From: a virus | Lineage: Duplodnaviria; Heunggongvirae; Uroviricota; Caudoviricetes | Reading direction: 5' to 3' (one strand) | Length of the DNA stretch: 38,358 nucleotides | IMG/VR virus record: IMGVR_UViG_3300045988_093140 | Part shown: piece by piece, positions 1 to 38,358 of the stretch | Numbering within the stretch: the stretch's first letter is position 1 | How the letters are laid out: every line of letters starts with the position of its first letter | Program-made: the position numbers and the translations under genes | Notes under the pieces: model-generated | Told to the model about the DNA's origin: nothing | The model's database searches: none | The model's input: the letters and a program-made list of their open reading frames with translations, nothing else

Positions 1-553
1 TCATCCTGCGCATCCGGATATTAAACGGGCGCGGCGGCAGGTTATCCACCACCACTGAGGCCAGATACTGCGAGGTGGTTTTACCCTTAATGGTGATGTC
101 TTTTTCCGTCACCCAGCCACCATTACGCTGTATCTGAACCAGCAGGCGGACCTCCGACGGATTCCGATCCCCTTTTGAGGTGGTTTCCACCAGTGCCTGC
201 ACACCGAAGGTAAAGCGCAGACGGTCGATGTTTGCCGACGTGATGGTGCGGGTGATCGGCGTGTCATATTTCACTTCCGTACCCAGCACCGTCTCGGAGC
301 CGGAGGATTCAAACCCCTCCGGCGGTGTCTGCTCCTGCTCACCTGCCCGGAACACCACCGTGACACCGGAGATATTGGTATTCCCCTCACTGTCCAGCAC
401 CGGCGTACTGTTCAGCAACACGCTTTTTAACCCATCCACCGGACCTTCAATCGGCCCTTCGCTGATGACATCGATCACACTCAGCAACTGCGTGGATTTC
501 AGGTTGTCCTTCGCTTCACGCGGGGTATGCCCCTTACTGCTGCCTTTACCCAT
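1..553 (-). CDS. J: Tail tip/central fibre protein J, N-terminal 184 codons only (gene runs off the window start)
   Basis: Minus-strand translation from the ATG at 553 reads MGKGSSKGHTPREAK, the lambda gpJ N-terminus; lies 61 nt downstream of the I stop as in lambda. Confidence 0.85.
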   Translation of the reverse strand, partial: MGKGSSKGHTPREAKDNLKSTQLLSVIDVISEGPIEGPVDGLKSVLLNSTPVLDSEGNTNISGVTVVFRAGEQEQTPPEGFESSGSETVLGTEVKYDTPITRTITSANIDRLRFTFGVQALVETTSKGDRNPSEVRLLVQIQRNGGWVTEKDITIKGKTTSQYLASVVVDNLPPRPFNIRMRRM

Positions 554-613
554 TCCTCATGCTCCATAAACGACAAAACCGCCCGCAGGCGGTTTCACAT
601 AAAACATGTTCCA

Positions 614-1285
614 TCAGCGACCAATCACCACGATTTCACCACCATCACCTTCATCAGCTGTACTGATTTCCTGAGATGCCACACGTGACCCCACGCGCAT
701 TTCACCGAACAGAACGGGCAGAACATTGCCCTGGGCAACCATGTTATCCAGTGAGGAGAAATAGGTGTTCTGCTTACCGTTATCCGTGCTGGTCGCTGTG
801 GGCGTCCGGGCTTTCGGTGCCAGCATCTGCGCCACACCACCGAGCACCATACTGGCACCGAGAGAAAACAGGATGCCGGTCATACCACCGGCCCCAATGG
901 CTGCTCCCCATGCTGCAAGGGTGGCTCCGGCGGTAAAGAATGATCCGGCAATGGCGGCTGCTCCCAGGACAATCTGGAATACACCTCCGGGCTTGGCCCC
1001 GGCGACTCTGGGAACAATATGAATCACAGCGCCATCAGGCAGAGCCTCATGTAACTGCGCCGTTAATCCGGACGTGCTGACATCCCGCCCGGCAATCCGT
1101 ACCTGATACCAGCCGTCGCTCAGTTTCTGACGAAACGCCGGGAGCTGCGTGGCCAGCGCCCGGATGGCTTCAGCCCCTGTTTTCACACGAAGATCGATGC
1201 GGCGGCCAAATCGTTGTAAATCCCCGTAAAGGCAGATGCGTGCCATGCCCGGTGACGCCAGAGGGAGTGTGTGCGTCGCTGCCAT
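614..1285 (-). CDS. I: Tail assembly protein I
   Basis: 223 aa, MAATHTLPLASPGMARICLYGDLQRFGRR... matches lambda gpI along its length; overlaps the K 3' end by 103 nt as in lambda. Confidence 0.9.
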   Translation of the reverse strand: MAATHTLPLASPGMARICLYGDLQRFGRRIDLRVKTGAEAIRALATQLPAFRQKLSDGWYQVRIAGRDVSTSGLTAQLHEALPDGAVIHIVPRVAGAKPGGVFQIVLGAAAIAGSFFTAGATLAAWGAAIGAGGMTGILFSLGASMVLGGVAQMLAPKARTPTATSTDNGKQNTYFSSLDNMVAQGNVLPVLFGEMRVGSRVASQEISTADEGDGGEIVVIGR

Positions 1286-1926
1286 TTGTCGGTGTACCTC
1301 TCTCGTTTGCTCAGTTGTTCAGGAATATGGTGCAGCAGCTCGCCGTCACCACAGTAAATGGCGGCATGATTCGGCACCGATGAACCAAAGCAGCACAGCA
1401 GCACATCGCCCGGCTGCGCCGCTGACAACGGCACCTGATACAGCCCTGTGGCCTCCAGATTATCAAGATAGAGATTCTGGCCGTTACGCCACCAGTCATC
1501 CTCACGATAAAAGTCCGGCATCTCAATCCCCGCCAGATGGTAAGCGTCCCGGAACAGCGTGTAACAGTCCGTCACCCCGTGCTCAAAGCGCCGCCCGGTG
1601 AGATGCGGCACACAGCGGAACTTATGAATCGCCCCCCGGCAGACCAGCCACCACGGCAAATCACTCTGCACCTGCAGCCGCCGGTCGGCCTCACTCAGCC
1701 AGGGCAGACCACCGGGATGACTGTGGACCAGCGCCACAATCTCACCCTGCATTTCTGCCTGCAGCCAGTCCTCCGGCGACATCCGGAAATAATCCTCCGG
1801 CTCACCGGAGATATTCACGCAGGGAAAATATCTTTCCCCCTCCGGCGTTCTCACCACGAAGCCGCACGACTCCGCTGGCGCACATCGCCGGGCGTGCGCC
1901 AGAATCGCTGATTCTGTCTCTGTCAT
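1183..1926 (-). CDS. K: Tail assembly protein K (JAB/MPN plus NlpC/P60-like); start taken at MTETES, the classical 199-aa lambda annotation would start at 1782
   Basis: C-terminal 199 aa MSPEDWLQAEMQGEIVALVHSHPGG... match lambda gpK; the open frame continues upstream to an ATG abutting the L stop. Confidence 0.8.
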   Translation of the reverse strand: MTETESAILAHARRCAPAESCGFVVRTPEGERYFPCVNISGEPEDYFRMSPEDWLQAEMQGEIVALVHSHPGGLPWLSEADRRLQVQSDLPWWLVCRGAIHKFRCVPHLTGRRFEHGVTDCYTLFRDAYHLAGIEMPDFYREDDWWRNGQNLYLDNLEATGLYQVPLSAAQPGDVLLCCFGSSVPNHAAIYCGDGELLHHIPEQLSKRERYTDKWQRRTHSLWRHRAWHASAFTGIYNDLAAASIFV

Positions 1927-1930
1927 GGGA

Positions 1931-2629
1931 TTACTGCGAAAGTTTGTTAATGGAAAGGAAGCCGCCAAAGTTGCCGACGTTATTGCGGAACTTACAGCCA
2001 CTCAGGCATTTGCTGCATTTATCCTTCGTGATATCGGACGTCGGCTGGTCATATTCATCCGCGACCGCCGGACCGCTATAACCGCACTCATCACCGCGAT
2101 AGGTCCAGGTGCAGGTGTTGGCCAGCATGATGCGCCCCGGAAAAACAGCACCATCCGTTTCCGTCGGCGTGGACAACACAAAGGAGGCACTGACCGCGCT
2201 CAGTTCGCTGCACTGCTCGACGCGCCAGCGGCTGATCACCTCCTGCTCCGGATCGGCATCACTGTTTCCGTTGACGAAATTCACCGCATCCAGAAAACGG
2301 GCGTAAACCTTACGCCTGACCACCGTTCCGCCGACCAGACTCTGCAGATCTTCCACCATCCCGGTGACCATACCGTACAGGTTAGAAACCGTCAGCGTGG
2401 GGCGCGTACTGGTGCCTTTGCCATTCAGTTCAAAACCGCTCCCCTGAATGGGATACGCCTGATACTGTCGCCCCTGCCAGGTGACCGGCTCACCTTTTTC
2501 GTTCTGCTCATTACAGAAAAAATAACGTTCTCCACCGACCTCTGTCAGATCGATTTCCCAGAGCACCACGCTGGCCGACTGCTCCGCACGGGTGCATTCA
2601 TTCAGTGTTTCCTGTTGGATATCCTGCAT
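1931..2629 (-). CDS. L: Tail tip assembly protein L
   Basis: 232 aa, same length as lambda gpL and recognised as gpL from the translation (MQDIQQETLNECTRAEQSASVVLWEIDL...); synteny M-L-K-I. Confidence 0.9.
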   Translation of the reverse strand: MQDIQQETLNECTRAEQSASVVLWEIDLTEVGGERYFFCNEQNEKGEPVTWQGRQYQAYPIQGSGFELNGKGTSTRPTLTVSNLYGMVTGMVEDLQSLVGGTVVRRKVYARFLDAVNFVNGNSDADPEQEVISRWRVEQCSELSAVSASFVLSTPTETDGAVFPGRIMLANTCTWTYRGDECGYSGPAVADEYDQPTSDITKDKCSKCLSGCKFRNNVGNFGGFLSINKLSQ

Positions 2630-2958
2630 CAGTTCACCACCTGTTCAAACTCTGCGCTGAACTCAACACGCAGCATACTGACCCGCGACGACCATTTTGC
2701 GCAGGTCACCTTTATCTGCCGCCACTCATAAGGCGGCGTCCACAGAAAGGCTTTCCAGCCCCCGTGCTCAGCCAGAAACGACTCCAGCGCTGTGGCCTCC
2801 CAACGGGGAACAGAAAGCGTCACGCTGTACGTTTTCAGGTCAGCGTTCAGCCCGGCAGGCGCTCGCTGGGAATAGCCATCACCAAAGCGCACCTTTCTTA
2901 CGGAAGGGGCCGAAGCCACATCCATACCGGGTTTCACTTTCCAGCGGAAGGTTTTCAT
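2629..2958 (-). CDS. M: Tail tip assembly protein M
   Basis: 109 aa, same length and position as lambda gpM (MKTFRWKVKPGMDVASAPSVRKVRFGDGY...). Confidence 0.9.
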   Translation of the reverse strand: MKTFRWKVKPGMDVASAPSVRKVRFGDGYSQRAPAGLNADLKTYSVTLSVPRWEATALESFLAEHGGWKAFLWTPPYEWRQIKVTCAKWSSRVSMLRVEFSAEFEQVVN

Positions 2959-5516
2959 CGTCCACCTCCGGAGAACAGACCACCATCGCGCATCTGCCCG
3001 GTCACAACATCCATTGCCGCCTTACGGGCTACGTCATAAACAGCCTTCAGTGCCTGTGGCCCTATCTGACCGTTCGTGCCGTCGTTGTTAATCACCACAT
3101 GGTTATTCTGCTCAAACGTCCCGGACGCCTGCGACCGGCTGTCTGCCATGCTGCCCGGTGTACCGACATAACCGCCGGTGGCATAGCCGCGCATCAGCCG
3201 GTAGAGATTCCCCACGCCAATCCGGCTGGTTGCCTCCTTCGTGAAGACAAACTCACCACGGTGAACAATCCCCGCTGGCTCATATTTGCCGCCGGTTCCC
3301 GTAAATCCCCCGGTCGCAAAATGGAATTTCGCCGCAGCGGCCTGAATGGCTGTACCACCTGACGCTGATGCTCCACCACTGGCAGCACCGCCAATGGCGC
3401 TGCCGATACTCCCGACAATCCCCACCATTGCCTGCTTAAGCAGAATTTCTGTCATCATGGACAGCACGGAACGGGTGAAGCTGCGCCAGTTCTGTTCACT
3501 GCCGGTCAGCATCGCCGCCATATTCTGTGCAATACCATCAAAGGTCTGCGTGGCAGCACTTTTAACCTGCGACATACTGTCCGTGGCGCTCTCTTCCCAC
3601 TCACTCCAGCCGGACTTCAGGCCTGCCATCCAGCTCCCGCGAAGCTGGTCTTCAGCCGCCCAGGTCTTTTTCTGCTCTGACATGACGTTATTCAGCGCCA
3701 GCGGATTATCGCCATACTGTTCCTTCAGACGCTGTTCCGTGGCTTCCCGCGCTGCCTGCCGGTCAGTCAGCCCCCGGCTTTTCGCATCAATGGCGGCCCG
3801 TTTTGCCCGTTGCTGCTGTGCGAATTTATCCGCCTGCTGCGCCAGCGCATTCAGGTGCTCCTGATACGTGACCTTATCGCCAAGTGCAGCCAGCTGGCGC
3901 TTGTACTCCAGCGTCTCGTCTTTATGCGCCAGCAGGGATTTCTCCTGTGCAGACAGCTGGCGACGTTGCGCCGCCTCCTCCAGTACCGCGAACTGATTCT
4001 CCGCCTTCCACAAATCCCGGCGCTGCTGGCTGATTTTCTCATTCGCTCCGGCATGCTTCTCCAGCGTCCGGAGTTCTGCCTGAAGCGTCAGCAGGGCAGC
4101 ATGAGCACTGTCTTCCTGACGATCGCCCGCAGACACCTTCACGCCGGACTGCTTCGGCTTTTTCAGCGTAGCTTCATAATCCTTTTTCGCTGCCGCCATC
4201 AGCGTGTTGTAATCTGCCTGCAGGATTTTCCCGTCTTTCAGTGCCTTATTCAGTTCTTCCTGACGGGCGGTATATTTCTCCAGCGGCGTTTGCAGGCGTT
4301 CGTAAGCCTTCTGCGCCTCTTCGGTATATTTCAGCCGTGACGCTTCGGTATCGCTCTGCTGCTGCGCATTTTTGTCCTGTTGACTCTGCTGCTCAGCCTT
4401 CTTTCGGGCGGCTTCAAGCGCAAGACGGGCCTTTTCACGATCATCCCAGTAACGCGCCCGCGCTTCATCGTTAACAAAATAATCATCCTTGCGCAGATTC
4501 CAGATGTCGTCTGCTTTCTTAAACGCAGCCTCTGCCTTAATCAGCATCTCCTGAGCGGTATCAGGACGACCAATATCCAGCACCGCATCCCACATGGATT
4601 TGAATGCCCGTGCTGTCCTGTCTGCCCAGGTCTCCAGCGTGCCCATGTTCTCTTTCAGGCGGCGGGTCTGGTCATCAAACCCTTTCGTTGCGGCCTCGTT
4701 CGCCGCCTGCAATGCCCCGGCTTCATCGCCGGAACGCTGCAACTGAGCAACATACGCAATCTGCTCCGCCGTCACGTTATGGAACTGGCGTGCCATCGCC
4801 GTCAGCCCCGACGTCGGGTCTGTGGTCAGCTTCCCGAAGGCTTCAGCGACCTTGTCCACCTCCACGCCGGATGCAGAGGAGAAACGCGCCACACTCTGGC
4901 TGATGGACGCAATCTGAGCCTCACCGCTTACCCCCGCCTTAACCAGTGCGCTGAGTGACTCGCTGGTCTGGTTAAACGTCAGCCCTGCCGCCTGCCCGGC
5001 TCTGGACAGGACCAGCATGCGATCTGCCGTCAGTCCCGCCTGATTGCCGGAAAGGACCAGCGTTTTGTTGAAATCGGACAGGGTTGAGTTGCCCTGATAC
5101 CAGGCATACGCCAGCGCACCGGTCGCCACCGCCAGCGAGGTGGCCCCCACCATCGGCAGGGTGATCGCACCGGCAAGCCCCCTGAACATGGGGATCATCC
5201 CGCCGAAGGAGTCCTTAACCTGACCACCCTGTTGCAGCAGGATCAGCCACGGACTTTGCCCGCCTGCAAGCTGCGTGGCCACGTCGGTGAACTGTGCAGG
5301 CAGCATACGCATGGCGGCTTTATACTGCCCGACGGAAATCCCCGCTTTCTGTGCAGCCAGCGCCTGTCGGCTCAGCGACTGTTCAACGACTGCCGCTGTT
5401 TTTTTCGCATCACTTTCCGTACCGGAAAAATGACGCCTGACTCTGGCCATCTGCTCGTCAAATCTGGCCGCATCCAGACTCAAATCAACGACCAGATCGC
5501 CTACCGGTTCAGCCAT
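2955..5516 (-). CDS. H: Tail tape-measure protein H
   Basis: 853 aa (lambda gpH length), long Ala/Gln-rich coiled-coil core, position between T and M. Confidence 0.95.
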   Translation of the reverse strand: MAEPVGDLVVDLSLDAARFDEQMARVRRHFSGTESDAKKTAAVVEQSLSRQALAAQKAGISVGQYKAAMRMLPAQFTDVATQLAGGQSPWLILLQQGGQVKDSFGGMIPMFRGLAGAITLPMVGATSLAVATGALAYAWYQGNSTLSDFNKTLVLSGNQAGLTADRMLVLSRAGQAAGLTFNQTSESLSALVKAGVSGEAQIASISQSVARFSSASGVEVDKVAEAFGKLTTDPTSGLTAMARQFHNVTAEQIAYVAQLQRSGDEAGALQAANEAATKGFDDQTRRLKENMGTLETWADRTARAFKSMWDAVLDIGRPDTAQEMLIKAEAAFKKADDIWNLRKDDYFVNDEARARYWDDREKARLALEAARKKAEQQSQQDKNAQQQSDTEASRLKYTEEAQKAYERLQTPLEKYTARQEELNKALKDGKILQADYNTLMAAAKKDYEATLKKPKQSGVKVSAGDRQEDSAHAALLTLQAELRTLEKHAGANEKISQQRRDLWKAENQFAVLEEAAQRRQLSAQEKSLLAHKDETLEYKRQLAALGDKVTYQEHLNALAQQADKFAQQQRAKRAAIDAKSRGLTDRQAAREATEQRLKEQYGDNPLALNNVMSEQKKTWAAEDQLRGSWMAGLKSGWSEWEESATDSMSQVKSAATQTFDGIAQNMAAMLTGSEQNWRSFTRSVLSMMTEILLKQAMVGIVGSIGSAIGGAASGGASASGGTAIQAAAAKFHFATGGFTGTGGKYEPAGIVHRGEFVFTKEATSRIGVGNLYRLMRGYATGGYVGTPGSMADSRSQASGTFEQNNHVVINNDGTNGQIGPQALKAVYDVARKAAMDVVTGQMRDGGLFSGGGR

Positions 5517-5943
5517 ACCGGACTCCTCCTGCGATCCCTTCTGATACTGTCATCAGCATTACGTCATCCTCCGTCATTTCAGCCACATCCGGGGAAGCGG
5601 AGATAACTTCATTCCCGTCCGGACCAAAGCGGACGCCTCCGGCAAGCCCTGCCGCTTTCTGCATCAGCACATCATCTTCAGGCTCTTCGTCAGCCTCGCG
5701 CCGGTTCAGCAGACTGAAATCCAGCGGATGCATATCCGGATCGCTGAAAAACAGGCTGAGTACGGTGTACGTCAGCCCGGAAAAGTGCATATCCAGCAGA
5801 ACATCATGAAAATAATGGGTACTGTAAAAGCGGTGCCAGTCGGCGTACTCCGTGGATGACATCCCGGCAAGCATGGCGCGCCAGTCGGGTCGCCCCATCT
5901 CTCGCGCCAGTTTCAGGGCAAAACTCAGCTCACCGTCGAACAC
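5509..5943 (-). CDS. T: Tail assembly chaperone T frame (expressed only as G-T fusion by -1 frameshift)
   Basis: 144 aa ORF overlapping the G 3' end, same length and arrangement as lambda T. Confidence 0.85.
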   Translation of the reverse strand: MFDGELSFALKLAREMGRPDWRAMLAGMSSTEYADWHRFYSTHYFHDVLLDMHFSGLTYTVLSLFFSDPDMHPLDFSLLNRREADEEPEDDVLMQKAAGLAGGVRFGPDGNEVISASPDVAEMTEDDVMLMTVSEGIAGGVRYG

Positions 5944-6347
5944 TTTCCCGCAGAAACAGGCTCTGCAGGCCCGGCGTCCTCTGTCTGTTCAGGGGCATCA
6001 TTCACCACAAACTCATACATTCCGGACAGCCGGTACACCACGTTTTCAGCATGAGAAATTGCCTCCGCGGGCCAGGTGGTAAGCACTTCCTGCTCAATCT
6101 GTTTAACGGCTTCATTCATGGACGGCATCTGCGTCTTCTTCGGATGGTTATGCCACAGGGACATCGCCACCACAAAAGCACCGGTTCTGATAAGGTCTGC
6201 CAAAGCAACCTGTTGGTTGCTGTCGGAGTCCGCCTGTTCTGCCTGCCGTTTCATCAGAAAAAGATGCTCAATACGCTGCAGGGCTGACAGTTCAGAAAGC
6301 GTGACGGTCACGCCGTTATGTTCAAATGATTCGGTTTTCAGGAACAT
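5925..6347 (-). CDS. G: Tail assembly chaperone G
   Basis: 140 aa, same length and position as lambda gpG; slippery heptamer near its 3' end. Confidence 0.9.
   Translation of the reverse strand: MFLKTESFEHNGVTVTLSELSALQRIEHLFLMKRQAEQADSDSNQQVALADLIRTGAFVVAMSLWHNHPKKTQMPSMNEAVKQIEQEVLTTWPAEAISHAENVVYRLSGMYEFVVNDAPEQTEDAGPAEPVSAGKCSTVS
5943..5949 (-). other. GGGAAAG slippery heptamer for the programmed -1 frameshift producing G-T
   Basis: Plus strand reads CTTTCCC at 5943-5949, i.e. G GGA AAG on the coding strand, located in the G/T overlap exactly as in lambda. Confidence 0.7.
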
Positions 6348-6362
6348 CGCTGACTCTCCGGA

Positions 6363-7103
6363 TTAGCTGTCGGTGACGTTGATTTCTGCAACCGCAGCAA
6401 ACTCACCATTACCGGATACAACCGGAATGTTGACCTTGCCTGCAGCAACACCTTTCACGGTGATGGTCATACCACTGACCGACACGGTGGCTTTTGTTTT
6501 ATCCGCAGACACCGCACGGAAGCTCTTGTCGGTTGCGCCCTCCGGCTGGAATGCCACGGTCAGCGTCGTGCTCTGCCCTTTCACCACCGAGGTGCTGGCA
6601 GGCGTCACGGTCATACCGGTTGCCGCTGTTACCGTGCTGCGATCTTCTGCCATCGACGGACGTCCCACGTTGGTGACTTTCACCGTGCGGGTGATCACTT
6701 CCTTCGCTGTCACCGCCTTACCGATGCTGCTGACCCAGCCGCGGAACACATCGACCGTGCCGTTCGGGAAGCGGATTTTATAGGCACGGGTATCACCTTC
6801 ATTAAACCACGCCAGCAGCGCCTGCTGCCCCTGCTCTCCGGGCATCCACGCCAGCGTGAAGCTGGTATCTCCGGCAGATTTCTGCCCCTGCCCGGTCGCG
6901 GTCCAGTCTGCATCTTCATCATCGAGATAGCTGTCGTCATAGGACTCAGCGGTCAGTTCGCCGGGCGTCAGGTCTTTAACTTTAGCCAGACGCGACCAGT
7001 CAACGTCTGAAAGCGGGTTCGCATAAGGGTCACCGTTCCCCTTATAAACCCACAGGGTGGTTCCGGCCCCTTTCACCGGTGCCAGAGGATTTGGTGTTGG
7101 CAT
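6363..7103 (-). CDS. V: Major tail protein V (C-terminal Ig-like domain)
   Basis: Recognised as lambda gpV from the translation; start set at the [22 protein letters not shown] Met ten codons inside the track ORF, giving 246 aa as in lambda. Confidence 0.9.
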
Positions 7104-7110
7104 ATCGTCC

Positions 7111-7506
7111 TCACATTTCATAGGTAATGACATAAGTCAGATCGGCTGAACTCCACAGGCCCGCATCATCGTCGCGCCGGTAGTCATAGCCACTGGCCAC
7201 CATACTGGTGATCAAATCTGACAGTGCCGGGATATCGCTCATCACCGGATAAATCCGGGACTCCATCCACGCATCCAGCTCTGAATCCGGCACCTGAGCA
7301 GGCAGGAAAACTTCAATATGCAGCTCCGCCTGCCAGGTATCGCTGTCCAGCTCTTCGCCCGTGTATTCAGCGCCGGTGAGATAAACGGCAACTGCCGGAA
7401 AATCCGCCTCATCAAAAACAGCGGGGCGACCATCAAAAAACGTCGCCCCGGTGTCATGCTTCTCCAGTGCATCCAGTACGGCTGCACGGAGTTCAGTATG
7501 TTTCAT
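7111..7506 (-). CDS. U: Tail terminator protein U
   Basis: 131 aa, same length as lambda gpU ([30 protein letters not shown]...). Confidence 0.9.
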
Positions 7507-8081
7507 CGCTTTATTACCATCCTCAGTTGATGCTGCAGCGCATAGCCCAGCTCTTTCGGAAGACGTTCACGCCGTATCTGCTCAATATTCTGTTTAAACG
7601 CCGTGGTCAGCGGCACCGCCATCGGGATTTTCACCACATCAATGGGGTAACGGTTTTTCCCGGCCACACGCTGCATGACATGCCACCGGCCATTTTTCAG
7701 TTGCTGAATAAACGCGCCGGGAATACGACGGTTTCCCACCACAAGCACGCTGCCGCCACCTTTCAGGGATGAACGCTGCCCCTTTTTACGACGCCTGCGG
7801 CGGGACAGGACAACCCGCGCATTCCCCAGCTTGATTACGGGCAAATCCCCCCGGTTAACCCTGATTCTGGCCTGCGGATTTTTGACCGTGGCCCTTTTCA
7901 GTCTGGCCCTTTCCTTTACCAGTTTCCGGCGTACCTTTGTCTCACGGGCAACCTGTGCCGCCGACTGCGATATCGCGGATGAAGCAACGCGGTTAATGGC
8001 CATTGCTGACGCACCAGGCACCGCCGTTTTGCTGATACGGCTGAGGTTTTCAACGGCCTGCTCAAGACCTTTTATGGCCAT
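7503..8081 (-). CDS. Z: Tail completion protein Z
   Basis: 192 aa, same length and position as lambda gpZ. Confidence 0.9.
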   Translation of the reverse strand: MAIKGLEQAVENLSRISKTAVPGASAMAINRVASSAISQSAAQVARETKVRRKLVKERARLKRATVKNPQARIRVNRGDLPVIKLGNARVVLSRRRRRKKGQRSSLKGGGSVLVVGNRRIPGAFIQQLKNGRWHVMQRVAGKNRYPIDVVKIPMAVPLTTAFKQNIEQIRRERLPKELGYALQHQLRMVIKR

Positions 8082-8092
8082 ACATCCCCCTT

Positions 8093-8446
8093 TCAGCGAC
8101 GACGGTTAACGGCAGGCGGCACGCCACGCCCAAGCCAGAGATGACAGCTTCCGCCATCATCCGGCGAAATCCGGTCTATCCAGAAGTTTTCCTCACCGAT
8201 GGTCAGCGTGTCGCCGCGCCGCAGCTGCCGCACATCATCAGTCCGGACAAACAGGGACGGGCTGGAGCCTTCAACGCGCACGCCCTGTCCGGCATAGCTG
8301 ATATTTTCAGGGTCATCAAAAACACCACGTATCACAGCACCGGACTGCTCACCGGATGTCATGGTGGCTGACGTTCCCATGTACCCGCGTATCGTTTCAT
8401 CGGCGCGGGCAATGGCAGCATCGAACAGGTTATCGAAATCAGCCAC
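8093..8446 (-). CDS. FII: Head-tail connector protein FII
   Basis: 117 aa, same length and position as lambda gpFII (MADFDNLFDAAIARADETIRGYMGTSATM...). Confidence 0.9.
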   Translation of the reverse strand: MADFDNLFDAAIARADETIRGYMGTSATMTSGEQSGAVIRGVFDDPENISYAGQGVRVEGSSPSLFVRTDDVRQLRRGDTLTIGEENFWIDRISPDDGGSCHLWLGRGVPPAVNRRR

Positions 8447-8457
8447 AGCGCCTCCCG

Positions 8458-8853
8458 TTATTGCATTCTGGCCAGGCCGCGCTCTGTCATTTCGGCTGCC
8501 ACACCGGCAGAGACACGAAACGCCGTTCCCGGCAGCACAAATGCCACAGGTTCATCCCGCGTGGCGTGAAGTGCATCGGTATGCAGCGTCACCAGTGCCA
8601 CAACCGTGACCAGAGCAGCCGTATCAGTCACGGTATCCGTCTGTGCTGATACCACCTCATTTTCATGTCCGGTCAGCGCATTTTCCGGGCTGACAGACGA
8701 GTCCTGACCGGCTGCGTCATCCGTGTCATCAAGCTCCTCTTCCAGCTCTGCCACACGGAGCGCCAGTTCTTCTTTCGTCCCCGTCAGGCTGACATCACGG
8801 TTCAGTTGCTCACCCAGCGACCGGAGACGGGCAATCAGTTCATCTTTCGTCAT
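8458..8853 (-). CDS. FI: DNA packaging protein FI
   Basis: From the internal Met MTKDELIARLRSLGEQLNRDVSLTGTKEELALRVAEL... gives 132 aa as in lambda gpFI. Confidence 0.85.
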   Translation of the reverse strand: MTKDELIARLRSLGEQLNRDVSLTGTKEELALRVAELEEELDDTDDAAGQDSSVSPENALTGHENEVVSAQTDTVTDTAALVTVVALVTLHTDALHATRDEPVAFVLPGTAFRVSAGVAAEMTERGLARMQ

Positions 8854-8894
8854 GGACTCCTCCACAGAGAAACAATGGCCCCGAAGGGCCATGA

Positions 8895-9920
8895 TTACGC
8901 CAGTTGTACGGACACGAACGCATCAGGGTCAGCCAGCAGCATCAGCGGTGCTGACTGAATCATGGTGAACTCACGCGCCGGATCGCCAGTGGTCACCCAG
9001 TTTTTCGGGTAGCGGGCAGAGGCGTTAATACCTTCGCGCTGTGCGTCCGCATCCTGAATGCATCCATAGGTGCGCAGACCGCGTGCCTGAGTGTTCCCCA
9101 GCACCATCGTGTTGTCCGGCAGGAAGTTCTTTTTGACGTCGTTTTCCACGTACTGTCCGGAATACACGACGATCGCCGTATCGCCATACATCCCCTTATA
9201 GGACACCGCTTCGCCCAGGTCTTTTACCGCTGTCTCCAGCTCGGAATTAGAGCCGCGACGGGTATCCAGCTTCTCCTTGACGGCTTTGAAGGAACGGAAC
9301 AGCGCCCAGCCTTTCGGATCAAACACGATGATATTCACCACGCCGCTGGCGTTCAGCGCGTAGGCTTCGATATCGTCGGTCGGGTCATACGTGGACTTGT
9401 CACGCTTGCTCCACTCCGTGCCGCCGGACTGTGTGATGTTATTCGCCGCACTGCGGCCCATATCCACCTCAACCGGATCGAAGGCTTCACCGGTCATGGT
9501 GTATTTGCCCTTAAGCACGGCAGAAACGGCCTGCATCTCTTCGACCTGAGCAATGGCCAGCTCTTCGTCTCGCATGTTCTGCATGATGATGCGACGGCGG
9601 CGGTAAGCCGGGTCTGCCAGATTCTGTGGATCTTCATCCGGCAGGCGACGCAGGGTCATCTGCGGATTCACCTCATGCTTCGGCTTGACATATCCCGGCG
9701 TAAATTCGGAGGTGGAGCCGCCACGGGAGCGGATAACCTCACCGGAAACAATCGGCGAAACGTACAGCGCCATGTTTACCAGTCCCGGAATTTGTGAGAG
9801 ATAGACTTTCTCCGTGGTGAAGGGATAGCTCTCACGGAAAAAGAGACGCAGAAACAGCGGATCAAACTTAAATTTCTTCTCATTTGCCGCCAGCAGCTGG
9901 GCGGTTGTGTACATCGACAT
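8895..9920 (-). CDS. E: Major capsid protein E
   Basis: From MSMYTTAQLLAANE... gives 341 aa, recognised as lambda gpE along the whole length. Confidence 0.95.
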   Translation of the reverse strand: MSMYTTAQLLAANEKKFKFDPLFLRLFFRESYPFTTEKVYLSQIPGLVNMALYVSPIVSGEVIRSRGGSTSEFTPGYVKPKHEVNPQMTLRRLPDEDPQNLADPAYRRRRIIMQNMRDEELAIAQVEEMQAVSAVLKGKYTMTGEAFDPVEVDMGRSAANNITQSGGTEWSKRDKSTYDPTDDIEAYALNASGVVNIIVFDPKGWALFRSFKAVKEKLDTRRGSNSELETAVKDLGEAVSYKGMYGDTAIVVYSGQYVENDVKKNFLPDNTMVLGNTQARGLRTYGCIQDADAQREGINASARYPKNWVTTGDPAREFTMIQSAPLMLLADPDAFVSVQLA

Positions 9921-9975
9921 AAAAAAATCCCGTAAAAAAAGCCGCACAGGCGGCCTTTAGTGATGAAGGGTAAGG

Positions 9976-10308
9976 TTAAACGATGCTGATTGCCGTTCCG
10001 GCAAACGCAGTCCGTTTTTTCGTCTCGTCGCTGGCAGCCTCCGGCCAGAGCACATCCTCATAACGGAACGTGCCGGACTTGTAGAACGTCAGCGTGGTGC
10101 TGGTCTGGTCAGCAGCAACCGCCAGAATGCCAACGGCAGCACCGTCGGTGGTGCCATCCCACACAACCAGCTTACGGGTGGAGGTATCCGGCATCAGCGG
10201 GGTCATTGCAGGCGTTTTCGCACTCAATCCGCCGGGCGCGGTTGCCGTATGTGCCGGGTCACTGTTGCCCAGCGGCTGGTAATGGGTAAAGGTTTCTTTG
10301 CTCGTCAT
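9976..10308 (-). CDS. D: Capsid decoration protein D
   Basis: From [12 protein letters not shown]... gives 110 aa, recognised as lambda gpD. Confidence 0.9.
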
Positions 10309-10317
10309 AAACATCCC

Positions 10318-10923
10318 TTACACTGGTGTGTTCAGCAAATCGTTAACGGCATCAGATGCCGGGTTACCTGCAGCCAGCGGTGCCGGTGCCCCCTGCATCA
10401 GACGATCCAGCGCAGTGTCACTGCGCGCCTGTGCACTCTGTGGTGCAGCTGCCAGAATGCGGCGGGCCGTTTCCACGGTCATACCGGGGGTTTCTGCCAG
10501 CACGCGGGCCTGTTCTTCGCGTCCGTGAGCCTCCTCACAGTTGAGGATCCCCATAATGCGACTGTTTTCTGCCGCAACCGCTGCGGTGATCTGCGCGTTC
10601 ACGTCCGGTTGCGCCGCGCTGGCGTTTTCGCCCTCCGTCGCTGGCACCACGTCAGTAACGTCAGCCTGCGAAGCAGTGGCTGAAACAGTTGTTGATTGAG
10701 TCTCTTTGGTCATTCGCCCTCCTGAGAGACGGGATTTACGTGCATCCAGTGCATCACGCATGACGGTGATCGCATCGGTACTGTTAACAAGTTCATCAGC
10801 CAGTCCGGCATCAATGGCCTCCTGACCGCTGTACACTGCAGCCTCGGTATCCAGCACAGCCTGCACGGACAGGCCGGTATATGCCGACACCTTCTGTGCA
10901 AACATCCGGCGGGTTGCATCCAT
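10318..10923 (-). CDS. Nu3: Scaffolding protein Nu3, in-frame internal start within C
   Basis: ATG at 10923 is codon 239 of C (MDATRRMFAQKVSAYTG...), giving 201 aa as in lambda Nu3. Confidence 0.6.
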   Translation of the reverse strand: MDATRRMFAQKVSAYTGLSVQAVLDTEAAVYSGQEAIDAGLADELVNSTDAITVMRDALDARKSRLSGGRMTKETQSTTVSATASQADVTDVVPATEGENASAAQPDVNAQITAAVAAENSRIMGILNCEEAHGREEQARVLAETPGMTVETARRILAAAPQSAQARSDTALDRLMQGAPAPLAAGNPASDAVNDLLNTPV

Positions 10924-11617
10924 CCGGGACTGCAGTGTTTCCCGGACATCATCCGGTAGATGGCTGTAGGGGTTGCCATCCACCTTATGGCTGCCGCTGT
11001 AAATCAGCGTGATTTCCACGCCCTGTTTCTCCAGCGCAGCACCGTAATTACTGTGAGCCATCATGACGCCGATGGAGCCTGTCCGGGCGGTCTGCGTGAC
11101 CAGACGCCGGGAGGCGGCGCTGGCAAGCAACTGACCTGCACTGCAGTTCATGTCGTTGGCCAGCGCCCATACCGGCTTTATGTCACGCACACGGGCGATG
11201 ATGTCAGCGCAGTCAAATGCCCCTGCCACCATTCCGCCGGGCGTGTCCATATCGAGCAGAATGCCGTCCACCATCGGGTCGCTGGCAGCCTGTTGCAGAC
11301 GGGCGATAATGCCGTTGTAACCGGTCATCCCCGAATACGGCTGCAGCGCCCGTGTCCGGCTGACCAGCGTGCCGGAAACCGGCAGCACGGCGATGCCGTT
11401 CATGACCTGATAACTGCGGGCCTGTCGTGGTCCGTCATCATCAACGGATAACGCCAGCGTCGCGGGTGCCTCTCCGGCAGTCAGGCTGTCGCCGGATACC
11501 GCATCCGTCAGGCGGCTGATCCCAAGCTGGCCTGCAAGCGCACAAAAGAAAACCCGCGCATAGGCGGGTTCAAGCATCAGCGGCTCATTAAAGGCCATAC
11601 TGGCAATATGCGGGAGA

Positions 11618-11637
<20 letters not shown>
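10318..11637 (-). CDS. C: Capsid assembly protease / minor capsid protein C (GTG start)
   Basis: 439 aa from VTAELRNLPHIASMAFNEPLMLEPAYARVFF..., recognised as lambda gpC; GTG at 11637 overlaps the B 3' end by 20 nt as in lambda. Confidence 0.85.
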
Positions 11638-15318
<3,681 letters not shown>

Positions 15319-15344
<26 letters not shown>

Positions 15345-15864
15345 TCAGCAACCCCGGTATCAGTTCATCCAGCGCGGCTGCTTTGTTCATGGCTTTGATG
15401 ATATCCCGTTTCAGGAAATCAATATGCCGGTTATCCAGCTCAGGAAAACGTCGCTGCACCGACAGAGGAATACCGTCGAGAATACTGGATATTTCCCTTG
15501 CTATACGCGACAGCACGAAAGTACAGAATGCGGTTTCCACCACTTCAGCCGATTCTTTGGCATTTTTCAGTTCCTGCGCCGTCGCCTGAGCACGAGTCAG
15601 GCGATGGCGCTCAAATTCAAGTGTTCCTGGGTGAAGATCTGCCTCGCTGGCCAGCCGCAGTTCTTCAACCTCCCGGCGCAGCTTTTCGTTCTCAATTTCA
15701 GCATCCCTTTCGGCATACCATTTTATGACGGCGGCAGAGTCATAAAGCACCTCATTACCCTTGCCACCGCCTCGCAGAACGGGCATTCCCTGCTCTTGCC
15801 AGTTCTGAATGGTACGGATACTCGCACCGAAAATATCAGCCAGCTGCTTTTTGTTGACTTCCAT
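15319..15864 (-). CDS. Nu1: Terminase small subunit Nu1
   Basis: 181 aa (lambda Nu1 length), MEVNKKQLADIFGASIRTIQNWQEQGMPVLRGGGKGNEVLYDSAAVIKWY... Confidence 0.95.
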
Positions 15865-16000
15865 TGTTCATTCCACGGACAAAAACAGAGAAAGGAAACG
15901 ACAGAGGCCAAAAAGCCCGTTTTCAGCATCTGTCGTTTCCTTTCTTTTCAGGGGGTGTTTTAAATAAAAACATGAAGTTACGGCGAAGAAGAACGGAAAC

Positions 16001-16080
16001 GCCTTAAACCGGAAAATTTTCATAAATAGCGAAAACCCGCGCGCCTTCCGCCCCGTAGCCTGCCGGATCGCCGGAAAGGA
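16001..16080. other. cos site region (cosN with flanking cosB/cosQ-like sequence); nick-site bases differ from lambda
   Basis: About 190 bp upstream of Nu1; 16001-16041 equals the reverse complement of the lambda left end, 16061-16085 resembles the lambda right end, but 16042-16060 reads CGCCTTCCGCCCCGTAGCC rather than the lambda cohesive-end sequence. Confidence 0.6.
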
Positions 16081-16135
16081 CCCGCAGGCGTTCTAGTTTA
16101 TTCGCAATGAATTCAATGTCTGACAGACCTGCGTC

Positions 16136-16153
16136 GTGCGACCACGGTCGCAC
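16136..16153. repeat. sopC-like 18-bp palindrome GTGCGACCACGGTCGCAC, copy 1
   Basis: Exact inverted repeat; core GACCACGGTC shared with the F-plasmid SopB binding site as I recall it. Confidence 0.6.
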
Positions 16154-16167
16154 AGCAATGAATCAAC

Positions 16168-16236
16168 ATCCTGCATGCTCGCGCAGAGGAGTTCCCCGTC
16201 GGACTACGGTCATGGTTAATGCGGGAATACAGCGAC
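16168..16236. repeat. 68-bp direct repeat, left copy, flanking the AT-rich cassette
   Basis: ctcgcgcagaggagttccccgtcggactacggtcatggttaatgcgggaatacagcgacgatacagcgc; second copy at 17963-18032 with 5 mismatches. Confidence 0.9.
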
Positions 16237-16362
16237 GATACAGCGCATGATGTGTCAGGCTTGAATACCTTTATCCGTTAAAAGGGATATCAGTTAAGTT
16301 ATCCCGTGCAGGGTATAAGCCATTATCAAAGCCACTCAGTAGCGAATGGCTTTTGTAATGGA

Positions 16363-16812
16363 CTATTTAATTAGTGATGCTGCGTATTCGATTAGATATA
16401 ACTTAGGTGCCAGCCAAATTTTTAACCATGTCATATTGGCTACTACAGAAATAATAAAACTGAACCATAGAATAAAAACTGCTACTAATGGTAAGACAAA
16501 ACCACTTAACCTACCGTCACTTTCCCAAATCATAGTCGGTTTGTATTTAGGCTGTCCATTATCGCATGAGCGTCCTTCATTATCGAACTTACCAATTTCA
16601 ACTTTTTTGCACTGTTTCTTCATAAACCAAATAACCAGCGGAATTGTTGAAATGGCTATTAATGTTTTAATCAGGCTATCAACCATATTCCATACCAGCA
16701 ACTGATGAACAACATCCGGAATTTGAGCCTGACTGAATACAATGGCGGAATCAATTCCATCGCTGGCCTTCTTCAATAAATCAACAAGAATTTTATTTGC
16801 TTCTTCTTGCAT
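16363..16812 (-). CDS. Hypothetical small membrane protein, two predicted TM helices, in AT-rich cassette
   Basis: 149 aa ORF with ATG at 16812 and AGGA 8 nt upstream; hydrophobic stretches LIKTLIAISTIPLVIWFM and GFVLPLVAVFILWFSFIISVVA; low GC. Confidence 0.7.
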   Translation of the reverse strand: MQEEANKILVDLLKKASDGIDSAIVFSQAQIPDVVHQLLVWNMVDSLIKTLIAISTIPLVIWFMKKQCKKVEIGKFDNEGRSCDNGQPKYKPTMIWESDGRLSGFVLPLVAVFILWFSFIISVVANMTWLKIWLAPKLYLIEYAASLIK

Positions 16813-16937
16813 GTTTATATCCTGTAAGTTGTAAGTCTGTTCGAAAAAAAAACAAACAACTACGAGAGACAGAAAAAATATCTCAGGCTCTCTTTCTATA
16901 AGCTTTTAGTTGAGGATGTTCTGCAAAACAAAACTGG

Positions 16938-17798
16938 TTAGTTATGTAACTGCTTCCGGAATACAACAGCCGACGTGCTACAACGTAAAATTCGCTTGAT
17001 TGTGGCAGTTGAGGAAACAGACTTGCATTTCTCAACATCATCAATAATGACCACATCCGGTACAGGAATGACGCGGGTATGCAATGTTTTTGCACTAATA
17101 ACATCACAGCCATTCAGTGGTCGAATATCTGCATCTTCAGGCACTACCAGAAGCACACGTTTTTCCGGTGCAGAAAAGCCAGCAGCAAGAGTGCGTGACA
17201 ATAAAGTCATTCCGCTGCGTGGCTTCATACAAATTTCAGAAATATGATTCTTTTCGTCCAAATGATGCTGGACATCATTTTTATCATCATTCAACAACTC
17301 TGCTGTTAATACAATCCCTGCTGTCTCAGATTTCCAGGAAATGCTGATATCCTGATCATCTGCATCAACATCATATTTCATCGAGTAAGGACTAAAGCTA
17401 CGTCCAACGAACGCATCATTTACCAGTACACGCCCACCCTGTCTGACCTGAAAGTCAACGCGCCCTGAAAGCTGATTTGCTGTTACAAGCAATGCCTTTT
17501 TTCTTTTTGTTTTATTGCTCATTGCCACCAACTGTTCAGCCATCTCTCTTGTCACACTACCAGAAACTCTTTCTTGAATTTTCACAGAAAATTTTCTGGA
17601 TGTAGTAGCATCGACATTAAAAAATCTGGATGTCATCAGGCAGTTATTAACAATTGGCATCAGCTCACTTACGATTGTAAAAAATTCCCGGTAAAGCTCA
17701 TTTTGCTTTTCAACACACAGCTTTCCACAATCGTCCAGCTTACGCTCAAGAGCACTTAACCTTTCCATTATTGAATTAATTTTTTGCAACTCTTTCAT
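16938..17798 (-). CDS. Hypothetical cytoplasmic protein, 287 aa, N-terminal coiled coil, in AT-rich cassette
   Basis: ATG at 17798 preceded by AGGAGG (MKELQKINSIMERLSALERKLDD...); the track ORF extends further upstream only because there is no in-frame stop; no family recognised. Confidence 0.7.
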   Translation of the reverse strand: MKELQKINSIMERLSALERKLDDCGKLCVEKQNELYREFFTIVSELMPIVNNCLMTSRFFNVDATTSRKFSVKIQERVSGSVTREMAEQLVAMSNKTKRKKALLVTANQLSGRVDFQVRQGGRVLVNDAFVGRSFSPYSMKYDVDADDQDISISWKSETAGIVLTAELLNDDKNDVQHHLDEKNHISEICMKPRSGMTLLSRTLAAGFSAPEKRVLLVVPEDADIRPLNGCDVISAKTLHTRVIPVPDVVIIDDVEKCKSVSSTATIKRILRCSTSAVVFRKQLHN

Positions 17799-17821
17799 CA
17801 AAACCTCCTGACAAAGATACC

Positions 17822-17839
17822 GTGCGACCACGGTCGCAC
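17822..17839. repeat. sopC-like 18-bp palindrome, copy 2 (extends to 20 bp, 17821-17840), 22 bp upstream of the cassette start codon
   Basis: cGTGCGACCACGGTCGCACg. Confidence 0.6.
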
Positions 17840-17962
17840 GCTCCTGAATACATGCCCTGTTTCTTCCACCCTCGCACAGGACTGGCGAACATGAGGGACA
17901 AACCCGCGAATCAATAGCGCGGTAAAAACCCGGTGTGCATCGTTTTTGATTATTCCCGCACA

Positions 17963-18032
17963 CTCGCGCAGAAGGAGTTCCCCGTCGGGCTACGGTCATA
18001 GTTAATGCGGGAATACGGCGACGATGCAGCGC
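17963..18032. repeat. 68-bp direct repeat, right copy
   Basis: ctcgcgcagaaggagttccccgtcgggctacggtcatagttaatgcgggaatacggcgacgatgcagcgc. Confidence 0.9.
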
Positions 18033-18042
18033 GGAATTTAGC

Positions 18043-18060
18043 GTGCGACCACGGTCGCAC
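18043..18060. repeat. sopC-like 18-bp palindrome, copy 3
   Basis: GTGCGACCACGGTCGCAC. Confidence 0.6.
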
Positions 18061-18079
18061 ACGAGAAACAAAGAGATTT

Positions 18080-18391
18080 TTATGCTACAGAGGAACAAGC
18101 TGGCGGGTAATTCAGCGTAGTGAATACCGGCATCTCCATCTTGTATGCGTAATGATACTCAGCAGTTGCTCCAGCAGACGCTTTCCAGCCAGGAAGCATC
18201 AAAATAGCATCAGCAGAACGAAGCATTGCAAAGCAAATATCCATGTATTCACGTTGCGTCAGGCCATTGGGTAAAGTGGCTGGATTCAGGACCGAATGAC
18301 CATGACGTGACAAACGCTCAGCCTCTTTATTAAAGGCGTCACGATTAAAATTCTCATATCCCGTCATTGGTCCGGCAATATAAATTTTCAT
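18080..18391 (-). CDS. Small conserved prophage protein, DUF4406 / nucleoside 2-deoxyribosyltransferase-like fold (recalled)
   Basis: 103 aa, MKIYIAGPMTGYENFNRDAF...; ATG confirmed at 18391. Confidence 0.6.
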   Translation of the reverse strand: MKIYIAGPMTGYENFNRDAFNKEAERLSRHGHSVLNPATLPNGLTQREYMDICFAMLRSADAILMLPGWKASAGATAEYHYAYKMEMPVFTTLNYPPACSSVA

Positions 18392-18432
18392 TTACTATCC
18401 AACAAATTAAGTTAGTTTTTGATGCAGATGGA

Positions 18433-18894
18433 TTAATTCAGGCATTGCGTCCTGATGTACTCCTGCAAATATCCAACCTGTTTCGTCACTGTGACGATTC
18501 GCTCTCTGAGGATGAAATAATCCCGTTCAGCGGAGTCAGTAAGTCGGGGGCCGGTAGCATCGCCCAGGCCGCCGGTGATGGTCGTTCCGTTCGCGGGACA
18601 TCTGGCGTTGAGGTGCAGCCCACACTTGCCAGTGCGAACACAACGCTGCAAATCATCAAGCTGCTTTTTGGCATCAGCTAAGTCCTTCGTGTATTTGGCA
18701 TCCAGAGCCGCTACATCACGCTGGCGGATCTGCATGTCTTTGATGGTAGCGTTCGCCAGCTTCAACTCTCTGGCGTTTTTGTCGCGCTGCTCTTTATAGG
18801 AGATGGCGTTATCACGGTAATGATTAACAGCCAACGACAGGCAGACGATGATGCAGATAACCAGTGTGGAGATAATCGCGGTGACTCTGCTCAT
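18433..18894 (-). CDS. Rz: Spanin, inner-membrane subunit Rz
   Basis: From [49 protein letters not shown]... recognised as lambda Rz; N-terminal TM plus coiled coil. Confidence 0.9.
18486..18674 (-). CDS. Rz1: Spanin, outer-membrane lipoprotein subunit Rz1, embedded in the +1 frame of Rz (start codon uncertain)
   Basis: Lipobox ALASVGC followed by Pro-rich ...[24 protein letters not shown], resembling lambda Rz1; fully nested in Rz. Confidence 0.7.
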
Positions 18895-19391
18895 TACTGC
18901 CCCCACAAACAGACTTCACGCTCAATCTCACGGCGAGTCATCAGCCCTTTCCATTGCTTACCGCCAGCATATGTCCAGCGACGTAGTTGATCACATGCAC
19001 CTTTGATATCGCCCTGGTTGATTTTGCGAAGAAGCGTCGATGTTCTGAAATTGCCTGCACCCACGTTGTAAACGAACGAGTAAAGAGCACCACGCGTTGT
19101 TTCCGGTATATCGACTTTGATGTACGGGTTAATTTGTCTGGCGACAGTAGCAAGGTCTTTATTCAGGAGAGCTTTGCATTCAGCTTCGGTATACGTTTTA
19201 CCGAGCATAATGTCTTTTCCTGTATGCCCGTAACATACAGTCCATACACCAACGATGTCTTTGTAGGGGTTATGTTTCACACCTTCCAGACCATCGTTGC
19301 CGCTCGGACCAGAGATGAGCACAGATGCTATGGCAATAGCCCCGCCACCAATAGCAGTTGCGACAGCTTTGCGTAATGATGACTGCATCAT
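18894..19391 (-). CDS. R: SAR endolysin (lysozyme), phage 21 R-type
   Basis: 165 aa; N-terminal weakly hydrophobic Gly/Ala-rich signal-anchor-release segment [20 protein letters not shown] followed by lysozyme-like domain. Confidence 0.9.
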
Positions 19392-19660
19392 ATTTCCTTC
19401 GGTGCTCTCTTTCCCAATTCACCAATAACCATCGCCGTGGCGGAAATATTATTGGCATCAGTTTTATCCAATATGTCCTGCAATATCTTCGTGCGCTTCA
19501 TCTGCTCGCGTTTATTGAGCCGGTATGTAAGTACACCGAGGATAATGCTGAACGCGACACCGATAATGAAGCCCCAATCCTGCAATGACAGGCTGGCAAA
19601 GAACGCAGTAAGACCAGCACTACCATAAGGTGCGCTGCTGTATCGTTCATCCATCTTCAT
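19388..19660 (-). CDS. S: Holin (pinholin-like) with dual-start motif M-K-M
   Basis: 90 aa, two hydrophobic segments, charged C-terminus, overlaps the R start by 4 nt; ATG at 19660 and second ATG two codons in. Confidence 0.8.
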
Positions 19661-19756
19661 ATCTCTTACCTCGCAATAGTTGCTGAGGTTTCGGCTTGGA
19701 AACTATACGGCGAGAAATAACCCCCATCAAAAACGGCAGGGGAATATATTCTTCAG

Positions 19757-20833
19757 TTACTCAAATAACTTTTTCACTTCATCAACTGTCTGAAGATAAC
19801 GTTCACCCTCAATCTCAATACCGATTGCCTGACGACCTAACTTCAGCGCGGCTTTAATAGTAGAGCCTGATCCCATAAAGAAATCGGCAACGATATCTCC
19901 GGGGCGTGAACTACTTTTTATAATATGTTCCATCATCGCTGCAGGTTTTTCACATGGGTGCTTGCCAGGATAATATTGCACAGGAGGAAACTCCCATACA
20001 TCGGTATAAGGTACATCAGCAGTAACATGAAATGGGCGGCGCAAATTTTCATACTGAGCCTTCAAATCATCATACTGCTTCTTTACTTCCTCATAATGCA
20101 ATTTCAGATCGCTATAACGCTTTTCATGTTCTGAATAATCAACATTAAAAGGATATGGACACGGGACACCGAGTGAATCTGCCTTCCTGCGAAATAATTC
20201 GCATAGTTTATTAAAATCAATTAATGATGGAAGCCGCCACTGCGAATAAGAAAACCAGTGCGAACACATCTGCTTTCCTGTCGCTGAATTAATGTCTGCG
20301 GCTGATATATCTAACTGACGGCGAGCCAGCGAAAAAGCATCAATTAGTGGAGAAAAAATATTTTTTCTTAAATCTGCACATTTTGAAGCATAACCTGACT
20401 GACCTTTAGCATAACCTGACGCGCCGTAATGCTCTGCAAATAATATTCTTTCAGTAGCAGGAAAATAAGCCCTTAAACTTTCTTTATGACAACCGCGCCA
20501 CATACCACTGGGTTTAGCCCAAATGATATGGTTCAGAACATTGAAACGGTCGCGAGTTAATAATTCAATTTTTGACGCAAGGCGAGAGCCGGTAAACATA
20601 TACAGGCTGCCATTAGGGGCCAATATCCGCCAAAATTCTGCCAAAAATTCGTCAATCCACCCCAAAAAGTCAGCATCGCTATCCCACTGGTTATCCCATG
20701 CGTTAGCCTTTACGCCGAAGTATGGTGGGTCTGTTGCAATCAAATTGACCGAGTTATCAGGGATGGTTTTGATAAATTGCAGAGAATCTGCGCAAACGAG
20801 TTGTGCGCCATGAATATTAGTGGTTTTGAACAT
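19757..20833 (-). CDS. DNA methyltransferase, DPPY motif (N6-adenine or N4-cytosine class), orphan
   Basis: Start at ATG 20833 (MFKTTNIHGAQLVCADSLQFIKTIPDNSVNLIATDPPYF...); C-terminal AdoMet motif FFMGSGST; no adjacent restriction gene. Confidence 0.85.
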   Translation of the reverse strand: MFKTTNIHGAQLVCADSLQFIKTIPDNSVNLIATDPPYFGVKANAWDNQWDSDADFLGWIDEFLAEFWRILAPNGSLYMFTGSRLASKIELLTRDRFNVLNHIIWAKPSGMWRGCHKESLRAYFPATERILFAEHYGASGYAKGQSGYASKCADLRKNIFSPLIDAFSLARRQLDISAADINSATGKQMCSHWFSYSQWRLPSLIDFNKLCELFRRKADSLGVPCPYPFNVDYSEHEKRYSDLKLHYEEVKKQYDDLKAQYENLRRPFHVTADVPYTDVWEFPPVQYYPGKHPCEKPAAMMEHIIKSSSRPGDIVADFFMGSGSTIKAALKLGRQAIGIEIEGERYLQTVDEVKKLFE

Positions 20834-20968
20834 AGCTATTATTTTTTTGCCTGGGTAAGCTAACCCGGCGATGCGCATCGCGGGTGGGCTTTAGGTTCAG
20901 CCTATAGCTCTGGCATGGGTTGACCGCAGGACAAGCTGCAACTTGTCCTGCGCCCACTTTTCAGGCAC

Positions 20969-20996
20969 AAAAAAACCGCCATAAAGGCGGCTTGTT
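20969..20996 (-). terminator. Rho-independent terminator upstream of the methylase and lysis genes (tR'-like)
   Basis: Minus-strand RNA AGCCGCCUUUAUGGCGGUU followed by UUUUUUUG. Confidence 0.5.
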
Positions 20997-21076
20997 GGCT
21001 GTTGGGTACAAAAAACCCAACTTAATAAAACAATAACTAAAAACCGTCATTTTGCCAAGCTTTTTCGTTTTTGTGC

Positions 21077-21094
21077 TGTGCGACCGTGGTCGCA
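21077..21094. repeat. sopC-like 18-bp palindrome, copy 4 (opposite centre orientation, extends to 22 bp), T-runs on both sides
   Basis: ctGTGCGACCGTGGTCGCACag. Confidence 0.6.
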
Positions 21095-21100
21095 CAGTTT

Positions 21101-21328
21101 TTAGAAAGTTGCCTGCTTATATTCATCGGTCAAAGAATATCGACCAGATCCACTACGCTTTGCAACCCCAAAACAGATCATCTGTTCGATGATAAATTCA
21201 ACGGCAACTTGACTCAAAAAACAGGCTTCGCTTAACTCTTTCAGGGAAATGCGTGGGTATCCACGCATAACACATTCCACACTCAGGGCCGCTTCAGTCA
21301 TATTTCCACGAATTTCATTAATATTCAT
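21101..21328 (-). CDS. Hypothetical small protein
   Basis: 75 aa ORF, no family recognised. Confidence 0.45.
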   Translation of the reverse strand: MNINEIRGNMTEAALSVECVMRGYPRISLKELSEACFLSQVAVEFIIEQMICFGVAKRSGSGRYSLTDEYKQATF

Positions 21329-21341
21329 AACGCCTCTCTAA

Positions 21342-21581
21342 TCAATCTTGAAACTGGAAATCAACATCAGCCATAAAGCGGTTCAACTCAGCCAGTTTTG
21401 ACCCCATAGTCCCAACTAAGCGACCAGCCAGTCGGTCTGCTAGGTTGGTACTGTTGAAACCATATTCCTTTTCGAAACGTTCAACCTTCTGCCACAACTC
21501 ATACAGTTCGTTAGCTATCTCCGCAACGTCGTCGCGCATTTTTTCGTTACCTTGATAATTCATAATATCCTCCAAATTCAT
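21342..21581 (-). CDS. Hypothetical small protein
   Basis: 79 aa ORF, no family recognised. Confidence 0.45.
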   Translation of the reverse strand: MNLEDIMNYQGNEKMRDDVAEIANELYELWQKVERFEKEYGFNSTNLADRLAGRLVGTMGSKLAELNRFMADVDFQFQD

Positions 21582-21728
21582 ATAGTTAGTAGGTTATTGC
21601 CCCTCAATGACACGAACTGTAACTCTGCCAAACGAACACATCCAGTGTTATTTTTCACTTTTTAGTGAAATTTTTAATTTGCGCTGTTTTCTCGTTTTGG
21701 TGTATTTTATGGGTATGGAGGCTATAAT

Positions 21729-22040
21729 ATGTTTAACGTGATAACCCACCCTGCAGCACTGGATGAACTGCTTGAACTACCAGATGATTTGCGAGGTCGC
21801 ATGACCAGATTAATTGAGCGACTGGAGAAAGAAGGCAACAAACTGAAGATGCCTCATAGCCGTGTAATAGGTGGAGGGCTTTTTGAACTACGAGTAGGGG
21901 ATAAAAACATCGCAAGAACGCTGTACGCCTACGCGACTGGTAACGAAATTTATCTATTGCATGCATTTGTAAAAAAGACACAGAAAACACCGGTGAAGGC
22001 TATCGAAATCGCCAGAACTCGCCTGAAGGAGATGAACTGA
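21729..22040 (+). CDS. Type II toxin, RelE/ParE superfamily (HigB-like / Gp49-like), toxin-first operon
   Basis: 103 aa; 4-nt ATGA overlap with the downstream HTH gene; upstream palindrome TCACTTTTTAGTGA. Confidence 0.7.
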   Translation: MFNVITHPAALDELLELPDDLRGRMTRLIERLEKEGNKLKMPHSRVIGGGLFELRVGDKNIARTLYAYATGNEIYLLHAFVKKTQKTPVKAIEIARTRLKEMN

Positions 22041-22327
22041 TGAAAGCGAAAGGCATCCCGTTTAACGAAGTAAAAGAAAAACTCCTCAACACTCCAGAAG
22101 CCGTCAAAGGATATGAAGAGGCCGACAAAGAGCTGGAGATGGTCGAAATGTTATACGAAATGAGGGAAAGAGCAGGTTTAACGAAATCAGCTCTGGCTGA
22201 ACGAATGGGGTTGCGCCCGTCAGCCATCAGCCGCCTGGAAAGCAATCCTTTAGGGGCAAGTATGAAAACTTTGGCTAAATATGCTCATGCCTGCGGCGCA
22301 ACCATCGATATTCGCGCTGTTTATTAA
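22040..22327 (+). CDS. HTH XRE-family antitoxin (HigA-like)
   Basis: 95 aa with HTH segment LTKSALAERMGLRPSAISRLE. Confidence 0.7.
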   Translation: MKAKGIPFNEVKEKLLNTPEAVKGYEEADKELEMVEMLYEMRERAGLTKSALAERMGLRPSAISRLESNPLGASMKTLAKYAHACGATIDIRAVY

Positions 22328-22369
22328 TTAGACCCTTTTACCACCCCGTCCAGAAGGGCGGGGTGTGCA

Positions 22370-22573
22370 TCAATGATGTGAACGCTCAACAGCGATAGTT
22401 TTCTGACAATGCTGGGCAATCTCTCGCGACATGTTGATGAGTCGTGAAACCTCACCAATATGTAGGCTGGCTTCTGGAGAAGCCAGGGTGACGCTAACCA
22501 GATCCAGAACGGCGTCAATATCTCTTAAATTTGAATCGAGTTGTTCAAGAGTTGATACGGCTGCTTCAGACAT
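22370..22573 (-). CDS. Hypothetical small protein
   Basis: 67 aa ORF. Confidence 0.4.
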   Translation of the reverse strand: MSEAAVSTLEQLDSNLRDIDAVLDLVSVTLASPEASLHIGEVSRLINMSREIAQHCQKTIAVERSHH

Positions 22574-22655
22574 TAAATCTCATACCATTTAACTAAAAAA
22601 GGTTATTTATACTGTATAAAATTACAGGGTAAAACTCAAACTTTACGGTCAATTT

Positions 22656-22898
22656 TCAATGAATTAACTGCGTAAACTGCTGTGTGGCCCGATACTTATG
22701 CTCTCTCCCTATGCCACGATCAGCTTTCTCAAGAAGTCCAGTACGGACAGCAGAATCAAGCATCCTTTTAACAATTCTGCTATTTAACCCAACATCAAAA
22801 GCAAGCATCGAAGCGAAAACAAACCCATCACCACCATCAGAAAAGCTCTTTTCGCTCCGTTTTCGTATCATTTCAAAAAGCAATGCCTTTTTATCCAT
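22656..22898 (-). CDS. Hypothetical small protein
   Basis: 80 aa ORF. Confidence 0.45.
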   Translation of the reverse strand: MDKKALLFEMIRKRSEKSFSDGGDGFVFASMLAFDVGLNSRIVKRMLDSAVRTGLLEKADRGIGREHKYRATQQFTQLIH

Positions 22899-22916
22899 TT
22901 ATCCCTCCGTGACCAG

Positions 22917-23243
22917 TCACGCTTTGAGCGCAAGTTTCAACCTCGTGGTTGTAAGGTGGCATGAGCCTTCGCCATCAAAAATGCATTCTGAAACAGGCAT
23001 TTTTTGACCACATCGCGGGCAAGTAGTAGATAGCTGCTTCTGCAGCTCCTTATAGTTTTTCCTGATCAGCAAACCAATGACTTCGTTCTCCGAATATGGA
23101 ACTCGCCCTGGTCTACGCAATACACAAATTTCCCCCAACATACGTAACTCGTCAGGTTCTAGAATCCAGTCCCGTCTTGATGTGCCTTCCTTCTTCAACC
23201 GTTCCCTGCGTCTCCTTTGCCGTTCTGCCGGTGTCAGCGCCAT
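22917..23243 (-). CDS. Hypothetical zinc-ribbon protein
   Basis: 108 aa, basic N-terminus, CPRCGQK...C...C motif. Confidence 0.5.
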   Translation of the reverse strand: MALTPAERQRRRRERLKKEGTSRRDWILEPDELRMLGEICVLRRPGRVPYSENEVIGLLIRKNYKELQKQLSTTCPRCGQKMPVSECIFDGEGSCHLTTTRLKLALKA

Positions 23244-23258
23244 AAATCCTCCTGAAAA

Positions 23259-23672
23259 TTACTTAACCCAATTAACTACACCGCCAGCGGCCACAACCGC
23301 CCTTTCACAGTCACGCTCATATCTCAAAGGTTGAAATACACCATCAATAAAATATTTATCTCCACCAAACGCTGCAGGAAGTGAAACAGAAAACTGAATA
23401 CGATTATCATCCGGCACCACCGGCAGTGGCTGGGCTACATATAATGACTGAACATACCAGCCCTTTGATAACCAACTGTCAGCAATGTTTTTACTCCGGG
23501 TTATTGCCGGAATACCTAAGCCATTGTCTGAATGCAGCCATGCCACCGGTTCTGCTTCCAGCGAGGCTAACGCTATTTCATAAGCCCGGCGCTCAATATT
23601 GTCTCTCACGTCCAGGCTGCCTATGCGCTCTTTGATTTCTTTAATCAGTTCTTTGTCGGTAAAAGTGCTCAT
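23259..23672 (-). CDS. Hypothetical phage protein, paralog A of a tandem pair
   Basis: ATG at 23672 with AAGGAG upstream; shares motif ASLEAEPVAW with the upstream neighbour. Confidence 0.6.
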   Translation of the reverse strand: MSTFTDKELIKEIKERIGSLDVRDNIERRAYEIALASLEAEPVAWLHSDNGLGIPAITRSKNIADSWLSKGWYVQSLYVAQPLPVVPDDNRIQFSVSLPAAFGGDKYFIDGVFQPLRYERDCERAVVAAGGVVNWVK

Positions 23673-23673
23673 A

Positions 23674-24123
23674 TCAATCTCCTTTGGTACCAATGTTTAC
23701 AGCCTGGCAAGCCTCTTTGAGCACCCAGTCAACAGCGTCTTTCCATGCTCCGGTTTCGACTGGCGGATTTTCACGCTTAACCTGTTCATAGAAGCGCACT
23801 GCTTTAATCAATCCTTCTGGTGTCAGTGGCACAGGCGGGGCAGTGAATAACGCCTGAATTTCATAGTTCGGTCTGTCGTTGCAATCCTCTTTTGTCGGTA
23901 CATATTTCCAGTCACCAACCCACGGCTCCCCCTGTGAGTCCGTAATGCCTTTTTTCACGTAGCGATATCGCCATGCCATCGGTTCTGCTTCCAGCGATGC
24001 CTGTGCGATACGAAACACATTGGCAAGCAGGCTGTCTGAGGATTGGTTATCGTGCGCCGGGTCGCTCAGGAAGCCATTGATGAATGATTTAATCTTCGAG
24101 TTTTCTCTGGTAATAGTGGTCAT
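23674..24123 (-). CDS. Hypothetical phage protein, paralog B of a tandem pair
   Basis: ATG at 24123 (MTTITRENSKIK...); motif ASLEAEPMAW. Confidence 0.6.
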   Translation of the reverse strand: MTTITRENSKIKSFINGFLSDPAHDNQSSDSLLANVFRIAQASLEAEPMAWRYRYVKKGITDSQGEPWVGDWKYVPTKEDCNDRPNYEIQALFTAPPVPLTPEGLIKAVRFYEQVKRENPPVETGAWKDAVDWVLKEACQAVNIGTKGD

Positions 24124-24124
24124 A

Positions 24125-24877
24125 TCACTCTCCTTTGCGAATCTCTGCGGCAAAGTCAGTCGCATGCTCACCGAGTAGTTTCCAGTTATCGCGTATATCA
24201 GATGCAAGCGACTGTTCGGATTTTGAGTTACATTTCTGTGCAAACATTTCCACCCCCTGCGCCCGCACTTCAGACAGGAAAGAGTCGGTGGCTGGGGTTT
24301 CGACATTAGGTCGAAGCTCATAATCACAAACTCTTTCAATCCATGGTGATACTCTGTCGCATTTCCTCTTCTTGCGTTCACCGACCTTGGTTGCCTGCTG
24401 AATAATTACCCCCCAGCAAATGCTTTCGACCTCTTCGCTCCATCCATCGCAAGCATCGCCTCTATAGTCGTCAATTGCAGCCTCAGCAGCAGCGATAGCC
24501 TCCTCAGCAGTTTTGTGACACTCGAAACTAAATTCAGAGCCATATGAGAAATACATAGCCCCGGCCTTCAGTCTTGCATTCTCCGCCGCCAGAGCCGCGC
24601 AACTGGCCTCCAGCTCTGCAATGCGTTTGCTTTGAGCCTCTCGTTCATCCAGCAGTGCCTGCACTACTTCAGGGTTGAAAGCTGCGATATAATGAGCGTT
24701 GTTCTCTGCGTTTTTCTGTCCGTCAAAGCCGGTCCATTTGATAACGTCTTCACATCGTTTATCACCGGGCGTATGCACTGCATACGTACCAGTACCCGGC
24801 GAAATAAATGCGACCCATTCACCCTGTGTTGCCTGTTTTGCTATCTCACGCAGTACCTGATAATTGATTTCACTCAC
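24125..24877 (-). CDS. Ead/Ea22-like protein (GTG start)
   Basis: GTG at 24877 preceded by AGGAGG; NYQVLREIAKQATQGEW motif and coiled-coil segment typical of Ea22-like proteins (recalled). Confidence 0.6.
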   Translation of the reverse strand: MSEINYQVLREIAKQATQGEWVAFISPGTGTYAVHTPGDKRCEDVIKWTGFDGQKNAENNAHYIAAFNPEVVQALLDEREAQSKRIAELEASCAALAAENARLKAGAMYFSYGSEFSFECHKTAEEAIAAAEAAIDDYRGDACDGWSEEVESICWGVIIQQATKVGERKKRKCDRVSPWIERVCDYELRPNVETPATDSFLSEVRAQGVEMFAQKCNSKSEQSLASDIRDNWKLLGEHATDFAAEIRKGE

Positions 24878-25296
24878 AGTACTACCTCCTGAAGATTTCC
24901 CTGATAAAACGCCAGCACACGCTGCATAACTTCGCTCTTCTGGCAATCGTGACAAATCATGTTCAAGCGCCTGTCGTAACGACGTATTTCTCCGTCAGGT
25001 AATGACCAGATAAGGTCTGGATCAACCACTACCGATTTCTTCGGCTTTACTCTTGATAGCTTTTTACGGGCGTTTTGCCAGTCCTTGCGTGCTTGTGCAG
25101 ACAGAAATATCCCGGAGCCAGAGATATACAAATCACCACTGGCAGCAAGCTCTCTTGATAAACGACTAACAGCACACCGGCTAATACCAGTTTCATCCGC
25201 AAGTTGCCTAACCGTTCCTCGTCCATTCAGGCGTACGAGTTCCACAATTTGTTTATTCAGTTCTTCCCTCTGTTCTGGTGTAAAAGCCTTTGCCAT
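24874..25296 (-). CDS. HTH-containing phage protein
   Basis: 140 aa, MAKAFTPEQ..., HTH-like VRQLADETGISRCAVSRL; AAGGAGA RBS. Confidence 0.6.
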   Translation of the reverse strand: MAKAFTPEQREELNKQIVELVRLNGRGTVRQLADETGISRCAVSRLSRELAASGDLYISGSGIFLSAQARKDWQNARKKLSRVKPKKSVVVDPDLIWSLPDGEIRRYDRRLNMICHDCQKSEVMQRVLAFYQGNLQEVVL

Positions 25297-25895
25297 TACG
25301 ATTCTCCTTGCCCTTTTACAAGACGGGAGAAAATTGCGGATACATATTTAGCCTGATGAATAGCATCAGCCAGGGCATTGTGTCGTTCGCCATCAAATGG
25401 CATATCTTTTTTAGGATTAAAACCAATAAACTGACCAAGATTAACGATTGTTCGAACATCCTGATCATTAAAATATTCCCACGGACAGGCTAAGCCAACG
25501 CGCTCATAAGCACCGCGTAAAATTACATTATCGAACGTTGCTCCATTTCCCCATACTTTCAATTTTTTTAAATTACATGCATGGCAAGTAATAAAGTGTG
25601 ATAATTCAAAAAGTGCATCCTTAATATCAAGGGCATCATTAGTACAAATTGCGGCTCTGGCTTCCTTGCTCTGTTTCAACCACCATAAAATGGTATCACC
25701 ATCGGCGACACCACCATTCAACATCGAGCTTCTGAGATTCACTGGCACATAAAAAGTAGGACCTAATTCCTCATTTTCTGGAGAAAAAAACACTGCCCCG
25801 ATAGAAACAATTGGAGCACATGTGTTAGTACCCATTGTTTCAAGGTCAATCATTACATCAGACCGTTTCCTGTCGTAAATAATCTGATTAGTCAC
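25296..25895 (-). CDS. DEDD-family 3'-5' exonuclease (GTG start, or ATG at 25853)
   Basis: IDLETMG N-terminal exonuclease motif and later H..ALAD motif; GAGGAG RBS before the GTG. Confidence 0.65.
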   Translation of the reverse strand: MTNQIIYDRKRSDVMIDLETMGTNTCAPIVSIGAVFFSPENEELGPTFYVPVNLRSSMLNGGVADGDTILWWLKQSKEARAAICTNDALDIKDALFELSHFITCHACNLKKLKVWGNGATFDNVILRGAYERVGLACPWEYFNDQDVRTIVNLGQFIGFNPKKDMPFDGERHNALADAIHQAKYVSAIFSRLVKGQGES

Positions 25896-25918
25896 GAATA
25901 ATTCTCCTCAACGTTTAT

Positions 25919-26122
25919 CTATACCCAAATTTTCTGTTGATATGTTCTGGATGGTTTTGGCGTTCTTTCTGATTCAGGTAAATGAACATAAACGCAATAT
26001 CCATCACCTAAAAAATCAGAACGAACAACCAGAACTTTCTTACCACGCCGCCGATAAGTATCTGAAAGACGCTCTGCTTCATCATGCGTCATCGGCCCCT
26101 GCTTAAATGGCGTTATTTTCAT
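25919..26122 (-). CDS. Hypothetical small protein (start uncertain)
   Basis: ORF-track start at 26146 falls inside the sopC-like palindrome; first ATG at 26122. Confidence 0.4.
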   Translation of the reverse strand: MKITPFKQGPMTHDEAERLSDTYRRRGKKVLVVRSDFLGDGYCVYVHLPESERTPKPSRTYQQKIWV

Positions 26123-26423
26123 TTTCTTGTGCGACCACGGTCGCACCCTCTCTGATTTCCAAGTAACGCTTAATCCAAAGATTTTCTATATGCTTATTAC
26201 CTGGCTGATTTGATAAATACCAATCGGCAATTACAGACTGCTTATTACTATCTGGTCGTGTCCTGTAACCACAAGTTGGACACCAGATAACATATTCATT
26301 TCTTACCCCCGAATACCTTAATTCTGGCTTCGACGGTTTCCTGAACATAACTTGTTTACAAAGGCAGAATGGCACTTCCTGCCCGATGGCGTTTGATGAT
26401 TTCACTGCGCTTCTCCGCCGCAT
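26103..26423 (-). CDS. Zinc-finger protein, possibly Lar-family restriction-alleviation-like (start uncertain)
   Basis: CLC...CPTCG cysteine pairs; family assignment from memory only. Confidence 0.4.
   Translation of the reverse strand: MRRRSAVKSSNAIGQEVPFCLCKQVMFRKPSKPELRYSGVRNEYVIWCPTCGYRTRPDSNKQSVIADWYLSNQPGNKHIENLWIKRYLEIREGATVVAQENENNAI
26129..26146. repeat. sopC-like 18-bp palindrome, copy 5, inside the 3' end of the zinc-finger ORF
   Basis: GTGCGACCACGGTCGCAC; encodes ATVVAQ in the ORF frame. Confidence 0.6.
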
Positions 26424-27066
26424 TTAATAATGCAGTTCGATTTAAGCTCAGACATCGCGACTTAATTAAAAGCCAGCGTTCTTTATAATCTTGTCTCCAG
26501 CTATCAATAGATATATTCAGCAGAAAACTCAGATGCCTGTCCTGTTCTCTCTCATCAACTGCCTCAGCACACGTAAGTTCTGATTTAACCTGCTGTGCCG
26601 CGTAATAAATCAATTTCCGCATGGCTTTTTTCGTGGAGGCCTTCATTTTTTTAAAGCCGCCCCCCGAATGAGCAACCAGAAAATCAAGCCATAACCACTG
26701 ACAAACAATCACATCATTGTTGTAATCTGGCTTGCATCCGTAGCAATAATAAAGCCAGGCTGATTCCTCGTTATTCAACTGACCAATAGCCCTGCGCCAG
26801 CTGGCGCTCTGAAAATCAATATCAGTGAGCAACATTGATGATTGTTTAAATGTTTTCCCCTGGTGGAATCTTACCGGCTCAGCAGGAACGGACACTTCGT
26901 ATGAGTTATCATCCCCCACACTGATTGACCGGACTGGTTTATTGTTAAACCGTCCTGATCTACCGAGACGCATCTGCTCAAGCTGGACCTCCAGAATGCC
27001 ACGCTGGCGATAATGAACATCAGCCAATGCCGTAGAGACGCAGCTGCGTATATACTCAAGCTCCAC
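26356..27066 (-). CDS. Early protein directly downstream of cro; possibly the late antiterminator Q by position (GTG start)
   Basis: GTG at 27066 with GGAGA RBS 9 nt upstream, 236 aa; assignment rests on position only. Confidence 0.35.
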   Translation of the reverse strand: MELEYIRSCVSTALADVHYRQRGILEVQLEQMRLGRSGRFNNKPVRSISVGDDNSYEVSVPAEPVRFHQGKTFKQSSMLLTDIDFQSASWRRAIGQLNNEESAWLYYCYGCKPDYNNDVIVCQWLWLDFLVAHSGGGFKKMKASTKKAMRKLIYYAAQQVKSELTCAEAVDEREQDRHLSFLLNISIDSWRQDYKERWLLIKSRCLSLNRTALLNAAEKRSEIIKRHRAGSAILPL

Positions 27067-27277
27067 GCTTACGACTCTCCTTAATCGACTGCTTTGCCCG
27101 CCGAGTTGTAAAGTCACTCTTCAGCTTATAAGCAGTACGAACTTCAATATCGCTTTGCCGCAATGAAGGAATCTCTCCAGCGGTTAACCATTGGTAAACA
27201 GCTCCGGGTGTTACACCTACCCCTGCCGCTGCTTTTTCTACACTGCCAAAGTGGCGAATAAGTTCTTCTGGTTTCAT
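27056..27277 (-). CDS. Cro-like HTH regulator
   Basis: From MKPEELIRHFGSVEKAAAGVGVTPGAVYQW... (73 aa); divergent from the CI-like gene. Confidence 0.7.
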   Translation of the reverse strand: MKPEELIRHFGSVEKAAAGVGVTPGAVYQWLTAGEIPSLRQSDIEVRTAYKLKSDFTTRRAKQSIKESRKRGA

Positions 27278-27306
27278 GTTGTTATTATAAACAATAAACA
27301 ACAATT

Positions 27307-27346
27307 AAAGCCAGCTATAATAAATAAATTTTATAGCCAGCTATAA
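27307..27346. promoter_or_regulatory. Immunity-region operators: two copies of AGCCAGCTATAA in the cro/cI divergent promoter region
   Basis: aaAGCCAGCTATAA at 27308-27321 and ttatAGCCAGCTATAA at 27331-27346, the second with 7-bp inverted arms TTATAGC/GCTATAA. Confidence 0.5.
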
Positions 27347-27368
27347 GAAGATCATTTATGATTAAGCT

Positions 27369-27965
27369 ATGAAAACACGAGGCGAACGACTGAAAGCACG
27401 CCGTTTAGAGATGAAGCTGACGTTGCGAGAAGTTGCTGAGGCTGTCGATATCTCTATTGCAGGCGTCCAAAACTTAGAACGTGGCGACGTAATGCCGTCA
27501 CTGGAGATAGGTATTGCCCTGGCTAAATGCTTACGCAAGCCAGTGCATTGGGTGCTGTATGGGACAGAATATGACCCTGATCGCATTCCTGTTATTGGCA
27601 CAACTGAAAGTGGACCTGATGAAGAGTGGAAGCCAGGACAGGTTCCAAATACTGAGCGATTCCTGCCATTCATCAGCCAGCGCAATACTGTTTATGCGTT
27701 AACTATCAGCAATCTTACGCAGGGAAACTATCAGCCAGGCGATTTTCTCCTGGTCGATTCTGCGCTGGAACTGGTCCCCGGCGAGGATGTTCTGGTTCGT
27801 GATACTGCAGGAAATATCACTATCCAGCGCCTGGCCCGTTTTGATGATGAAAATTACTATCTGGATGGAACAAACTCACAACGCGCCATCTTCAGGAAAA
27901 GCGATCTTGAATTTGTTCACCAAATAGTCGGAACGATCAAATCATTCATGGTTGAGGGTAGATGA
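27369..27965 (+). CDS. Prophage repressor, CI/LexA-like (HTH plus S24 peptidase domain)
   Basis: 198 aa; N-terminal HTH LTLREVAEAVDISIAGVQNLERG, C-terminal S24-like region. Confidence 0.8.
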   Translation: MKTRGERLKARRLEMKLTLREVAEAVDISIAGVQNLERGDVMPSLEIGIALAKCLRKPVHWVLYGTEYDPDRIPVIGTTESGPDEEWKPGQVPNTERFLPFISQRNTVYALTISNLTQGNYQPGDFLLVDSALELVPGEDVLVRDTAGNITIQRLARFDDENYYLDGTNSQRAIFRKSDLEFVHQIVGTIKSFMVEGR

Positions 27966-28060
27966 CTTAATACGGGGTTTATTGTTTGCTGTAAATCTGG
28001 TTTAATGCAGGGCATATGTTCTGTGGGTTGACTCAGGTTACAGCAGCAGAAAAAAGACGA

Positions 28061-28095
28061 AAAAAAACCCGAGTCGGCAAACTCGGGTCCTTTTC
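28061..28095 (+). terminator. Rho-independent terminator between repressor and repA
   Basis: A-run, hairpin CCCGAGT-cggcaa-ACTCGGG, then TCCTTTT. Confidence 0.5.
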
Positions 28096-28210
28096 AGGAA
28101 GCAGCCACAACAACGCGACAGATTCCGTCAATTCAAGATGCGTTTATTGTGGCTGCTCCTGCGGATTTTTTCAACCCGAAAAAACATAATTCGCATGGAA
28201 TGGCTAAAAA

Positions 28211-31200
28211 ATGACATTAAACGATTTCTATGCGGATCGCTTTGGCAGCGATCCGTTCTCGCTAATTGAAGCAGCACGGGATGAACTAACCGAGCTGGCA
28301 CAGATGGCTGGTATCAACTGGCCTGCCTGTTCCGACAACATCCAACTCAACCCTCGCGGGGGGGTTGAGCGTTACTCTTCATACAATAAAACATCTCCAG
28401 AAGCTCTCGAAAAGAGCCTGAAAGGACGCGTAGAAATTTACTCCAGGCTGGAACACAGCAAAGGGATTGATTACCCGTTCATTAACTTCGTCCATAAAGG
28501 CAGCGATGCTGGCTCATGGAGCGGTTTCTCCTTCCTGTTTTCTGAATATCGCCGTGAGCAACAACGGAATAATGCGACCGTGGTCGCACAACCGGAAGAA
28601 GAACGGGAAAGAATAGAACGTCAGGCCGAAGCACGTCGTCGCCGTGAAGAACAAAAACGAATTAATGACCTGAAAAACAACCAAATGGACCATGAACGTT
28701 TGCTGGGATGGCTGGCATTCCACAGCGCGTGGGAACATGCTCAGGCTGAAGACGGCTCATGGCCATATGCGATTAAAAAAGGTATTCGTGACGTTTTTAG
28801 TTCATGTGATGTGCGTCGCGTGACCAGTCACGACAGTGCGAAATGGAGCCGGGGGCCAACCACATATATGGCTATCCCTCTGGCTCACCTGGACGGTCGT
28901 TATGATGGTCGTATTGTGGGTTGGCAGCGAATCGACAAACAAGGTGGGAAATACCAGACCAGCGCAGTAACCAGCGGCGATTTCGTCGGTGCCTGCTTTG
29001 TTATCGGTGAGCTGAAAGGGGCGCAAAACATCGCTGTTACAGAAGGTTTTGCTACTGGTGCATCCATCTGGCTTGCCACGAAAAAAGATAAACGCTTTGA
29101 CGCTGTGGTTGTCGCTGTATCCGCTAACAACATGGTTCATGTTGTGGAACAACTGGTAAACATGTACCCGGCGGCAAAAATCACCTGCGCACTGGATAAT
29201 GACCGGAAATCTGCCACAGAAGGAAAAGGGAATACCGGCCTGCGGACTGGCTATGAAATCTTATCTAAATTCAACGATGTCCGCTGCGTCTACCCAACTT
29301 TTGAAGACGATCCGCAAATGGAGTGCAGTGACTTCAACGACCTGCACAAACTACGTGGACTTCGTGAAACAGCACGTCAACTATTCGCAACAGCAAACCG
29401 CCTGAAAACCGGTACTGATTTGCTATCTCTGACACTCAACCGCCTGAAGACAATTAAGCGGGATAACCGCCGTACTTTTGCCAAAGAGCTGCTGAGAGCG
29501 GTAGATATTGGCATGCTGACCTGTCCGGTTCCTAACAGCCCGTCAGATTTATTTAACATGTTCTGTATCGTTCTGCGTGAAATGGGGCTGGAAAATATCT
29601 ATCGCGCTACGGTAAAAGACCATATTGCCCGTCGCCTGAATAAAAAGTGCCGTATTGCCCAGGCTCCGCGCTCTTTCAGCGAACGCATAACTGATCCCAA
29701 TAAACGCCCTCAACATATCACCTATAAGCGTTTTGATACTTCGGTAATGACCGATGACGTCCTGAAGTACGTGCAATCACTACAGGGGATAGTCATCGTC
29801 CGTGCTGGTATGGGTTCCGGCAAATCTACTGGATTGTTACGACCGTTAATGCATAGCTCAGAACGTGGTATCTCTGTAGCTCACCGTGTTTCCCTTATTG
29901 GTGGTCTGTGGGAAATGATGACTGAAGGAAAAGGTGTAAAAGCCGATATCCTGCACTATCAGGACCCTGGCTATCAGGAAATGGCCCCATACGCCAGTAA
30001 ACTGACCATCTGCATAAACTCGATTGTTAAAAACTGCTGGCAACCGTTGATGCGCCAGCACGACTATTTTGGCTTTGACGAGGCAACACAAGGGCTACGT
30101 GCCGTTCTTTCCGGTCGGGCTATGGAAAACCCGGTGGCTGTATTCAATACGCTAATTGATGCGCTGGCCAGAACGGAACAACACCCAATCATGGTGGATG
30201 CTGATGCGAACGATCTGCTGGTTGACCTGGCTGAACTGGCTATGAAACGCCGCGAAGAACTCGGTTTACCCGCATGGCTGCAGATCCACGTAATTGAATT
30301 ACCTGTTGATGTTCGCAACCGCGAAACAGGTGAGCCAATCCGGGTTTTTTATACAGAAAAAGATCGCATTATGACCGAGGTGGTGAAAGCTGTATCGGAT
30401 GGCGAAAAAATTATGTTGGCCACCGACAGCTCCACCTTTGCAGAAGATGTGACCGCCACCCTGAGAATGCATTTTCCTGGTAAGAAATTTCTGTGTGTAA
30501 ACCAGAAAAACAAACCAGAGCCAGAAGTTGAAGCATTTACCAATCAACCGAAAAAGATGGTCAAAAAATACGACGGCCTGATTTATAGCCCGTCTATTTC
30601 ATCCGGCGTGTCGATTGAGCAAAAACATTTTGACCGTCATTTCGGCATGTTCTGTGGTGAAGTTGTACCCAGCGACGCAGTGCAAATGCTACGCCGCGAC
30701 CGTACAGCAAAAGAATTTATTATCGGCTTTGATAAAGCTCGCGCAAAACGTGAAACTGACCCGCAAAAAATAGAACGAGCATTCGCCCAGGCATTGCTTG
30801 CTACCGCAGGCATGAACGGTGAACTGACGGATGTCGTTTTCGATGGCGACCGTATATCAATGGGGGTGGCCAATACCGACTTTACCAGGATGAAAATTAA
30901 AGCAGCCGCAATTGAAGCGTCTGCGCGTAACGACTACGCCAGCAACATGATCTGCATCATGCACAGCGACGGTTATAAGGTATCGCCGCTGGCCACCGAT
31001 TATGCTGCGAATGATATCGGTAAAGATCTGCGTAAAGAAGCGCGGGATATTGTGTGGGAACAGACACTGGATCTGCATCTCAATACAGAAACTCCACAAG
31101 AATCAGAGCGTGAAGAACTGCTAAAAAAACGCGCGCTGACGCTTGAAGAACAGGCAAAACTTGTCCGCTGGGATATTGAGAACGAACTGAAACTACCGGT

Positions 31201-32206
31201 TGAAGAAGGCACGCTGAAATTCTATTTCGATGGTGCTCGAGACAAAGTTCGCCGCTATGAAACAATGCTTTTAGATGAGGTAACAGCTCGTCGTTACGAC
31301 CGGGAAGAAGCAGCCATCAATTTTACCTACGCATACCGTCAGGCGGGACAGTGGCAATATTTTGTAGTGACCGCGATGACTCGCGAGCAGGCTGATGATG
31401 TCTTTAAAACTAAATTCCCTGGAATAATCGACTACAAGGTAAAAGCTACTCCTACTGTTGAAGTCGGGGCGCGCGGTTTCTATGCGCTTAAATCAGCAAC
31501 TCTCCGGCAGTACTTTATCGACTGCGGTATCAACCCTGAGACTATGACCGGCGAGGCGACTCAGGAGCGTCTCAAATTCGCTCGAGATAACCTCATGACA
31601 GCCGAACGCCGTGACCTGTTGAATAACGTTCTGCACATTGGTGGTTTTATGACGCCAAAAGGGAAGCCTAAAGTGCCGGAAGCGTTGTTTAAAAACATTT
31701 GCGACTCTCTTGGCCTTAAAACAGGTAAACGTCGTGGCAGAGACGGCGATAAGCGTCCAACCTTGCGTTTTGTTGAGCCTGAATCAGCGGCATTTATGCT
31801 GGATATTCTTGCTCAGCGTCAGAAAGATGGCCTAACCCTGAAAACGCGCAAAGCCGAGAAGACCGCCATCGAAATGGATCGCGATTTGGATCTCAATATA
31901 TATATGGATGATAAAACGCGATCCACAAATGAGCAGGTTCAAAACGCCCCTCATTCAGTAATTTCTGAGGCTTTGGCAGTGTTGCCGGTGGCTGTACCTG
32001 AGTCCTGGGCTATGAGTGCGCTTTCCTGTGAGGAGCTGGCCACTATGTCATCATGGTCATCAGCCAGCATAGCTATGACGTTTGCATCTCTGTACCTAAC
32101 AGAGTTCATGGATCACTTGTCCAGTAATGAACTGCGGCGGTTACGTGAATATATTACCGGGAATAGCCCATGCAGCTACGAAGAGCAGGGCGCTTTCTAT
32201 GGGTAA
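28211..32206 (+). CDS. repA: Multifunctional replication protein, primase (Toprim) plus P-loop helicase; N15 RepA-like
   Basis: 1331 aa; Toprim motifs VTEGFATGASIW and CALDNDRKS; Walker A GMGSGKST and Walker B FGFDEAT. Confidence 0.8.
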   Translation: MTLNDFYADRFGSDPFSLIEAARDELTELAQMAGINWPACSDNIQLNPRGGVERYSSYNKTSPEALEKSLKGRVEIYSRLEHSKGIDYPFINFVHKGSDAGSWSGFSFLFSEYRREQQRNNATVVAQPEEERERIERQAEARRRREEQKRINDLKNNQMDHERLLGWLAFHSAWEHAQAEDGSWPYAIKKGIRDVFSSCDVRRVTSHDSAKWSRGPTTYMAIPLAHLDGRYDGRIVGWQRIDKQGGKYQTSAVTSGDFVGACFVIGELKGAQNIAVTEGFATGASIWLATKKDKRFDAVVVAVSANNMVHVVEQLVNMYPAAKITCALDNDRKSATEGKGNTGLRTGYEILSKFNDVRCVYPTFEDDPQMECSDFNDLHKLRGLRETARQLFATANRLKTGTDLLSLTLNRLKTIKRDNRRTFAKELLRAVDIGMLTCPVPNSPSDLFNMFCIVLREMGLENIYRATVKDHIARRLNKKCRIAQAPRSFSERITDPNKRPQHITYKRFDTSVMTDDVLKYVQSLQGIVIVRAGMGSGKSTGLLRPLMHSSERGISVAHRVSLIGGLWEMMTEGKGVKADILHYQDPGYQEMAPYASKLTICINSIVKNCWQPLMRQHDYFGFDEATQGLRAVLSGRAMENPVAVFNTLIDALARTEQHPIMVDADANDLLVDLAELAMKRREELGLPAWLQIHVIELPVDVRNRETGEPIRVFYTEKDRIMTEVVKAVSDGEKIMLATDSSTFAEDVTATLRMHFPGKKFLCVNQKNKPEPEVEAFTNQPKKMVKKYDGLIYSPSISSGVSIEQKHFDRHFGMFCGEVVPSDAVQMLRRDRTAKEFIIGFDKARAKRETDPQKIERAFAQALLATAGMNGELTDVVFDGDRISMGVANTDFTRMKIKAAAIEASARNDYASNMICIMHSDGYKVSPLATDYAANDIGKDLRKEARDIVWEQTLDLHLNTETPQESEREELLKKRALTLEEQAKLVRWDIENELKLPVEEGTLKFYFDGARDKVRRYETMLLDEVTARRYDREEAAINFTYAYRQAGQWQYFVVTAMTREQADDVFKTKFPGIIDYKVKATPTVEVGARGFYALKSATLRQYFIDCGINPETMTGEATQERLKFARDNLMTAERRDLLNNVLHIGGFMTPKGKPKVPEALFKNICDSLGLKTGKRRGRDGDKRPTLRFVEPESAAFMLDILAQRQKDGLTLKTRKAEKTAIEMDRDLDLNIYMDDKTRSTNEQVQNAPHSVISEALAVLPVAVPESWAMSALSCEELATMSSWSSASIAMTFASLYLTEFMDHLSSNELRRLREYITGNSPCSYEEQGAFYG
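28572..28589. repeat. sopC-like palindrome, copy 6 (one outer mismatch), inside repA coding sequence
   Basis: aTGCGACCGTGGTCGCAC; encodes ATVVAQ in RepA. Confidence 0.55.
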
Positions 32207-32264
32207 TCAGTGGATATTATCGTATGTGGAAATCGTGATTTTTCGGTGAACGGGGAGTAAAAAT

Positions 32265-32594
32265 ATGTCTACTACTGCATTTTTGGACAAACTTGATTAC
32301 CGTCAGCTGAAGTTCTGCCGGGATGAATGCGATCGACGCATTAAGGCTATTCAGGAAGAAGAGAAGAAAGTTGCCTGGGAGATCACTGATGGTGGGATTA
32401 ATTTGGGTTGGTTCAGGACAGAAAACTACGTGAAAGCGGCTGAGCGTTTAGCTTCTTTAGCTTCTGAATTGTGGGAGGAGGAGCCAGATAAGGAACACCC
32501 ATCTACCCATTTGGGGCTTAATCTGGCAATTGAGGGGCATCATTTACCATTATCAGAGTATAACGCTTTGTTTGCTGATGGTGAGTGGGGTTAA
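32265..32594 (+). CDS. Hypothetical protein
   Basis: 109 aa ORF, ATG preceded by GGGGAG. Confidence 0.5.
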   Translation: MSTTAFLDKLDYRQLKFCRDECDRRIKAIQEEEKKVAWEITDGGINLGWFRTENYVKAAERLASLASELWEEEPDKEHPSTHLGLNLAIEGHHLPLSEYNALFADGEWG

Positions 32595-32596
32595 AA

Positions 32597-32992
32597 ATGG
32601 CTGTTCAATCATACAAATACGAATCCCCTTTGGATAAGGGATACATTCGTATCAAGTTAAGTCGTTCTCAGCATAAGGCTATTTTTAAGGTAAGGAAAAT
32701 TCGCATATTGGATGCGTATGCGTATTACTACAACGGTGAAAATGTTGTTGTTGAACACTTTCTTGCACGATGGTTTGTAGCTCTGATTTTTGTCCCTCTC
32801 CTGTTAATTGGTACTTTTGTGGATGGTTTTCCTAGTACATGGCGGGAGATAAAGAAAGGCCTATTCCCGCGTAAGTACGGCAGATTTTCGCAAGATAGCT
32901 GGCGAGTTATACCTGGTAAACATTCTGTAGATGAGCAACCGATTGTTGATTACTGGTTGAAGTATATGGTTGATACTCATAAAGCCGACTAA
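32597..32992 (+). CDS. Hypothetical membrane protein
   Basis: Start at ATG 32597 (MAVQSYKYE...); hydrophobic segment WFVALIFVPLLLIGTFV. Confidence 0.5.
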   Translation: MAVQSYKYESPLDKGYIRIKLSRSQHKAIFKVRKIRILDAYAYYYNGENVVVEHFLARWFVALIFVPLLLIGTFVDGFPSTWREIKKGLFPRKYGRFSQDSWRVIPGKHSVDEQPIVDYWLKYMVDTHKAD

Positions 32993-33119
32993 GTGCGCGG
33001 CATATTAAATGTTTATATATTGTTAATTTTACTTCACATTAAGCACACACTGTATTGATATACTCATACAATATGAAGGCTAAATATGTATGTTTTGCTT
33101 TTAAGGTGATGGAGATTTT

Positions 33120-33476
33120 ATGAAAGTAATTAGCATAAAAATCATTTTGATTTTATCAATTATTGCTCTTGCTATTGTATTTTTCTGGCCTGAATCTAAT
33201 AAAGGCCCAGAGTGCTATAAGGTTAGTGATGAACAGGCAAGAGAATTTGTAAAAAATGACTTTTTGAAAAAAATAACGCGTTGGAATAACGATGTACAAC
33301 TTCTCGGTACAGAAGCCCCAAAAATTACGTGGGAAAAGATTGAAAGAAGCTTAACAGATGTTAAAGATGAAAAAACGCTTCTCGTCCCATTTAAAGCCGA
33401 AGGCCCGGAAGGTAAGAGAATGTATTATGGAATGTACCATTGCAAGGAAGGTTATGTTGAATATGCAAATGATTGA
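33120..33476 (+). CDS. cmi: Colicin M immunity protein
   Basis: 118 aa, N-terminal TM anchor, recognised as Cmi from the translation; convergent with cma. Confidence 0.85.
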   Translation: MKVISIKIILILSIIALAIVFFWPESNKGPECYKVSDEQAREFVKNDFLKKITRWNNDVQLLGTEAPKITWEKIERSLTDVKDEKTLLVPFKAEGPEGKRMYYGMYHCKEGYVEYAND

Positions 33477-33498
33477 TACATCGGTATAAAGACTGCAT

Positions 33499-33526
33499 AA
33501 AAAAGGCCGGAATCCCGGCCTTTTTA
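33499..33526. terminator. Bidirectional rho-independent terminator between convergent cmi and cma
   Basis: AAAAAA-GGCCGG-aatc-CCGGCC-TTTTT. Confidence 0.65.
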
Positions 33527-34342
33527 TTATCGCTTGCCACTTTCTTTAATGTGAATTTCGCCAGGAAGTAGTATCTGATACTCTTTACCAGAGAACATCG
33601 CCCCGAGCCTTGTAAGAGACTCTCCGATTACGCCACGATGAGTGCTGGCATTGAAGTCATACTTGTCGTTATACGAGCGAACAACGCCATTATAGGTCCA
33701 TGAGCCATTAGCGGAGACAGTTAAAGTACCTTCTGTTTTCAGCGTGATATTACCAAGATATGCGCCGGTAATAACATTATAATCGCCAGTGGCGTGTGTG
33801 AATTTTGTAGAAATAGGGAATGTGCCTACTACACCAGATTTTACAATATCTCTTATCTGATTAATTTTCATCGGAGAAATTTTGAGACCAATATTTGCGA
33901 TATTAACGCTTCGGTCTGCACCATTACCCCATAAATAGTGTGCAAGCGCCACAATTGGTGTTGTGACATTACCGCTCATTTGTTTCATATTCATTGAGCG
34001 ATAGTCATATTTATTTGGCGCAGGTTTAGCTAAGTGGTAGGCGTCATAAACACTTATTCCGCGGTGAAGGATAAGGTTTCTGTCAGCGTTACAGAAGTAG
34101 GCAATATTTGTTGACATAATTTGTAATGTCAGGGGATCGCTGGCACCGTGTTTTTTGATGTAGTCCTCAAGCTGAGTTAGAGCCTGAATACACATGTTTG
34201 GGCTCTGGAAAAAGCTGTAAACCACCTGGACTAAAAGGGGGCCAGAACCAGGCACGTGTGGTGCTGAGAGAGAAAATGCGCCATTACCATAACTCGGTAA
34301 GTTAGTTGATGGTGATGGAGCTGTCACAACGATAGTATCCAT
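33527..34342 (-). CDS. cma: Colicin M (lipid II-cleaving bacteriocin)
   Basis: 271 aa; recognised as colicin M along the whole length, including N-terminal TonB-box-like DTIVV and the C-terminal region with HATGDYNVITGAY. Confidence 0.85.
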   Translation of the reverse strand: MDTIVVTAPSPSTNLPSYGNGAFSLSAPHVPGSGPLLVQVVYSFFQSPNMCIQALTQLEDYIKKHGASDPLTLQIMSTNIAYFCNADRNLILHRGISVYDAYHLAKPAPNKYDYRSMNMKQMSGNVTTPIVALAHYLWGNGADRSVNIANIGLKISPMKINQIRDIVKSGVVGTFPISTKFTHATGDYNVITGAYLGNITLKTEGTLTVSANGSWTYNGVVRSYNDKYDFNASTHRGVIGESLTRLGAMFSGKEYQILLPGEIHIKESGKR

Positions 34343-34403
34343 ATCAAAAACCCTTATAAGTTAATGAAATAACAGACATACAGGTTTAATCGCTGCATAA
34401 ACA

Positions 34404-34419
34404 CTGTGTTTTTATACAG
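34404..34419. promoter_or_regulatory. LexA (SOS) box upstream of cma
   Basis: CTGTGTTTTTATACAG fits CTGT-N8-ACAG, 62-77 bp upstream of the cma start and overlapping a plausible promoter. Confidence 0.55.
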
Positions 34420-34554
34420 CAAAATCAGGATAGCCCGAGCCGCCCCATTAGTAAAGTAAAGTGTAAATAACATTTATATTTTAATGTAATAAAAATGCTA
34501 CGTTTTGTTGTATATTATTCTAATGGTAGTTCAGGCGGGGCCGACTTCGGTCGG

Positions 34555-34606
34555 GCCGGTTTCTCCGTTTACCGGTATTGCGAACCCTGCCTGGGCTATC
34601 ACCATA
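34555..34606 (+). repeat. c4-like repeat, copy 1, upstream of icd/ant (candidate antisense-RNA or target element)
   Basis: gccggtttctccgtttaccggtattgcgaaccctgcctgggctatcaccata, preceded by hairpin CCGAC-TTCG-GTCGG. Confidence 0.35.
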
Positions 34607-34867
34607 ATATCGTTTATCTTCTAATCATTTGTTTAAGCAAACTATAAAAACACCTATCCCCGTGACTGGTCACAGGGTAAAATGTCTTTGCAAATTATTG
34701 ACGTGTGCGTCGTTTTGACGGTAAAGTTATTCCGCTGCGGTAAATCCCGTAGCCGGGCGTAGGAACCCGAGTAAATGAAGCGCACAACACGCGCCAGCGT
34801 GTTTTTTTGTGTGTAAAATCTGCGTACACCAAATTTATGGTGGCTCAGATGGGGCAGCTTTTAGCTG

Positions 34868-34920
34868 GCCGGTTTCTTCGTTTACCGGTATTCCTACCCC
34901 CGTCTGGGCTACCGCCATAT
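34868..34920 (+). repeat. c4-like repeat, copy 2
   Basis: gccggtttcttcgtttaccggtattcctacccccgtctgggctaccgccatat; 5' 25 nt identical to copy 1 except one base. Confidence 0.35.
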
Positions 34921-34971
34921 AGAGCGTAGGAACTCTGGTGGTAGCACGACCAATTAAACGGAGTGCATACC

Positions 34972-35136
34972 ATGTTCAAATTCAAATTTGCGGCAGTCGT
35001 TCGCACAGACAAAAAGTCCCACATTCATCATCTTTCCACCATCGCGTCATCTGAACGGGAAGCTCGTCGCCAGTTCGCCAGCCGGTTTGTCCTGGTATTG
35101 TCTGCCCGTATTCCGGTGCGCGAGGTGGCAGTATGA
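34972..35136 (+). CDS. Icd-like small protein (host cell-division inhibitor family); not in the ORF track
   Basis: 54 codons, GGAG RBS; MFKFKFAAVVRTDKKSHIHHLSTIASSEREARRQFASRFVLVLSARIPVREVAV; stop overlaps the next start (ATGA). Confidence 0.55.
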   Translation: MFKFKFAAVVRTDKKSHIHHLSTIASSEREARRQFASRFVLVLSARIPVREVAV

Positions 35137-35363
35137 ATCAGGTAAAAATGAACACTGTTGGCCTGCTGGAATCGTTGGATGAACGTCTGGCTCAGGTCTA
35201 TGCGCTCGTATCATCAGCCCATCGGACAGTATCCAGCTGTGAGGCGTCGATTTATCTATCAGAAGCCGGGAAGCTTCTTCAAATCGCGTGTGAGTTAACT
35301 CATGAAGCACAGGGGTATTCCGCGTCGCTCTCGTCGCAATTGCTGGGTAAGGAGGCTGAATGA
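35133..35363 (+). CDS. Hypothetical small protein in the icd/ant operon
   Basis: 76 aa, start and stop overlap neighbours. Confidence 0.5.
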   Translation: MNQVKMNTVGLLESLDERLAQVYALVSSAHRTVSSCEASIYLSEAGKLLQIACELTHEAQGYSASLSSQLLGKEAE

Positions 35364-36136
35364 GCGCGTTAGCAGTCTTTTCCTTTCAGGAAGAGCATCA
35401 GGTTCGTGTAGTGATGATTAACGGCGAACCGTGGTTTGTTGCATCTGATGTGTGTATGGCGGCGGGTATTGATTCTACGGCCACCAGAAAGTTGGATGAG
35501 GACGAAAAGGGTCTGCATTTAATGCAGACCCCTGGTGGATACCAGAATGTTTCAATCATCAACGAGTCAGGTCTATACACCCTGATCCTCCGCTGCCGTG
35601 ACGCTGTTAAACCGGGCACGATTGCATGGCGGTTTCGTAAATGGGTAACGAACGAGGTCCTGCCCTCTATTCGCAAGAATGGAGAGTACGTTTACGTCGA
35701 GCCTGAGCCAATGCGAGCAGCAGAGCCGTTGAACTGGAGGCAGAAGGAGTATCTGCGAGGGCTGATTAACGATATTGCACAAAGTTTTCAGTATCGAAAT
35801 GCCTGGATTAGCGGTGTATGGTTGGCTTTGCGTCGGGCGTGTCGTAATCCATCCCCGAACCCCATAACGGTTGATGATTTACCAGCAATTACGGCAGAAC
35901 TGCGCCGGATTTTAACGGCTGCTGAGTCGGCATTGGGGAACATGCGCACGTATGAACGAGAGTTGTTGCGTGATGTTGTTCGTGGGGGTAGGCGGAGTAT
36001 GTCGTGTGGTGATTTGCCCATCACCGATATTAACTCTGATCTGGAAAAGGCGTTACCCGCGCATTTTGAACTGGCAGTTCAAAAACTTGAGCAGTTATCC
36101 GCGCAGCTAAAGCCAGCAGAAATCACCAATAAATAG
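35360..36136 (+). CDS. Antirepressor, Bro-N/KilA-N domain
   Basis: 258 aa; N-terminal Bro-N-like FQEEHQVRVVMINGEPWFVASDVCMAAGI. Confidence 0.75.
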   Translation: MSALAVFSFQEEHQVRVVMINGEPWFVASDVCMAAGIDSTATRKLDEDEKGLHLMQTPGGYQNVSIINESGLYTLILRCRDAVKPGTIAWRFRKWVTNEVLPSIRKNGEYVYVEPEPMRAAEPLNWRQKEYLRGLINDIAQSFQYRNAWISGVWLALRRACRNPSPNPITVDDLPAITAELRRILTAAESALGNMRTYERELLRDVVRGGRRSMSCGDLPITDINSDLEKALPAHFELAVQKLEQLSAQLKPAEITNK

Positions 36137-36307
36137 GGTTGGCCAGCCCGAATTTATGCCCTTCTCAGAGAAGGGAAGCTTCGCAGTCGGGGCGGTGATG
36201 TCTGTGGTTGCAGCCGCGTTTCCTCCGTTACTTCTGCCCTTTGCAGGGGGTGGGCGAGGCAGGCCACACAACAAGGCACCGATAATTCGGTGCCTTTACC
36301 GTATGCT

Positions 36308-38203
36308 TTATCCGAAATATGTCAGCCATGCTAACTGCATTGCTGACATAGGGCTGTTTGCACTGCCGGACCACGCATAATTCTGGCCATTATAATGAAA
36401 CTCAACAACGTATGAGCCATCACCAATATTTCTCACAGGCTTAAATACCGGCTTAGATACAGGTGAAGAAGGCGCTGGCGGTTGCTGTTCTTCTACGCTC
36501 TCTTCCTCTTCCTCTTCCTCTATCTCAATTTCGTCGTCATCCAGATCGTCATCCTCTGATAATTCATCCGTCTGTTCAGGTATTGCTTCCAGCTCTTCTT
36601 CGTCAGGCATAACGATTTCTGGAGTATCTATTTTCAGCTGCCATTGTCCATTTTCGCCAACAAATTGCCCCAGAGCATCAGCAGCAAATTCCAGGTATCG
36701 ACTAATCATTGTTGGGCTAAATTTGAATGCTCTTAGAGTGCTGTTCGTGATTTTTATAGAGGGGTCCTGTTCTACCAGCTGCTTAACTGTGTTATGCAGA
36801 CGAACCCCGGCATCTCCTCTGGCGAATCCAGGCATTTCGTCATCAAGCTGCTGCAATGCTTCCAGCCTGGTATTTTCGTTTCCAGTATTTGGCCTCCATG
36901 TCTTTGAGAAGTTGGCCAGCTTGAATTGTTTATAGTGTAATTGAGTGTTTTCATCGTCATGGCCTAAAATTTCCATAAAGAAAACATCTTCATCTACATT
37001 TTTCCAACGGGGATCTACGCGGAAAAACATTTCATACGCAATACGGGCATAAATAGCACGACTATCTTTATAAACACGGCGATTGTCATTGAAAAATGAT
37101 TTAACCCATGGATTAAAAGCCTTTGCTAATATGGCATTAATACGTCCGTTTTCAGACCGCGTGTCGTTATTTCCGTAACCCATAACGACTTCATCAAAAT
37201 CAGATGCTGCTGGGCATGAGCGAAGTACATTTATTAGATAAACAAACGTTTTTGCTTCGCATAATGTATATATTTTTCTGGTTACATCATCAGTAGTTCT
37301 TTTTTTCGCCTGACCTAAAAAATCAACGGTATACTTACCAGAGACAGTAAATGTACCTTGATACATAATCTCAATCATTCGTCTTCCTGATAATGCGGCA
37401 AGAGCAAATGCCAAAGGAGCCATACCTGAACGAGTGTTTAGATTATTTAATGTAGCAGGGCTATTTATAATATCGTAAATAGCTTGCATATAATTAGGGT
37501 AGTCAATGACTACTACGTTACGTTTCTTATTGTGTAGTACGTCCGCCCATCGTTGCTGGATAGATGCGCGTTCGGCAGGGCTTAGTTTGAGATGATAGAG
37601 AATCTCATGGTTAACCTTTAACTGATTCAACTCCTCAAGCAAGGCTGACCCTTGCTGTAGTAATTTATATAAATAATCGCGCTTATCTTTCCAATTATCG
37701 CCAGTTAAATCAGAAATGGCAAATTGCCATTCTTTATATTTATTTGATAACTTTATTAACTTATTATTATTTTTATTATCACCAATTCTGATATTAGATA
37801 AATCTTCGGACAGATGAATAATTAATTTTAATTTTGCCTGTAAAGATGACATTCTACGGCGAATATCGGCAGCAGGTAGAGAGAGCCATGACAATAGCTC
37901 CTCATTATATAAAGGATATTTTTCAGATAGTCGATGTATATTTTTTTCAAAACTATGATGAAGTTTATCATCAAACCGTTTTCTGGCCCTGCTCATATAG
38001 GAGTTGAATGTGTTGGCTGTAATTCTCTTTTCTAATCCTTTTCCCCTAAACTTTCGCTTATCATTAAATAATGTATTTTTAAATTTTAATGCAACGGCCT
38101 TTATTTTTTTTGTTTTCTCTCCTTGAGGACGGTCAGAGTTATCTATTGACTCAACATCGCTAACAAGTGAGTTTATTAATTCACCGATTTTTACTTTGCT
38201 CAT
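36308..38203 (-). CDS. telN: Protelomerase (telomere resolvase), N15 TelN-like
   Basis: 631 aa, recognised as TelN end to end (MSKVKIGELIN...RKFRGKGLEKRITANTFN...RVYKDSRAIYARIAYEMFF..., acidic C-terminal linker); AGGAGA RBS. Confidence 0.9.
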   Translation of the reverse strand: MSKVKIGELINSLVSDVESIDNSDRPQGEKTKKIKAVALKFKNTLFNDKRKFRGKGLEKRITANTFNSYMSRARKRFDDKLHHSFEKNIHRLSEKYPLYNEELLSWLSLPAADIRRRMSSLQAKLKLIIHLSEDLSNIRIGDNKNNNKLIKLSNKYKEWQFAISDLTGDNWKDKRDYLYKLLQQGSALLEELNQLKVNHEILYHLKLSPAERASIQQRWADVLHNKKRNVVVIDYPNYMQAIYDIINSPATLNNLNTRSGMAPLAFALAALSGRRMIEIMYQGTFTVSGKYTVDFLGQAKKRTTDDVTRKIYTLCEAKTFVYLINVLRSCPAASDFDEVVMGYGNNDTRSENGRINAILAKAFNPWVKSFFNDNRRVYKDSRAIYARIAYEMFFRVDPRWKNVDEDVFFMEILGHDDENTQLHYKQFKLANFSKTWRPNTGNENTRLEALQQLDDEMPGFARGDAGVRLHNTVKQLVEQDPSIKITNSTLRAFKFSPTMISRYLEFAADALGQFVGENGQWQLKIDTPEIVMPDEEELEAIPEQTDELSEDDDLDDDEIEIEEEEEEESVEEQQPPAPSSPVSKPVFKPVRNIGDGSYVVEFHYNGQNYAWSGSANSPMSAMQLAWLTYFG

Positions 38204-38309
38204 CTTTCTTCTCCTGATTATCTGCTCAGATTATCGTAACACAATTTAAGAATAAAATAACCAATACCTAGTTAACTTACTCACAAAGTATCAGAACACA
38301 ATATCAGAC

Positions 38310-38358
38310 CTGTCTCTTATACACATCTCCGAGCCCACGAGACTCGACGTCATCTCGT
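38310..38358. other. Untrimmed Illumina Nextera (Tn5) adapter, not biological sequence
   Basis: CTGTCTCTTATACACATCTCCGAGCCCACGAGAC followed by index-like bases. Confidence 0.85.

What the first reader, a model, noticed from the sequence alone, without database searches (positions are those of the whole stretch)
16136..18060. 68-bp direct repeats plus palindromes delimit the cassette, suggesting acquisition by homologous single crossover
A 68-bp sequence occurs at 16168-16236 and 17963-18032 with 5 mismatches, exactly at the GC transition on both sides. Each copy is paired with a sopC-like palindrome (16136-16153 and 18043-18060), and a third palindrome (17821-17840) lies inside the insert. 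This pattern fits Campbell-type integration of a circular element carrying one repeat copy, or a recombination hotspot for moron exchange. The repeat contains an AGGAG and a short stem (TTCCCCG/GCGGGAA) and might itself encode a small RNA or regulatory site.
Basis: seen in the sequence. Interest (0 to 1): 0.55.

Follow-up and report, generated by a model that had tools for sequence, protein, structure and literature searches.

The report
Duplicated phage junction element flanking a cassette
A two-gene accessory cassette in an N15-like linear phage-plasmid sits between two copies of a non-coding element that most E. coli lambda-type prophages carry once, next to known plasmid-partition sites; relatives show the copies recombine to delete the cassette, which is ordinary phage mosaicism with one unannotated, possibly RNA-forming, element in it.

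Summary
The repeats lie at 16169-16246 and 17954-18032 (79 bp, 90% identical). Three perfect GTGCGACCACGGTCGCAC palindromes lie at 16136, 17822 and 18043. The window is an N15-like linear phage-plasmid with late genes on the minus strand.

The palindromes are N15-type SopB centromere sites, identical to the IR1/IR4 core. Six occur in the window, four of them at N15's positions.

The repeat ("REP") is part of a ~300-bp non-coding block found once between the lysis and packaging genes of lambdoid prophages, in 4578 of 5426 complete E. coli genomes. It is unannotated and matches no Rfam family. In this lineage the block is duplicated around two accessory genes (149 aa and 286 aa, function unknown). 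Relatives carry longer repeats of 172-212 bp. The window's left copy is a truncated remnant.

An "empty site" exists (pZ1323HEC0355-3). Its single REP is a left-copy/right-copy chimera, and its flank is identical to cassette-bearing relatives, so it is a secondary deletion by repeat-by-repeat recombination, not a pre-insertion site. Other relatives hold cassette fragments or REP chimeras.

Recombination at the repeats is supported. Campbell-type acquisition is not. REP's helices are better conserved on the late-mRNA strand, suggesting a structured RNA.

The parts
16017..16084 (.). cos region (cohesive-end site), lambda-like, between Nu1 (15319-15864, minus) and the accessory-gene interval
   Evidence: Marker strings shared with lambda and the relatives. 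Window 15900-16084 is 91% identical to lambda.
16136..16153 (.). PAL1: N15-type SopB centromere palindrome GTGCGACCACGGTCGCAC. This copy is extra relative to N15.
   Evidence: Exact match. Identical to the N15 IR1/IR4 core. cos-PAL-y-REP is also present in L070, L118, L053, L190 and L192.
16169..16246 (-). REP copy A, truncated. It holds positions 35-113 of the 113-nt element and lacks the plus-strand left arms of both helices, so it cannot form the hairpin.
   Evidence: BLAST and nhmmer. Alignment with the full-length copy A of pAH01-1 shows about 100 nt missing.
16247..16362 (-). 'z': conserved non-coding segment that follows REP in generic lambdoid prophages. It holds long late-sense hairpins, one of them GGGAUA..UAUCCC followed by UUUU.
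   Evidence: Contiguous with y-REP in L118, L117, L050, L005, L189 and L191. Fold z-score of the whole block is -4.25.
16363..16812 (-). 149-aa predicted membrane protein (phrog_3054), first cassette gene, function unknown
   Evidence: ORF list; PHROG hit at 1e-56. 490 homologues across Enterobacteriaceae, elsewhere placed after N next to sieB or rexAB.
16938..17798 (-). 286-aa protein (phrog_2571), second cassette gene, function unknown, Escherichia only
   Evidence: PHROG hit at 2e-163; 15 clusters only; no Pfam or PADLOC hit. AF2 model has pLDDT 63 and only weak fold matches.
17822..17839 (.). PAL2: SopB centromere palindrome, 23 nt upstream of the 286-aa gene's ATG. It marks the right edge of the low-GC block.
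   Evidence: The 22-nt match CGTGCGACCACGGTCGCACGCT equals N15 IR4. Flagged as terminator-like on the minus strand.
17840..17919 (-). 'y' spacer of the repeat unit. It includes a small late-sense hairpin, CCGCG (17904-17908) paired with CGCGG (17918-17922, running 3 nt into REP copy B), followed by UUUGU.
   Evidence: Conserved with REP in relatives. The hairpin covaries: CUGUG/CGCAG, and CCGUG/CGCGG wobble.
17920..18032 (-). REP copy B, full length. Helices are P1 17936-17943/18021-18028 and P2 17951-17960/18006-18015.
   Evidence: RNAalifold consensus and pair counts. Fold z-score -2.65 on the late strand.
18043..18060 (.). PAL3: SopB centromere palindrome, 19 nt downstream of the DUF4406 gene's stop codon
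   Evidence: Present in the same place in L001, L002 and L124-L128.
18080..18391 (-). DUF4406 / nucleoside 2-deoxyribosyltransferase-like gene. It is the right-hand neighbour of the duplicated unit, just downstream of Rz (18433-18906).
   Evidence: Pfam PF14359 at 7e-34. N15 gene 57 is also a DUF4406 gene.
21078..21095 (.). SopB centromere palindrome upstream of the DNA methylase gene, syntenic with N15 IR3
26129..26146 (.). SopB centromere palindrome downstream of the Q-like gene, syntenic with N15 IR2
28572..28589 (.). SopB centromere palindrome (1 mismatch) about 360 nt inside the repA-like ORF, syntenic with N15 IR1

Best explanation
The locus lies in the Rz-to-cos accessory-gene slot of an N15-like linear phage-plasmid.

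**The repeat.** The '68-bp repeat' is the surviving overlap of two copies of a conserved non-coding lambdoid junction module: centromere palindrome, then an 80-nt spacer 'y', then the 113-nt REP. Lambdoid phages normally carry this module once, between the lysis/accessory genes and the packaging genes.

**The arrangement here.** The two copies bracket two unrelated accessory genes of unknown function (149 aa and 286 aa). The right copy is intact. The left copy is a truncated remnant.

**The palindromes.** They are N15-type SopB-binding centromere sites. They belong to the plasmid's dispersed partition system and travel with the module.

**What is shown.** Ordinary homologous recombination acts on the two copies.
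- Recombination between the copies deletes the cassette precisely and leaves one chimeric copy.
- Recombination between REP copies of different phages swaps whatever lies on either side.

**What is inferred.**
- The duplication arose by unequal or illegitimate joining of two phage right ends. One had the order Rz-DUF4406-PAL-REP-y-PAL-cos. The other carried the cassette upstream of z-REP-y-cos. The short palindrome may have served as the homology.
- REP is kept because, on the late transcript, it forms a long two-helix hairpin followed by a small GC hairpin and a U-tract. This would act as a terminator/insulator or a processing site between the accessory genes and the packaging genes.
For: **Identity of the replicon**
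- The best phage hit is YDC107_1, classified in Ravinvirus.
- The relative pAH01-1 has a protelomerase, sopA and a ParB that is 73% identical to N15 SopB.

**Palindromes**
- N15 has exactly four GTGCGACCNNGGTCGCAC sites. They equal the published IR1-IR4 oligonucleotides (PMC7205306, Table 4).
- Four of the six window sites are syntenic with the N15 sites.

**REP is a general lambdoid element**
- 432 phage records carry it, and 430 of them carry it once.
- 4578 of 5426 E. coli genomes carry it, at 11,723 places, all unannotated in the rows listed.
- y-REP-z is contiguous in generic prophages.
- It lies just upstream of unrelated terminase genes in 933W-like phages.

**Repeat unit and deletions**
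- The repeat unit is 172-212 bp in relatives.
- The window's copy A is truncated.
- Deletion series: the ORFs of L001/L127/L128 and of L126 are N-terminal fragments of the 286-aa gene, and the L125 ORF matches it only weakly (3.6e-06). The L001 deletion joins at the microhomology GCTGCGT.

**Recombination at REP**
- The single REP of L124 is a chimera of the left and right copies. Its flank is identical to L001/L127/L128.
- L193 is the reciprocal type of chimera, and L099 is a hybrid of two REP types.
- The same block sits in an integrated lambda-like prophage (L192).

**RNA structure**
- 97.8% of cells pair in late sense, against 88.3% in plus sense.
- Two pairs show compensatory changes.
- Among non-Watson-Crick states, 7 are G.U in late sense and 1 is G.U in plus sense.
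- The fold z-score of the whole block is -4.25.
Against: - How the duplication arose is not resolved. No genome was found with the 286-aa gene and a single, intact, clearly ancestral junction.
- REP diversity is low: 51 distinct sequences, mostly from Escherichia. The pair-count tool itself warns that related sequences can beat every shuffle without any structure.
- Lambda's P1 helix has a fixed A.G mismatch (11 of 51 sequences).
- No expression, processing or termination data were available.
- REP's conservation could simply reflect recent spread by recombination.
- SopB binding at the extra palindromes is inferred from sequence identity only. The sopAB genes lie outside the window.
- The same palindromes occur in a chromosomal lambda-like prophage, where partition is irrelevant.
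Confidence: 0.7

Rival explanations
1. Campbell-type acquisition. A circular DNA carrying one REP plus the cassette integrated by a single homologous crossover into the resident REP of an 'empty' plasmid, creating the two flanking copies.
For: - An empty site exists, and its single REP is exactly left-copy-left-half plus right-copy-right-half, as this model predicts (L124).
- The reciprocal junction, PAL-y-REP-z, is what the circle would carry. It is the common lambdoid arrangement and also occurs in L193.
- REP-by-REP deletion must release such a circle.
Against: - L124 is identical over a 1.34-kb flank to plasmids that carry the cassette. The more distant window lineage, 145 differences away, also has the full cassette at the same place. 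The cassette therefore predates L124.
- The cassette region has no replication or recombination gene.
- The cassette is a composite of a widely distributed gene and a rare gene.
- Thousands of resident REP copies exist in E. coli. In every locus mapped here, the 286-aa gene sits in one and the same arrangement or a deletion remnant of it. Only 28 of 5426 genomes hold at least 80% of the block.
- z-REP with the 149-aa gene beside it is a native single-copy arrangement in L191.
Confidence: 0.15
2. Site-specific cassette exchange. REP (an imperfect hairpin) or the palindrome acts as a recombination site for a dedicated recombinase, as attC does in integrons, which would explain why the mosaic junction recurs at the same nucleotide.
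For: - The right edge of REP (window 18032/16246) is followed within 0-3 nt by at least six unrelated sequences in different phages: z, the bor region, PAL3 and others.
- REP is a long imperfect hairpin.
Against: - The relative pAH01-1 has no annotated integrase apart from the protelomerase.
- Left boundaries vary: window positions 17821, 17850-17861, 17926 and 17945.
- The crossovers in L124 and L099 fall at different places inside stretches of identity, as homologous recombination predicts.
- The internal deletion in L001 uses 7-bp microhomology elsewhere.
Confidence: 0.05
3. REP has no function of its own as RNA. It is either a DNA-level protein-binding or promoter-region element for plus-strand accessory genes such as bor, or simply a neutral 'linker' kept similar by frequent recombination among co-resident prophages.
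For: - In lambda, REP lies about 115 bp upstream of bor and downstream of the ybcV-like ORF, both on the plus strand.
- It folds on both strands.
- Sequence diversity is low, and hybrid copies show frequent exchange.
Against: - REP's orientation relative to the late operon is constant, while the neighbouring plus-strand genes are absent in most contexts.
- One-sided changes preserve pairing on the late strand in 7 cases against 1.
- Compensatory pairs are present.
- The promoter scan found nothing above the shuffled expectation.
Confidence: 0.25

Closest known systems
N15 dispersed centromere sites IR1-IR4 (SopB-binding, related to F plasmid sopC)
   Same: - The 18-bp palindrome is identical to the IR1/IR4 core.
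- Four window copies are syntenic with IR1-IR4: inside repA, after Q, upstream of the late-region methylase, and in the Rz-cos interval.
- A close relative encodes SopA and a SopB 73% identical to N15's.
   Different: - The window has six sites rather than four, three of them clustered within 1.9 kb of the Rz-cos interval as part of a duplicated module.
- The same sites are also carried by an integrated lambda-like prophage (L192).
- Binding was not tested.
Lambdoid 'morons' such as lambda bor (Juhala et al. 2000, as cited in PMC4104026; the rest from my own knowledge)
   Same: - Extra low-GC genes sit between genes that are adjacent in a relative.
- They occupy the same Rz-cos slot that holds bor in lambda and 933W.
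- A terminator-like hairpin lies downstream.
   Different: - No convincing promoter of their own was found.
- The genes are on the late strand, whereas bor is on the opposite strand.
- They are flanked by a duplicated junction element, which is exceptional: 2 of 432 phage records.
Mosaic-boundary or 'linker' sequences, and relaxed homologous recombination between lambdoid phages and prophages (Martinsohn et al. 2008, PMC2327257; De Paepe et al. 2014, cited in PMC10879196; phage 434B with its Q-lysis region replaced from DLP12, PMC9119081)
   Same: - A short conserved non-coding segment is shared by otherwise unrelated neighbours.
- Hybrid copies of it exist.
- Module swaps have endpoints in it.
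   Different: - Here one specific ~113-nt element is defined.
- Its prevalence was measured: 84% of complete E. coli genomes.
- It shows signs of a conserved RNA fold.
- I found no description of it in the searchable literature or in Rfam.
RNase III processing hairpins and read-through terminators in long phage operons (T7 inter-genic sites, lambda sib). This is a resemblance from my own knowledge, not a test.
   Same: Two roughly 8-11-bp helices separated by an internal loop, placed between functional gene blocks of one long antiterminated transcript.
   Different: No cleavage or termination data exist, and there is no sequence similarity. This is only a working analogy for what REP might do.

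Membership tests
N15-type SopB centromere site (IR / sopC-like parS) | Perfect palindrome GTGCGACC-NN-GGTCGCAC matching IR1-IR4 | tested here: met
   Five exact copies and one with 1 mismatch in the window. N15 itself has four. The published IR oligonucleotides match.
N15-type SopB centromere site (IR / sopC-like parS) | Several copies dispersed over the replicon at the positions seen in N15 | tested here: met
   Window 28572 (in repA), 26129 (after Q), 21078 (upstream of the methylase) and the Rz-cos interval correspond to N15 IR1, IR2, IR3 and IR4.
N15-type SopB centromere site (IR / sopC-like parS) | Cognate sopA/sopB on the same replicon | tested here: inconclusive
   The window ends 155 bp beyond the telN-like ORF, so sopAB would lie outside it. 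The 98%-identical relative pAH01-1 has sopA and a ParB 73% identical to N15 SopB.
N15-type SopB centromere site (IR / sopC-like parS) | SopB binding and partition activity | not testable with these tools
   Needs ChIP or EMSA and plasmid-stability assays.
Moron (independent accessory transcription unit in a lambdoid late region) | Extra DNA between genes that are adjacent in a related phage | tested here: met
   L124 has cos-REP-PAL-DUF4406 with no cassette, although this is a secondary deletion.
Moron (independent accessory transcription unit in a lambdoid late region) | Composition different from the surrounding genome | tested here: met
   GC is 0.36-0.37 across 16300-17800, against 0.50-0.55 in the flanks.
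Moron (independent accessory transcription unit in a lambdoid late region) | Own promoter and terminator | tested here: inconclusive
   Promoter-like hits are no more frequent than in shuffles (5 found, 5.2 expected) and none lies upstream of the 286-aa gene. Terminator-like hairpins lie downstream in z.
Campbell-type (homologous single-crossover) insertion of a circular element | Direct repeats flanking the insert, and an empty site with one hybrid copy | tested here: met
Campbell-type (homologous single-crossover) insertion of a circular element | The empty site is ancestral to the occupied site | tested here: not met
   Over a 1.34-kb flank, L124 has 0 differences from the cassette-bearing L001/L127/L128 and 4 from L002. 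The window, 145 differences away, also carries the full cassette.
Campbell-type (homologous single-crossover) insertion of a circular element | Existence of the circular form | not testable with these tools
   Needs outward-facing PCR or long-read data from a culture.
Integron-like or site-specific gene cassette | Dedicated integrase or recombinase nearby, and a fixed crossover point | tested here: not met
   pAH01-1 has no annotated integrase apart from the protelomerase. Crossover points and left boundaries vary.
Any described RNA family (Rfam 15) | Covariance-model match to REP on either strand | tested here: not met
   No hit at gathering thresholds and none overlapping REP at E up to 5. 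The only window hits are C4 and isrK at 34.5-34.9 kb.

The most novel reading that the evidence does not exclude
REP, together with its flanking hairpins (the ~300-nt y-REP-z block), is an undescribed structured cis-acting RNA of the lambdoid late transcript. It marks the border between the lysis/accessory genes and the packaging genes in most E. coli prophages, including lambda and the Stx phages. It would work as a Q-overridable insulator/terminator or as an RNase III-type processing site. Its sequence conservation, as a by-product, makes it the preferred crossover point for exchanging accessory genes and whole head modules between phages, prophages and phage-plasmids.
Probability: 0.35. Interest if true: 0.55.

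Novelty: new member of a known kind. Interest (0 to 1): 0.35.

Why it matters
- **Gene flow.** This is a documented case of how accessory genes in phage-plasmids are lost, and how whole modules are swapped with integrated prophages, through one short conserved non-coding element. It bears on gene flow between plasmids and phages.
- **Centromere sites.** It shows plasmid partition sites multiplying and then hitch-hiking into chromosomal prophages.
- **An unannotated element.** It points to a very common element, present in about 84% of complete E. coli genomes and in phage lambda itself, whose fold appears conserved on the late-mRNA strand. It can be tested directly in lambda.
- **Limits.** None of this overturns current views. 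The recombination mechanism is the expected one.

Tried and rejected
- **Rfam.** Scans at gathering and at permissive thresholds gave nothing on REP.
- **Cassette proteins.** Pfam and PADLOC gave no hit; PHROGs gave only families of unknown function.
- **Structure of the 286-aa protein.** The AF2 model has pLDDT 63. The Foldseek search of PDB gave only weak beta-sandwich/esterase-like matches with TM about 0.2, so no function is assigned. The afdb50 library was unavailable.
- **N15 gp59.** It is not a homologue of the 286-aa protein.
- **Short ORFs in REP.** Reading the sequence by eye, I found short ORFs of 10-27 codons. They are broken by the copy A/copy B indel and by ATG/ATA differences, so I rejected coding.
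- **AGGAG as a ribosome-binding site.** Rejected. It is on the strand opposite the late genes, 22 nt from a 12-codon ORF that is absent in copy B.
- **GTDB pattern scan for REP outside Escherichia.** It returned mainly lambda DNA contamination, so it added no diversity.
- **Literature.** Searches for a described sRNA or terminator at this position (AgvB/AsxR, Pas sRNAs, LT-II prophages, RNase III) found no match. The Ravin and Lane N15 partition papers are not held, so the IR sequences were taken from PMC7205306.
- **An earlier inference, withdrawn.** I first inferred that the cassette is confined to N15-like plasmids. The whole-genome census then showed it also occurs in chromosomal prophages.
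- **Further REP copies.** An nhmmer search found none in the window and none in N15.
Full report
**Context**

The window is an N15-like linear phage-plasmid read in reverse.
- A lambda-type terminase (13419-15344 and 15319-15864), cos (about 16017-16084), Rz, R and S (18433-19660) and a DNA methylase all lie on the minus strand.
- A RepA-sized ORF (28211-32206) and a protelomerase-sized ORF (36308-38203) follow.
- The best phage match is YDC107_1, classified in Ravinvirus.
- The relative pAH01-1 is 98% identical over the locus. It encodes a protelomerase, SopA and a ParB 73% identical to N15 SopB.
- The finding lies in the Rz-to-cos interval, where lambda carries bor.

**Observation**

The repeat is real.
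- Copy A is 16169-16246 and copy B is 17954-18032: 79 bp at 89.9% identity.
The copy A coordinates are 10 nt too low.
- GTGCGACCACGGTCGCAC is exact at 16136, 17822 and 18043. It also occurs at 21078, 26129 and 28572 (the last with 1 mismatch). Shuffles predict 0.03 matches.
- The low-GC block (0.36) runs from about 16300 to 17800. Its right edge is palindrome 2, not copy B.

**The palindromes**

- N15 itself has exactly four GTGCGACCNNGGTCGCAC sites, at 33481, 35932, 41126 and 45563.
- These are the IR1-IR4 SopB-binding centromere sites, whose oligonucleotide sequences are printed in PMC7205306, Table 4.
- Four window sites are syntenic with them: inside repA, after Q, upstream of the late methylase, and in the Rz-cos interval.
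These are known elements, and this lineage has two more than N15. N15 has no REP.

**The repeat is a general lambdoid element**

- The full right copy is 113 nt (17920-18032).
- It matches 432 phage records, including lambda (between the ybcV-like ORF and bor) and 933W. It is single-copy in 430 of them.
- It occurs in 4578 of 5426 complete E. coli genomes at 11,723 places, with no annotated feature in any of the 30 sampled rows but one, which lists only hypothetical proteins.
- In generic prophages it is the centre of a contiguous block of about 300 bp, y-REP-z. This block equals window 17850-18032 joined directly to 16247-16373, and it lies between the last lysis or accessory gene and the packaging genes.
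- In 933W-like phages, whose terminases are unrelated, it lies about 185 nt upstream of the small terminase gene in late sense.
- Its orientation relative to the late operon is constant.
- It matches no Rfam family. I found no description of it in the searchable literature.

**Anatomy in relatives**

- The true repeat unit is longer than 68 bp. It is 172 bp in YDC107_1 and PhiR46_1 and in some plasmids. It is 212 bp, including the palindrome, in L070, L192 and pAH01-1.
- The window's copy A has lost about 100 nt between palindrome 1 and REP position 35. It lacks one arm of each helix.
- Read in the late direction, the order is: Rz, DUF4406, PAL3, REP-B, y, PAL2, 286-aa gene, 149-aa gene, z, REP-A, PAL1, cos.

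**Comparative series and polarity**

- The 'different cassettes' in relatives are remnants of the same one.
  - The 198-aa ORF of L001/L127/L128 is the first two thirds of the 286-aa gene.
  - The 104-aa ORF of L126 is its first third.
  - L125 keeps a remnant whose match to the same family is weak (3.6e-06).
  - The 830-bp deletion in L001 joins at the microhomology GCTGCGT.
- L124 (pZ1323HEC0355-3) is the predicted empty site, cos-REP-PAL3-DUF4406.
  - The left part of its REP carries the diagnostic bases of copy A and the right part those of copy B. The switch falls inside about 55 identical bases.
  - This pattern fits both insertion and deletion, so flanks were compared.
  - Over 1.34 kb of DUF4406-Rz-R, L124 has 0 differences from L001/L127/L128, 1 from L126 and 4 from L002. 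The window, which also has the full cassette at the same place, differs at 145 positions.
  - The cassette is therefore older than L124, and L124 is a deletion by recombination between the two REP copies.
- L193, a chromosomal prophage, has the reciprocal type of chimera: a fragment of the 286-aa gene, then PAL2, y, REP and z, continuing into generic lambdoid lysis genes.
- L099 is a hybrid of the N15-like and lambda REP sequence types.
- L058 has the cassette next to a terminase only 46-66% identical.
- The whole two-copy block is in 28 of 5426 complete genomes. It occurs on ~46-kb plasmids and in chromosomes, for example in a true lambda-like prophage with Q, Nin and RusA genes.
- REP is thus a working crossover point. 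The block moves between phage-plasmids and integrated prophages, carrying the centromere palindromes with it.

**Cassette content**

- Neither protein has a Pfam or PADLOC match.
- The 149-aa predicted membrane protein belongs to a broad enterobacterial family of 490 clusters. In lambdoid and P22-like prophages this family sits just after N, beside sieB or rexAB. That neighbourhood suggests, but does not show, an exclusion or defence role.
- In L191 the 149-aa gene sits alone next to z in a single-copy arrangement.
- The 286-aa protein is confined to Escherichia, with 15 clusters. Its model has low confidence and gives no informative fold match.
- The two genes have separate histories.

**Is REP more than a linker?**

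- The full element folds into a long hairpin: P1 of 7-8 bp, an internal loop, and P2 of 10-11 bp. The fold z-score is -2.65 on the late strand and -1.74 on the other.
- Across 51 distinct sequences, 97.8% of helix cells pair in late sense, and 0 of 500 shuffles reach that value.
- Two pairs show compensatory changes: C-G/G-C/U-A, and C-G/U-A.
- In plus sense only 88.3% of cells pair.
- Among the non-Watson-Crick states, 7 are G.U in late sense, 1 is G.U in plus sense, and 5 are mismatches either way.
- A small downstream hairpin with a U-tract also covaries, for example CCGCG/CGCGG against CUGUG/CGCAG.
- The 306-nt block of an O157 prophage folds with a z-score of -4.25 in late sense.
- This is suggestive rather than conclusive. 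Diversity is low, and the sequences are related by descent and by recombination.

**Mechanism and rivals**

- Shown: the identity of the palindromes; that the element is generally single-copy; the duplication in this lineage; cassette decay; and recombination at REP.
- Inferred: that the extra palindromes bind SopB; that the duplication arose by unequal joining of two right ends; and that REP acts as an insulator or processing hairpin on the late transcript.
- Campbell-type acquisition remains possible in principle, because deletion releases the required circle. The polarity test and the composite cassette contradict it. In every locus mapped here the 286-aa gene also sits in one arrangement, despite thousands of potential REP targets.
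- A site-specific mechanism is unlikely because there is no recombinase and the crossover points vary.

**Verdict**

This is a real and well-defined structure, built from known kinds of parts and working by ordinary homologous recombination. The part most worth following up is REP itself, a very common, unannotated element of lambdoid phages that is probably structured.

Noticed in passing
window 34519-34919 (+): Two C4 antisense RNA matches (77.5 and 73.6 bits) flank an isrK match (61.8 bits). This is probably the P1/N15-type anti-immunity (antirepressor control) locus of this phage-plasmid.
   Followed up: no
loci L130-L162 (GTDB genome-contig scan): Exact REP matches in Pseudomonas, Cohnella, Flavobacterium, Pedobacter, Kitasatospora and others lie on ~48.4-kb low-coverage contigs or on ~3.5-kb contigs. 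They carry lambda ybcV/bor genes. They look like phage lambda DNA, or the 3.6-kb lambda sequencing control, contaminating public assemblies.
   Followed up: partly
L192 4047 and 5831 (E. coli CUVM3 chromosome, NZ_CP116970): N15-type SopB centromere palindromes sit inside an integrated lambda-like prophage with Q, NinE/F/H, RusA and the lambda holin. Plasmid partition sites have been carried into a chromosome, where they have no obvious role.
   Followed up: partly
L182-L188: Homologues (about 70% identical) of the 149-aa cassette protein occupy a fixed slot just after the N antiterminator gene, beside sieB or rexAB, in lambdoid and P22-like prophages of E. coli and Salmonella. The same gene family therefore occurs in two different accessory-gene hotspots.
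   Followed up: partly
window 16104-16177: The 23 nt before palindrome 1 (GCAATGAATTCAATGTCTGACAG) resemble the 23 nt after it (GCAATGAATCAACATCCTGCATG). This could be a diverged direct duplication around the palindrome, a by-product of the ~100-nt deletion in copy A, or chance.
   Followed up: no
L053 (IMG/VR contig, 7991 bp): Two cos sites and two REP elements of different sequence types lie within 8 kb (Nu1-cos-PAL-REP-Rz-cos-...-REP-Rz). This suggests tandem or nested prophage remnants, or a misassembly.
   Followed up: no
E. coli plasmids of 123-204 kb (H167-H170): Partial REP copies (positions 15-109, 88% identical) occur on large non-phage plasmids. From my own knowledge these may flank iss, the plasmid-borne bor homologue. 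I did not check.
   Followed up: no
window 21729-22327 (+): Two adjacent ORFs of 103 and 95 aa stand where pAH01-1 and N15 annotate a RelE/ParE toxin and its HTH partner. This is probably a toxin-antitoxin stability module of the plasmid.
   Followed up: no

Follow-up and report, generated by a model that had tools for sequence, protein, structure and literature searches.

Six dispersed palindromes of an N15-like linear plasmid-prophage as predicted SopB-type centromere sites

Overview

Six copies of an 18-bp palindrome are scattered among the phage genes of a 38,358-nucleotide stretch of viral DNA, hereafter the window. They are very probably N15-type SopB sites, i.e., the dispersed, parS-like centromere of a type Ia ParABS (Sop) system carried by an N15-like linear plasmid-prophage. 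Their assignment as partition sites comes from sequence comparison and draws on the match to the validated sites of N15, positional orthology, the cognate SopAB pair, and the covariation of protein and site; in the present phage we infer binding, spreading, partition activity, and a regulatory effect. Partition by scattered SopB sites is already known, and the present phage adds a member with a higher site count, leaving the current understanding of partition unchanged.

Sequence and Arrangement of the Palindromes

The motif GTGCGACC(AC/GT)GGTCGCAC occurs six times in the window, compared to 0.01 copies expected by chance (search with GTGCGACCRYGGTCGCAC, ≤2 mismatches; expectation from 100 dinucleotide-preserving shuffles), in line with the view of a preliminary description of this DNA that such a family could not have arisen by chance. 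The 18-mers start at positions 16136, 17822, 18043, 21078, 26129, and 28572, the first five being perfect and the last, ATGCGACCGTGGTCGCAC, deviating by a single outer mismatch (A instead of G). An independent repeat finder returned the same six as its top family, and a search of the window at three mismatches and with any centre added no further copy. The preliminary description had thus counted the copies correctly, including the mismatch in the last one, and five of its positions hold, but the fourth copy starts at 21078, not at 21077. It was also right in reporting both orientations of the centre, with AC in four copies (16136, 17822, 18043, and 26129) and GT in two (21078 and 28572); given the palindromic arms, AC- and GT-centred copies represent one site in two orientations.

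As in the N15-type sites, each copy is a 16-18-bp inverted repeat built from the half-site (G)TGCGACC and a 2-bp centre, and the copies stand singly, dispersed among phage genes and far from the sop operon. The start-to-start spacings are 1686, 221, 3035, 5051, and 2443 bp, a tandem array is absent from the 15-30 kb portion of the window, and lone 7-mer half-sites are rare over its whole length (two extra TGCGACC, two extra GGTCGCA). An Rfam scan of the 15-30 kb portion gave sub-threshold chance matches only, and a fold of the 251-nt stretch spanning both close sites is uninformative, the palindromes simply pairing with each other. The 18-mer has the same sequence as IR1-4 of N15, in the genome as well as in the published oligonucleotides (PMC7205306), and its half-sites do not vary between genomes of only ~75% identity.

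The Replicon and Its Sop Proteins

The DNA derives from an N15-like (Ravinvirus) linear plasmid-prophage of E. coli, of which the window constitutes a draft contig. The window begins within the tail-tip gene J and ends ~85 nt before the telN-proximal telomere is reached. Its gene set is of the Ravinvirus type, with repA (28211-32206), telN (36308-38203), Q, and cB, and the closest records are Ravinvirus. The backbone of a linear plasmid-prophage, consisting of protelomerase, hairpin telomere, and N15-type RepA, is present, the telomere palindrome being found in a near-identical contig (L256). An exact-protein look-up of the protelomerase of the window gave no match on record; the near-identical contigs were reached via RepA, a 286-aa ORF, and tail protein I.

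Both sopA and sopB are absent from the window, as the preliminary description had stated, and a SopA/SopB pair, which it had suggested looking for elsewhere in the replicon, is present in an essentially identical replicon. One public contig, 99.995% identical to window positions 6938-27798 (L261) and 99.87% identical to positions 1-11186 (L267), carries the two genes 7-9 kb past the left end of the window. They encode a cognate SopA of 388 aa, a ParA-type Walker ATPase, and a SopB of 321 aa with a SopB HTH domain (PF18090 SopB_HTH, E 8.5e-25; PDB 3mky, F SopB, E 1e-38). By virtue of these near-identical public contigs, the replicon of the window presumably possesses sopAB as well. In L267 the sopB stop codon is followed after ~30 bp by a tail-fibre assembly gene, and the palindrome nearest to sopB is ~23 kb away. 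As the sop operon is located at the opposite end of the linear replicon, the sites would have to act in cis at a distance.

Positions of the Sites

Of the six copies, four have positional orthologues in the N15 IRs and in four sites of phiKO2, located in repA, after Q, before the late promoter, and after the DUF4406 gene. Along with the identity of the 18-mer to N15 IR1-4, this speaks for the earlier proposal of scattered, N15-like candidate centromere sites. The predicted sites themselves are given without strand. The orthologue of IR1 (28572..28589) lies within repA, where it covers codons 121-127 (N-ATVVA-Q), at the same place and in the same reading frame as N15 33479 and phiKO2 37905, the latter being annotated as a partitioning site; in the cross-genome comparison its half-sites are invariant and the flanking codons drift. 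The antiterminator gene Q (26356-27117, minus strand) is followed 209 nt downstream by the predicted IR2 orthologue (26129..26146), which corresponds to N15 35930 and phiKO2 40345.

The predicted orthologue of IR3 (21078..21095) comes directly after a gp51 homologue and precedes the -35 hexamer of a putative late promoter by 19 nt. The corresponding spacing is 20 nt in N15 (IR 41124-41141; annotated -35 at 41162) and 19 nt in phiKO2 (IR 45384-45401; -35 of the 'putative late promoter' at 45421). The promoter, putatively Q-dependent, and the terminator following it (20973..21058, minus strand) were located by a consensus scan, with the -35 element TTGGCA at 21058-21053, the -10 element TATTGT ending at 21030, and the terminator at 20993-20973. 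This arrangement agrees with the annotated counterparts in N15 and phiKO2, and it is from the arrangement that a function as Q-dependent late promoter is suggested. The predicted IR4 orthologue (18043..18060) follows the DUF4406 gene (18080-18391, minus strand), 19 nt after the stop codon, and the phiKO2 equivalent of this copy is the annotated site 48618, after gp58/DUF4406. In this region only the IR is conserved among the window, N15, and phiKO2, with 16/18 invariant columns in the IR versus 31/215 in the flank.

The two supernumerary copies, both predicted centromere sites of perfect consensus sequence, are without counterpart in N15 or phiKO2. One of them (17822..17839), at a distance of 221 bp from the IR4 orthologue, is situated 23 nt upstream of the ATG of the 286-aa ORF (16938-17798, minus strand). 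It is also present in PhiR46_1, YDC107_1, pAH01-1, LR883007, and pEC21Z151; neither N15 nor phiKO2 has a second site near the IR4 position. The other (16136..16153) lies between genes close to cos and precedes the ATG of the terminase small subunit (15864, minus strand) by 272 nt. It is shared by pAH01-1 and the near-identical contigs L261 and L263, not by PhiR46_1 and YDC107_1, and its cos-proximal context recurs in at least 23 loci among the matches listed. A duplicated element of ~190 bp next to cos adjoins the two supernumerary sites.

Covariation of the SopB Recognition Helix and Its Sites

The recognition helix of SopB from the near-identical contig, AENIDRNIITRC, is of the N15 type (DRN). 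The helix AENIDRNIITRCIN differs from its F counterpart AENISRKIITRCIN only at the two residues flanking a conserved Arg, the region said to read the nucleotide that separates N15 from F sites, and the centromeres of N15 and F differ in one nucleotide per half-site. On a 4xIR array, foci are formed by N15 SopB but not by a hybrid SopB equipped with the F DNA-binding domain (PMC7205306); F SopB is reportedly not functional with N15 sites, N15 SopB being the more relaxed of the two (PMC7205306).

Yersinia phage PY54 can be regarded as a natural covariation test of SopB helix and site type. It combines a SopB homologue that has an F-like helix (SRK) with dispersed F-type sites, eight of them perfect and three near-perfect (one mismatch). 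One F-type site occupies the orthologous position in repA, with codons for GTTVP in place of ATVVA; by this comparison, the RepA codons of PY54 are evidently changed to fit the F-type site. The covariation of protein and site is seen across six SopB proteins. Comparing F and PY54 with N15 shows clearly, in a natural setting, how a ParB recognition helix and its site co-evolve, to the extent that amino acids of RepA are altered too.

Proposed Mechanism and Alternative Explanations

Each 16-18-bp inverted repeat would be bound by a dimer of the replicon's SopB (ParB family, SopB HTH), the contact being made via the recognition helix and the conserved Arg. More SopB would then load and spread over the flanking DNA, and the resulting partition complexes would stimulate the nucleoid-bound Walker ATPase SopA such that sister plasmids are separated before division. 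As the sites lie among phage genes, binding of SopB probably also modulates phage transcription; in N15, SopB (Sop) reportedly modulates phage transcription and the late genes. Candidate spots for such a regulatory influence of bound SopB would be the site that precedes the late promoter by 19-20 bp and the one inside repA.

Palindromes between phage gene modules may also be read as RNA hairpins, i.e., as intrinsic terminators or attenuators of transcription. In the N15 record, a putative rho-independent terminator is annotated at the IR4 region (45560-45584), a scan flags 17840-17821 (minus strand) of the window as terminator-like, and five of the six copies are intergenic. On the other hand, a T-rich tail follows just one of the six, and one copy falls within the essential repA reading frame; the explanation was rejected for these reasons and is very improbable. 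Furthermore, it is the sequence itself, not merely its pairing, that is invariant across diverged genomes, compensatory changes are absent, and in PY54 the whole motif turns F-type together with the SopB helix. An equally small likelihood attaches to operators of another phage DNA-binding protein (the winged-helix gp51 homologue, Q, or a repressor) that would serve late or replication genes instead of partition. An operator role would suit the copy that follows the gp51 homologue directly and precedes the late promoter by 19-20 bp, a spacing kept in three phages, and likewise the copy inside repA. However, the CB operators are annotated elsewhere in the N15 record, published work treats the IRs as sites of N15 SopB (PMC7205306), and in F, PY54, and the N15 group the type of site changes together with the SopB helix. 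Any regulation by bound SopB would be a side-effect that fits in with partition and is no rival to it.

The likelihood is close to nil that the copies are remnants or junctions of recombination, a short palindromic mobile or module-boundary element without present function. Such an origin would account for the cos-proximal left and right flanks, which combine differently among phages with the IR exactly at the breakpoint, and for an orphan copy in a chromosomal lambdoid prophage. It is contradicted by four sites at orthologous positions in phages of Escherichia, Klebsiella, and Yersinia, one of them in a coding frame, and target-site duplications are not evident in the flank comparisons. Breakpoints at the 18-mer are to be expected if selection keeps the 18-mer and recombination uses it as microhomology.

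Distribution and Possible Additional Roles

A generic host repeat, which the preliminary description had considered as an alternative, was discarded, as the matches listed for species-representative genomes are lone and unrelated, with random central dinucleotides, and mostly in high-GC organisms. Nothing points to the palindromes as restriction or methylation targets. Two collection scans yielded at least 120 loci each, so that the figures on distribution are samples. Among the matches listed, the motif outside N15-like phages amounts to single, unrelated matches with random centres, and of 157 occurrences in viral contigs, 117 reside in an N15-like context and 147 carry AC or GT at the centre. 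One copy belongs to a lambdoid prophage integrated in a chromosome, where the 10 kb examined contain no sop genes, which suggests that the motif can be an orphan carried by a shuffled gene module. Site numbers range from four in N15, phiKO2, and an Enterobacter phage through five to six in the E. coli lineage to 8-11 in PY54.

In many relatives the 18-mers coincide with mosaic breakpoints, and the extra sites adjoin the cos-proximal duplication. On this basis the supernumerary sites could be more than spare centromeres and SopB sites could be recombination junctions, although this is rather unlikely. They could act as junctions for shuffling late-region modules, which would sometimes leave orphan sites in lambdoid prophages, and/or provide for cos-proximal SopB spreading that regulates packaging or late genes, with the number of sites tuned to the linear replicon. 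The partition design of N15, i.e., single SopB sites scattered through phage genes rather than a single centromere array, is kept in widespread N15-like telomere phages of E. coli. For annotation the sites are of value, being unmarked in the closest public records, with one N15 copy annotated as a terminator.

Comparison with Known Systems

With N15 the window shares the identical 18-bp consensus GTGCGACC-NN-GGTCGCAC, the dispersal of the sites among phage genes at a distance from sopAB, the positions in repA, after Q, before the late promoter, and near the DUF4406 gene, the replicon type (repA, telN, cB, Q), and the N15-type recognition helix of SopB. It differs in having six sites instead of four, the extra ones lying 221 bp from the IR4 orthologue and beside cos, and in its head and tail genes, which are lambda-like and only partly related to N15; the SopB of the relative PhiR46_1 is ~74% identical to that of N15. 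Klebsiella phage phiKO2 (NC_005857) has the same 18-mer, the same four positions, and the 19-nt spacing to the -35 element of the late promoter. Its four 'putative plasmid partitioning sites', predictions as are those of the window, include none at the two extra positions.

In the F plasmid, the central GACCACGGTC of the window motif recurs in the sopC repeat TGGGACCACGGTCCCA, of which the F sequence holds ten copies at 43-bp spacing. The preliminary description had correctly recognized this shared core, but the half-site is N15-type TGCGACC, not F-type TGGGACC. F also has a homologous SopB (~49-51% identical), a ParA-type partner, and the partition mechanism in common with the present system. 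The layout, however, is different, with 10-12 tandem 43-bp repeats directly downstream of sopB in F and single, dispersed sites in the window. An F-type sopC was set aside, as the F-type 16-mer TGGGACCACGGTCCCA has no match in the window at ≤1 mismatch, a tandem array is absent from the 15-30 kb portion of the window, and in L267 only ~30 bp separate the sopB stop codon from the tail-fibre assembly gene. PY54, with its SpyA/SpyB proteins, is likewise a linear plasmid-prophage; its SopB-type palindromes are numerous and dispersed, and several of them stand at orthologous positions (in repA, after Q, and after the DUF4406 gene). Unlike those of the window, its sites are F-type (TGGGACC) and more numerous, and they go along with the SRK helix of SpyB.

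Identity and layout of the window

The window is an N15-like (Ravinvirus) linear plasmid-prophage, with 98% identity to Escherichia phage YDC107_1 and to PhiR46_1, and ~75% identity to N15 and phiKO2 over the genes for replication and immunity. The left part, 1-15864 on the minus strand, has lambda-like genes for tail and head and is followed by cos, lysis genes, a DNA methylase and a RelE/HTH pair, in that order, and then by Q (26356-27117, minus), the repressor (27369-27965), an N15-type RepA of 1331 aa (28211-32206) and the protelomerase (36308-38203, minus). A 26-nt inverted repeat (15889-15945; 88% complementary, 5-nt spacer) lies directly upstream of the terminase small-subunit gene and is presumably part of cos. 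The plus-strand pair at 21729-22327, a RelE/ParE-type toxin (Gp49 family) and HTH antitoxin, corresponds to genes 49 and 48 of N15 and adds a second module for plasmid maintenance close to the centromere sites. Between repA and telN lie two ORFs, one YebF-like (33120-33476, plus, 118 aa) and one colicin-M-like (33527-34342, minus, 271 aa), with Pfam tags taken from identical genes in the locus L255; together they may be a toxin cassette like those described not long ago in telomere phages (PMC12042878). The window, a contig from short reads, starts within tail gene J, and its final 49 nt (38310-38358) are untrimmed Illumina Nextera adapter (CTGTCTCTTATACACATCTCCGAGCCCACGAGAC, index, then ATCTCGT); its phage sequence stops ~85 nt before the hairpin telomere visible in a near-identical contig.

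The six palindromes

A search of the 38,358-bp window for GTGCGACCRYGGTCGCAC with up to two mismatches gave exactly six matches, starting at 16136, 17822, 18043, 21078, 26129 and 28572, against 0.01 on average in shuffled sequence, which bears out the preliminary description in holding that six copies were beyond chance; five of its starts were exact, and the fourth copy begins one base later than the 21077 claimed. The outer mismatch noted in the last copy is an A instead of G at the first base of 28572. Loosening the search to three mismatches and any central dinucleotide yielded no extra copy in the window, and these six also form the largest family that a general repeat finder reports. Isolated half-sites are scarce, and no tandem array was found in the site region.

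Four copies occupy the positions of N15 and phiKO2 sites, namely 28572 in repA, 26129 after Q, 21078 before a putative late promoter and 18043 after a DUF4406 gene. Two sites are extra: 17822 precedes by 23 nt the ATG of an ORF of 286 aa, and 16136 lies in the cos-proximal spacer. Downstream of the 21078 site, late-promoter-like hexamers TTGGCA (21058-21053) and TATTGT (ending 21030) and then a terminator (20993-20973) follow with the spacing of N15 and phiKO2.

Comparison with N15, phiKO2 and F

In the N15 genome the pattern matches at 33479, within repA, at 35930, past Q, at 41124, which follows gene 51 and precedes the annotated -35 hexamer by 20 nt, and at 45561; these four are the published sites IR1-IR4. 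The "4xIR" N15 centromere was built from these, with oligonucleotides containing GTGCGACCACGGTCGCAC, GTGCGACCTCGGTCGCAC and GTGCGACCATGGTCGCAC; N15 SopB formed foci on the array and a hybrid carrying the DNA-binding domain of F SopB did not, F SopB working only with its own site and N15 SopB being more relaxed (PMC7205306). In the phiKO2 GenBank record, 18-bp features are annotated as "putative plasmid partitioning sites" at four places: inside repA, past Q, 19 nt ahead of the -35 of a putative late promoter, and behind the DUF4406 gene. When window, N15 and phiKO2 are aligned together, the half-sites do not vary, and all differences are confined to the two central bases and one outer base; of the flanking columns, 53-67% are invariant where the context is coding sequence or a promoter, and at the fourth site only 31 of 215 are.

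The F SopB site is TGGGACCACGGTCCCA (PMC3597684), of which plasmid F carries ten copies downstream of sopB at 43-bp spacing. N15 and F centromeres differ by one nucleotide per half-site, and specificity is carried by helix-turn-helix residues 177-198 in F and 179-200 in N15 (PMC2910045). Of the F sopC core originally proposed, the shared core stands; the window sites themselves are N15-type, and a search for TGGGACCACGGTCCCA found no F-type site in the window.

Among 185,579 species-representative genomes there were at least 122 occurrences, in the first 120 loci listed; 119 of these were lone matches with random central dinucleotides, spread over organisms that are unrelated and for the most part high in GC, and the other three lay in N15-like contexts. 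Among the viral-contig matches listed, 117 of 157 occurrences lay in N15-like contexts, 147 of 157 had an AC or GT centre, and N15 marker genes fell within the fetched stretch in about half of the loci. Judged by the matches listed in both sets, the motif is no generic host repeat.

SopA and SopB partners

As had been noted earlier, sopAB are absent from the window. They were found in one public metagenome contig (99.995% identity to window 6938-27798 and 99.87% to 1-11186, loci L261 and L267), which extends past the left end of the window through J, lom and tail-fibre genes to sopB and sopA, 7.0-9.1 kb beyond position 1. The 321-aa SopB matches Pfam SopB_HTH (E 8.5e-25), F SopB is the nearest structure solved (E 1e-38), and its partner, the 388-aa SopA, is a ParA-type ATPase. 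No 18-mer occurs in this left arm. In a second contig, with identical RepA and 99.2% identity over 20 kb, sopA and sopB lie beside telN across the telomere site, an arrangement shared by complete relatives. The records L001 (CP025712.1), L251 (NZ_LR883007.1) and L256/L257 (GCA_042176185.2) are fold-back assemblies read through the hairpin telomere, with the right arm duplicated and inverted and telN present twice; L001 and L251, both examined in full, hold no sopAB.

The SopB recognition helix reads AENIDRNIITRCIN in the window's lineage, AEGIDRNIVNRCMN in N15 and AEGVDRNIITRCIS in phiKO2, against AENISRKIITRCIN in F, the residues flanking the conserved Arg being D/N in the N15 type and S/K in F. 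These flanking residues have been placed as discriminators of the one differing nucleotide (PMC2910045). Yersinia phage PY54 (L253) has an F-like SpyB helix, AENISRKIIMRCIK, and its genome carries eight perfect and three one-mismatch F-type sites (TGGGACC-NN-GGTCCCA), dispersed, and no N15-type site. At the orthologous repA site, the same reading frame encodes ATVVA in N15-type phages and GTTVP in PY54. The DNA site has changed together with its reader protein, even at the cost of two RepA amino-acid replacements; this covariation is the strongest computational evidence for reading the palindromes as SopB sites.

Site numbers and breakpoints

Four sites occur in N15, phiKO2 and Enterobacter phage MStein-2023a, five in PhiR46_1, YDC107_1, LR883007 plasmid 2 and pEC21Z151-46K, and six (one degenerate) in pAH01-1. 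A ~190-bp element without an Rfam match is present twice in the window, in full between two close sites (17840-18042) and truncated beside the 16136 site (16154-16246); in pAH01-1 neither copy is truncated. Between relatives, homology breaks off precisely at 18-mer edges (window 16136, 17822 and 18043; L004 20837; L005 5901), which suggests recombination through the conserved palindrome. The 16136 left flank is joined to the 17822 right flank in 13 loci, and in a chromosomal lambdoid prophage one site joins the 17822 left flank to the 18043 right flank. An orphan N15-type site lies at 5901-5918 of L005 (NZ_CP148507.1), an integrated chromosomal lambdoid prophage, between a DUF4406 gene and a 286-aa ORF; the 10 kb fetched around it contain no sop genes.

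Mechanism and alternative readings

Single N15 sites stabilise test plasmids given SopAB, and linear N15 derivatives are more stable with several dispersed sites; Ravin et al. reportedly found in 2008 that late gene expression in N15 is influenced by the Sop system. On the established model of type Ia ParABS partition and the work cited here, SopB dimers would bind each palindrome, further SopB would load and spread from it, and the resulting complexes would activate nucleoid-bound SopA, by which sister plasmids would be separated.

Were the palindromes transcription terminators, one copy at best would fit; the copy inside repA contradicts this reading, as does conservation at the level of sequence, not structure. 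That they serve another regulator is contradicted by the covariation of site type with SopB. Recombination scars would agree with the coincidence of 18-mers and mosaic breakpoints and with the single orphan copy in the lambdoid prophage, but would leave the orthologous positions across three host genera unexplained. The six palindromes are best taken as predicted N15-type SopB centromere sites: identity with the validated N15 sites IR1-IR4, orthology, the cognate SopAB and covariation support the scattered N15-like partition centromeres first proposed.

Relation to known systems

The site type is already known and, with six sites here where N15 has four, will not surprise a specialist. Four of them (28572, 26129, 21078 and 18043) stand at the four positions annotated in phiKO2. 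PY54 is likewise a linear plasmid-prophage with dispersed SopB-type palindromes, one at the orthologous repA position, but its sites are F-type and its helix F-like, whereas both are N15-type in the window's lineage.

Follow-up and report, generated by a model that had tools for sequence, protein, structure and literature searches.

The window analyzed here, a whole stretch of 38,358 nucleotides of Caudoviricetes DNA (IMG/VR record IMGVR_UViG_3300045988_093140), belongs to an N15-like linear phage-plasmid of Escherichia, which is marked by a protelomerase with four TelK domains, a 1331-aa RepA-like protein, a Q antiterminator and C4 RNAs. The late operon runs in the order methylase, holin, endolysin, Rz, DUF4406, A, B, cos and terminase. 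The variable right-end slot, bounded by the DUF4406 gene on one side and cos on the other, contains the cassette of genes A and B (Table 1). Nu1 starts at 15864, and at the approximate cosN the minus strand reads GGGCGGAAGGCG-CGCGGGTTTTCGCTATTTATGAAAATTTTCCGG, which matches the lambda left end. The element's own holin (19388–19660) scored 26.6 bits with the HP1 holin family, below the cut-off of 28.8. No known RNAs were found by Rfam in positions 15800–18500, and sop genes are absent from the window.

Table 1. Positions of the genes, repeats and sites in the right-end slot, numbered from the first nucleotide of the window.
Feature	Position	Strand	Remarks
Approximate cosN	16041..16052		minus strand resembles the lambda left end
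N15-type SopB centromere inverted repeat, nearest cos	16136..16153		exact GTGCGACCACGGTCGCAC
Left direct repeat R, 78 nt	16169..16246		aligns to 17954–18032
Segment Y, conserved lambdoid non-coding	16247..16361		downstream of B; hairpin just past the B stop
Gene B, 149-aa inner-membrane protein with two transmembrane helices, phrog_3054	16363..16812	-	ORF, hydropathy, profile match
A–B spacer, AT-rich (34% GC)	16813..16937	-	AGGA ribosome-binding site for B
Gene A, 286-aa soluble three-part protein, phrog_2571	16938..17798	-	ORF, ribosome-binding site, profile match, structure model
Shine-Dalgarno AGGAGG of A	17804..17809	-	5 nt upstream of the ATG at 17798
N15-type SopB centromere inverted repeat upstream of A	17822..17839		could fold into a weak terminator-like RNA hairpin
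Segment X, conserved lambdoid non-coding	17853..17953		contiguous with R in mEp460
Right direct repeat R, 79 nt	17954..18032		aligns to 16169–16246
N15-type SopB centromere inverted repeat by DUF4406	18043..18060		backbone copy, kept in empty-slot relatives

The gene order is parallel to that of N15. Around the right-end slot of N15 (genes 57–59 and IR4) the backbone likewise runs from a holin through a lysozyme, an Rz-like gene, a DUF4406 gene and accessory cargo to cos, and within the slot the gene closest to cos is preceded by a SopB-binding inverted repeat with the same core. The cargo itself is different, being a cytosine methyltransferase (gp58) and gp59 with IR4 in between in N15 but A and B in this element, around whose slot the centromere repeat is present three times. 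N15 gp59 has a domain in common with tail fiber J, and a BLASTP comparison of gp59 with A and B showed no relationship.

The window as a whole has a GC content of 49.9% and the terminase genes one of 54%, whereas the stretch between the repeats (16247–17860) has 39.3%; B has 35.8% and A 40.7%. An earlier reading of this DNA, made from the sequence alone (hereafter the sequence-only reading), had described a low-GC islet of roughly 35%. The islet is real but milder than this estimate, and it is not the GC minimum of the window, since the telN region has 36%.

The same reading had placed the cassette as an insert in the slot used for morons, which agrees with its distinct composition, its position between the lysis genes and cos, and its presence or absence among close relatives, where empty, deleted and intact variants occur between flanks that are 95–98% identical. 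A classical moron is bracketed by a promoter and a terminator of its own, and the prophage expresses it. The lambda-type morons found between Rz and cos (lambda bor and the ybcV, KilA-N and Rha genes of other lambdoid phages) share with the cassette the slot, the atypical composition and the variable presence among otherwise near-identical genomes. In contrast to classical morons, no promoter of its own was found for the cassette, and the only candidates for a terminator are hairpins after B, which on the coding strand are weak and lack a proper U-tract; unlike lambda bor, A and B are co-directional with late transcription. The cassette is accessory and dispensable.

Genes A and B

Both genes of the sequence-only reading stand as co-oriented ORFs, except that A encodes 286 residues followed by the stop codon and not 287. 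The start of A is supported by all database homologues, which begin with MKELQ at the same point. The dN/dS values were 0.04–0.58 for A and 0.04–0.73 for B, and since these are below 1, both are real genes. Neither protein matched a Pfam, NCBIfam or PADLOC model, in keeping with the earlier failure to recognize a family for either. Both fall into PHROG families labeled as of unknown function: A into phrog_2571 (E 2.4e-163, profile positions 1–291 of 291) and B into phrog_3054 (E 1.4e-56, profile positions 1–137 of 137). A search of PADLOC-DB 2.0 at E up to 1 returned no family for A, B or the neighboring DUF4406 protein, and profile searches of the PDB with A and B gave nothing significant. 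Confident homology of A or B to a structural or housekeeping function, named beforehand as the outcome that would speak against the sequence-only reading, was found in no case. In the literature, phrog_2571 and phrog_3054 are mentioned in no paper, and a Nature 2026 paper using the PhiR phage panel does not deal with the cassette.

Based on hydropathy, A has no hydrophobic membrane segment. An AlphaFold2 model of low-to-moderate confidence (mean pLDDT 60 with 16 sequences; 46 with 8 sequences) predicts a helical hairpin (residues 1–55), a beta-sandwich (about 100–170) and a small alpha/beta domain (about 185–282). The N-terminal coiled coil proposed earlier agrees with this model, in which helices 2–23 and 29–55 are predicted with moderate confidence to pack as the hairpin.

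Gene A is almost confined to N15-like plasmids of Escherichia and Shigella. A word-indexed search of 5.8 billion proteins returned Escherichia and Shigella relatives only, with at least 71% identity. When the A profile was run exhaustively with HMMER on 1.84 billion representatives, 15 matches were obtained, mostly fragments of the same protein together with a few stand-alone relatives of its domains, and a second profile that included the stand-alone relatives gained only small Providencia proteins. Small relatives of the middle beta domain are located in the slot between Q and holin of lambdoid prophages, where they have no membrane partner. The coiled-coil and beta-sandwich modules of A appear to occur in this slot as separate or permuted genes, the correspondence for the coiled coil consisting of weak matches. 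A may represent a coiled-coil module joined to a beta-sandwich module, with an extra small alpha/beta domain.

Two other assignments of A were dropped. An SGNH esterase was rejected because the catalytic blocks were missing on inspection. A degenerate ParA/P-loop fold of the C-terminal domain was rejected because the GxxxxGK[ST] motif is not conserved: the KPRSGMT sequence of A has Met instead of the Walker A Lys, and the stand-alone homologue P0147, which reads RDDDMW at the same position, has no such motif at all. The matches of this domain to the PDB profiles of P4 and Wzc were not significant (E 0.33–0.88).

The two transmembrane helices ascribed to B were recovered by hydropathy as segments centered near residues 52–56 and 109–123. 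The N-terminal 40 and C-terminal 20 residues of the protein are nearly invariant, and the inter-helix loop and second helix are hypervariable. The family comprises at least 490 homologue clusters and was found in 172 records of temperate and virulent phages, in none of which an A-like gene is adjacent. The homologues stand alone in early regions. In P22-like and lambdoid prophages they lie directly after N, and others belong to N4-like, rV5-like, Vibrio and Pseudomonas phages. In Salmonella and P22-like prophages, sieB is a separate gene adjoining the B homologue in the early-left region, and the SieB model PF14163 matched neither B nor five diverse homologues at E up to 1.

As a best guess, B may act alone at the inner membrane during lytic growth. 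Its most likely role would be to block the entry of superinfecting phage DNA, followed by an action on a conserved envelope target; the proposal is drawn solely from topology, genomic context and the pattern of conservation. SieB of P22 and lambda, T4 Imm, P22 SieA and HK97 gp15 are likewise small phage inner-membrane proteins acting alone, and the variable exposed loop of B and its position beside sieB add to the likeness. B has no detectable homology to these proteins. The conservation of the B termini across phages of different host genera would fit a conserved host target at least as well as the exclusion of specific phages. Gene B is the more useful lead; it is present in more than 170 phage genomes from several host genera, and one role could apply to many genes.

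Direct repeats, centromere sites and the history of the slot

The sequence-only reading had described 68-bp direct repeats around the gene pair. Direct repeats do flank it; the length of 68 corresponds to the best ungapped core, and the full copies of R (78 and 79 nt) are imperfect, with about 90% identity and one indel. In phage mEp460, X-R-Y forms one contiguous stretch, and the order in the window is R-Y-B-A-IR-X-R, where IR is the inverted repeat upstream of A. X and R are jointly duplicated in four relatives (L002, L032, L033 and L034). Among 5426 complete E. coli genomes, 2515 have segment Y by itself in chromosomal prophages, where it lies in the non-coding interval that separates Rz from the terminase gene. 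The whole cassette was found in 28 of the 5426 and was plasmid-borne every time. In PLSDB, A is intact in 19 plasmids and truncated in 5.

A comparison across related phage-plasmids, proposed with the sequence-only reading and carried out here, revealed a variable slot with common natural deletion variants. The slot is empty in L001. An 828-bp deletion with a 7-nt microhomology junction is shared by L002 and L017, larger deletions are present in L016 and L003, and L035 has the unduplicated layout.

Insertion by a transposon or a site-specific recombinase was not supported. Instead of the short target duplication or terminal inverted repeats expected of such an event, the repeats, 78 to about 210 bp long, copy backbone sequence (X-R, in some cases together with IR), which is single in the empty sites and also occurs in unrelated lambdoid phages, and no recombinase gene was found within or beside the cassette. 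The repeats are shown by these comparisons to be duplicated copies of the conserved lambdoid non-coding segment X-R and not scars of a mobile-element insertion. They may have arisen when a cassette-bearing genome and one free of the cassette recombined unequally at the 18-bp centromere repeats, and recombination between the two repeat copies would yield the empty site of the relatives; this order of events is read from only five or six extant layouts. The slot adds one example of the cargo exchange that lambdoid and N15-like phages show at the site between lysis genes and cos, and the route of exchange in this phage-plasmid was seemingly unequal recombination at conserved non-coding linkers and dispersed centromere repeats.

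The sopC-like palindrome noted earlier in front of A is a real 18-bp site, GTGCGACCACGGTCGCAC at 17822–17839, located 23 nt and not 22 nt upstream of the ATG. The N15-type site GTGCGACCNNGGTCGCAC (the 18-bp palindrome of N15 IR1–IR4) is present in exact form at 16136, 17822, 18043, 21078 and 26129 and with one mismatch at 28572, that is six times in the window, with zero expected from shuffled sequences. The core of N15 IR1 and IR4 is identical to GTGCGACCACGGTCGCAC (PMC7205306, Table 4). Among known systems the sites are closest to the SopB-sopC/IR centromeres of F and N15, and they are scattered over the genome as they are in N15. Unlike in N15, which has 4 sites in its whole genome against 6 in this window alone, three of them cluster around the cassette. 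The copy by DUF4406 is kept in relatives with an empty slot, and N15 IR4 precedes an unrelated gene; the palindrome before A is shown by this comparison to be one of the element's dispersed, putative SopB-type centromere sites and not a dedicated operator. Judging from the layouts compared, the centromere repeats appear to have served here as recombination joints.

Expression and possible roles of the cassette

A consensus scan, with relaxed thresholds included, found no sigma-70-like promoter upstream of A or B, the sole promoter-like match near B (16817–16790) overlapping its start codon; such scans are weak evidence, and weak or non-canonical promoters could escape them. Lambda bor and similar morons, for instance, have poor promoters and are nevertheless expressed. 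Given the position of A and B in the late operon and the absence of a detected promoter of their own, the two genes are probably transcribed with that operon, and expression in the lysogen is not indicated. Their transcription would most likely occur by Q-antiterminated read-through, late in infection or after induction, and not in the quiescent prophage.

Identities of the A and B alleles are uncorrelated across the plasmids. B lies directly downstream of A in 19 of the 19 plasmids with intact A, and no N15-like plasmid carries B without A, so a functional partnership is conceivable. A and B are co-inherited here and most likely represent functionally independent accessory genes of the lytic cycle. 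We assign a probability of about one half to the reading as a whole, in which a dispensable right-end cassette carries independent late accessory genes, the flanking repeats are products of recombination and the palindrome is a centromere site.

A role of the cassette in counter-defense or host takeover during lytic growth, with, for example, B directed against a membrane-associated host function and A against a cytoplasmic defense, is an improbable alternative. It would explain the presence of B among the early or takeover genes of many phages, both virulent and temperate, the strong conservation of its termini across host genera and the occurrence of A-type modules in accessory slots of late operons, and B has a weak match (E 0.004) to phrog_1486, labeled "membrane protein, host takeover". 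However, known anti-defense proteins show no homology, the hypervariable loop of B is easier to reconcile with an arms race against other phages than with a host target that is conserved, and the late-operon position would be too late here against early-acting defenses.

The sequence-only reading had favored abortive infection or exclusion by a cytoplasmic protein paired with a membrane protein. In a system of the RexAB type, A would be the cytoplasmic sensor and B the membrane effector, and the lysogen would be protected. Lambda RexA has 279 aa and RexB 144 aa. The likeness is in the sizes and order of the genes, both pairs belonging to a temperate phage and having a gene for a soluble product of about 280 aa ahead of one, in the same orientation, for a membrane protein of about 145 aa, and the low GC content, the presence or absence among relatives and the constant A–B adjacency would agree with it; the frequent natural truncations could mean a fitness cost. 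But Rex is transcribed with the repressor in lysogens, whereas A and B lie in a late operon where the consensus scan found no promoter for lysogenic expression, and B has two membrane helices and not four. The RexA, RexB and SieB models gave no match in PADLOC or Pfam. As to the pairing, B occurs by itself in more than 170 phage records, including virulent phages and early lytic operons, the relatives of A domains have no membrane partner, and alleles of A and B recombine independently. The defense claim is unsupported rather than disproved, and with nothing measurable here in its favor we consider it a rather improbable explanation.

It is very unlikely that the cassette influences lysis, or the moment at which it occurs, by assisting the adjacent holin, endolysin and Rz genes. 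The cassette does follow these genes immediately within one transcription unit, B is a small membrane protein, and beta-domain relatives of A are found immediately upstream of holins. Nevertheless, in all other phages inspected the B homologues are away from lysis genes, and the Pfam holin and antiholin models matched neither B nor five diverse homologues. The cassette-deleted relatives still have all their lysis genes intact and are maintained as plasmids; one of these relatives (YDC107_1) is also deposited as a phage record.

To a further proposal we give very little credence. A and B would form a new exclusion or addiction module within the SopB partition complex, silenced by the three centromere repeats around the cassette as long as partition of the plasmid prophage is in order; if SopB were lost or titrated, or the lytic cycle induced, the cytoplasmic sensor A, which controls the membrane effector B, would be freed. 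A weaker variant, also novel, would make phrog_3054 a universal inner-membrane superinfection-exclusion family common to temperate and virulent phages from Escherichia, Salmonella, Vibrio, Pseudomonas and Ralstonia.

Least credible is a simpler coupling to plasmid partition, which the sequence-only reading had suggested from the palindrome before A. Here, SopB at the three flanking repeats gates A and B as an addiction system or sensor of partition status, or A acts on the partition complex. In its favor are the three perfect SopB-type sites within 1.9 kb around the cassette, one of them next to the A start, the title of a published study, according to which late gene expression is facilitated by the N15 Sop system, and weak profile matches of the A C-terminal domain to P-loop proteins (E 0.3–0.9), a weak ParA-like resemblance. 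The coupling is nonetheless not supported, as the palindrome is a backbone feature that is present in relatives without the cassette, the number of sites varies from 1 to 3 through recombination and not through linkage to A, and the P-loop resemblance breaks down at the Walker A position. In N15, the counterpart of the 17822 site, IR4, is annotated as a putative terminator.

Setting and content of the cassette

The cassette formed by gene A, encoding a soluble protein, and gene B, encoding a two-helix membrane protein, is dispensable and sits as cargo in the slot between the DUF4406 gene and cos, already known to be variable. The window covers the greater part of an N15-like linear phage-plasmid. 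Among its products are a 631-aa protelomerase with four TelK domains, a RepA-like protein of 1331 aa and a Q antiterminator; two C4 antisense RNAs are also encoded, and the right arm parallels the gene order of N15. Every gene from 21 kb down to 13 kb lies on the minus strand. Given the gene order down to cos, A and B are the final genes of the phage right arm, and both lie within the late transcription unit.

Features of the window in late-unit order, followed by other palindrome (IR) copies and other loci
Feature	Position	Strand	Remark
Adenine methylase	19757-20878	-	first in the listed late unit
Holin, then endolysin		-	between adenine methylase and Rz
Rz	18433-18906	-	
DUF4406 protein	18080-18391	-	
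IR copy	18043		adjoins DUF4406
Repeat R	17954-18032		79/78-nt pair
Segment X	17853-17953		non-coding
IR copy	17822-17839		upstream of A
Gene A	16938-17798	-	
Gene B	16363-16812	-	
Segment Y	16247-16361		non-coding
Repeat R	16169-16246		79/78-nt pair
IR copy	16136		about 90 nt from cosN
cos (lambda-like)	cosN near 16041-16052		then Nu1 and large terminase subunit
IR copy	21078		upstream of late methylase; counterpart of N15 IR3
IR copy	26129		just downstream of Q
IR copy	28572		one mismatch; inside repA-like gene
Gp49 and HTH genes	21729-22327		
YebF-like protein	33120-33476		
Colicin M	33527-34342	-	
C4 antisense RNA region with Bro-N gene	34519-34919 and 35360-36136		two C4 RNAs, one on either side of an isrK-like sRNA

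Outside the late unit, a gene for colicin M, full-length at 271 aa (PF14859, E 8e-145), lies beside the gene for a divergent 118-aa YebF-like protein, the fold expected for the Cmi immunity protein. Together (33120-34342) they look like a bacteriocin/immunity pair on an N15-like phage-plasmid. The C4 RNAs and the isrK-like sRNA precede a gene for a protein with a Bro-N domain, and together resemble the N15-type anti-immunity (antirepressor) region. The Gp49 (DUF891, HigB-like) and HTH genes, equivalents of N15 genes 49 and 48, are probably a toxin-antitoxin module.

Every element described in the sequence-only reading was found, with some measures revised. The lower-GC islet is real (39.3% between the repeats against 49.9% for the window; B 35.8%, A 40.7%) but milder than had been guessed, and it is not the GC minimum of the window. 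Gene A starts with an ATG at 17798, with AGGAGG 5 nt upstream, and its product has no hydrophobic segment, as proposed, although its length is 286 aa and not 287. The 149-aa product of gene B shows two hydrophobic segments, in agreement with the two TM helices assigned to it. Between natural alleles, dN/dS is below 1 for both genes (0.04-0.73), and therefore both are real coding genes. The cassette is uncommon, occurring in 28 of 5426 complete E. coli genomes, always on plasmids.

A duplicated backbone linker flanks the cassette

The direct repeats said to bracket the cassette are present at about 90% identity, but measure 78 and 79 nt rather than 68 bp. Among close relatives with flanks 95-98% identical to those of the window, the slot was found in several states, with the cassette present or absent. 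It is empty in locus L001 (cos-X-R-IR-DUF4406, where IR is the 18-bp palindrome), unduplicated in the E. fergusonii locus L035 (cos-IR-X-R-Y-B-A-IR*-DUF4406, where IR* is a one-mismatch copy) and duplicated in L033 (cos-IR-X-R-Y-B-A-IR-X-R-DUF4406); L032 and L034 have the layout of L033 without the left IR. In the unrelated lambdoid phage mEp460, X-R-Y forms one contiguous non-coding stretch between the lysis genes and cos. Chromosomal prophages in 2515 of the 5426 complete E. coli genomes contain Y by itself, placed in the non-coding sequence that separates Rz from the small terminase gene. On sequence grounds, X-R-Y is a conserved lambdoid non-coding sequence between the lysis genes and cos. 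Because of the relatives' layouts, the mEp460 stretch and the prophage copies of Y, the flanking repeats are two copies of a conserved backbone linker, and the cassette is flanked by this duplication. Folded as RNA, X-R-Y is more stable than shuffled sequence (z -3.4 and -2.9 for the two strands; L018:295-589), and no Rfam match to these segments was found in the window.

The layouts also suggest a recombination history. The duplicated layout is just what would arise if a cassette-bearing genome had exchanged unequally, through its DUF4406-proximal IR, with a cassette-free genome at the latter's cos-proximal IR, and the empty site would return once the two X-R copies recombined. No recombinase or transposon feature is present at the cassette. 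In L002, L017 and phage YDC107_1, an 828-bp deletion with a 7-nt microhomology (GCTGCGT) at its junction has removed B and the C-terminus of A, shortening the latter to 198 aa (L002:2110-2150 against window 16386 and 17213). This deletion is recurrent, being found in at least four plasmids of different sources in addition to the phage, and L016 and L003 carry larger deletions.

The palindrome GTGCGACCACGGTCGCAC, located 23 nt from the ATG of A, has the same sequence as the core of IR1 and IR4, two centromere sites of N15 (PMC7205306 Table 4). The window contains six such palindromes, whereas 100 shuffles yielded none. Because of this identity, its earlier label "sopC-like" was correct; more exactly, it is a predicted N15-type SopB centromere site. 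The suggestion that it couples A to the partition protein was not supported, since the palindrome is not specific to gene A: other copies exist, the one adjoining DUF4406 is retained in a relative with an empty slot, and N15 IR4 lies in the equivalent slot before the unrelated gene 59, where the annotation is a putative terminator. N15 IR3 is located just before the annotated late promoter. According to the title of a paper, the N15 Sop system reportedly facilitates late gene expression. The whole of N15 contains four such repeats, compared with six in the 38 kb of the window, three of them within 1.9 kb of cos.

Families of genes A and B

The cassette is accessory cargo in the lysis-cos slot, made up of two uncharacterised PHROG families already catalogued: A matches phrog_2571 (E 2e-163) and B matches phrog_3054 (E 1e-56). 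Searches of Pfam, NCBIfam and PADLOC gave no match for either protein, nor did PDB for B.

A is nearly restricted to N15-like plasmids of Escherichia/Shigella (15 clusters at 71% identity or more; 24 PLSDB plasmids, 19 with A intact; two phage records), and HMMER over 1.84 billion representative proteins yielded nothing further except fragments and a handful of distant relatives. These relatives reveal A to be modular. Its middle (about residues 100-172) corresponds to stand-alone proteins of 72-110 aa in Providencia and E. coli lambdoid prophages, always encoded between the Q antiterminator and holin (L023:6001-6596, L020:5826-6371, L026:6001-6219). In Providencia, this gene is followed by one for an 81-aa coiled-coil protein sharing the short motif SxxERxxALExxL with the N-terminus of A, a weak similarity (E 0.002, one pairwise comparison). 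In the E. coli protein P0144, the beta domain precedes the helical part, opposite to the order in A, and BLASTP of P0144 against the N-terminus of A was not significant. P0147 (111 aa) is a counterpart of the C-terminal domain alone. AlphaFold2, run with the relatives' sequences, predicted a helical hairpin (residues 1-55), a beta-sandwich (residues 100-170, pLDDT about 83) and a small five-stranded alpha/beta domain (pLDDT 65-77). The C-domain is weakly P-loop-like (KPRSGMT...DVVIIDD; PDB profile E 0.33-0.88), a reading that was rejected because P0147 does not have the motif.

The B family is wider, comprising 490 clusters of the protein collection and appearing in 172 phage records. E. coli and Salmonella prophages of the P22-like and lambdoid kinds carry a 70%-identical homologue in the early-left operon, right after N; where the host is Salmonella, this homologue adjoins sieB yet is distinct from it. 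Distant members occur in early regions of N4-like Salmonella and Vibrio phages, the rV5-like phage phi92 and Pseudomonas phage Bjorn, and one is lone and reverse-oriented among structural genes of a Vibrio myophage. In the phage loci examined, B homologues had no conserved neighbour and never an A-like gene beside them. The N-terminal FSQAQIPDVVHQLLVW and C-terminal WLKIWLAPKLYLIEYAASLIK segments are near-invariant, while the membrane helices and the loop between them are variable. All divergence between two B alleles on N15-like elements falls within residues 61-124 (window 16447-16646), at 85% nucleotide identity against at least 97% on either side. These residues make up the inter-helix loop plus the second of the two membrane helices; elsewhere in the gene, and in its flanks, identity is 97-100%, and both loop cysteines are substituted in the other allele.

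Expression and possible roles

The sequence-only reading likened the pairing of A and B to the architecture of many abortive-infection and exclusion systems. B does directly follow A in all 19 plasmids with intact A, and on the N15-like backbone it never occurs without A. However, outside this backbone each family occurs without the other, and allele identities are uncoupled (A 99.7% with B 87.2% in one plasmid, A 91.3% with B 98.7% in another). The spacer between the genes is 125 nt long and AT-rich, and no defence model, including those of PADLOC, matched A or B. We consider, with moderate confidence, that A and B are likelier to be independent accessory genes than a sensor-effector pair, and we find no support for the defence reading.

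In the 300 nt preceding A, a tool scan and our own relaxed scan detected no sigma-70-like promoter; ahead of B the sole match overlaps its start codon. In L035, A starts only 60 nt past DUF4406. Weak as this negative evidence is, it makes expression with the late operon the simplest reading, at moderate confidence: transcription starting at the Q-dependent late promoter would read through to A and B, which would then be produced in lytic growth and not in the prophage.

As a guess of low confidence, B may act alone at the inner membrane during lytic growth, most likely excluding superinfecting phage DNA, a role favoured because the variable loop suggests an arms race. Action on a conserved envelope target, proposed because the termini of B are invariant across host genera, is ranked below exclusion and is equally a guess.

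The cassette resembles lambdoid morons in composition and in its presence or absence among relatives, but no promoter or terminator of its own was found, as morons would have, and its likeness to RexAB is limited to the sizes and order of the proteins. Its interest lies mainly in the wide, unexplained distribution of the B family and in the putative part that the centromere repeats played in recombination. Its nearest known counterpart is the gene 57-59 region of N15, where slot and IR are the same and the cargo differs. The last gene before the N15 cos encodes gp59 (L028:7697-8320), in which about 110 residues form a domain also present in the central tail fibre protein J (phrog_31 and phrog_2589, E 1e-9 to 1e-13).

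Follow-up and report, generated by a model that had tools for sequence, protein, structure and literature searches.

A probable Gp49/Tad-Ata toxin-antitoxin cassette and its putative operator on an N15-like linear phage-plasmid

Two adjoining plus-strand genes in a stretch of viral DNA of 38,358 nucleotides (IMG/VR record IMGVR_UViG_3300045988_093140; the window hereafter denotes this whole stretch) probably constitute, at about 0.85 in our estimation, a self-contained type II toxin-antitoxin (TA) cassette of the Gp49/Tad-Ata family, i.e. a Gp49-type HigBA, orthologous to genes 49/48 of N15 and carried by an N15-like linear plasmid-prophage. The pair is not new: compared by sequence, it is a near-identical copy of the N15-type gp49/gp48 TA pair already described. 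The N15 pair is a stabilising TA system homologous to tad-ata, as the work of Dziewit et al. (2007, J Bacteriol 189:1983) is relayed in later papers (PMC2701414, PMC3581621, PMC5906591, PMC2654960), and N15 gp49 is the namesake and founding phage member of the Pfam family Gp49. Makarova et al. (2009, PMC2701414) placed the Tad toxins in COG4679/DUF891, with N15 gp49 as a named example, described Xre-HTH antitoxins for them and detected their similarity to RelE. Wherever TA modules with a Gp49-domain toxin have been studied, the toxin gene comes first (PMC5906591). A sequence-only reading of the same DNA had taken the pair for a toxin-first, RelE/HigB-like type II TA module on a plasmid-prophage, which agrees with the published N15 orthologs (92% and 85% amino acid identity for toxin and antitoxin, respectively).

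The toxin gene (21729-22040, plus strand) encodes a protein of 103 amino acids, the gp49 ortholog and predicted Gp49/Tad/HigB-type mRNA endoribonuclease of RelE fold; the antitoxin gene (22040-22327, plus strand) encodes an XRE-type helix-turn-helix (HTH) protein of 95 amino acids, the gp48 ortholog, which is Ata/HigA-like. A Shine-Dalgarno sequence, GGAGG (21717-21721, plus strand), precedes the toxin gene and is conserved in the alignments, and the one that would serve the antitoxin gene, AAGGAG (22026-22031, plus strand), is seen within the 3′ end of the toxin gene. The two genes meet in the sequence TGATG, where the stop codon TGA (22038-22040) and the start codon ATG (22040-22042) share 1 nt; the 4-nt overlap given by the sequence-only reading is therefore incorrect for this DNA. 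N15 also has the 1-nt junction, and phiKO2 and the chromosomal homologs have a 4-nt ATGA overlap. Taken together, AAGGAG and the TGATG junction can serve for translational coupling, as predicted from their arrangement. The toxin-first order with an adjoining or overlapping XRE-HTH gene is common to eight homologous loci. An inverted repeat of the region (I1) was discarded, as it corresponds to the two divergent ribosome-binding regions.

The profile search that the sequence-only reading had proposed as a check gave a clear result for both proteins. The 103-residue protein matched Pfam Gp49 (PF05973, a family also known as COG4679/DUF891) along the complete profile, positions 1-90 of 90, with an E-value of 2.5e-29 and 101.6 bits against a curated cut-off of 23.9 bits, and the 95-residue protein matched HTH_3 over residues 38-90 (E 2.8e-12). 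These matches and the open reading frames agree with the earlier description of a Gp49/RelE-like product followed by an XRE-HTH product on the plus strand. An NCBIfam scan assigned no family to the toxin, and for the antitoxin it returned only HTH families below threshold. The toxin is 92% identical to N15 gp49 (8 substitutions) and 91% identical to phiKO2 Gp49, and among the records of N15-like Escherichia and Klebsiella phages toxin identity ranges from 88 to 100%; the antitoxin is 85% identical to N15 gp48 (14 substitutions) and 80% identical to phiKO2 Gp48. RefSeq labels identical copies of the pair as RelE/ParE-family toxin and HTH regulator, and places the phiKO2 toxin in the same RelE/ParE family. 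Sequence matches of the antitoxin in the PDB were HigA2 of Mycobacterium tuberculosis, HipB and the HigA partner of 6af3, the last one weak (E 0.009).

The toxin was modelled with AlphaFold2 from an alignment of 38 homologs (pLDDT 89.9, pTM 0.84). In the model, a beta strand (residues 3-6) is followed by two helices (8-15 and 19-35), four beta strands (44-48, 51-57, 62-70 and 73-82) and a long C-terminal helix (89-102), which is the topology of the RelE/BECR fold. When the model was compared with the PDB by Foldseek, the best match was the ribosome-bound HigB1 of M. tuberculosis (7nbu_Y; E 4.8e-6, TMq 0.78), with Streptococcus pneumoniae HigB (6af4) next and then YoeB and RelE; the sequence profile of the toxin matched S. 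pneumoniae HigB (6af3) with E 6.8e-11 and HigB1 with E 1.5e-7. HigB1 cuts mRNA at the A site of the ribosome, with catalytic or positioning roles for its residues E66, R68, R77, F93 and K95 (Mansour et al. 2022, PMC9098466). The HMMER alignment places these residues at E53, R55, R63, F80 and K82 of the toxin studied here, all five invariant in 38/38 aligned homologs, and a survey of 2025 describes the toxins of the gp49 family as mRNases that depend on the ribosome and are encoded first in their operons (PMC11980606, Table 1). Since the modelled fold is HigB-like, the mapped catalytic residues are invariant and family members are mRNases, the toxin is most likely an active A-site mRNase. A gyrase poison of the ParE type was rejected, given that ParE structures appeared far below the RNase toxins in the Foldseek comparison (E >0.03, TMq 0.39-0.51) and that the RNase residues are kept.

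Comparison with solved and classical systems places the pair more precisely. HigB1 (Rv1955; PDB 7NBU, 7AWK) belongs to the same Gp49 family and, at about 27% identity to the toxin of the window, shares its fold, including the long C-terminal helix, and the alignable catalytic residues. However, HigB1 is the toxin of a three-gene toxin-antitoxin-chaperone (TAC) system, whereas no SecB-like chaperone gene is present in the window; the gene next to the pair is a convergent gp47-like open reading frame of 67 amino acids with no Pfam match, and a TAC arrangement was discarded. The HigBA pair of S. pneumoniae (PDB 6AF3, 6AF4), the best profile match among solved structures, is likewise toxin-first, although its toxin is only about 24% identical and has a longer N-terminus (141 amino acids). 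The classical HigBA systems of plasmid Rts1 and E. coli K-12 also combine a toxin-first order, a RelE-fold mRNase, an XRE-HTH antitoxin and autoregulation via promoter palindromes (PMC11980606), but they belong to other Pfam families (HigB-like, PF05015, and HigB, PF09907) and their structures are only remotely similar to the model (5ycl and 6kml, TMq about 0.5, E >0.03). The N15 pair shares the TGATG junction, the genomic slot, the antisense orientation and the upstream palindrome, and the phiKO2 pair the slot and the orientation.

The palindrome located upstream of the toxin gene (21653-21670) is formed by two perfect 7-nt arms, TTTCACT and AGTGAAA, separated by a 4-nt spacer, tttt; it lies at the left border of the cassette, and we consider it a putative operator. 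Its core, TCACTTTTTAGTGA, extends from 21655 to 21668, and the 38 kb window has a single TCACT-N4-AGTGA motif, versus 0.02 expected from shuffled sequences. The palindrome upstream of the N15 pair, TTTCACTTTTTAGTGAAA, is identical to that of the window, and that of phiKO2 carries one substitution in the spacer and has arms of 8 nt instead of 7. A putative −35 element, TTGCGC (family consensus TTGnGT), is recognised by conservation at 21679-21684 of the plus strand, and a conserved TATTGnGT block stands 8-9 nt 3′ of the palindrome in cassettes from unrelated contexts. The putative −10 region, TGTATTTT at 21701-21708 of the plus strand (GGTATATT in relatives), lies 16-18 nt past the −35-like element and aligns with a TATATT that is conserved in N15, phiKO2 and Xenorhabdus; with respect to N15, one base of the promoter spacer is deleted in the window and the −10 hexamer reads TGTATT instead of TATATT. 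These conserved promoter-like elements were not called by a scan with the sigma-70 consensus, in which the −35-like hexamer scores 3 of 6, and the sole plus-strand match of that scan (21559-21586), inside the start region of gp50 and within chance expectation, was dismissed. The sequence-only reading had situated a palindrome in the promoter region; the palindrome exists, but just upstream of the −35-like element and not over the core promoter. If the inferred promoter is right, the palindrome would be centred roughly at −53, which is not the classical position of an occluding repressor.

The conservation of this arrangement was analysed in eight homologous cassettes, six of them from chromosomal or other non-phage contexts (Buttiauxella, Yersinia, Xenorhabdus, Winslowiella, Photorhabdus and Edaphovirga) and two from N15-like contigs (Serratia and Pectobacterium). 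Upstream similarity among the cassettes starts at the dyad and runs via the −35-like and −10-like elements to the Shine-Dalgarno sequence, and the distance from the dyad to the ATG of the toxin gene is nearly constant, about 61-64 nt, in N15, phiKO2 and the chromosomal cassettes. Moreover, in a relative that carries hicAB, the backbone remains homologous exactly as far as the left edge of the dyad. The arms themselves vary in step: the window, N15, phiKO2 and Winslowiella have TTTCACT/AGTGAAA, Xenorhabdus TTTCTCT/AGAGAAA (CTC/GAG), Pectobacterium TTTATCT/AGATAAA (ATC/GAT) and Yersinia ATTAACT/AGTTAAT (AAC/GTT). Counted over 11 sequences, 85.7% of the cells of the paired arms are complementary versus 73% in shuffles, with 0/500 shuffles reaching the observed value, 24-49% when the partner column is slid, and eight cells in which both sides have changed. 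This count includes two sequences without the site, Buttiauxella, which has no dyad, and Edaphovirga, which has a rearranged set of AAC-type half-sites; both were kept because this avoids selecting for the result. In Yersinia and Edaphovirga, additional half-sites surround the −35 element. The first arm base tends to track the recognition helix of the antitoxin, with Ser/Thr accompanying C and Asn accompanying A, a trend taken from a small sample in which Photorhabdus is an exception. A third half-site, AGTG at 21644-21647 (repeat D1), was set aside, as it is conserved neither in N15 nor in phiKO2.

A palindrome of this kind can also be read as RNA, and the N15 GenBank record indeed annotates a "putative rho-independent terminator" stem-loop at the site. 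According to that annotation, the palindrome would form a plus-strand hairpin that acts as a weak intrinsic terminator or as an insulator, shielding the cassette from upstream read-through. A T-rich run follows it, its 41-nt context folds better than shuffled sequences (−7.5 kcal/mol, z −2.8), and compensatory changes in the arms would maintain an RNA stem equally well as a protein-binding site. Nevertheless, the stem of 7 bp contains only 2 G-C pairs and is far weaker than those of functional terminators, and the phage has no plus-strand gene upstream that needs termination, as gp50 is divergent. A terminator would account neither for the fixed spacing of the palindrome to the −35 and −10 elements, nor for the half-site copies around the −35 element in Yersinia and Edaphovirga, nor for the tendency of the variable arm base to co-vary with the Ser/Thr or Asn of the recognition helix. 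We therefore regard the annotated function as improbable. Because the RNA hairpin is weak, no plus-strand gene lies upstream, the arms change symmetrically and the spacing is fixed, the palindrome is quite likely the operator of the antitoxin, a putative assignment that derives from sequence comparison.

At the other end of the cassette, a GC-rich hairpin with a 10-bp stem and the loop AGAA (22342-22365) sits between the convergent antitoxin and gp47-like genes and folds with −23.8 kcal/mol in a 61-nt context (z −3.6). No T-run accompanies it on either strand, which is why the hairpin escaped the terminator scan; at the corresponding spot, N15 carries a canonical intrinsic terminator. When the hairpin was sought in other loci, only the near-identical YDC107_1 proved to have it. 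As judged from its predicted fold, it probably ends or blocks transcripts arriving from both directions. If it blocks both ways, transcription of gp50 and gp51 would need either antiterminated read-through antisense to the cassette or another promoter, for which the conserved backbone block at about 21600-21650 is a candidate.

By its gene set the window is an N15-like (genus Ravinvirus) linear phage-plasmid. The region around the pair is 99% identical to Escherichia phages PhiR46_1 and YDC107_1 of this genus and 76% identical to Klebsiella phage phiKO2, and elsewhere in the window there are lambda-type genes for head, tail and lysis, together with a Q antiterminator, a protelomerase and a large replication/primase gene. 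Pfam scans of the neighbours gp50, gp51, the gp47-like gene and others gave no significant match. Flanking accessory open reading frames differ between the window and N15. In YDC107_1, the 99%-identical annotated record, 18/18 other coding sequences located up to about 4 kb away in either direction are opposite in strand to the pair, as the sequence-only reading had stated for the neighbours, and the GC skew changes sign across the pair. The order gp51, gp50, antisense pair and gp47/gp46 homologs is shared by the window, N15 and phiKO2, and in the Serratia and Pectobacterium N15-like contigs the pair is likewise placed and oriented. Over the pair, the GC content showed no anomaly and no signature of foreign DNA, and being unremarkable it gives no support to a recent insertion. 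The comparisons of gene order thus indicate that the pair is an old, conserved resident of the gp47-gp50 slot in N15-like elements of Escherichia, Klebsiella, Serratia and Pectobacterium, and not a recent insertion.

The earlier proposal that the pair had been inserted at the early/late junction consequently stands only in part. The pair is conserved in place in N15-like elements, but the slot itself is exchangeable, since one Enterobacter relative has hicAB there: in phage MStein-2023a, hicA (Pfam E 6.8e-10) and hicB (Pfam E 2e-12) stand between the gp50 and gp47 homologs, also antisense, and a 63-amino-acid 5′ remnant of the gp48 gene is retained. As for the junction, the pair comes last in the rightward delayed-early operon and is read antisense to it; the location is about right, although in phiKO2 and N15 the putative late promoter is annotated two genes past the pair, between genes 51 and 52. 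The cassette is also present, at 92-99% nucleotide identity, in 29 Escherichia or Shigella plasmids of PLSDB, where the pair is already annotated; 28 of the 29 are predicted to be non-mobilizable, and most of those listed measure 45-90 kb.

Taking these features into account, we propose that the pair functions as an addiction module. In the model, the toxin would enter the ribosomal A site and cleave mRNA, thereby arresting translation, and the antitoxin would neutralise it by direct binding. The HTH dimer of the antitoxin, alone or with the toxin, would bind the palindrome beside the −35 element and autoregulate the operon. With its own putative promoter and the terminal hairpin, the cassette could be expressed in the lysogen independently of lytic transcription. 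The antitoxin would be the less stable partner, and hence loss of the low-copy linear prophage would leave the cell poisoned; this post-segregational killing would stabilise the prophage alongside its partition system. By analogy, the stabilisation of the low-copy linear prophage by post-segregational killing is the most likely role of the pair. For the N15 pair, stabilisation is reported on a heterologous plasmid (Dziewit et al. 2007). Whether a pair of this kind stabilises its native replicon is less certain, since the SXT homologs were dispensable in their native context, their deletion having no measurable effect on SXT stability (PMC2654960).

Three other interpretations of the pair were weighed. 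The main selected function might be anti-phage defence or inter-phage competition by abortive infection, which is compatible with addiction: by shutting down transcription in the host, or by sequestering or destabilising the antitoxin, a superinfecting phage would free the RNase toxin. A Gp49-family HigB in a TAC module is reported to mediate abortive infection when triggered by the lambda major tail protein (PMC11980606), the content of the slot can be exchanged, as in defence or accessory islands, and the same cassette resides in chromosomes, where plasmid stabilisation is irrelevant. However, the pair has no adjacent chaperone or sensor gene, and neither protein has a full-length match to a defence family in PADLOC-DB 2.0, where the toxin partially matched the C-terminal 54 positions of NsnC (E 2.6e-7) and the antitoxin gave generic HTH matches only. 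Stabilisation is, moreover, the sole activity reported for the N15 ortholog (Dziewit et al. 2007), and we consider defence unlikely as the main function, though it is the least unlikely of the three. Much less credible is a catalytically dead or non-toxic toxin, with the pair acting as a small phage transcription-factor module. Non-toxic members of the Gp49 family exist, as expression of HigB2 and HigB3 of M. tuberculosis is not toxic (PMC9098466), but the toxin studied here retains all the mapped catalytic residues, which are invariant, is kept at 88-100% amino acid identity in N15-like phage records, and is 92% identical to N15 gp49, which reportedly acts as the toxin in a working TA system that confers stability (Dziewit et al. 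2007). Finally, the old name of the family (DUF891/Gp49) and the label "phage-related protein" that some sources still give to homologs would suit a structural or other non-TA protein. The RelE/HigB fold, with solved toxins as the best matches, and the constant pairing with an HTH gene, even in chromosomes with no phage genes nearby, refute this identity for the first open reading frame, to which we give almost no credence.

A more speculative extension concerns the slot rather than the pair. The region between gp47 and gp50 could be a dedicated, swappable TA/defence bay, occupied by gp49/gp48 in most N15-type phage-plasmids and by hicAB in one Enterobacter relative, the cargo of which would mainly serve inter-phage conflict or be coupled to the lytic switch of the phage itself. 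Because the delayed-early operon reads the cassette antisense, antiterminated lytic transcription would collide with TA transcription and starve the cell of labile antitoxin, and the RNase thus freed would act as a host shut-off or abortive-infection device. Independently of this, the symmetric operator variants CAC, CTC, ATC and AAC and the Ser/Thr or Asn residue that the recognition helix pairs with them would represent a simple specificity code insulating co-resident cassettes from one another. We hold this extension, bay and code together, to be doubtful, and retain post-segregational killing as the role of the pair.

For the annotation of the window, the pair is useful as an accessory addiction module of a Ravinvirus phage-plasmid; as a discovery it matters little, given that public annotation pipelines already label such copies correctly. 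What is new is the predicted operator, with covariation support, for antitoxins of the N15 gp48 type, at a place where the N15 record has a terminator. This palindrome travels with the cassette into unrelated chromosomes, its dyad symmetry being kept by symmetric changes in the arms, and the slot of N15-like elements appears to exchange whole TA cassettes with their border at the putative operator.

The residues 58-67 of the antitoxin, encoded at 22211-22240 of the window, were set against the arms of the putative operator in the comparison loci L007-L013. Cassettes with the half-site TTTC.CT encode an antitoxin whose recognition helix reads A(I/L)(S/T)RLE, while those carrying TTTA.CT or TTAACT half-sites encode A(I/L)NRLE, a pairing that holds with one exception in a sample of 11 sequences. 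This pattern suggests that specificity would rest on one residue and one base.

In the interval separating gp50 from the cassette, a backbone block, CTCAATGACACGAACTGTAACTCTGCC...CACATCCAG (21600-21650), is kept in N15, phiKO2 and an Enterobacter phage, and the Serratia and Pectobacterium elements contain shorter segments of the same block (AACTCTGC, CACATCCAG). The block is not present in the chromosomal cassettes, and a search for a σ70 consensus on the minus strand found none; the block may be a promoter or a regulatory site of gp50. At the opposite end, where the antitoxin gene and the gp47-like gene converge, a stable GC-rich hairpin with a 10-bp stem is located between the two at 22342-22365, with no T-run on either strand, whereas the corresponding position in N15 is taken by a canonical intrinsic terminator.

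The gp47-gp50 slot is occupied differently in the Enterobacter phage MStein-2023a (L004, CP115603), where a hicA/hicB toxin-antitoxin pair replaces gp49 (1462-2327, minus strand, equivalent to 21650-22230 of the window). Backbone homology between both sequences stops exactly where the left edge of the palindrome falls. After hicA/hicB, the gp48 antitoxin gene persists as a 63-aa 5′ remnant that keeps the N-terminal part of the protein, and this truncated antitoxin might still neutralise incoming gp49-type toxins.

Elsewhere in the phage-plasmid, Rfam places two C4 antisense RNAs flanking the Hfq-binding RNA isrK (34519-34606, 34734-34807 and 34833-34919, plus strand), all above the gathering score; antirepressor control (immunity) is presumably encoded in this stretch. 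The arm with the head, tail and lysis genes (1-19381) shows 95-96% nucleotide identity to a set of Escherichia phages of 45-50 kb whose genes are named in lambda style (PhiR70_1, Turner, PhiR11_1 and PhiR30_1). Because the arm matches these phages and N15 is not among its top matches, sequence comparison suggests that the structural arm has recently undergone mosaic exchange.

Formate-hydrogenlyase or formate-dehydrogenase genes are repeated neighbours of chromosomal cassettes (Buttiauxella L005/L006, Edaphovirga L013 and Xenorhabdus L008). hycI and an Fe-S protein gene flank the cassette in both Buttiauxella and Edaphovirga, although the two cassettes lie in opposite orientations and their upstream dyads differ. 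A Photorhabdus luminescens contig (L011, 701-2093) contains two Gp49-HTH cassettes back to back and divergently transcribed, which constitute a natural test case for cross-talk or insulation between paralogous cassettes.

Follow-up and report, generated by a model that had tools for sequence, protein, structure and literature searches.

Two of the six copies of a palindrome carried by this N15-like linear phage-plasmid lie inside genes, and we believe that they do so because they are SopB partition sites kept by selection on the DNA. The palindromes are very probably parS/sopC-type centromere sites at which the SopB protein of an N15-like linear plasmid prophage acts, with copy 6 corresponding to IR1 of N15 and copy 5 to IR2. 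These sites have already been described for N15 (IR1-IR4) and phiKO2 and are a known feature. The in-place switching of site type that we found across relatives is a modest addition to it.

RESULTS

Six dispersed palindromes match the SopB sites of N15

The window (the whole 38,358-nt stretch of DNA analyzed here) is an N15-like linear phage-plasmid with 99% identity to Escherichia phage YDC107_1 and ~76% to N15. It contains six exact matches to TGCGACCRYGGTCGCA, at 16137, 17823, 18044, 21079, 26130, and 28573, compared to a chance expectation of 0.06 copies from shuffles of the window, a test that ignores phylogenetic relatedness. Allowing up to two mismatches gave no extra matches in the window. 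In 18-mer form, five of the six copies are GTGCGACCNNGGTCGCAC and are perfect palindromes; the repA copy reads ATGCGACCGTGGTCGCAC and is palindromic at 17 of 18 positions. The copies are single, spaced 221 to 5051 bp apart over 12.5 kb, and have the half-site GCGACC (Table 1).

TABLE 1 Palindrome copies and neighboring features, in window positions
Feature	Position	Strand	Remarks
Palindrome copy 1	16136..16153	.	Within a ~91-nt segment
Palindrome copy 2	17822..17839	.	Precedes the ATG (17798) of a phrog_2571 gene by 24 nt
Palindrome copy 3	18043..18060	.	Follows the nucleoside 2-deoxyribosyltransferase gene (18080-18391) by 20 nt
Conserved terminator after the late promoter-like site	20973-20993
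Late promoter-like site (TTGGCA, 17 nt, TATTGT)	21030..21058	-	Aligned with the annotated N15 and phiKO2 -35/-10
Palindrome copy 4	21078..21095	.	N15 IR3 orthologue, flanked by the late promoter and the stop codon of gp51
Small gene following the Lar-like ORF (67 aa, ATG at 26122)	25919..26122	-	phrog_1212, E=1.2e-25
Lar-like zinc-finger ORF, 106 aa	26103..26423	-	Overlaps the 3' end of gene Q
Palindrome copy 5, GTGCGACCACGGTCGCAC	26129..26146	.	Orthologue of N15 centromere site IR2
Gene Q (late antiterminator)	26356..27066	-	Pfam Phage_antiter_Q, E=5e-84; YDC107_1 annotation; upstream neighbor of the Lar-like ORF
repA, 1331 aa, linear-plasmid primase/replicase	28211..32206	+
Palindrome copy 6, ATGCGACCGTGGTCGCAC	28572..28589	.	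N15 IR1 orthologue, also orthologous to the phiKO2 in-repA "putative plasmid partitioning site"

Copies 1 to 4 are non-coding. The segment that holds copy 1 is missing in the nearest relatives, YDC107_1 and PhiR46_1, and copy 3 occupies the position of an annotated phiKO2 partition site. A sequence-only reading of the window had placed the other two palindromes within coding sequence, both encoding ATVVAQ, and this was borne out. Copy 5 encodes A94-Q99 of the minus-strand Lar-like ORF, seven codons before its stop, and copy 6 encodes RepA residues 122-127 (A122-Q127).

The sopA and sopB genes are absent from the 38,358-nt window and occupy the opposite arm of the linear plasmid, so the SopB partner was taken from near-identical genomes. 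PhiR46_1 (98% identical DNA) encodes ParA/ParB, and its ParB has 74% identity to N15 SopB, matches the PDB SopB entry 3MKY, and carries a DRNI helix. The IMG/VR contig 2700989363_000008, with a RepA N-terminus 100% identical to that of the window, has sopA and sopB, again with the DRNI helix. By analogy with the Sop systems of F and N15, a SopB dimer would bind each 16-18-bp inverted repeat by its helix-turn-helix, one arm per monomer. Bound SopB would then nucleate a larger assembly of SopB, which the SopA ATPase would position such that each daughter cell receives a plasmid copy. For this element, binding by SopB, a role in partition, and any transcriptional effect are inferred from N15.

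Site positions are shared by relatives with other half-sites

Relatives of RepA were gathered by tblastn on phage records and by pattern scans of IMG/VR and GTDB contigs. A homologue search with the first 400 RepA residues returned ten proteins, mostly fragmentary, which are not the basis of the comparisons. Alignment with N15 and phiKO2 put sites at repA codons 121-126, in the tail of the post-Q ORF, at a 19-nt distance from the late -35, and behind the deoxyribosyltransferase gene. An F-type palindrome, TGGGACCNNGGTCCCA, occupies the same repA codons, where it is read G-T-x-V-P, as well as the Lar-like tail in PY54, P840, and no fewer than 13 further distinct relatives whose RepA identity is 40-63%.

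The half-site classes were GCGACC (N15-like), GGGACC (PY54-like and the same as F sopC), and GTGACC (Erwinia-like contigs, which have hybrid GCGACC..GGTCAC copies in repA); the half-site GTGGCC occurred in the Lar-like tail only, in contig L140. Peptides by half-site class were ATxVA, GTxVP, ATxVT, and VAMAT. The SopB recognition helix is ENISRKII in PY54-like relatives and F and EG(V/I)DRNI in N15-type phages. The sop loci found for GTGACC and GTGGCC are on separate contigs that share, at most, a sample with the sites, so co-variation of half-site and helix (DRNI versus SRKI) is shown for the GCGACC and GGGACC classes only.

Judging from these alignments, the site positions predate site specificity. 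We tentatively suggest, with somewhat less than even confidence, that the in-gene positions are old anchors at which the half-site was re-specified several times in place, with the peptide following and the SopB helix following where paired. If true, coding sequence would hold a natural record of a series of ParB-parS specificity switches. We found no description of such in-place switching in the literature accessible to this study.

These could be SopB sites whose positions persist chiefly because SopB silences or stimulates replication and late genes from there, with partition servable from anywhere. The sequence-only reading had likewise proposed that a partition protein bound at copies 2 and 4 could modulate transcription. 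The sites stay in place over RepA identities of 40-100% and through changes of specificity, and copy 4 lies 19 nt upstream of the conserved late -35 hexamer, a distance fixed in the window, N15 (IR3), and phiKO2. By its title, one N15 study reports that the Sop system facilitates late gene expression. However, inheritance together with the cost of losing any site could also conserve positions, copy number and cos-proximal sites vary among close relatives, and some relatives (L156 and L140) are missing the repA site yet keep others. We consider it unlikely that regulation is the main reason for the positions and prefer their explanation as partition sites.

A role for the palindromes as RNA or DNA hairpins (terminators or processing sites) instead of protein-binding sites is much less probable still. 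The annotation of N15 labels IR4 a putative rho-independent terminator stem-loop, and copy 2 was flagged as terminator-like on the minus strand. Copy 2 was the only one flagged. Copies 5 and 6 do not have the form of a rho-independent terminator, a G+C-rich hairpin with a T-run directly after it at the end of a transcription unit: they drew no terminator flag in 25900-28800, and neither is followed by a T-run. Termination 360 nt inside repA would also do harm. Hairpins also leave unexplained that all sites of a genome switch half-site along with the SopB helix, and the arms show no compensatory stem changes but are plainly invariant.

Selection on the DNA inside repA and the Lar-like ORF

For SopB sites inside genes, we compared the palindrome with the codons around it. 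The arms were invariant in 19 of 19 distinct N15-like repA sequences. Five of the six third-codon positions in the 16-mer never vary, compared to 37 of 40 that vary in the ±60-nt flanks (Fisher p=4.6e-5 for the 19 sequences, again ignoring phylogenetic relatedness). The codon preceding the repA site encodes N, G, H, R, or C, yet its third base is always the T that opens the 16-mer. The Lar-like tail shows the same invariant island over the palindrome. The central dinucleotide, and hence the middle residue, is free to vary in N15-like phages, with the repA copy nearly fixed: its central GT was found in 36 of 38 distinct N15-type sequences, and RepA reads ATTVA in L023 and ATMVA in L123. Since this GT is nearly fixed, some protein-level or orientation constraint may act on the central residue of the repA copy.

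The Lar-like ORF matches phrog_6795, "Lar-like restriction alleviation protein" (E=1.5e-45), and matches Pfam PF14354 (Lar_restr_allev) weakly, with 21 bits against a cut-off of 28.6 bits. It is conserved in N15, phiKO2, PY54, and VP882-like phages, and its CxC and CPTC motifs are kept in relatives. Copy 5 falls within the non-conserved C-terminal tail. In seven relatives, the site lies past the Lar-like stop codon (13-22 nt after it in several), and in L034 the ORF terminates immediately after the site. Because the site is beyond the stop codon in some relatives, copy 5 is a gene-junction site that is read through by some ORFs, and the alignments indicate that the C-terminal tail around it is dispensable.

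The annotation of YDC107_1 has a second ORF (window 25919-26146) with a GTG start at 26146 within the palindrome; copy 5 would then belong to two reading frames that overlap. We rejected this in favor of the ATG at 26122. From this ATG, the phrog_1212 match spans profile positions 1-65/66, which most likely sets the start of the small gene 7 nt beyond the palindrome. The GTG start is probably an annotation artefact.

In an AlphaFold model of RepA (moderate quality, with a mean pLDDT of 66 and a five-sequence alignment), residues 122-127 are a predicted coil with pLDDT <50 between helices 105-119 and 129-175. Copy 6 is thus predicted to fall in an unstructured RepA hinge between two helices. 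Taken together, the comparisons indicate that both in-gene sites are kept by purifying selection on the DNA and that the coding sequences accommodated the sites. This agrees with the sequence-only reading, which had proposed selection at the DNA level rather than the protein level: the arms are frozen at synonymous positions, while the flanks and central dinucleotide vary.

The weakest alternative, that RepA and the zinc-finger protein both need ATVVAQ with the palindrome as a by-product, draws on the identical hexapeptide in two genes and the nearly invariant central Val of the RepA copy in N15-like phages, but it is scarcely credible and is already refuted by the comparisons across relatives: four more copies are non-coding, the arms stay frozen at synonymous positions as the flanks change, the peptide becomes GTxVP, ATVVT, or VAMAT in relatives with other half-sites, the Lar-like ORF ends before the site in those seven relatives, and the RepA residues lie in low-confidence coil. 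RepA homologues without the palindrome, which the earlier reading had named as the test of a protein-driven motif, carry unrelated residues at the site position (VP882-like, Pseudomonas, and other distant relatives, as well as L140 and L139 at 50-63% identity).

The shared ATVVAQ peptide

The copy 5 and copy 6 loci have 19 nt in common, TGCGACCGTGGTCGCACAA, in the sense of each gene. A duplication common to both genes was rejected, since the shared part is only these 19 nt, the 16-mer plus CAA. None of the six possible readings of the palindrome contains a stop codon, and the frame used in repA and in the Lar-like ORF gives small neutral residues (A-T-x-V-A). We also rejected a preference for this frame as a rule, as the second repA site of PY54-like phages is read W-D-x-G-P. 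For the peptides to be identical, both the frame and the orientation of the non-palindromic central dinucleotide must agree, a chance of ~1/6, so the coincidence alone is not significant. The Lar-like tail in relatives reads ATVVA, ATAVA, ATTVA, ATSVA, or ATMVA. Because the zinc-finger ORFs of close relatives have the last four of these, ATVVAQ in both genes is, as far as the sequences indicate, a strain-level coincidence of frame and orientation.

DISCUSSION

For annotation, our results imply that the repA and post-Q palindromes of N15-like phage-plasmids should be labeled as partition sites and not as protein motifs, terminators, or unexplained repeats. They also provide an example of a DNA-binding site overriding codon choice, and even amino acid identity, within genes, with positions retained even as site and binding protein jointly switch specificity. 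This could aid the study of how ParB-parS specificity evolves or the design of orthogonal partition or labeling systems.

The closest known system is that of N15, whose IR1-IR4 centromere sites were reportedly described by Ravin and Lane in 1999 and by Grigoriev and Lobocka in 2001. Of the four N15 copies, one is in repA, one lies downstream of Q, one closely precedes the late -35, and one is close to the end of the late region. N15 shares with the window the consensus GTGCGACCNNGGTCGCAC, the dispersed layout, and the places themselves: IR1 in repA, IR2 in the tail of the post-Q ORF, IR3 19 nt upstream of the late -35, and IR4 in the cos-proximal late region. The window differs in having six copies rather than four, three of them cos-proximal, in its central dinucleotides, and in its genome background (~76% identical). 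A working N15 centromere was built from IR1-IR4 oligonucleotides whose flanks match these places, and N15 SopB makes foci on a 4xIR array (PMC7205306). IR2 appears intergenic in the N15 RefSeq record because the Lar-like ORF is unannotated there.

Phage phiKO2, reportedly described by Casjens et al. in 2004, has four 18-bp sites, annotated in GenBank NC_005857 as "putative plasmid partitioning sites", that coincide with the four N15 places, including the one in the repA coding sequence. Its SopB helix is N15-type. It differs in its Klebsiella host, in having four sites compared to six, and in leaving the Lar-like ORF unannotated. The Yersinia telomere phages PY54 and vB_YenS-P840 have sites at the repA codons and Lar-like tail positions of the window, in the same frame, but with the half-site GGGACC and an F-type SopB helix. 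They also have an extra in-repA site ~256 nt downstream that is read in another frame (W-D-x-G-H/P).

A further in-gene example is the chromosomal parS of Bacillus subtilis, reportedly found within spo0J by Lin and Grossman in 1998. Such chromosomal parS sites are ParB-family binding sites that lie within coding sequence, where transcription and translation tolerate them. They differ from those of the window in belonging to another ParB subfamily, in their consensus TGTTCCACGTGGAACA, and in residing on a chromosome rather than a phage-plasmid.

The F plasmid provides the other comparison. Its sopC site, TGGGACCNNGGTCCCA (PMC3597684), is like those of the window a 16-bp inverted repeat bound by SopB, with TGGGACC in F and TGCGACC in the window, and F SopB is homologous to the SopB of the N15-like lineage. 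Each half-site differs by a single base between N15 and F, and the SopB recognition-helix segment has been published as carrying specificity determinants (PMC2910045). F sopC consists of tandem 43-bp repeats, each with TGGGACCACGGTCCCA, clustered beside sopB in non-coding DNA. The window's copies form no such tandem array, and an F-like array was seen only in an unrelated locus (L211/L264). Unlike F, the window has single sites distributed over 12.5 kb, well away from sopAB, with two located inside ORFs.

Six copies of one palindrome

The palindrome TGCGACCRYGGTCGCA is present as six exact copies in the window against a chance expectation of 0.06, and a search allowing 1 to 2 mismatches found no further copy in the window. 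The sequence-only reading placed two of these within coding sequence, both encoding ATVVAQ, and translation of ORF 26103-26423 and of repA confirmed this.

Positions of the palindrome copies and neighboring features in the window
Feature	Position	Strand	Setting
Copy 1	16137		Within a ~91-nt segment missing from nearest relatives
Copy 2	17823		24 nt upstream of the phrog_2571 gene ATG
Copy 3	18044		20 nt past nucleoside 2-deoxyribosyltransferase gene; same place in phiKO2
Copy 4	21079		Ends 19 nt upstream of TTGGCA -35 hexamer
Copy 5	26130		Residues 94-99 of minus-strand ORF 26103-26423, read ATVVAQ
Copy 6	28573		Residues 122-127 of repA, read ATVVAQ
Inverted repeat	15889-15945		26 nt, 88% complementary, 5-nt spacer; adjoins small terminase gene
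Segment with copy 1	16087-16177		Strain-specific
Direct repeat, ~80 nt, 93% identical	16169-16246 and 17954-18032		Brackets two-gene cassette
phrog_3054	16363-16812		Cassette gene, function unknown
phrog_2571	16938-17798		Cassette gene, function unknown
ORF annotated in YDC107_1	25919-26146		Annotated from a GTG within the palindrome

The gene order is that of an N15-type linear plasmid prophage (tail, head, terminase, lysis, late regulators, Q, cro, repressor, repA, antirepressor, protelomerase). Over 25000-30000, the window shares 99% identity with Escherichia phage YDC107_1, 98% with PhiR46_1, and ~76% with N15 and phiKO2. The YDC107_1 record (CP025712.1) looks like a fold-back assembly at 34650-46701, with the right arm (protelomerase, antirepressor, repA) repeated inverted after telN, fragmented CDSs, and no sopAB annotation. 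The sopA-sopB partition operon lies outside the window, on the other arm. PhiR46_1 carries this operon, and the ParB encoded there shares 74% identity with N15 SopB and matches 3MKY, the solved F SopB structure. Both genes also occur together on one IMG/VR contig whose RepA N terminus is 100% identical to that of the window.

Near copy 4, the -35 aligns with the late promoter annotated in N15 and phiKO2, as do its -10 and the terminator downstream. At the places of copies 1 to 4, SopB may plausibly have a regulatory side-role, which is reportedly the subject of a published N15 study. At the place of the copy 1 segment, YDC107_1 and PhiR46_1 have ~140 nt of other, palindrome-free sequence related to window 17861-18032. 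Palindrome copies lie within the cassette as well as at or close to each of its borders. The inverted repeat presumably belongs to the cos region.

Site types in relatives and their SopB helices

TGGGACCNNGGTCCCA, the F plasmid sopC site (PMC3597684), occupies the same repA codons, read G-T-x-V-P, in PY54, P840, and at least 13 further distinct contigs (40-63% RepA identity), most of which also have it in the final codons of the Lar-like ORF. The SopB recognition helix of these relatives is ENISRKII, identical to that of F SopB, while N15-type phages, PhiR46_1 included, have EG(V/I)DRNI. Published domain swaps map what determines SopB specificity to that helix-turn-helix, and the difference between the N15 and F sites is one base in each half-site (PMC2910045). 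In a third group, Erwinia-like contigs with GTGACC-type sites, the repA copy is GCGACC..GGTCAC, read ATVVT. In contig L140, the Lar-like tail carries TGTGGCCATGGCCACA, read S-V-A-M-A-T, and repA contains no site.

Further palindrome classes were seen at the usual places: TGTGGCCATGGCCACA in L140 (2169, 7877, 16692) and TGTGACCNNGGTCACA in L156 (3908-15637) and Erwinia-like contigs (L158, L159, and L036 among the loci listed). IMG/VR also contains SopB proteins with other recognition helices (ARRVV, KKDRK, IERKV), which could be paired with none of these contigs.

In PY54-like phages and in the GTGACC class, repA contains a second site, ~256 nt beyond the first, read W-D-x-G-P/H in the former and C-D-x-G-H in the latter; N15-like phages do not have it. 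Its loci include L028 12626-12641 (PY54 itself, where it is degenerate), L159, and L144, L141, L147, L155, and L035 at about +626 of repA.

Copy 2 was also flagged as terminator-like. A role as hairpin or terminator is a poor match for copies 5 and 6, since neither has a T-run or was so flagged, and it leaves unexplained the joint half-site change of all sites in a genome with SopB.

Evidence for selection on the DNA

Among 19 distinct N15-like repA 5' regions, 5 of the 6 third-codon positions within the 16-mer were invariant, whereas 37 of 40 in the 60-nt flanks on each side varied (Fisher p=4.6e-5). Whichever residue the codon preceding the site encodes (N, G, H, R, or C), its third base is T, the base with which the 16-mer begins. 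The central dinucleotide is free to vary; L023 RepA reads ATTVA and that of L123 ATMVA, and the Lar-like tail reads ATVVA, ATAVA, ATTVA, ATSVA, or ATMVA among relatives, with the 16-mer an invariant island in a variable tail. RepA homologues of at most 33% identity (VP882-like, Pseudomonas, and others) lack the palindrome, as does L139, and all of them carry unrelated residues at this position. Since protein-driven conservation predicts the same sequence in homologues without the site, this outcome favors the proposed selection on DNA, which the frozen arms and variable flanks also support. A protein-driven motif is excluded by these comparisons.

All six possible readings of the palindrome are free of stop codons, so two genes would share frame and orientation by chance with a probability of about 1/6. 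The places of copies 5 and 6 share only the 16-mer plus CAA, and the hexapeptide identity is incidental. Nor is the A-T-x-V-A frame obligatory, as the second repA site of PY54-like phages uses another.

An AlphaFold model of RepA 1-400, indicative at its mean pLDDT of 66, shows residues 122-127 as a coil (pLDDT below 50) flanked by helix 105-119 and by a long, charged helix at 129-175. The 106-aa ORF containing copy 5 matches the PHROG "Lar-like restriction alleviation protein" (E=1.5e-45), is so annotated in PY54 and VP882, and keeps its zinc-binding cysteines in relatives; it is a real gene. It is unannotated in PhiR46_1 and the N15 RefSeq, and YDC107_1 labels both it and ORF 25919-26146 "putative orf QD1." For the next gene, the most likely start is ATG 26122, 7 nt beyond copy 5, rather than the GTG within the palindrome. 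The site falls in the tail that follows the conserved zinc-ribbon core of the Lar-like protein; the tails of N15-like and PY54-like phages cannot be aligned with each other. Because the ORF of L034 terminates immediately past the site and its stop codon falls 13-22 nt ahead of it in seven relatives, copy 5 is better described as a gene-junction site, read through by the ORF in the lineage of the window.

Correspondence with N15 and phiKO2 sites

N15 has four copies of the motif: in repA, between Q and gene 41, just upstream of the late -35, and after gene 58. It is these four places that the flanks of the IR1-IR4 oligonucleotides used for rebuilding the N15 centromere match, and foci of N15 SopB formed on the array in which the four were joined, 4xIR (PMC7205306). 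IR1 flanks match repA codons and IR2 flanks the Lar-like tail, K-E-G-A-T-S-V-A-R-D-N-E. The phiKO2 GenBank record annotates four "putative plasmid partitioning sites" at the same places, one within the repA CDS. From these matches, copy 6 corresponds to IR1, copy 5 to IR2, and copy 4 to IR3, with copies 1-3 in the IR4 region.

Taken together, the in-gene palindromes are confirmed and their interpretation as DNA-level selection is supported. The comparison of relatives adds something modest that is new: in-gene positions are fixed, site specificities are several, and peptides track the DNA. In-gene partition-type sites were already known from N15 and phiKO2, and the literature treats the dispersed centromere sites of N15 as established (PMC3235114).

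Follow-up and report, generated by a model that had tools for sequence, protein, structure and literature searches.

The DNA analysed here, hereafter called the window (the whole 38,358-nucleotide stretch of virus record IMGVR_UViG_3300045988_093140), is almost certainly a short-read contig that covers about 38 of the 46-47 kb of an N15-group Escherichia telomere phage in the plasmid-prophage orientation. Telomere phages are viruses that live as linear plasmids with hairpin ends. The window begins within the tail gene J and extends across a lambda head and tail module, cos, and the lysis and early genes to a point no more than 85 bp from the right hairpin telomere. Homology identified within it, in the order of N15, TelN, RepA, the regulators CB, Cro and Q, the C4-icd-antA-antB operon, an AntC homologue behind a LexA box, and SopB-type centromere palindromes. 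The joining of N15-type linear-plasmid genes to a lambda morphogenesis block, pointed out in the first-pass annotation, was confirmed for all features named there, TelN, RepA and CB being 77, 76 and 78% identical to N15 gp29, gp37 and gp38, respectively. The element belongs to an already known kind of Escherichia telomere phage with the gene order of N15, and its sole unusual part is a cargo of colicin M toxin and immunity genes. Mosaics of the lambda/N15 type in Escherichia and Shigella have already been described (2025 preprint, bioRxiv 10.1101/2025.09.12.675607).

The telN gene (36308-38203, minus strand) encodes a protelomerase (telomere resolvase) of 631 aa, the same length as N15 TelN. 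The protein matched all four protelomerase domains of Pfam (TelK_N, TelK_muzzle, ResT-TelK_cat and TelK_stirrup; E values from 1e-24 to 9e-50) and could be aligned over its entire length with chain 2v6e of the TelK crystal structure (E 3e-290). Since the gene is full length and retains the catalytic Tyr424 in the conserved LHYKQF motif, it is intact and not a pseudogene, the finding that the first-pass annotation had named as one that would overturn its reading. Ahead of the telN start codon, the 106 bp at 38204-38309 form the proximal part of the right telomere-region arm (tos), as judged from alignment with N15, PhiR46_1, pG749_3 and contig L016. The next 49 bases (38310-38358), composed of CTGTCTCTTATACACATCTCCGAGCCCACGAGAC, then TCGACGTC and then ATCTCGT, match the record ends of unrelated phages from many hosts and are an artefact of read-through into what we take to be the Illumina Nextera adapter. 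Position 38309, the end coordinate used previously, is indeed the last genuine base, but the "sequence end" described there is a library artefact that falls 85 bp short of the telomere tip.

The telRL palindrome is missing from the window because the adapter stands in its place, and it was located instead in contig L016, which is 100% identical to window 23527-38309 (14.8 kb) and runs 85 bp beyond the genuine end of the window to TAATCAGTACATAATTCCCCATTATACGC/GCGTATAATGGGG, i.e. the telRL palindrome. The hairpin tip is thus placed 191 bp from the telN start codon, as compared with 192 bp in N15, and the telO core CCATTATACGCGCGTATAATGG is common to both. The related contigs L009 and L010 as well as pG749_3 continue through the hairpin into an inverted duplication from telN to telN, while contigs L008 and L011 carry the sopA-telRL-telN junction. 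[quoted passage not shown] Window 1-16000 aligned along 100% of its length with lambda (J02459, 54-16057) at 96.7% nucleotide identity, in agreement with the earlier statement that the head and tail genes follow lambda gene for gene, and the block is colinear with PhiR46_1 35902-19813, whose genes bear lambda names. A cos site was read directly from the sequence at 16042-16053 (minus strand), where the cosN-like GGGCGGAAGGCG is followed by a lambda-like flank, CGCGGGTTTTCGCTATTTATGAAAATTTTCCGGTTTAAGGCG, presumably equivalent to lambda cosB; the exact lambda cos 12-mer is absent from the window. The lysis cassette of holin, lysozyme and Rz (18433-19660, minus strand), defined by its ORFs, is 96.5% identical to and colinear with PhiR46_1 16187-17420, where holin, lysozyme R and Rz are annotated.

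The replication initiator gene repA (28211-32206, plus strand) encodes a multidomain primase/helicase of 1331 aa that aligned with N15 gp37 over 1319 residues. It scored above the cut-off of the NCBIfam model CyRepA1 (258.9 bits versus 200), matched the PHROG 'replication' and primase families, and shows a Walker A motif (GMGSGKS) besides a weak match to Toprim_3. The replication origin of N15 lies within repA, and by analogy the origin of the present element is probably located inside its own repA. Downstream of the 3' end of repA are two small conserved genes of unknown function (32265-32992, plus strand; PHROGs 10878 and 15458), the first of which is related to N15 gene 35 (window 32290-32590 versus N15 29601-29304, 68%). 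Between 16138 and 28587, six 14-bp palindromes of the form GCGACC(AC/GT)GGTCGC are dispersed, starting at 16138, 17824, 18045, 21080, 26131 and 28574, the last being within repA. All six are perfect copies of GCGACC-NN-GGTCGC, while only 1.46 would be expected by chance even with two mismatches allowed. N15 carries four such palindromes, one within repA, and the equivalent site within repA of phiKO2 is annotated as a 'putative plasmid partitioning site'; the six palindromes are accordingly read as candidate SopB-type centromere sites. The window stops short of the sopAB genes on its left side; PhiR46_1 and the cma-bearing contigs L008 and L011 carry them.

The regulatory genes also correspond to those of N15. 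The prophage repressor gene cB (27369-27965, plus strand) encodes a protein of 198 aa with an HTH domain (Pfam HTH_3) and an S24-like C-terminal domain (weak Peptidase_S24 match). [quoted passage not shown] Between cro and cB, the repeats TAAAGCCAGCTATA and TATAGCCAGCTATA (27306-27345) share a core that is near-identical to part of what is annotated in N15 as 'CB prophage repressor operator'. The stem-loop terminator between cB and repA (28060-28095), AAAAAAAACCCGAGTCGGCAAACTCGGGTCCTTTT, differs by one base from the matching stretch of the N15 terminator region. An antC-like antirepressor unit (22370-22627, minus strand) consists of an ORF at 22370-22573 and, upstream, a LexA box, CTGTATAAAATTACAG, at 22612-22627. 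The predicted protein matches a PHROG antirepressor family and is 56% identical to the product of N15 ORF 39592-39831, which itself follows a LexA box (39564-39579), suggesting that the antC-like gene is under SOS control. The role of AntC in the induction of N15 has been stated previously (PMC4488713). The LexA-box pattern CTGT-N8-ACAG, scored as consensus matches only, occurs three times in the window, where chance predicts 0.42.

The secondary immunity (anti-immunity) operon immA (34734-36136, plus strand) was recognised from Rfam matches to isrK and C4, an NCBIfam Icd-like match, a PHROG antirepressor match and the Bro-N domain of Pfam in AntB. It comprises an isrK-like leader (34734-34807), a C4/CA RNA gene (copy 2, 34833-34919), icd (34972-35136), antA (35133-35363) and antB (35360-36136); the make-up of immA has been described (PMC4488713). 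N15 shares the arrangement of isrK followed by C4, and window 34619-38255 matches N15 28604-24942.

Among the closest known systems is Escherichia phage PhiR46_1 (PV340565), which is colinear over the whole window (96.4% across 34.4 kb), contains the same lambda module, TelN, RepA and CB, and carries annotated telL and telR sites. Four segments differ, one of which is the adapter tail. The other three are window 23399-24883, an alternative early-gene module of the Ea22 type; window 32985-34522, which holds cma, cmi and an extra C4 gene where PhiR46_1 has a small gene annotated 'Spackle'; and window 35512-36246, with an antB of full length as opposed to the stub of 165 bp in PhiR46_1. The region from telN to cB is also found at about 95% identity in phage YDC107_1, as in PhiR46_1, and in dozens of plasmid records from E. 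coli, Shigella, E. fergusonii and E. albertii, the linear plasmid pCAVP367-48 being one E. coli/Shigella example, and many of these matches stop 40-100 bp from a record end.

In annotated N15 (Ravinvirus N15, AF064539), the telRL repeat (24775-24830) is followed by telN (24995-26890), genes 30-36 (27064-29874), repA (29886-33860) and cB (34109-34717), and the window has the same order gene for gene in reverse orientation. As in N15, the right arm consists of cos, lysis genes, antC, Q, cro, cB, repA, small genes, C4/icd/antA/antB, telN and the telomere, together with SopB-type palindromes, the CB operator core, the telO core and a LexA box ahead of antC. The first-pass annotation, in contrast, had taken the location of telN and repA on the same side for a departure from N15, which is wrong, and this premise is all that speaks for a novel derivative in which a rearrangement brought the two genes to the same telomere side. 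Such a derivative has practically no likelihood. A novel rearrangement is refuted by the annotated order of N15, where telRL, telN and repA lie on the same side with only genes 30-36 between, and by the blastn matches, which are colinear throughout, window 18126-38255 corresponding to N15 44498-24942 along the entire right arm. This order recurs in PhiR46_1, pCAVP367-48, pG749_3 and pKP18-238-2, the last a Klebsiella plasmid. The differences from N15 are of another kind: mean nucleotide identity is only 73% over 24.0 of 38.4 kb (blastn), the structural module is that of true lambda while the structural genes of N15 match the window at 68-77%, and the centromere palindromes number six instead of four. 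Overall similarity to N15, a rough estimate from a partial genome, is about 46%, below the genus criterion of about 70% for Ravinvirus. A nucleotide threshold of about 70% for the genus is ICTV practice.

Because the structural block is so close to lambda, a short-read assembler could in principle join repeats, and J, the gene in which the window breaks off on the left, is repeated among lambdoid prophages. It is nevertheless very improbable that the window is an assembly chimera of a chromosomal lambda prophage and an N15-like plasmid fragment, or a chromosomal lambdoid prophage that captured telN and repA, since complete phage and plasmid records that were sequenced independently, such as PhiR46_1, show the same junction across cos and the same layout, some of these records being long-read assemblies that read through the hairpin, and contigs with exactly the same proteins stop at the telomere. 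Integration is further opposed by the lack of an integrase, as the first-pass annotation had correctly noted, and of any chromosomal flank in the window. No integrase domain was detected in Pfam scans of 30 ORFs, namely the main ORFs of 27056-38203 and 20 ORFs between 16346 and 27117 (including every minus-strand, i.e. coding, ORF of at least 100 aa except the lysis genes, which are counterparts of annotated PhiR46_1 genes), and none is present among the 64 annotated features of PhiR46_1, a 96%-identical relative. We also consider it unlikely that the element is a domesticated or defective linear plasmid, which TelN, RepA and Sop maintain and which is retained for the sake of the colicin, while infectious particles are no longer made. 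The distal tail genes lie outside the window, and the colicin cargo would provide a selective reason to keep a plasmid devoid of phage function; however, all structural, lysis and regulatory ORFs observed are complete and follow the deposited phage genome PhiR46_1 colinearly, and the window showed neither IS elements nor frameshifts.

The cargo between telN and repA, noticed but left unnamed in the first-pass annotation, is a cassette of colicin M and immunity genes. The cmi-like immunity gene (33120-33476, plus strand) encodes a protein of 118 aa with an N-terminal membrane anchor and a YebF-like fold, which matched the colicin M immunity protein (PDB 4aeq and 2xgl, E 1e-55) and Pfam YebF. 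The convergent cma-like gene (33527-34342, minus strand) encodes a protein of 271 aa of the lipid II-degrading bacteriocin family, matched by Pfam Colicin_M over residues 4-271 (E 8e-145) and by PDB 2xmx (E 9e-174). The toxin thus has a full-length Colicin_M-family architecture. Compared with pColBM, colicin M is 92.3% identical and Cmi, markedly more diverged, 83.1%. The stretch D226-K-Y-D-F-N-A-S-T-H-R, which we take to be the catalytic motif, is retained in Cma, with D226, Y228, D229, H235 and R236 all kept. Of the 21 substitutions in colicin M, four are located in residues 2-7 (DTIVVT here versus ETLTVH in pColBM), presumably the TonB-box region.

A LexA box (CTGT-N8-ACAG, 34404-34419) is located 62 bp upstream of the cma start codon, outside the pColBM-homologous stretch, which stops at about 34376. 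The 176-bp region upstream of cma is 98-100% conserved across all ten related cma-bearing loci, and a simple scan placed no sigma-70 promoter in it. Next to it is an extra C4-type antisense RNA gene (copy 1, 34519-34606, plus strand; Rfam RF01695, 77.5 bits versus a gathering score of 45), which is present at each of the ten cma loci and, among the elements compared, only in cma-bearing ones. N15, which has no bacteriocin cassette, PhiR46_1, pCAVP367-48, pG749_3 and the Klebsiella plasmid carry one C4 gene each, in contrast to the two of the window. The exact Cma protein recurs on 61 contigs.

The bacteriocin and immunity pair (33120-34342) is situated in the variable stretch that separates repA from the icd/ant operon, the position by which telocins are defined, and occupies the 'telocin' slot of Klebsiella telomere phages. 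Telocins were described in Klebsiella phages, NAR688 and its relatives (Byers et al. 2025, PMC12042878), and all five that have been described kill Klebsiella, their types being pore-forming, pesticin-like or colicin Z-like (PMC12042878). As in these phages, the cassette is inserted between the small genes 3' of repA and the C4/icd/ant operon, with the toxin gene on the strand opposite to repA; the pore-forming telocin of pKP18-238-2 has the same position and orientation, and a LexA box just upstream of the toxin gene is likewise found in a Klebsiella telocin. In contrast, the present toxin is a predicted lipid II phosphatase of the colicin M type on an Escherichia element, and the backbone of the Klebsiella telomere phage is only about 77% identical to the window. 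The convergent arrangement of cma and cmi is that of pColBM, with 86% nucleotide identity over 1.27 kb. On pColBM-type plasmids, which are conjugative, cma follows cba-cbi and the 240 bp ahead of it contain no separate LexA box, whereas the phage-plasmid cassette lacks colicin B and is equipped with its own LexA box and a neighbouring C4 RNA gene. No such colicin M cargo on telomere phages was found in the complete-genome collections or the literature searched.

By analogy with N15, the cos ends would join after infection, and TelN would cut the telRL palindrome and seal each end as a covalently closed hairpin. RepA would then start bidirectional replication from the origin within its own gene, TelN would resolve the replicated telomere junctions, and SopAB, encoded past the left edge of the window, would segregate the plasmid through the dispersed centromere sites, while CB would hold the lytic genes off. 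Upon DNA damage, LexA would leave the antC promoter and AntC would inactivate CB. Through the LexA box of the cassette itself, the SOS signal that induces the phage may also turn on the lipid II-degrading bacteriocin. From the N15 literature and the sequence context we infer that colicin release may be coupled to phage lysis, which could set the colicin free, while Cmi would protect the lysogens.

The entire window is colinear with the Escherichia phage PhiR46_1 (PV340565), showing 96.4% identity across 34.4 kb by blastn. The annotation of this phage, which is named in no paper found by our literature search, includes telL and telR sites, ParAB and structural genes named after those of lambda. 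The region from telN to cB (27369-38309) has many relatives of about 95% identity, including phage YDC107_1 and plasmids of E. coli, Shigella sonnei, E. fergusonii and E. albertii. The first-pass annotation described N15-type genes joined to a lambda morphogenesis block, and this is literally true, since positions 1-16000 are 96.7% identical to lambda over 100% of the length, while the N15 structural genes show just 68-77% identity to the structural block of the window (blastn). The left edge lies 553 bp into J, so the distal tail genes, sopAB and telL lie beyond the window. Mosaics of lambda and N15 type have already been described among phage-plasmids of Escherichia and Shigella (bioRxiv 10.1101/2025.09.12.675607). 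The element is a lambda-bodied telomere phage of the N15 group, a new member of that kind, and what the first-pass annotation re-identified is a group of phage-plasmids, found in Escherichia and Shigella, that is already known and fairly common. With an overall nucleotide similarity to N15 (AF064539) of about 46%, as a rough estimate, the element would be placed outside the genus Ravinvirus.

The three genes on which the N15-type assignment was based were all borne out, at the coordinates given. The telN gene (36308-38203, minus strand, 631 aa) encodes all four protelomerase domains of Pfam (TelK_N, muzzle, catalytic and stirrup), and residues 1-536 of the product align to the crystallised phiKO2 protelomerase TelK (2v6e, E 3e-290). 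It is 77% identical to, and equal in length with, N15 TelN, and Tyr424 is kept inside a conserved LHYKQF motif; telN is not a pseudogene. The repA product (28211-32206, plus strand, 1331 aa) is 76% identical to N15 gp37 and scores above the NCBIfam CyRepA1 cut-off, with a weak Toprim match and the P-loop GMGSGKS. The cB repressor (27369-27965, plus strand, 198 aa) has an HTH domain in Pfam and, towards the C terminus, a weak S24-like match, and is 78% identical to N15 CB. No integrase domain was found among 30 ORFs scanned with Pfam, as had been claimed. The scanned set consisted of the main ORFs of 27056-38203 and 20 ORFs within 16346-27117, the latter including all those of at least 100 aa on the coding (minus) strand except for the lysis genes, whose counterparts in PhiR46_1 are annotated. 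No tRNA gene was detected by a tRNA scan of the window.

The order of telN and repA had been noted as a departure from N15, for which the order telN, telomere, repA was given. This is wrong. In the annotated N15 genome, the inverted repeat with the cut site (24775-24830) is followed by telN (24995-26890), genes 30-36 (27064-29874), repA (29886-33860) and cB (34109-34717), and then by cro and Q, which is the order of the window once orientation is allowed for. Alignment to N15 by blastn gave a single colinear series of hits, in which window 18126-38255 corresponds to N15 44498-24942 and window 3915-15546 to N15 11965-365; such an arrangement is expected from circular permutation, the window being in prophage form and N15 in virion form. 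The reading of the element as a rearranged N15 was rejected, since the supposed structural oddity is the ordinary N15 layout. A chimera or an integrated prophage was also considered and rejected.

The telRL palindrome was searched for in the window and is absent, as the sequence ends 85 bp short of it, in adapter. In bases 38310-38358, CTGTCTCTTATACACATCTCCGAGCCCACGAGAC is followed by the index TCGACGTC and this in turn by ATCTCGT, and we take these 49 bases to be read-through of an indexed Illumina Nextera adapter. This accounts for their matches to the ends of unrelated phage records across many hosts, in which the same contamination is presumably present. The contig end is thus adapter rather than telomere, and the genuine sequence ends 106 bp beyond the telN start codon. 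The missing part is supplied by a metagenome scaffold (L016) that shows 100% identity to window 23527-38309 and then continues for 85 bp more. This extension reaches ...TAATCAGTACATAATTCCCCATTATACGC|GCGTATAATGGGG..., so that telN lies 191 bp from the centre of the palindrome (192 bp in N15). The telomere core, CCATTATACGCGCGTATAATGG, is identical to that of N15.

Related contigs provide indirect evidence consistent with hairpin telomeres. Inverted duplications running from telN to telN, as produced by read-through of a hairpin, were found in two contigs (L009 and L010) and in plasmid pG749_3 (NZ_CP014491.1), and the junction sopA-telRL-telN is carried by two others (L008 and L011). The plasmid pG749_3 is 62.6 kb in length and is labelled circular in PLSDB; its inverted duplication at 2777-3160 is centred on the telomere palindrome, and the circle is an assembly artefact of hairpin read-through. 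In five more PLSDB records of 75-92 kb (CP088738, CP088810, CP088562, CP019258 and CP088430) the query matches at two places each. These may represent the same artefact, which was confirmed for pG749_3 only. Several public 'circular' records of this group (62-91 kb) are apparently read-through artefacts, so lengths and topologies given in databases call for caution.

Other hallmarks of N15 were identified in the same element. Perfect palindromes of the form GCGACC(AC/GT)GGTCGC occur six times (at 16138, 17824, 18045, 21080, 26131 and 28574); N15 has four, one of them within repA, and the phiKO2 annotation lists its counterpart, within repA, as a putative partition site. As a centromere candidate, the F-type sopC palindrome GGGACC-NN-GGTCCC gave no match, the right motif being GCGACC-NN-GGTCGC of phiKO2/N15 type. 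The TATAGCCAGCTATA repeats between cro and cB match the annotated N15 CB operator, and the terminator between cB and repA is one base apart from that of N15. As in N15, isrK and then C4 antisense RNA (Rfam) precede icd, which is followed by antA and antB (Bro-N domain). A LexA box (22612-22627) lies upstream of a 67-aa ORF (ORF and box together, 22370-22627), the product of which is 56% identical to that of an unannotated N15 ORF (39592-39831) downstream of the N15 LexA box (39564-39579). From its sequence and position the 67-aa ORF fits AntC, the N15 ORF being taken as antC. AntC is the SOS-controlled antirepressor that starts N15 induction (PMC4488713). AntA (35133-35363) shares a PHROG family with the antC-like ORF, which suggests paralogous antirepressors.

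By homology and context, the window carries the full N15 set of maintenance and control genes except for sopAB and the telomere core, both outside it, and the element clearly works like N15. On the N15 model, TelN would cut telRL and reseal the ends as hairpins, RepA would fire an origin within its own gene with TelN resolving the replicated telomeres, and SopAB would act on the dispersed palindromes. CB would repress the lytic genes until LexA cleavage freed AntC, leading to inactivation of CB.

The exact lambda cohesive end GGGCGGCGACCT was not found in the window; cos is lambda-like with the variant core GGGCGGAAGGCG. Just beyond cos, a region of low GC (41-44%; 16363-18098) includes two conserved phage ORFs (PHROG 3054 and PHROG 2571), neither of which has a Pfam or PADLOC match. 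A type II-like DNA methyltransferase (19757-20878) and a DEDDh (Rv2179c-like) 3'-5' exonuclease (25296-25895) are also encoded; a 2025 survey reports predicted DEDDh proteins in each of its seven N15-like contigs and a putative type II restriction-modification system in six of the seven (bioRxiv 10.1101/2025.09.12.675607). A pair of Gp49-like and HTH genes (21729-22327), colinear with the N15 stretch of genes 49 and 48, resembles a toxin-antitoxin system of HigB/HigA type and may be a plasmid-stabilisation module. When ten ORFs, including those lacking a Pfam match, were analysed with PADLOC, nothing was obtained but the methyltransferase and weak matches to HTH and Gp49. An alternative early-gene module (23399-24883; Ead/Ea22-like and PHROG 660/5117 proteins) replaces the PhiR46_1 segment, and is also present in five related contigs (L008-L011 and L016).

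The segment 32985-34522 is missing from PhiR46_1 (blastn). It includes a colicin M cassette, cma and cmi with their own LexA box (33120-34419), in the slot that holds the telocin, the bacteriocin and immunity cassette of Klebsiella telomere phages. The cma product (271 aa) has a full-length Colicin_M domain (Pfam, E 8e-145) and matches the structure 2xmx (E 9e-174), and the convergent cmi-like gene encodes a protein of 118 aa that matches 4aeq and 2xgl, structures of the colicin M immunity protein. Compared with conjugative plasmids of the pColBM type, the cassette is 86% identical in DNA over 1.27 kb, the toxin 92.3% and the immunity protein 83.1% identical; the catalytic motif of colicin M is kept, with four substitutions in residues 2-7. 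In pColBM cma lies behind cba-cbi without a LexA box directly upstream, whereas in the window a CTGT-N8-ACAG LexA box is located 62 bp upstream of cma, within a stretch of 176 bp that shows 98-100% conservation across all ten of the related loci examined. The number of sigma-70 promoter sites predicted in the cargo region was not above that in shuffled sequence, so no cma promoter is claimed beyond the LexA box. Next to this upstream stretch is a second C4 RNA gene (34519-34606), 77% identical to the resident copy (34833-34919). It is found in all ten cma loci and is absent from N15, PhiR46_1, pCAVP367-48, pG749_3 and a Klebsiella relative; it may be a scar of capture by recombination or an added immunity specificity. 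In Klebsiella telomere phages, the identical slot holds a pore-forming bacteriocin, likewise with a LexA box upstream. Byers et al. named this slot the telocin locus and described five telocins, all from Klebsiella, of pore-forming, pesticin-like or colicin Z-like type, with none of colicin M type (PMC12042878).

With a query spanning the junction, no place in PLSDB, INPHARED or 5,426 complete E. coli genomes covered at least 80% of the query, and cma was not found in an N15-like context in these collections; the cma matches there were only about 86% identical and lay on pColBM-type plasmids. A look-up of exact proteins that includes draft assemblies detected the toxin sequence on 61 contigs and the immunity sequence on 67, the latter labelled at NCBI only as 'YebF family' or 'hypothetical'. 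All ten places examined were N15-like, the cassette lying between repA and a stretch with icd, ant and telN. A survey of N15-like elements of Escherichia, Shigella and Salmonella reports no telocin homologues (bioRxiv 10.1101/2025.09.12.675607), and no paper combining 'colicin M' and 'protelomerase' was found in the open-access literature searched. A telocin cassette of colicin M type appears to be unreported in that literature, and we regard it as a modest lead.

We tentatively propose, with somewhat less than even confidence, that N15-type telomere phages of Escherichia carry an undescribed class of telocin, consisting of a lipid II phosphatase of colicin M type, a diverged Cmi, a LexA box of its own and a second C4 gene, the toxin of which could be released by phage lysis and the gene spread by infection. 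Cmi, which is 83% identical to the pColBM protein, may define a new immunity specificity. The SOS signal that induces the phage would also derepress cma. Since the prophage would be SOS-induced via AntC and encodes a holin and an endolysin, phage lysis could supply the release that colicin M operons lack, without a lysis gene of the cassette itself, and Cmi would protect sister lysogens. Recurring on 61 contigs, a cassette of colicin M type would carry the telocin concept over to E. coli and add a new mechanism of killing, and carriage by a phage would give colicin M a phage route for spread and release, by infection rather than conjugation.

Follow-up and report, generated by a model that had tools for sequence, protein, structure and literature searches.

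A divergent colicin M and immunity cassette with a predicted LexA operator carried by an N15-like linear plasmid-prophage

The window, which is the whole stretch of viral DNA analysed here (38,358 nt; Caudoviricetes, IMG/VR record IMGVR_UViG_3300045988_093140), carries a colicin M gene (cma) and its immunity gene (cmi) in a cargo cassette at 32985-34618, which takes the place of a small moron carried there by sister phages. Homology of the backbone to YDC107_1 and PhiR46_1 breaks at 32984 and resumes at 34618, and the GC content of the cassette is 0.382, with flanks of 0.459 and 0.499, in agreement with the low-GC islet described in the first-pass annotation, which had been made from the letters and the ORF list. 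The slot genes of the sister phages are small and either gp31-like or annotated 'Spackle', as is the occupant of the slot in PhiR46_1. Colicin M had also been described as standing alone, and this is the case, with no colicin B genes (cba/cbi) upstream of cma and no colicin lysis gene in the ORF list of the cassette.

The minus-strand ORF of 271 aa (33527-34342) encodes a divergent, phage-type allele of colicin M. Residues 4-271 match the Pfam family Colicin_M PF14859 (E 8e-145, 481.6 bits with a cut-off of 27), and crystallised colicin M (PDB 2xmx) aligns with the ORF over its full length, 1-271 (E 9e-174), with 21 substitutions, giving 92.3% amino acid identity, so that the proposed identification as full-length colicin M stands. 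A ribosome-binding site, AAGGG, can be read at 34351-34355 on the minus strand, where an ATAAGG block is invariant in a four-way promoter alignment. The N-terminus reads MDTIVVTAPSP, while that of canonical colicin M reads METLTVHAPSP; the TonB-box-like DTIVV that had been pointed out is thus present as D2-T-I-V-V6, with E2-T-L-T-V6 being the canonical form, and T3 and V6 are nearly invariant in a comparison of 11 homologues. The catalytic motif DxYD(x5)HR, whose residues are essential for colicin M (PMC8469651), is complete (NDKYDFNASTHR), with D226, Y228, D229, H235 and R236 all retained and with D226, D229 and R236 invariant among the 11 natural homologues. Low identity and loss of catalytic residues had been named as counter-signs, and neither was found. 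In addition, the four prolines critical for FkpA (P107, P129, P176 and P260) are all present, and the sole proline lost is P94 (P94R). Essential residues and active and inactive mutants were drawn from PMC8469651 and PMC3057819.

It could be argued from the substitutions that the phage gene is an inactive relic, in which D225N and the altered TonB box have abolished killing: among the first seven residues, four are not those of canonical colicin M, and D225, adjacent to the catalytic D226, is described as conserved in a review (PMC8469651). However, N225 is the majority state, being found in seven of the 11 natural homologues, and DTIVV occurs exactly in the homologue of Enterobacter kobei. 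The TonB-box changes known to inactivate colicin M are L4P/N and V6E/G/R (PMC8469651), none of which occurs in this protein, where L4I is conservative and V6 is kept, and the P94A mutant is active (PMC3057819). The same protein was moreover found on no fewer than 61 E. coli-labelled contigs, with the exact Cmi on 67. Though the gene shares only 87.5% of its nucleotides with canonical cma (dS 0.62), dN/dS over this distance is 0.064, and the allele is, judged by these rates, old, intact and under purifying selection, which makes the relic reading scarcely credible.

The convergent ORF of 118 aa on the plus strand (33120-33476) had been recognised as the immunity protein Cmi, and it matches PDB Cmi 4aeq (E 1e-55) and Pfam YebF (32.4 bits), so that the protein search of both ORFs suggested in the first-pass annotation returned the expected structure for each. 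A total of 98 of 117 residues (84%) are identical to those of canonical Cmi, with a dN/dS of 0.115, and the hydrophobic N-terminal membrane anchor and both cysteines are retained in the pairwise alignment. In public annotation cmi is overlooked, being named hypothetical or YebF-family. The gene is situated past the 3' end of cma on the other strand, 50 nt away, and the two genes have one terminator in common, as had been proposed. This bidirectional intrinsic terminator occupies 33500-33525 as a perfect hairpin, with an A-run on one side and a T-run on the other; its folding energy is -19.1 kcal/mol (z -4.0) on one strand and -20.5 kcal/mol (z -3.3) on the other, with none of 200 shuffles being equally good. 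A consensus terminator scan did not pick up this hairpin, and it was folding that confirmed it.

A LexA box had been noted upstream of cma, and the site is the best LexA-like one in the 38-kb window. The core, CTGTGTTTTTATACAG, occupies 34404-34419, with 61 nt separating it from the start codon of cma downstream, and matches CTGT-N8-ACAG exactly, and the predicted operator extends over 34402-34421 on the minus strand (TGCTGTATAAAAACACAGTG as read on the cma strand). It scores 21.7 bits with a position weight matrix trained on known E. coli operators, and it outscores 14 of the 23 reference operators, placing it above their median, while the third-best site in the window reaches only 11.1 bits. 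Three matches to CTGT-N8-ACAG occur in the window, with 0.42 expected; the third, at 3449 in the tail-gene arm, has a GC-rich spacer and falls outside the top 12 matrix hits, and it was set aside as a chance match. The box is single, no other site in the 700 nt before the ATG scoring above 3.6 bits, and the overlapping pair of boxes typical of cba, cea and most colicin operons is not present upstream of cma. The core is identical across 15 aligned copies of the cassette.

A consensus promoter scan found no promoter for cma; a relaxed scan together with alignment yielded a putative one at 34427-34455 on the minus strand, with a -35 of TTTACT (34455-34450), a 17-nt spacer and a -10 of TATCCT (34432-34427). 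This candidate is weak, agreeing with the sigma-70 consensus at 8 of 12 positions, and its -10 would lie 5 nt before the LexA 20-mer. It nevertheless matches, column for column, TTTACC-17-TATCTT upstream of a Salmonella enterica cma, so that the -35, the -10 and the box all align between the two loci, and the DNA homology with Salmonella extends through the box to about 34438. When positions 34343-34625 were compared with complete E. coli genomes and phages, the C4 part alone was matched, and it was only the Salmonella locus that clarified the origin of the promoter segment. The box stands at -79 in the window, at -80 in Salmonella (24.9 bits) and at -78 in E. kobei (20.2 bits), in three cma lineages with 75-86% protein identity. 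This conservation of position in Salmonella and Enterobacter relatives indicates that the box is cma's own ancestral operator, which, as far as the compared loci tell, the classical pColBM plasmids have lost. Cma is thus probably under LexA control through the predicted operator, with LexA binding in vivo and a transcription start near 34420 being predictions, and the conserved position of the box and the alignment with the Salmonella promoter make the case for LexA regulation stronger than it was in the first-pass annotation.

At the edge of the cassette lies an extra C4-type antisense RNA gene, C4#1 (34519-34606, plus strand; Rfam RF01695, 77.5 bits), which is limited to the cma-bearing relatives, with one C4 copy in PhiR46_1, two in locus L003 and three in locus L007, and which has three alleles among otherwise near-identical cassettes. 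As a single hint of a possible C4 target, the loop of C4#2 matches 34771-34780 perfectly and that of C4#1 would be mismatched there, in a complementarity search dominated by intramolecular stems. It might be supposed that the LexA box serves a plus-strand promoter of this extra RNA and thereby feeds an antirepressor and secondary-immunity circuit instead of cma, for C4#1 follows the box by about 100 nt on the plus strand, C4#1 requires a promoter within 34420-34518, and neither strand shows a strong one. However, C4 RNA is absent from the cma loci of Salmonella and E. kobei, in which the box is equally far from the ATG, so that the box belongs with cma, and the homology upstream of the Salmonella cma includes it. 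Furthermore, an immunity RNA would be expected in the lysogen, while LexA is bound. Control of C4#1 by the box is therefore largely refuted by the compared loci and very improbable.

The backbone around the cassette bears out the phage-plasmid context that had been proposed. A protelomerase of the TelN/TelK type (36308-38203, minus strand; 631 aa), the hallmark of linear plasmid-prophages, matches four TelK/ResT Pfam domains (E 1e-24 to 9e-50), and the end of the window lies at most about 50 nt from the telL position of PhiR46_1, while related contigs either terminate roughly 4 kb beyond cma or turn back on themselves as palindromes. An RepA-type primase/helicase, a CB/Cro/Q immunity region and a C4 (cA) RNA with an antirepressor operon are also carried; the RepA, immunity and antirepressor regions are 75-77% DNA-identical to N15, and the backbone outside the slot has 96-97% DNA identity to YDC107_1 and PhiR46_1. 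Gene content and identity mark the host element as an N15-like linear plasmid-prophage (Ravinvirus) of Escherichia. A second predicted LexA operator (22610-22629, minus strand; 19.6 bits, the second-best score in the window) lies between a -35 of TTGACC and a -10 of TATAAAT, upstream of an ORF of 67 aa (22370-22573, minus strand), and the syntenic position in N15 carries CTGTGTTTATATACAG. This ORF aligns over 63 aa with the one that separates genes 47 and 48 in N15 (56% identity, E 9e-21), and a function as an AntC-like antirepressor, presumably the SOS trigger of prophage induction, is suggested for it by analogy with N15. AntC is said to have been established by Mardanov and Ravin in 2007, as relayed by papers citing that work. 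Passages in PMC4488713 and PMC3121763 describe the role of AntC in the induction of N15.

The lysis cassette (18433-19660, minus strand) comprises a holin-like ORF (19388-19660), an endolysin (18894-19391) and Rz (18433-18906), and the ORF list has an Rz1-like ORF embedded in Rz (18486-18674, minus strand). Phage_lysozyme (E 1e-47) and Phage_lysis (Rz; E 1e-39) were matched in Pfam, and holin families scored below their cut-offs for the holin-like ORF. The receptor of N15 is FhuA, and the Cor protein of N15 protects against colicin M (PMC3594210). The idea that phage and toxin have the FhuA receptor in common was dropped, the J protein of PhiR46_1 being only 30% identical to that of N15 and aligning with it without the C-terminal receptor-binding end, which looks lambda-like. 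The window contains only the N-terminal part of J, and neither the window nor any of the fetched loci has a homologue of cor, gene 22 or gene 23.

The N15-like context is the same at all 18 cassette locations inspected. In locus L007, the same cassette (32998-34618) lies between two copies of a backbone segment of about 330 bp, and an assembly linked to E. albertii has a near-identical cassette. GCA_013897735.1 and GCA_042176185.2 are among the assemblies that contain the element. The copies vary little (98.5-100% identity), a variation too low for a test of conservation within the lineage. An exact 32-mer spanning the LexA box was present in only nine of the 18 fetched cma loci because of a flanking C/T SNP at 34402, beside the core, and it had no match in IMG/VR or among the GTDB species representatives, in which a protein-based scan likewise found nothing. 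The cassette was not found in phage, plasmid or complete-genome collections, and no paper describing a phage-borne cassette was found.

From these features, we consider it probable (roughly 65%) that the cma-cmi cassette is SOS-controlled cargo of the N15-like phage-plasmid and that the toxin is freed by the phage's own lysis. In the lysogen, LexA bound to the operator that closely follows the cma -10 would hold the toxin off, while Cmi, expressed from its own promoter, would protect the periplasm. DNA damage would then clear LexA from two operators simultaneously. Release of the first would switch cma on and let colicin M build up in the cytoplasm, and release of the second would allow the AntC-like antirepressor to inactivate the CB repressor and open the lytic programme, after which Q-dependent late transcription would produce holin, endolysin and Rz/Rz1, and lysis would free colicin M together with the virions. 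The freed toxin would kill neighbours that are FhuA/TonB-proficient and lack cmi, and newly lysogenised cells would become immune. The LexA box, the AntC-like antirepressor and the intact lysis cassette make SOS co-induction of toxin and phage lysis plausible and, at the level of sequence, well supported. Exit of colicin M through that lysis is what we infer from the same arrangement; cma lies outside the late operon, and the timing of its expression relative to lysis is an assumption of the model. Judging from its protein sequence, Cma would be expected to kill in a FhuA/TonB-dependent manner and to hydrolyse lipid II.

Alternatively, the cassette may be cargo that benefits the host and has an incidental link to phage lysis, its main value being constitutive Cmi against the colicin M of ColBM plasmids, with the toxin leaving by leakage or through lysis by other prophages, the route presumed for cma on plasmids. 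The upstream region of cmi is its own and distinct from the plasmid version, homology beginning 17 nt before the cmi ATG, and the promoter of cma is likewise its own and not that of the late operon. The slot carries defence-type morons in sister phages, such as 'Spackle' in PhiR46_1, plasmids with colicin M are common, the query having matched in 486 of 5426 complete E. coli genomes, and canonical cma is freed without a linked lysis function (PMC8469651). However, purifying selection on cma is at least as strong as that on cmi, as the dN/dS values given above indicate, the LexA operator is kept in all copies, and with an SOS-induced cma in an SOS-inducible phage-plasmid, the co-occurrence of toxin and lysis is hard to avoid. 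We thus regard a benefit to the host independent of phage lysis as unlikely, though by no means negligible. SOS-controlled cargo freed by phage lysis could also be part of something larger, in which one SOS signal couples toxin, genome amplification and lysis, Cma/Cmi are an immunity type of their own, to which ColBM plasmids give no cross-protection, and the C4 RNA extends secondary immunity to other N15-type phages. This extension is tentative, and on balance we doubt it; if it were true, the released toxin would remove non-lysogenic competitors, infection would make the survivors immune, and the element would be a natural system answering how colicin M is released.

On one replicon, this lineage unites the toxin gene, the gene for immunity to it, a predicted LexA switch of its own and a complete, presumably SOS-inducible lysis machine, which makes release by phage lysis directly testable through single-gene deletions. 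The cargo of N15-type phage-plasmids now includes a bacteriocin. N15, YDC107_1 and PhiR46_1 resemble the window in having a protelomerase, RepA, CB/Cro/Q, a C4-type cA RNA with an antirepressor operon and a LexA-controlled antC, but they differ in carrying the gp31-like or 'Spackle' gene at the slot, one C4 RNA and no bacteriocin. Shiga-toxin-converting lambdoid phages likewise carry a toxin without a secretion route, which is SOS-induced and freed by phage lysis; stx, however, belongs to the Q-dependent late operon, whereas the window cma has its own promoter, predicted to be LexA-controlled, sits in the plasmid-maintenance and immunity arm and targets bacteria. A 2016 study by Nedialkova reportedly found colicin Ib to be released by prophage lysis in Salmonella. 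Colicin Ib is an SOS-inducible group B colicin that has no lysis gene and is released in Salmonella via lysis by temperate phages (Spriewald 2020, PMC7374059), and such a release has been proposed for colicin M too (PMC5821083). It thus resembles the present proposal of a colicin without a lysis gene that is freed by prophage lysis, but its gene is plasmid-borne and the lysing phage acts in trans, whereas the window has toxin, immunity, lysis and two predicted LexA operators on one replicon.

Reviews describe colicin M of E. coli as plasmid-encoded, driven by the SOS promoter of colicin B and without a lysis protein, and they give its mechanism of release as unknown (PMC8469651, PMC5821083). 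The pColBM plasmids (cba-cbi-cma-cmi; pEC_B24 and pColBM-Cl139) resemble the window in their proteins (92% and 84% identical), convergent layout, common terminator, ribosome-binding site, catalytic motif and lack of a lysis gene. However, they are conjugative IncF plasmids, not linear plasmid-prophages, and their cma is read through from the SOS promoter of cba, while that of the window has its own predicted operator and promoter. In pEC_B24 a double LexA box lies only upstream of cba, with none in the 243-bp cbi-cma spacer, so that the contrast drawn earlier with classical co-transcription is upheld, in agreement with the literature (PMC8469651). The modules share 86.5% of their nucleotides, and both flanking promoter regions are unrelated; judged by the synonymous divergence of cma, the window module is an old, separate lineage and not a recent copy from a ColBM plasmid. 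In Salmonella enterica (P0002) and Enterobacter kobei (P0004), the cma-cmi pair also stands alone, one strong LexA box precedes the ATG by about 79 nt and, in Salmonella, the cma promoter is homologous to that of the window. Their Cma proteins are 86% and 75% identical to that of the window, respectively, dS being saturated between the window and E. kobei genes. Both pairs are chromosomal and lie beside prophage tail-fibre genes, the Salmonella pair directly after tRNA-Pro, whereas the window pair is carried by an extrachromosomal N15-type phage. The comparison of these loci suggests a different history for cma, in which a stand-alone gene near phage genes, apparently under LexA control, came first and the read-through arrangement of the ColBM plasmids was derived from it later.

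From its gene content and relatedness, the window was recognised as most of an N15-type linear plasmid-prophage, in agreement with the phage-plasmid context proposed in the first-pass annotation. Among its products are a protelomerase (36308-38203, minus strand) with four TelK/ResT domains, a 1331-aa RepA, a CB-type prophage repressor and Q; lambda-like structural genes are present, as is a lysis cassette of holin-like protein, endolysin and Rz at 18433-19660. Identity to the Escherichia phages YDC107_1 (genus Ravinvirus) and PhiR46_1 is 96-97% over ~80% of the 18 kb tested, and identity to N15 is 75-77% in the replication and immunity regions. The right end of the window lies at most ~50 nt from the position of telL in PhiR46_1, while related contigs either end ~4 kb past cma or run on as perfect palindromes, which are the assembler outcome of reads passing around the hairpin telomere. 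A mirror-image duplication about the protelomerase/telomere region was also observed in the GenBank record of YDC107_1 (CP025712.1, 27179-46701) and in three cma-bearing draft contigs (L004, L005 and L015): telN, Bro-N and repA each occur twice in opposite orientation, as does cma in the three contigs; this is an assembly fold-back at the hairpin telomere, and the duplicated gene content is not real.

The colicin M cassette occupies a sharply bounded slot, as the backbone homology to both phages ends at 32984 and restarts at 34618, and the low G+C content noticed earlier holds, the islet having 38.2% and its 2-kb flanks 45.9% and 49.9%. YDC107_1 carries a 74-aa gp31-like gene in the same slot (L001 32705-32929) and PhiR46_1 a 95-aa gene annotated as 'Spackle exclusion protein' (L002 3086-3373); the slot is therefore a moron site, bounded by the genes that follow repA and by the antirepressor operon of secondary immunity, and has the appearance of a hot spot for defence and competition cargo. 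In the assembly L007, which has a Cmi variant with the label Escherichia albertii, a ~330-bp backbone segment occurs on both sides of the cassette and a Spackle-like gene lies next to it, a layout that fits movement of the cassette by recombination among related phages. Further low-GC stretches (0.37-0.45) at 16300-18100 and 25500-26000 may be other cargo; one of them includes a 386-aa ORF (16938-18098, minus) and a 149-aa ORF (16363-16812, minus), neither with a Pfam match, and the lysis cassette lies on one side of these ORFs and the terminase region on the other.

The 271-aa product of cma (33527-34342, minus strand) is colicin M over its full length, as had been claimed, with the Pfam Colicin_M domain covering residues 4-271 (481.6 bits vs a cut-off of 27) and the crystallised protein 2xmx aligning end to end (E 9e-174). 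Identity to the canonical copy of the ColBM plasmid pEC_B24 is 92.3%, the 21 substitutions being distributed as five in the translocation, nine in the receptor and seven in the catalytic domain. All of D226, Y228, D229, H235 and R236, at which alanine mutants lose activity (PMC8469651), are retained, as are P107, P129, P176 and P260, which are required for FkpA-dependent uptake or activity; the sole missing proline is P94, and the P94A mutant is active (PMC3057819). The substitution D225N looked damaging at first, but most natural homologues (7/11) also have N in this position, while D226 is invariant. The TonB box reads DTIVV, as noted at first reading, vs the canonical ETLTV; the same DTIVV occurs in the Enterobacter kobei homologue, T3 and V6 are nearly invariant, and none of the recorded inactivating changes L4P, L4N, V6E, V6G and V6R (PMC8469651) was present in this box. 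The convergent 118-aa ORF (33120-33476, plus strand) proved to be the immunity protein Cmi (crystallised Cmi 4aeq, E 1e-55). The suggested bidirectional terminator corresponds to a perfect 26-nt palindrome (33500-33525) that separates the stop codons of the two genes and is bordered by an A-run and, at the opposite end, a T-run; both strands fold as a terminator (-19.1 and -20.5 kcal/mol; z -4.0 and -3.3), and 0/200 shuffles were as stable. In public annotation the exact Cmi is filed as 'hypothetical protein' or 'YebF family protein', and the NCBI label of the exact toxin is only 'lipid II-degrading bacteriocin', with colicin M not named.

Similarity to the plasmid cma-cmi is confined to 33103-34376 (86.5%); neither gene shares its upstream region with the plasmid. 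A total of 102/816 positions of cma differ from the plasmid gene, with dS of 0.62 and dN/dS of 0.064, and cmi has dS of 0.71 and dN/dS of 0.115. The allele is therefore old, evolves separately and is under purifying selection; it is not a relic, nor was it recently captured from a ColBM plasmid.

The predicted LexA box of cma, CTGTGTTTTTATACAG at 34404-34419, lies 61 nt from the start codon, and its 20-mer (34402-34421) scores highest in the window (21.7 bits) with a matrix trained on 23 E. coli operators from the literature (training median 20.8 bits), which upholds the reported box as a sequence match. The second site, upstream of an antC-like gene (22610-22629, minus), reaches 19.6 bits and the third-best only 11.1 bits. 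In pEC_B24 an overlapping double LexA box stands upstream of cba and no CTG-N10-CAG was found in the 243-bp cbi-cma spacer, in agreement with the transcription of cma from the cba SOS promoter in ColBM plasmids (PMC8469651) and with the classical co-transcription stated in the first-pass annotation.

Protein search yielded stand-alone relatives of cma in Salmonella enterica (86% aa identity) and Enterobacter kobei (75%), with the LexA 20-mer starting at -80 (24.9 bits) and -78 (20.2 bits) from the ATG, respectively, vs -79 in the window. This shared distance is the decisive comparative evidence by which the predicted box is assigned to cma itself. It could otherwise have served the divergent C4 antisense RNA gene, which is largely ruled out because the Salmonella and Enterobacter loci have the box but no C4 RNA. 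The Salmonella locus is homologous to the window at the DNA level across cmi, cma and the box, up to ~34438, and the aligned putative promoter shows, in order, -35 TTTAC(T/C), a 17-nt spacer, -10 TATC(C/T)T, 5 nt and the LexA 20-mer. This promoter matches the consensus poorly (8/12), and the box is single, whereas a pair is usual for colicins. The box core is identical in 15 aligned phage-lineage copies, the sole nearby SNP (C to T at 34402) bringing the site closer to consensus. The Salmonella pair (L024 5384-7290) directly follows tRNA-Pro GGG, with prophage tail-fibre genes on the other side, and the Enterobacter pair (L026 6001-7193) adjoins umuDC-like and tail-fibre genes, so a neighbourhood of phage genes may be a recurring feature of cma. 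An autonomous LexA-controlled promoter is probably the ancestral state of cma, and the comparison suggests that an SOS operator of its own and a location beside phage genes are widespread and ancestral for cma.

An extra C4 RNA gene (34519-34606, plus; 77.5 bits) accompanies the cassette, followed by a c4-a1b1 target/isrK-like element (34721-34807, plus) and a second C4 copy (34833-34919, plus; 73.6 bits), upstream of an antirepressor operon with 54-aa and 76-aa ORFs and then Bro-N (35360-36136). The cma-free PhiR46_1 has one copy, L003 two and L007 three. The extra copy is 91% identical to the C4 of PhiR46_1 and only 77% to the second copy in the window, and three alleles with loop-region differences were observed among cassettes otherwise 98.5-100% identical; it may confer a second immunity specificity. 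Spurious 'ash family protein' CDS calls overlie C4 RNAs in related records.

The second LexA site belongs to an N15-type SOS switch (22370-22629, minus), where it is flanked by -35 TTGACC and -10 TATAAAT upstream of a 67-aa AntC-like ORF. At the syntenic position of N15, between genes 47 and 48, CTGTGTTTATATACAG precedes an ORF 56% identical to it, which is unannotated in the N15 RefSeq record. PMC4488713 and PMC3121763, citing Mardanov and Ravin 2007, attribute the onset of N15 induction to the antirepressor AntC, which is under LexA control and acts on CB; the element thus appears SOS-inducible via LexA, with a full lysis set. The CB-type repressor (27369-27965, plus) has HTH_3 and a sub-threshold Peptidase_S24 match (21.3 bits vs a cut-off of 23.3), and its direct RecA-stimulated self-cleavage is a possible second SOS input. 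Adjacent 103-aa and 95-aa ORFs (21729-22327, plus) next to antC occupy the position of N15 genes 49/48, annotated as RelE/ParE toxin and transcriptional regulator, and are likely, by that position, a toxin-antitoxin stabilisation pair.

The arrangement is absent from the collections of phages (50,697), plasmids (72,556) and complete E. coli genomes (5,426), and a 32-mer across the LexA box is missing from IMG/VR and the GTDB species representatives. Exact Cma was found on at least 61 contigs and exact Cmi on 67, from draft assemblies and metagenomes, with the same N15-like neighbourhood at 18/18 places inspected; NCBI/UniRef labels are E. coli or Escherichia, and E. albertii for a close Cmi variant. 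A full-text literature search for colicin M in N15-like or other phage-plasmids found nothing. Overall, the first-pass observation holds and its interpretation is supported. The novelty lies not in Cma and Cmi, which are known proteins, but in their replicon, in the autonomous LexA-controlled promoter, in the extra C4 RNA that comes with them and in the physical linkage to lysis machinery inducible by SOS.

Colicin M lacks a signal sequence, and no export route is known for it (PMC8469651, PMC5821083); the cassette holds no colicin-type lysis lipoprotein. Given the LexA-inducible element and its lysis set, a cell derepressing cma would also be one whose resident phage-plasmid turns to lysis, and colicin M would leave it together with the virions. 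For colicin Ib, the same release principle was demonstrated with Salmonella prophages acting in trans (PMC7374059), and release by phage lysis, or 'piggybacking', was proposed for colicin M too (PMC5821083). Both predate this finding, and the biochemistry here holds no surprise; beside them, the cma phage-plasmid is a clean natural system in which to address how colicin M is released.
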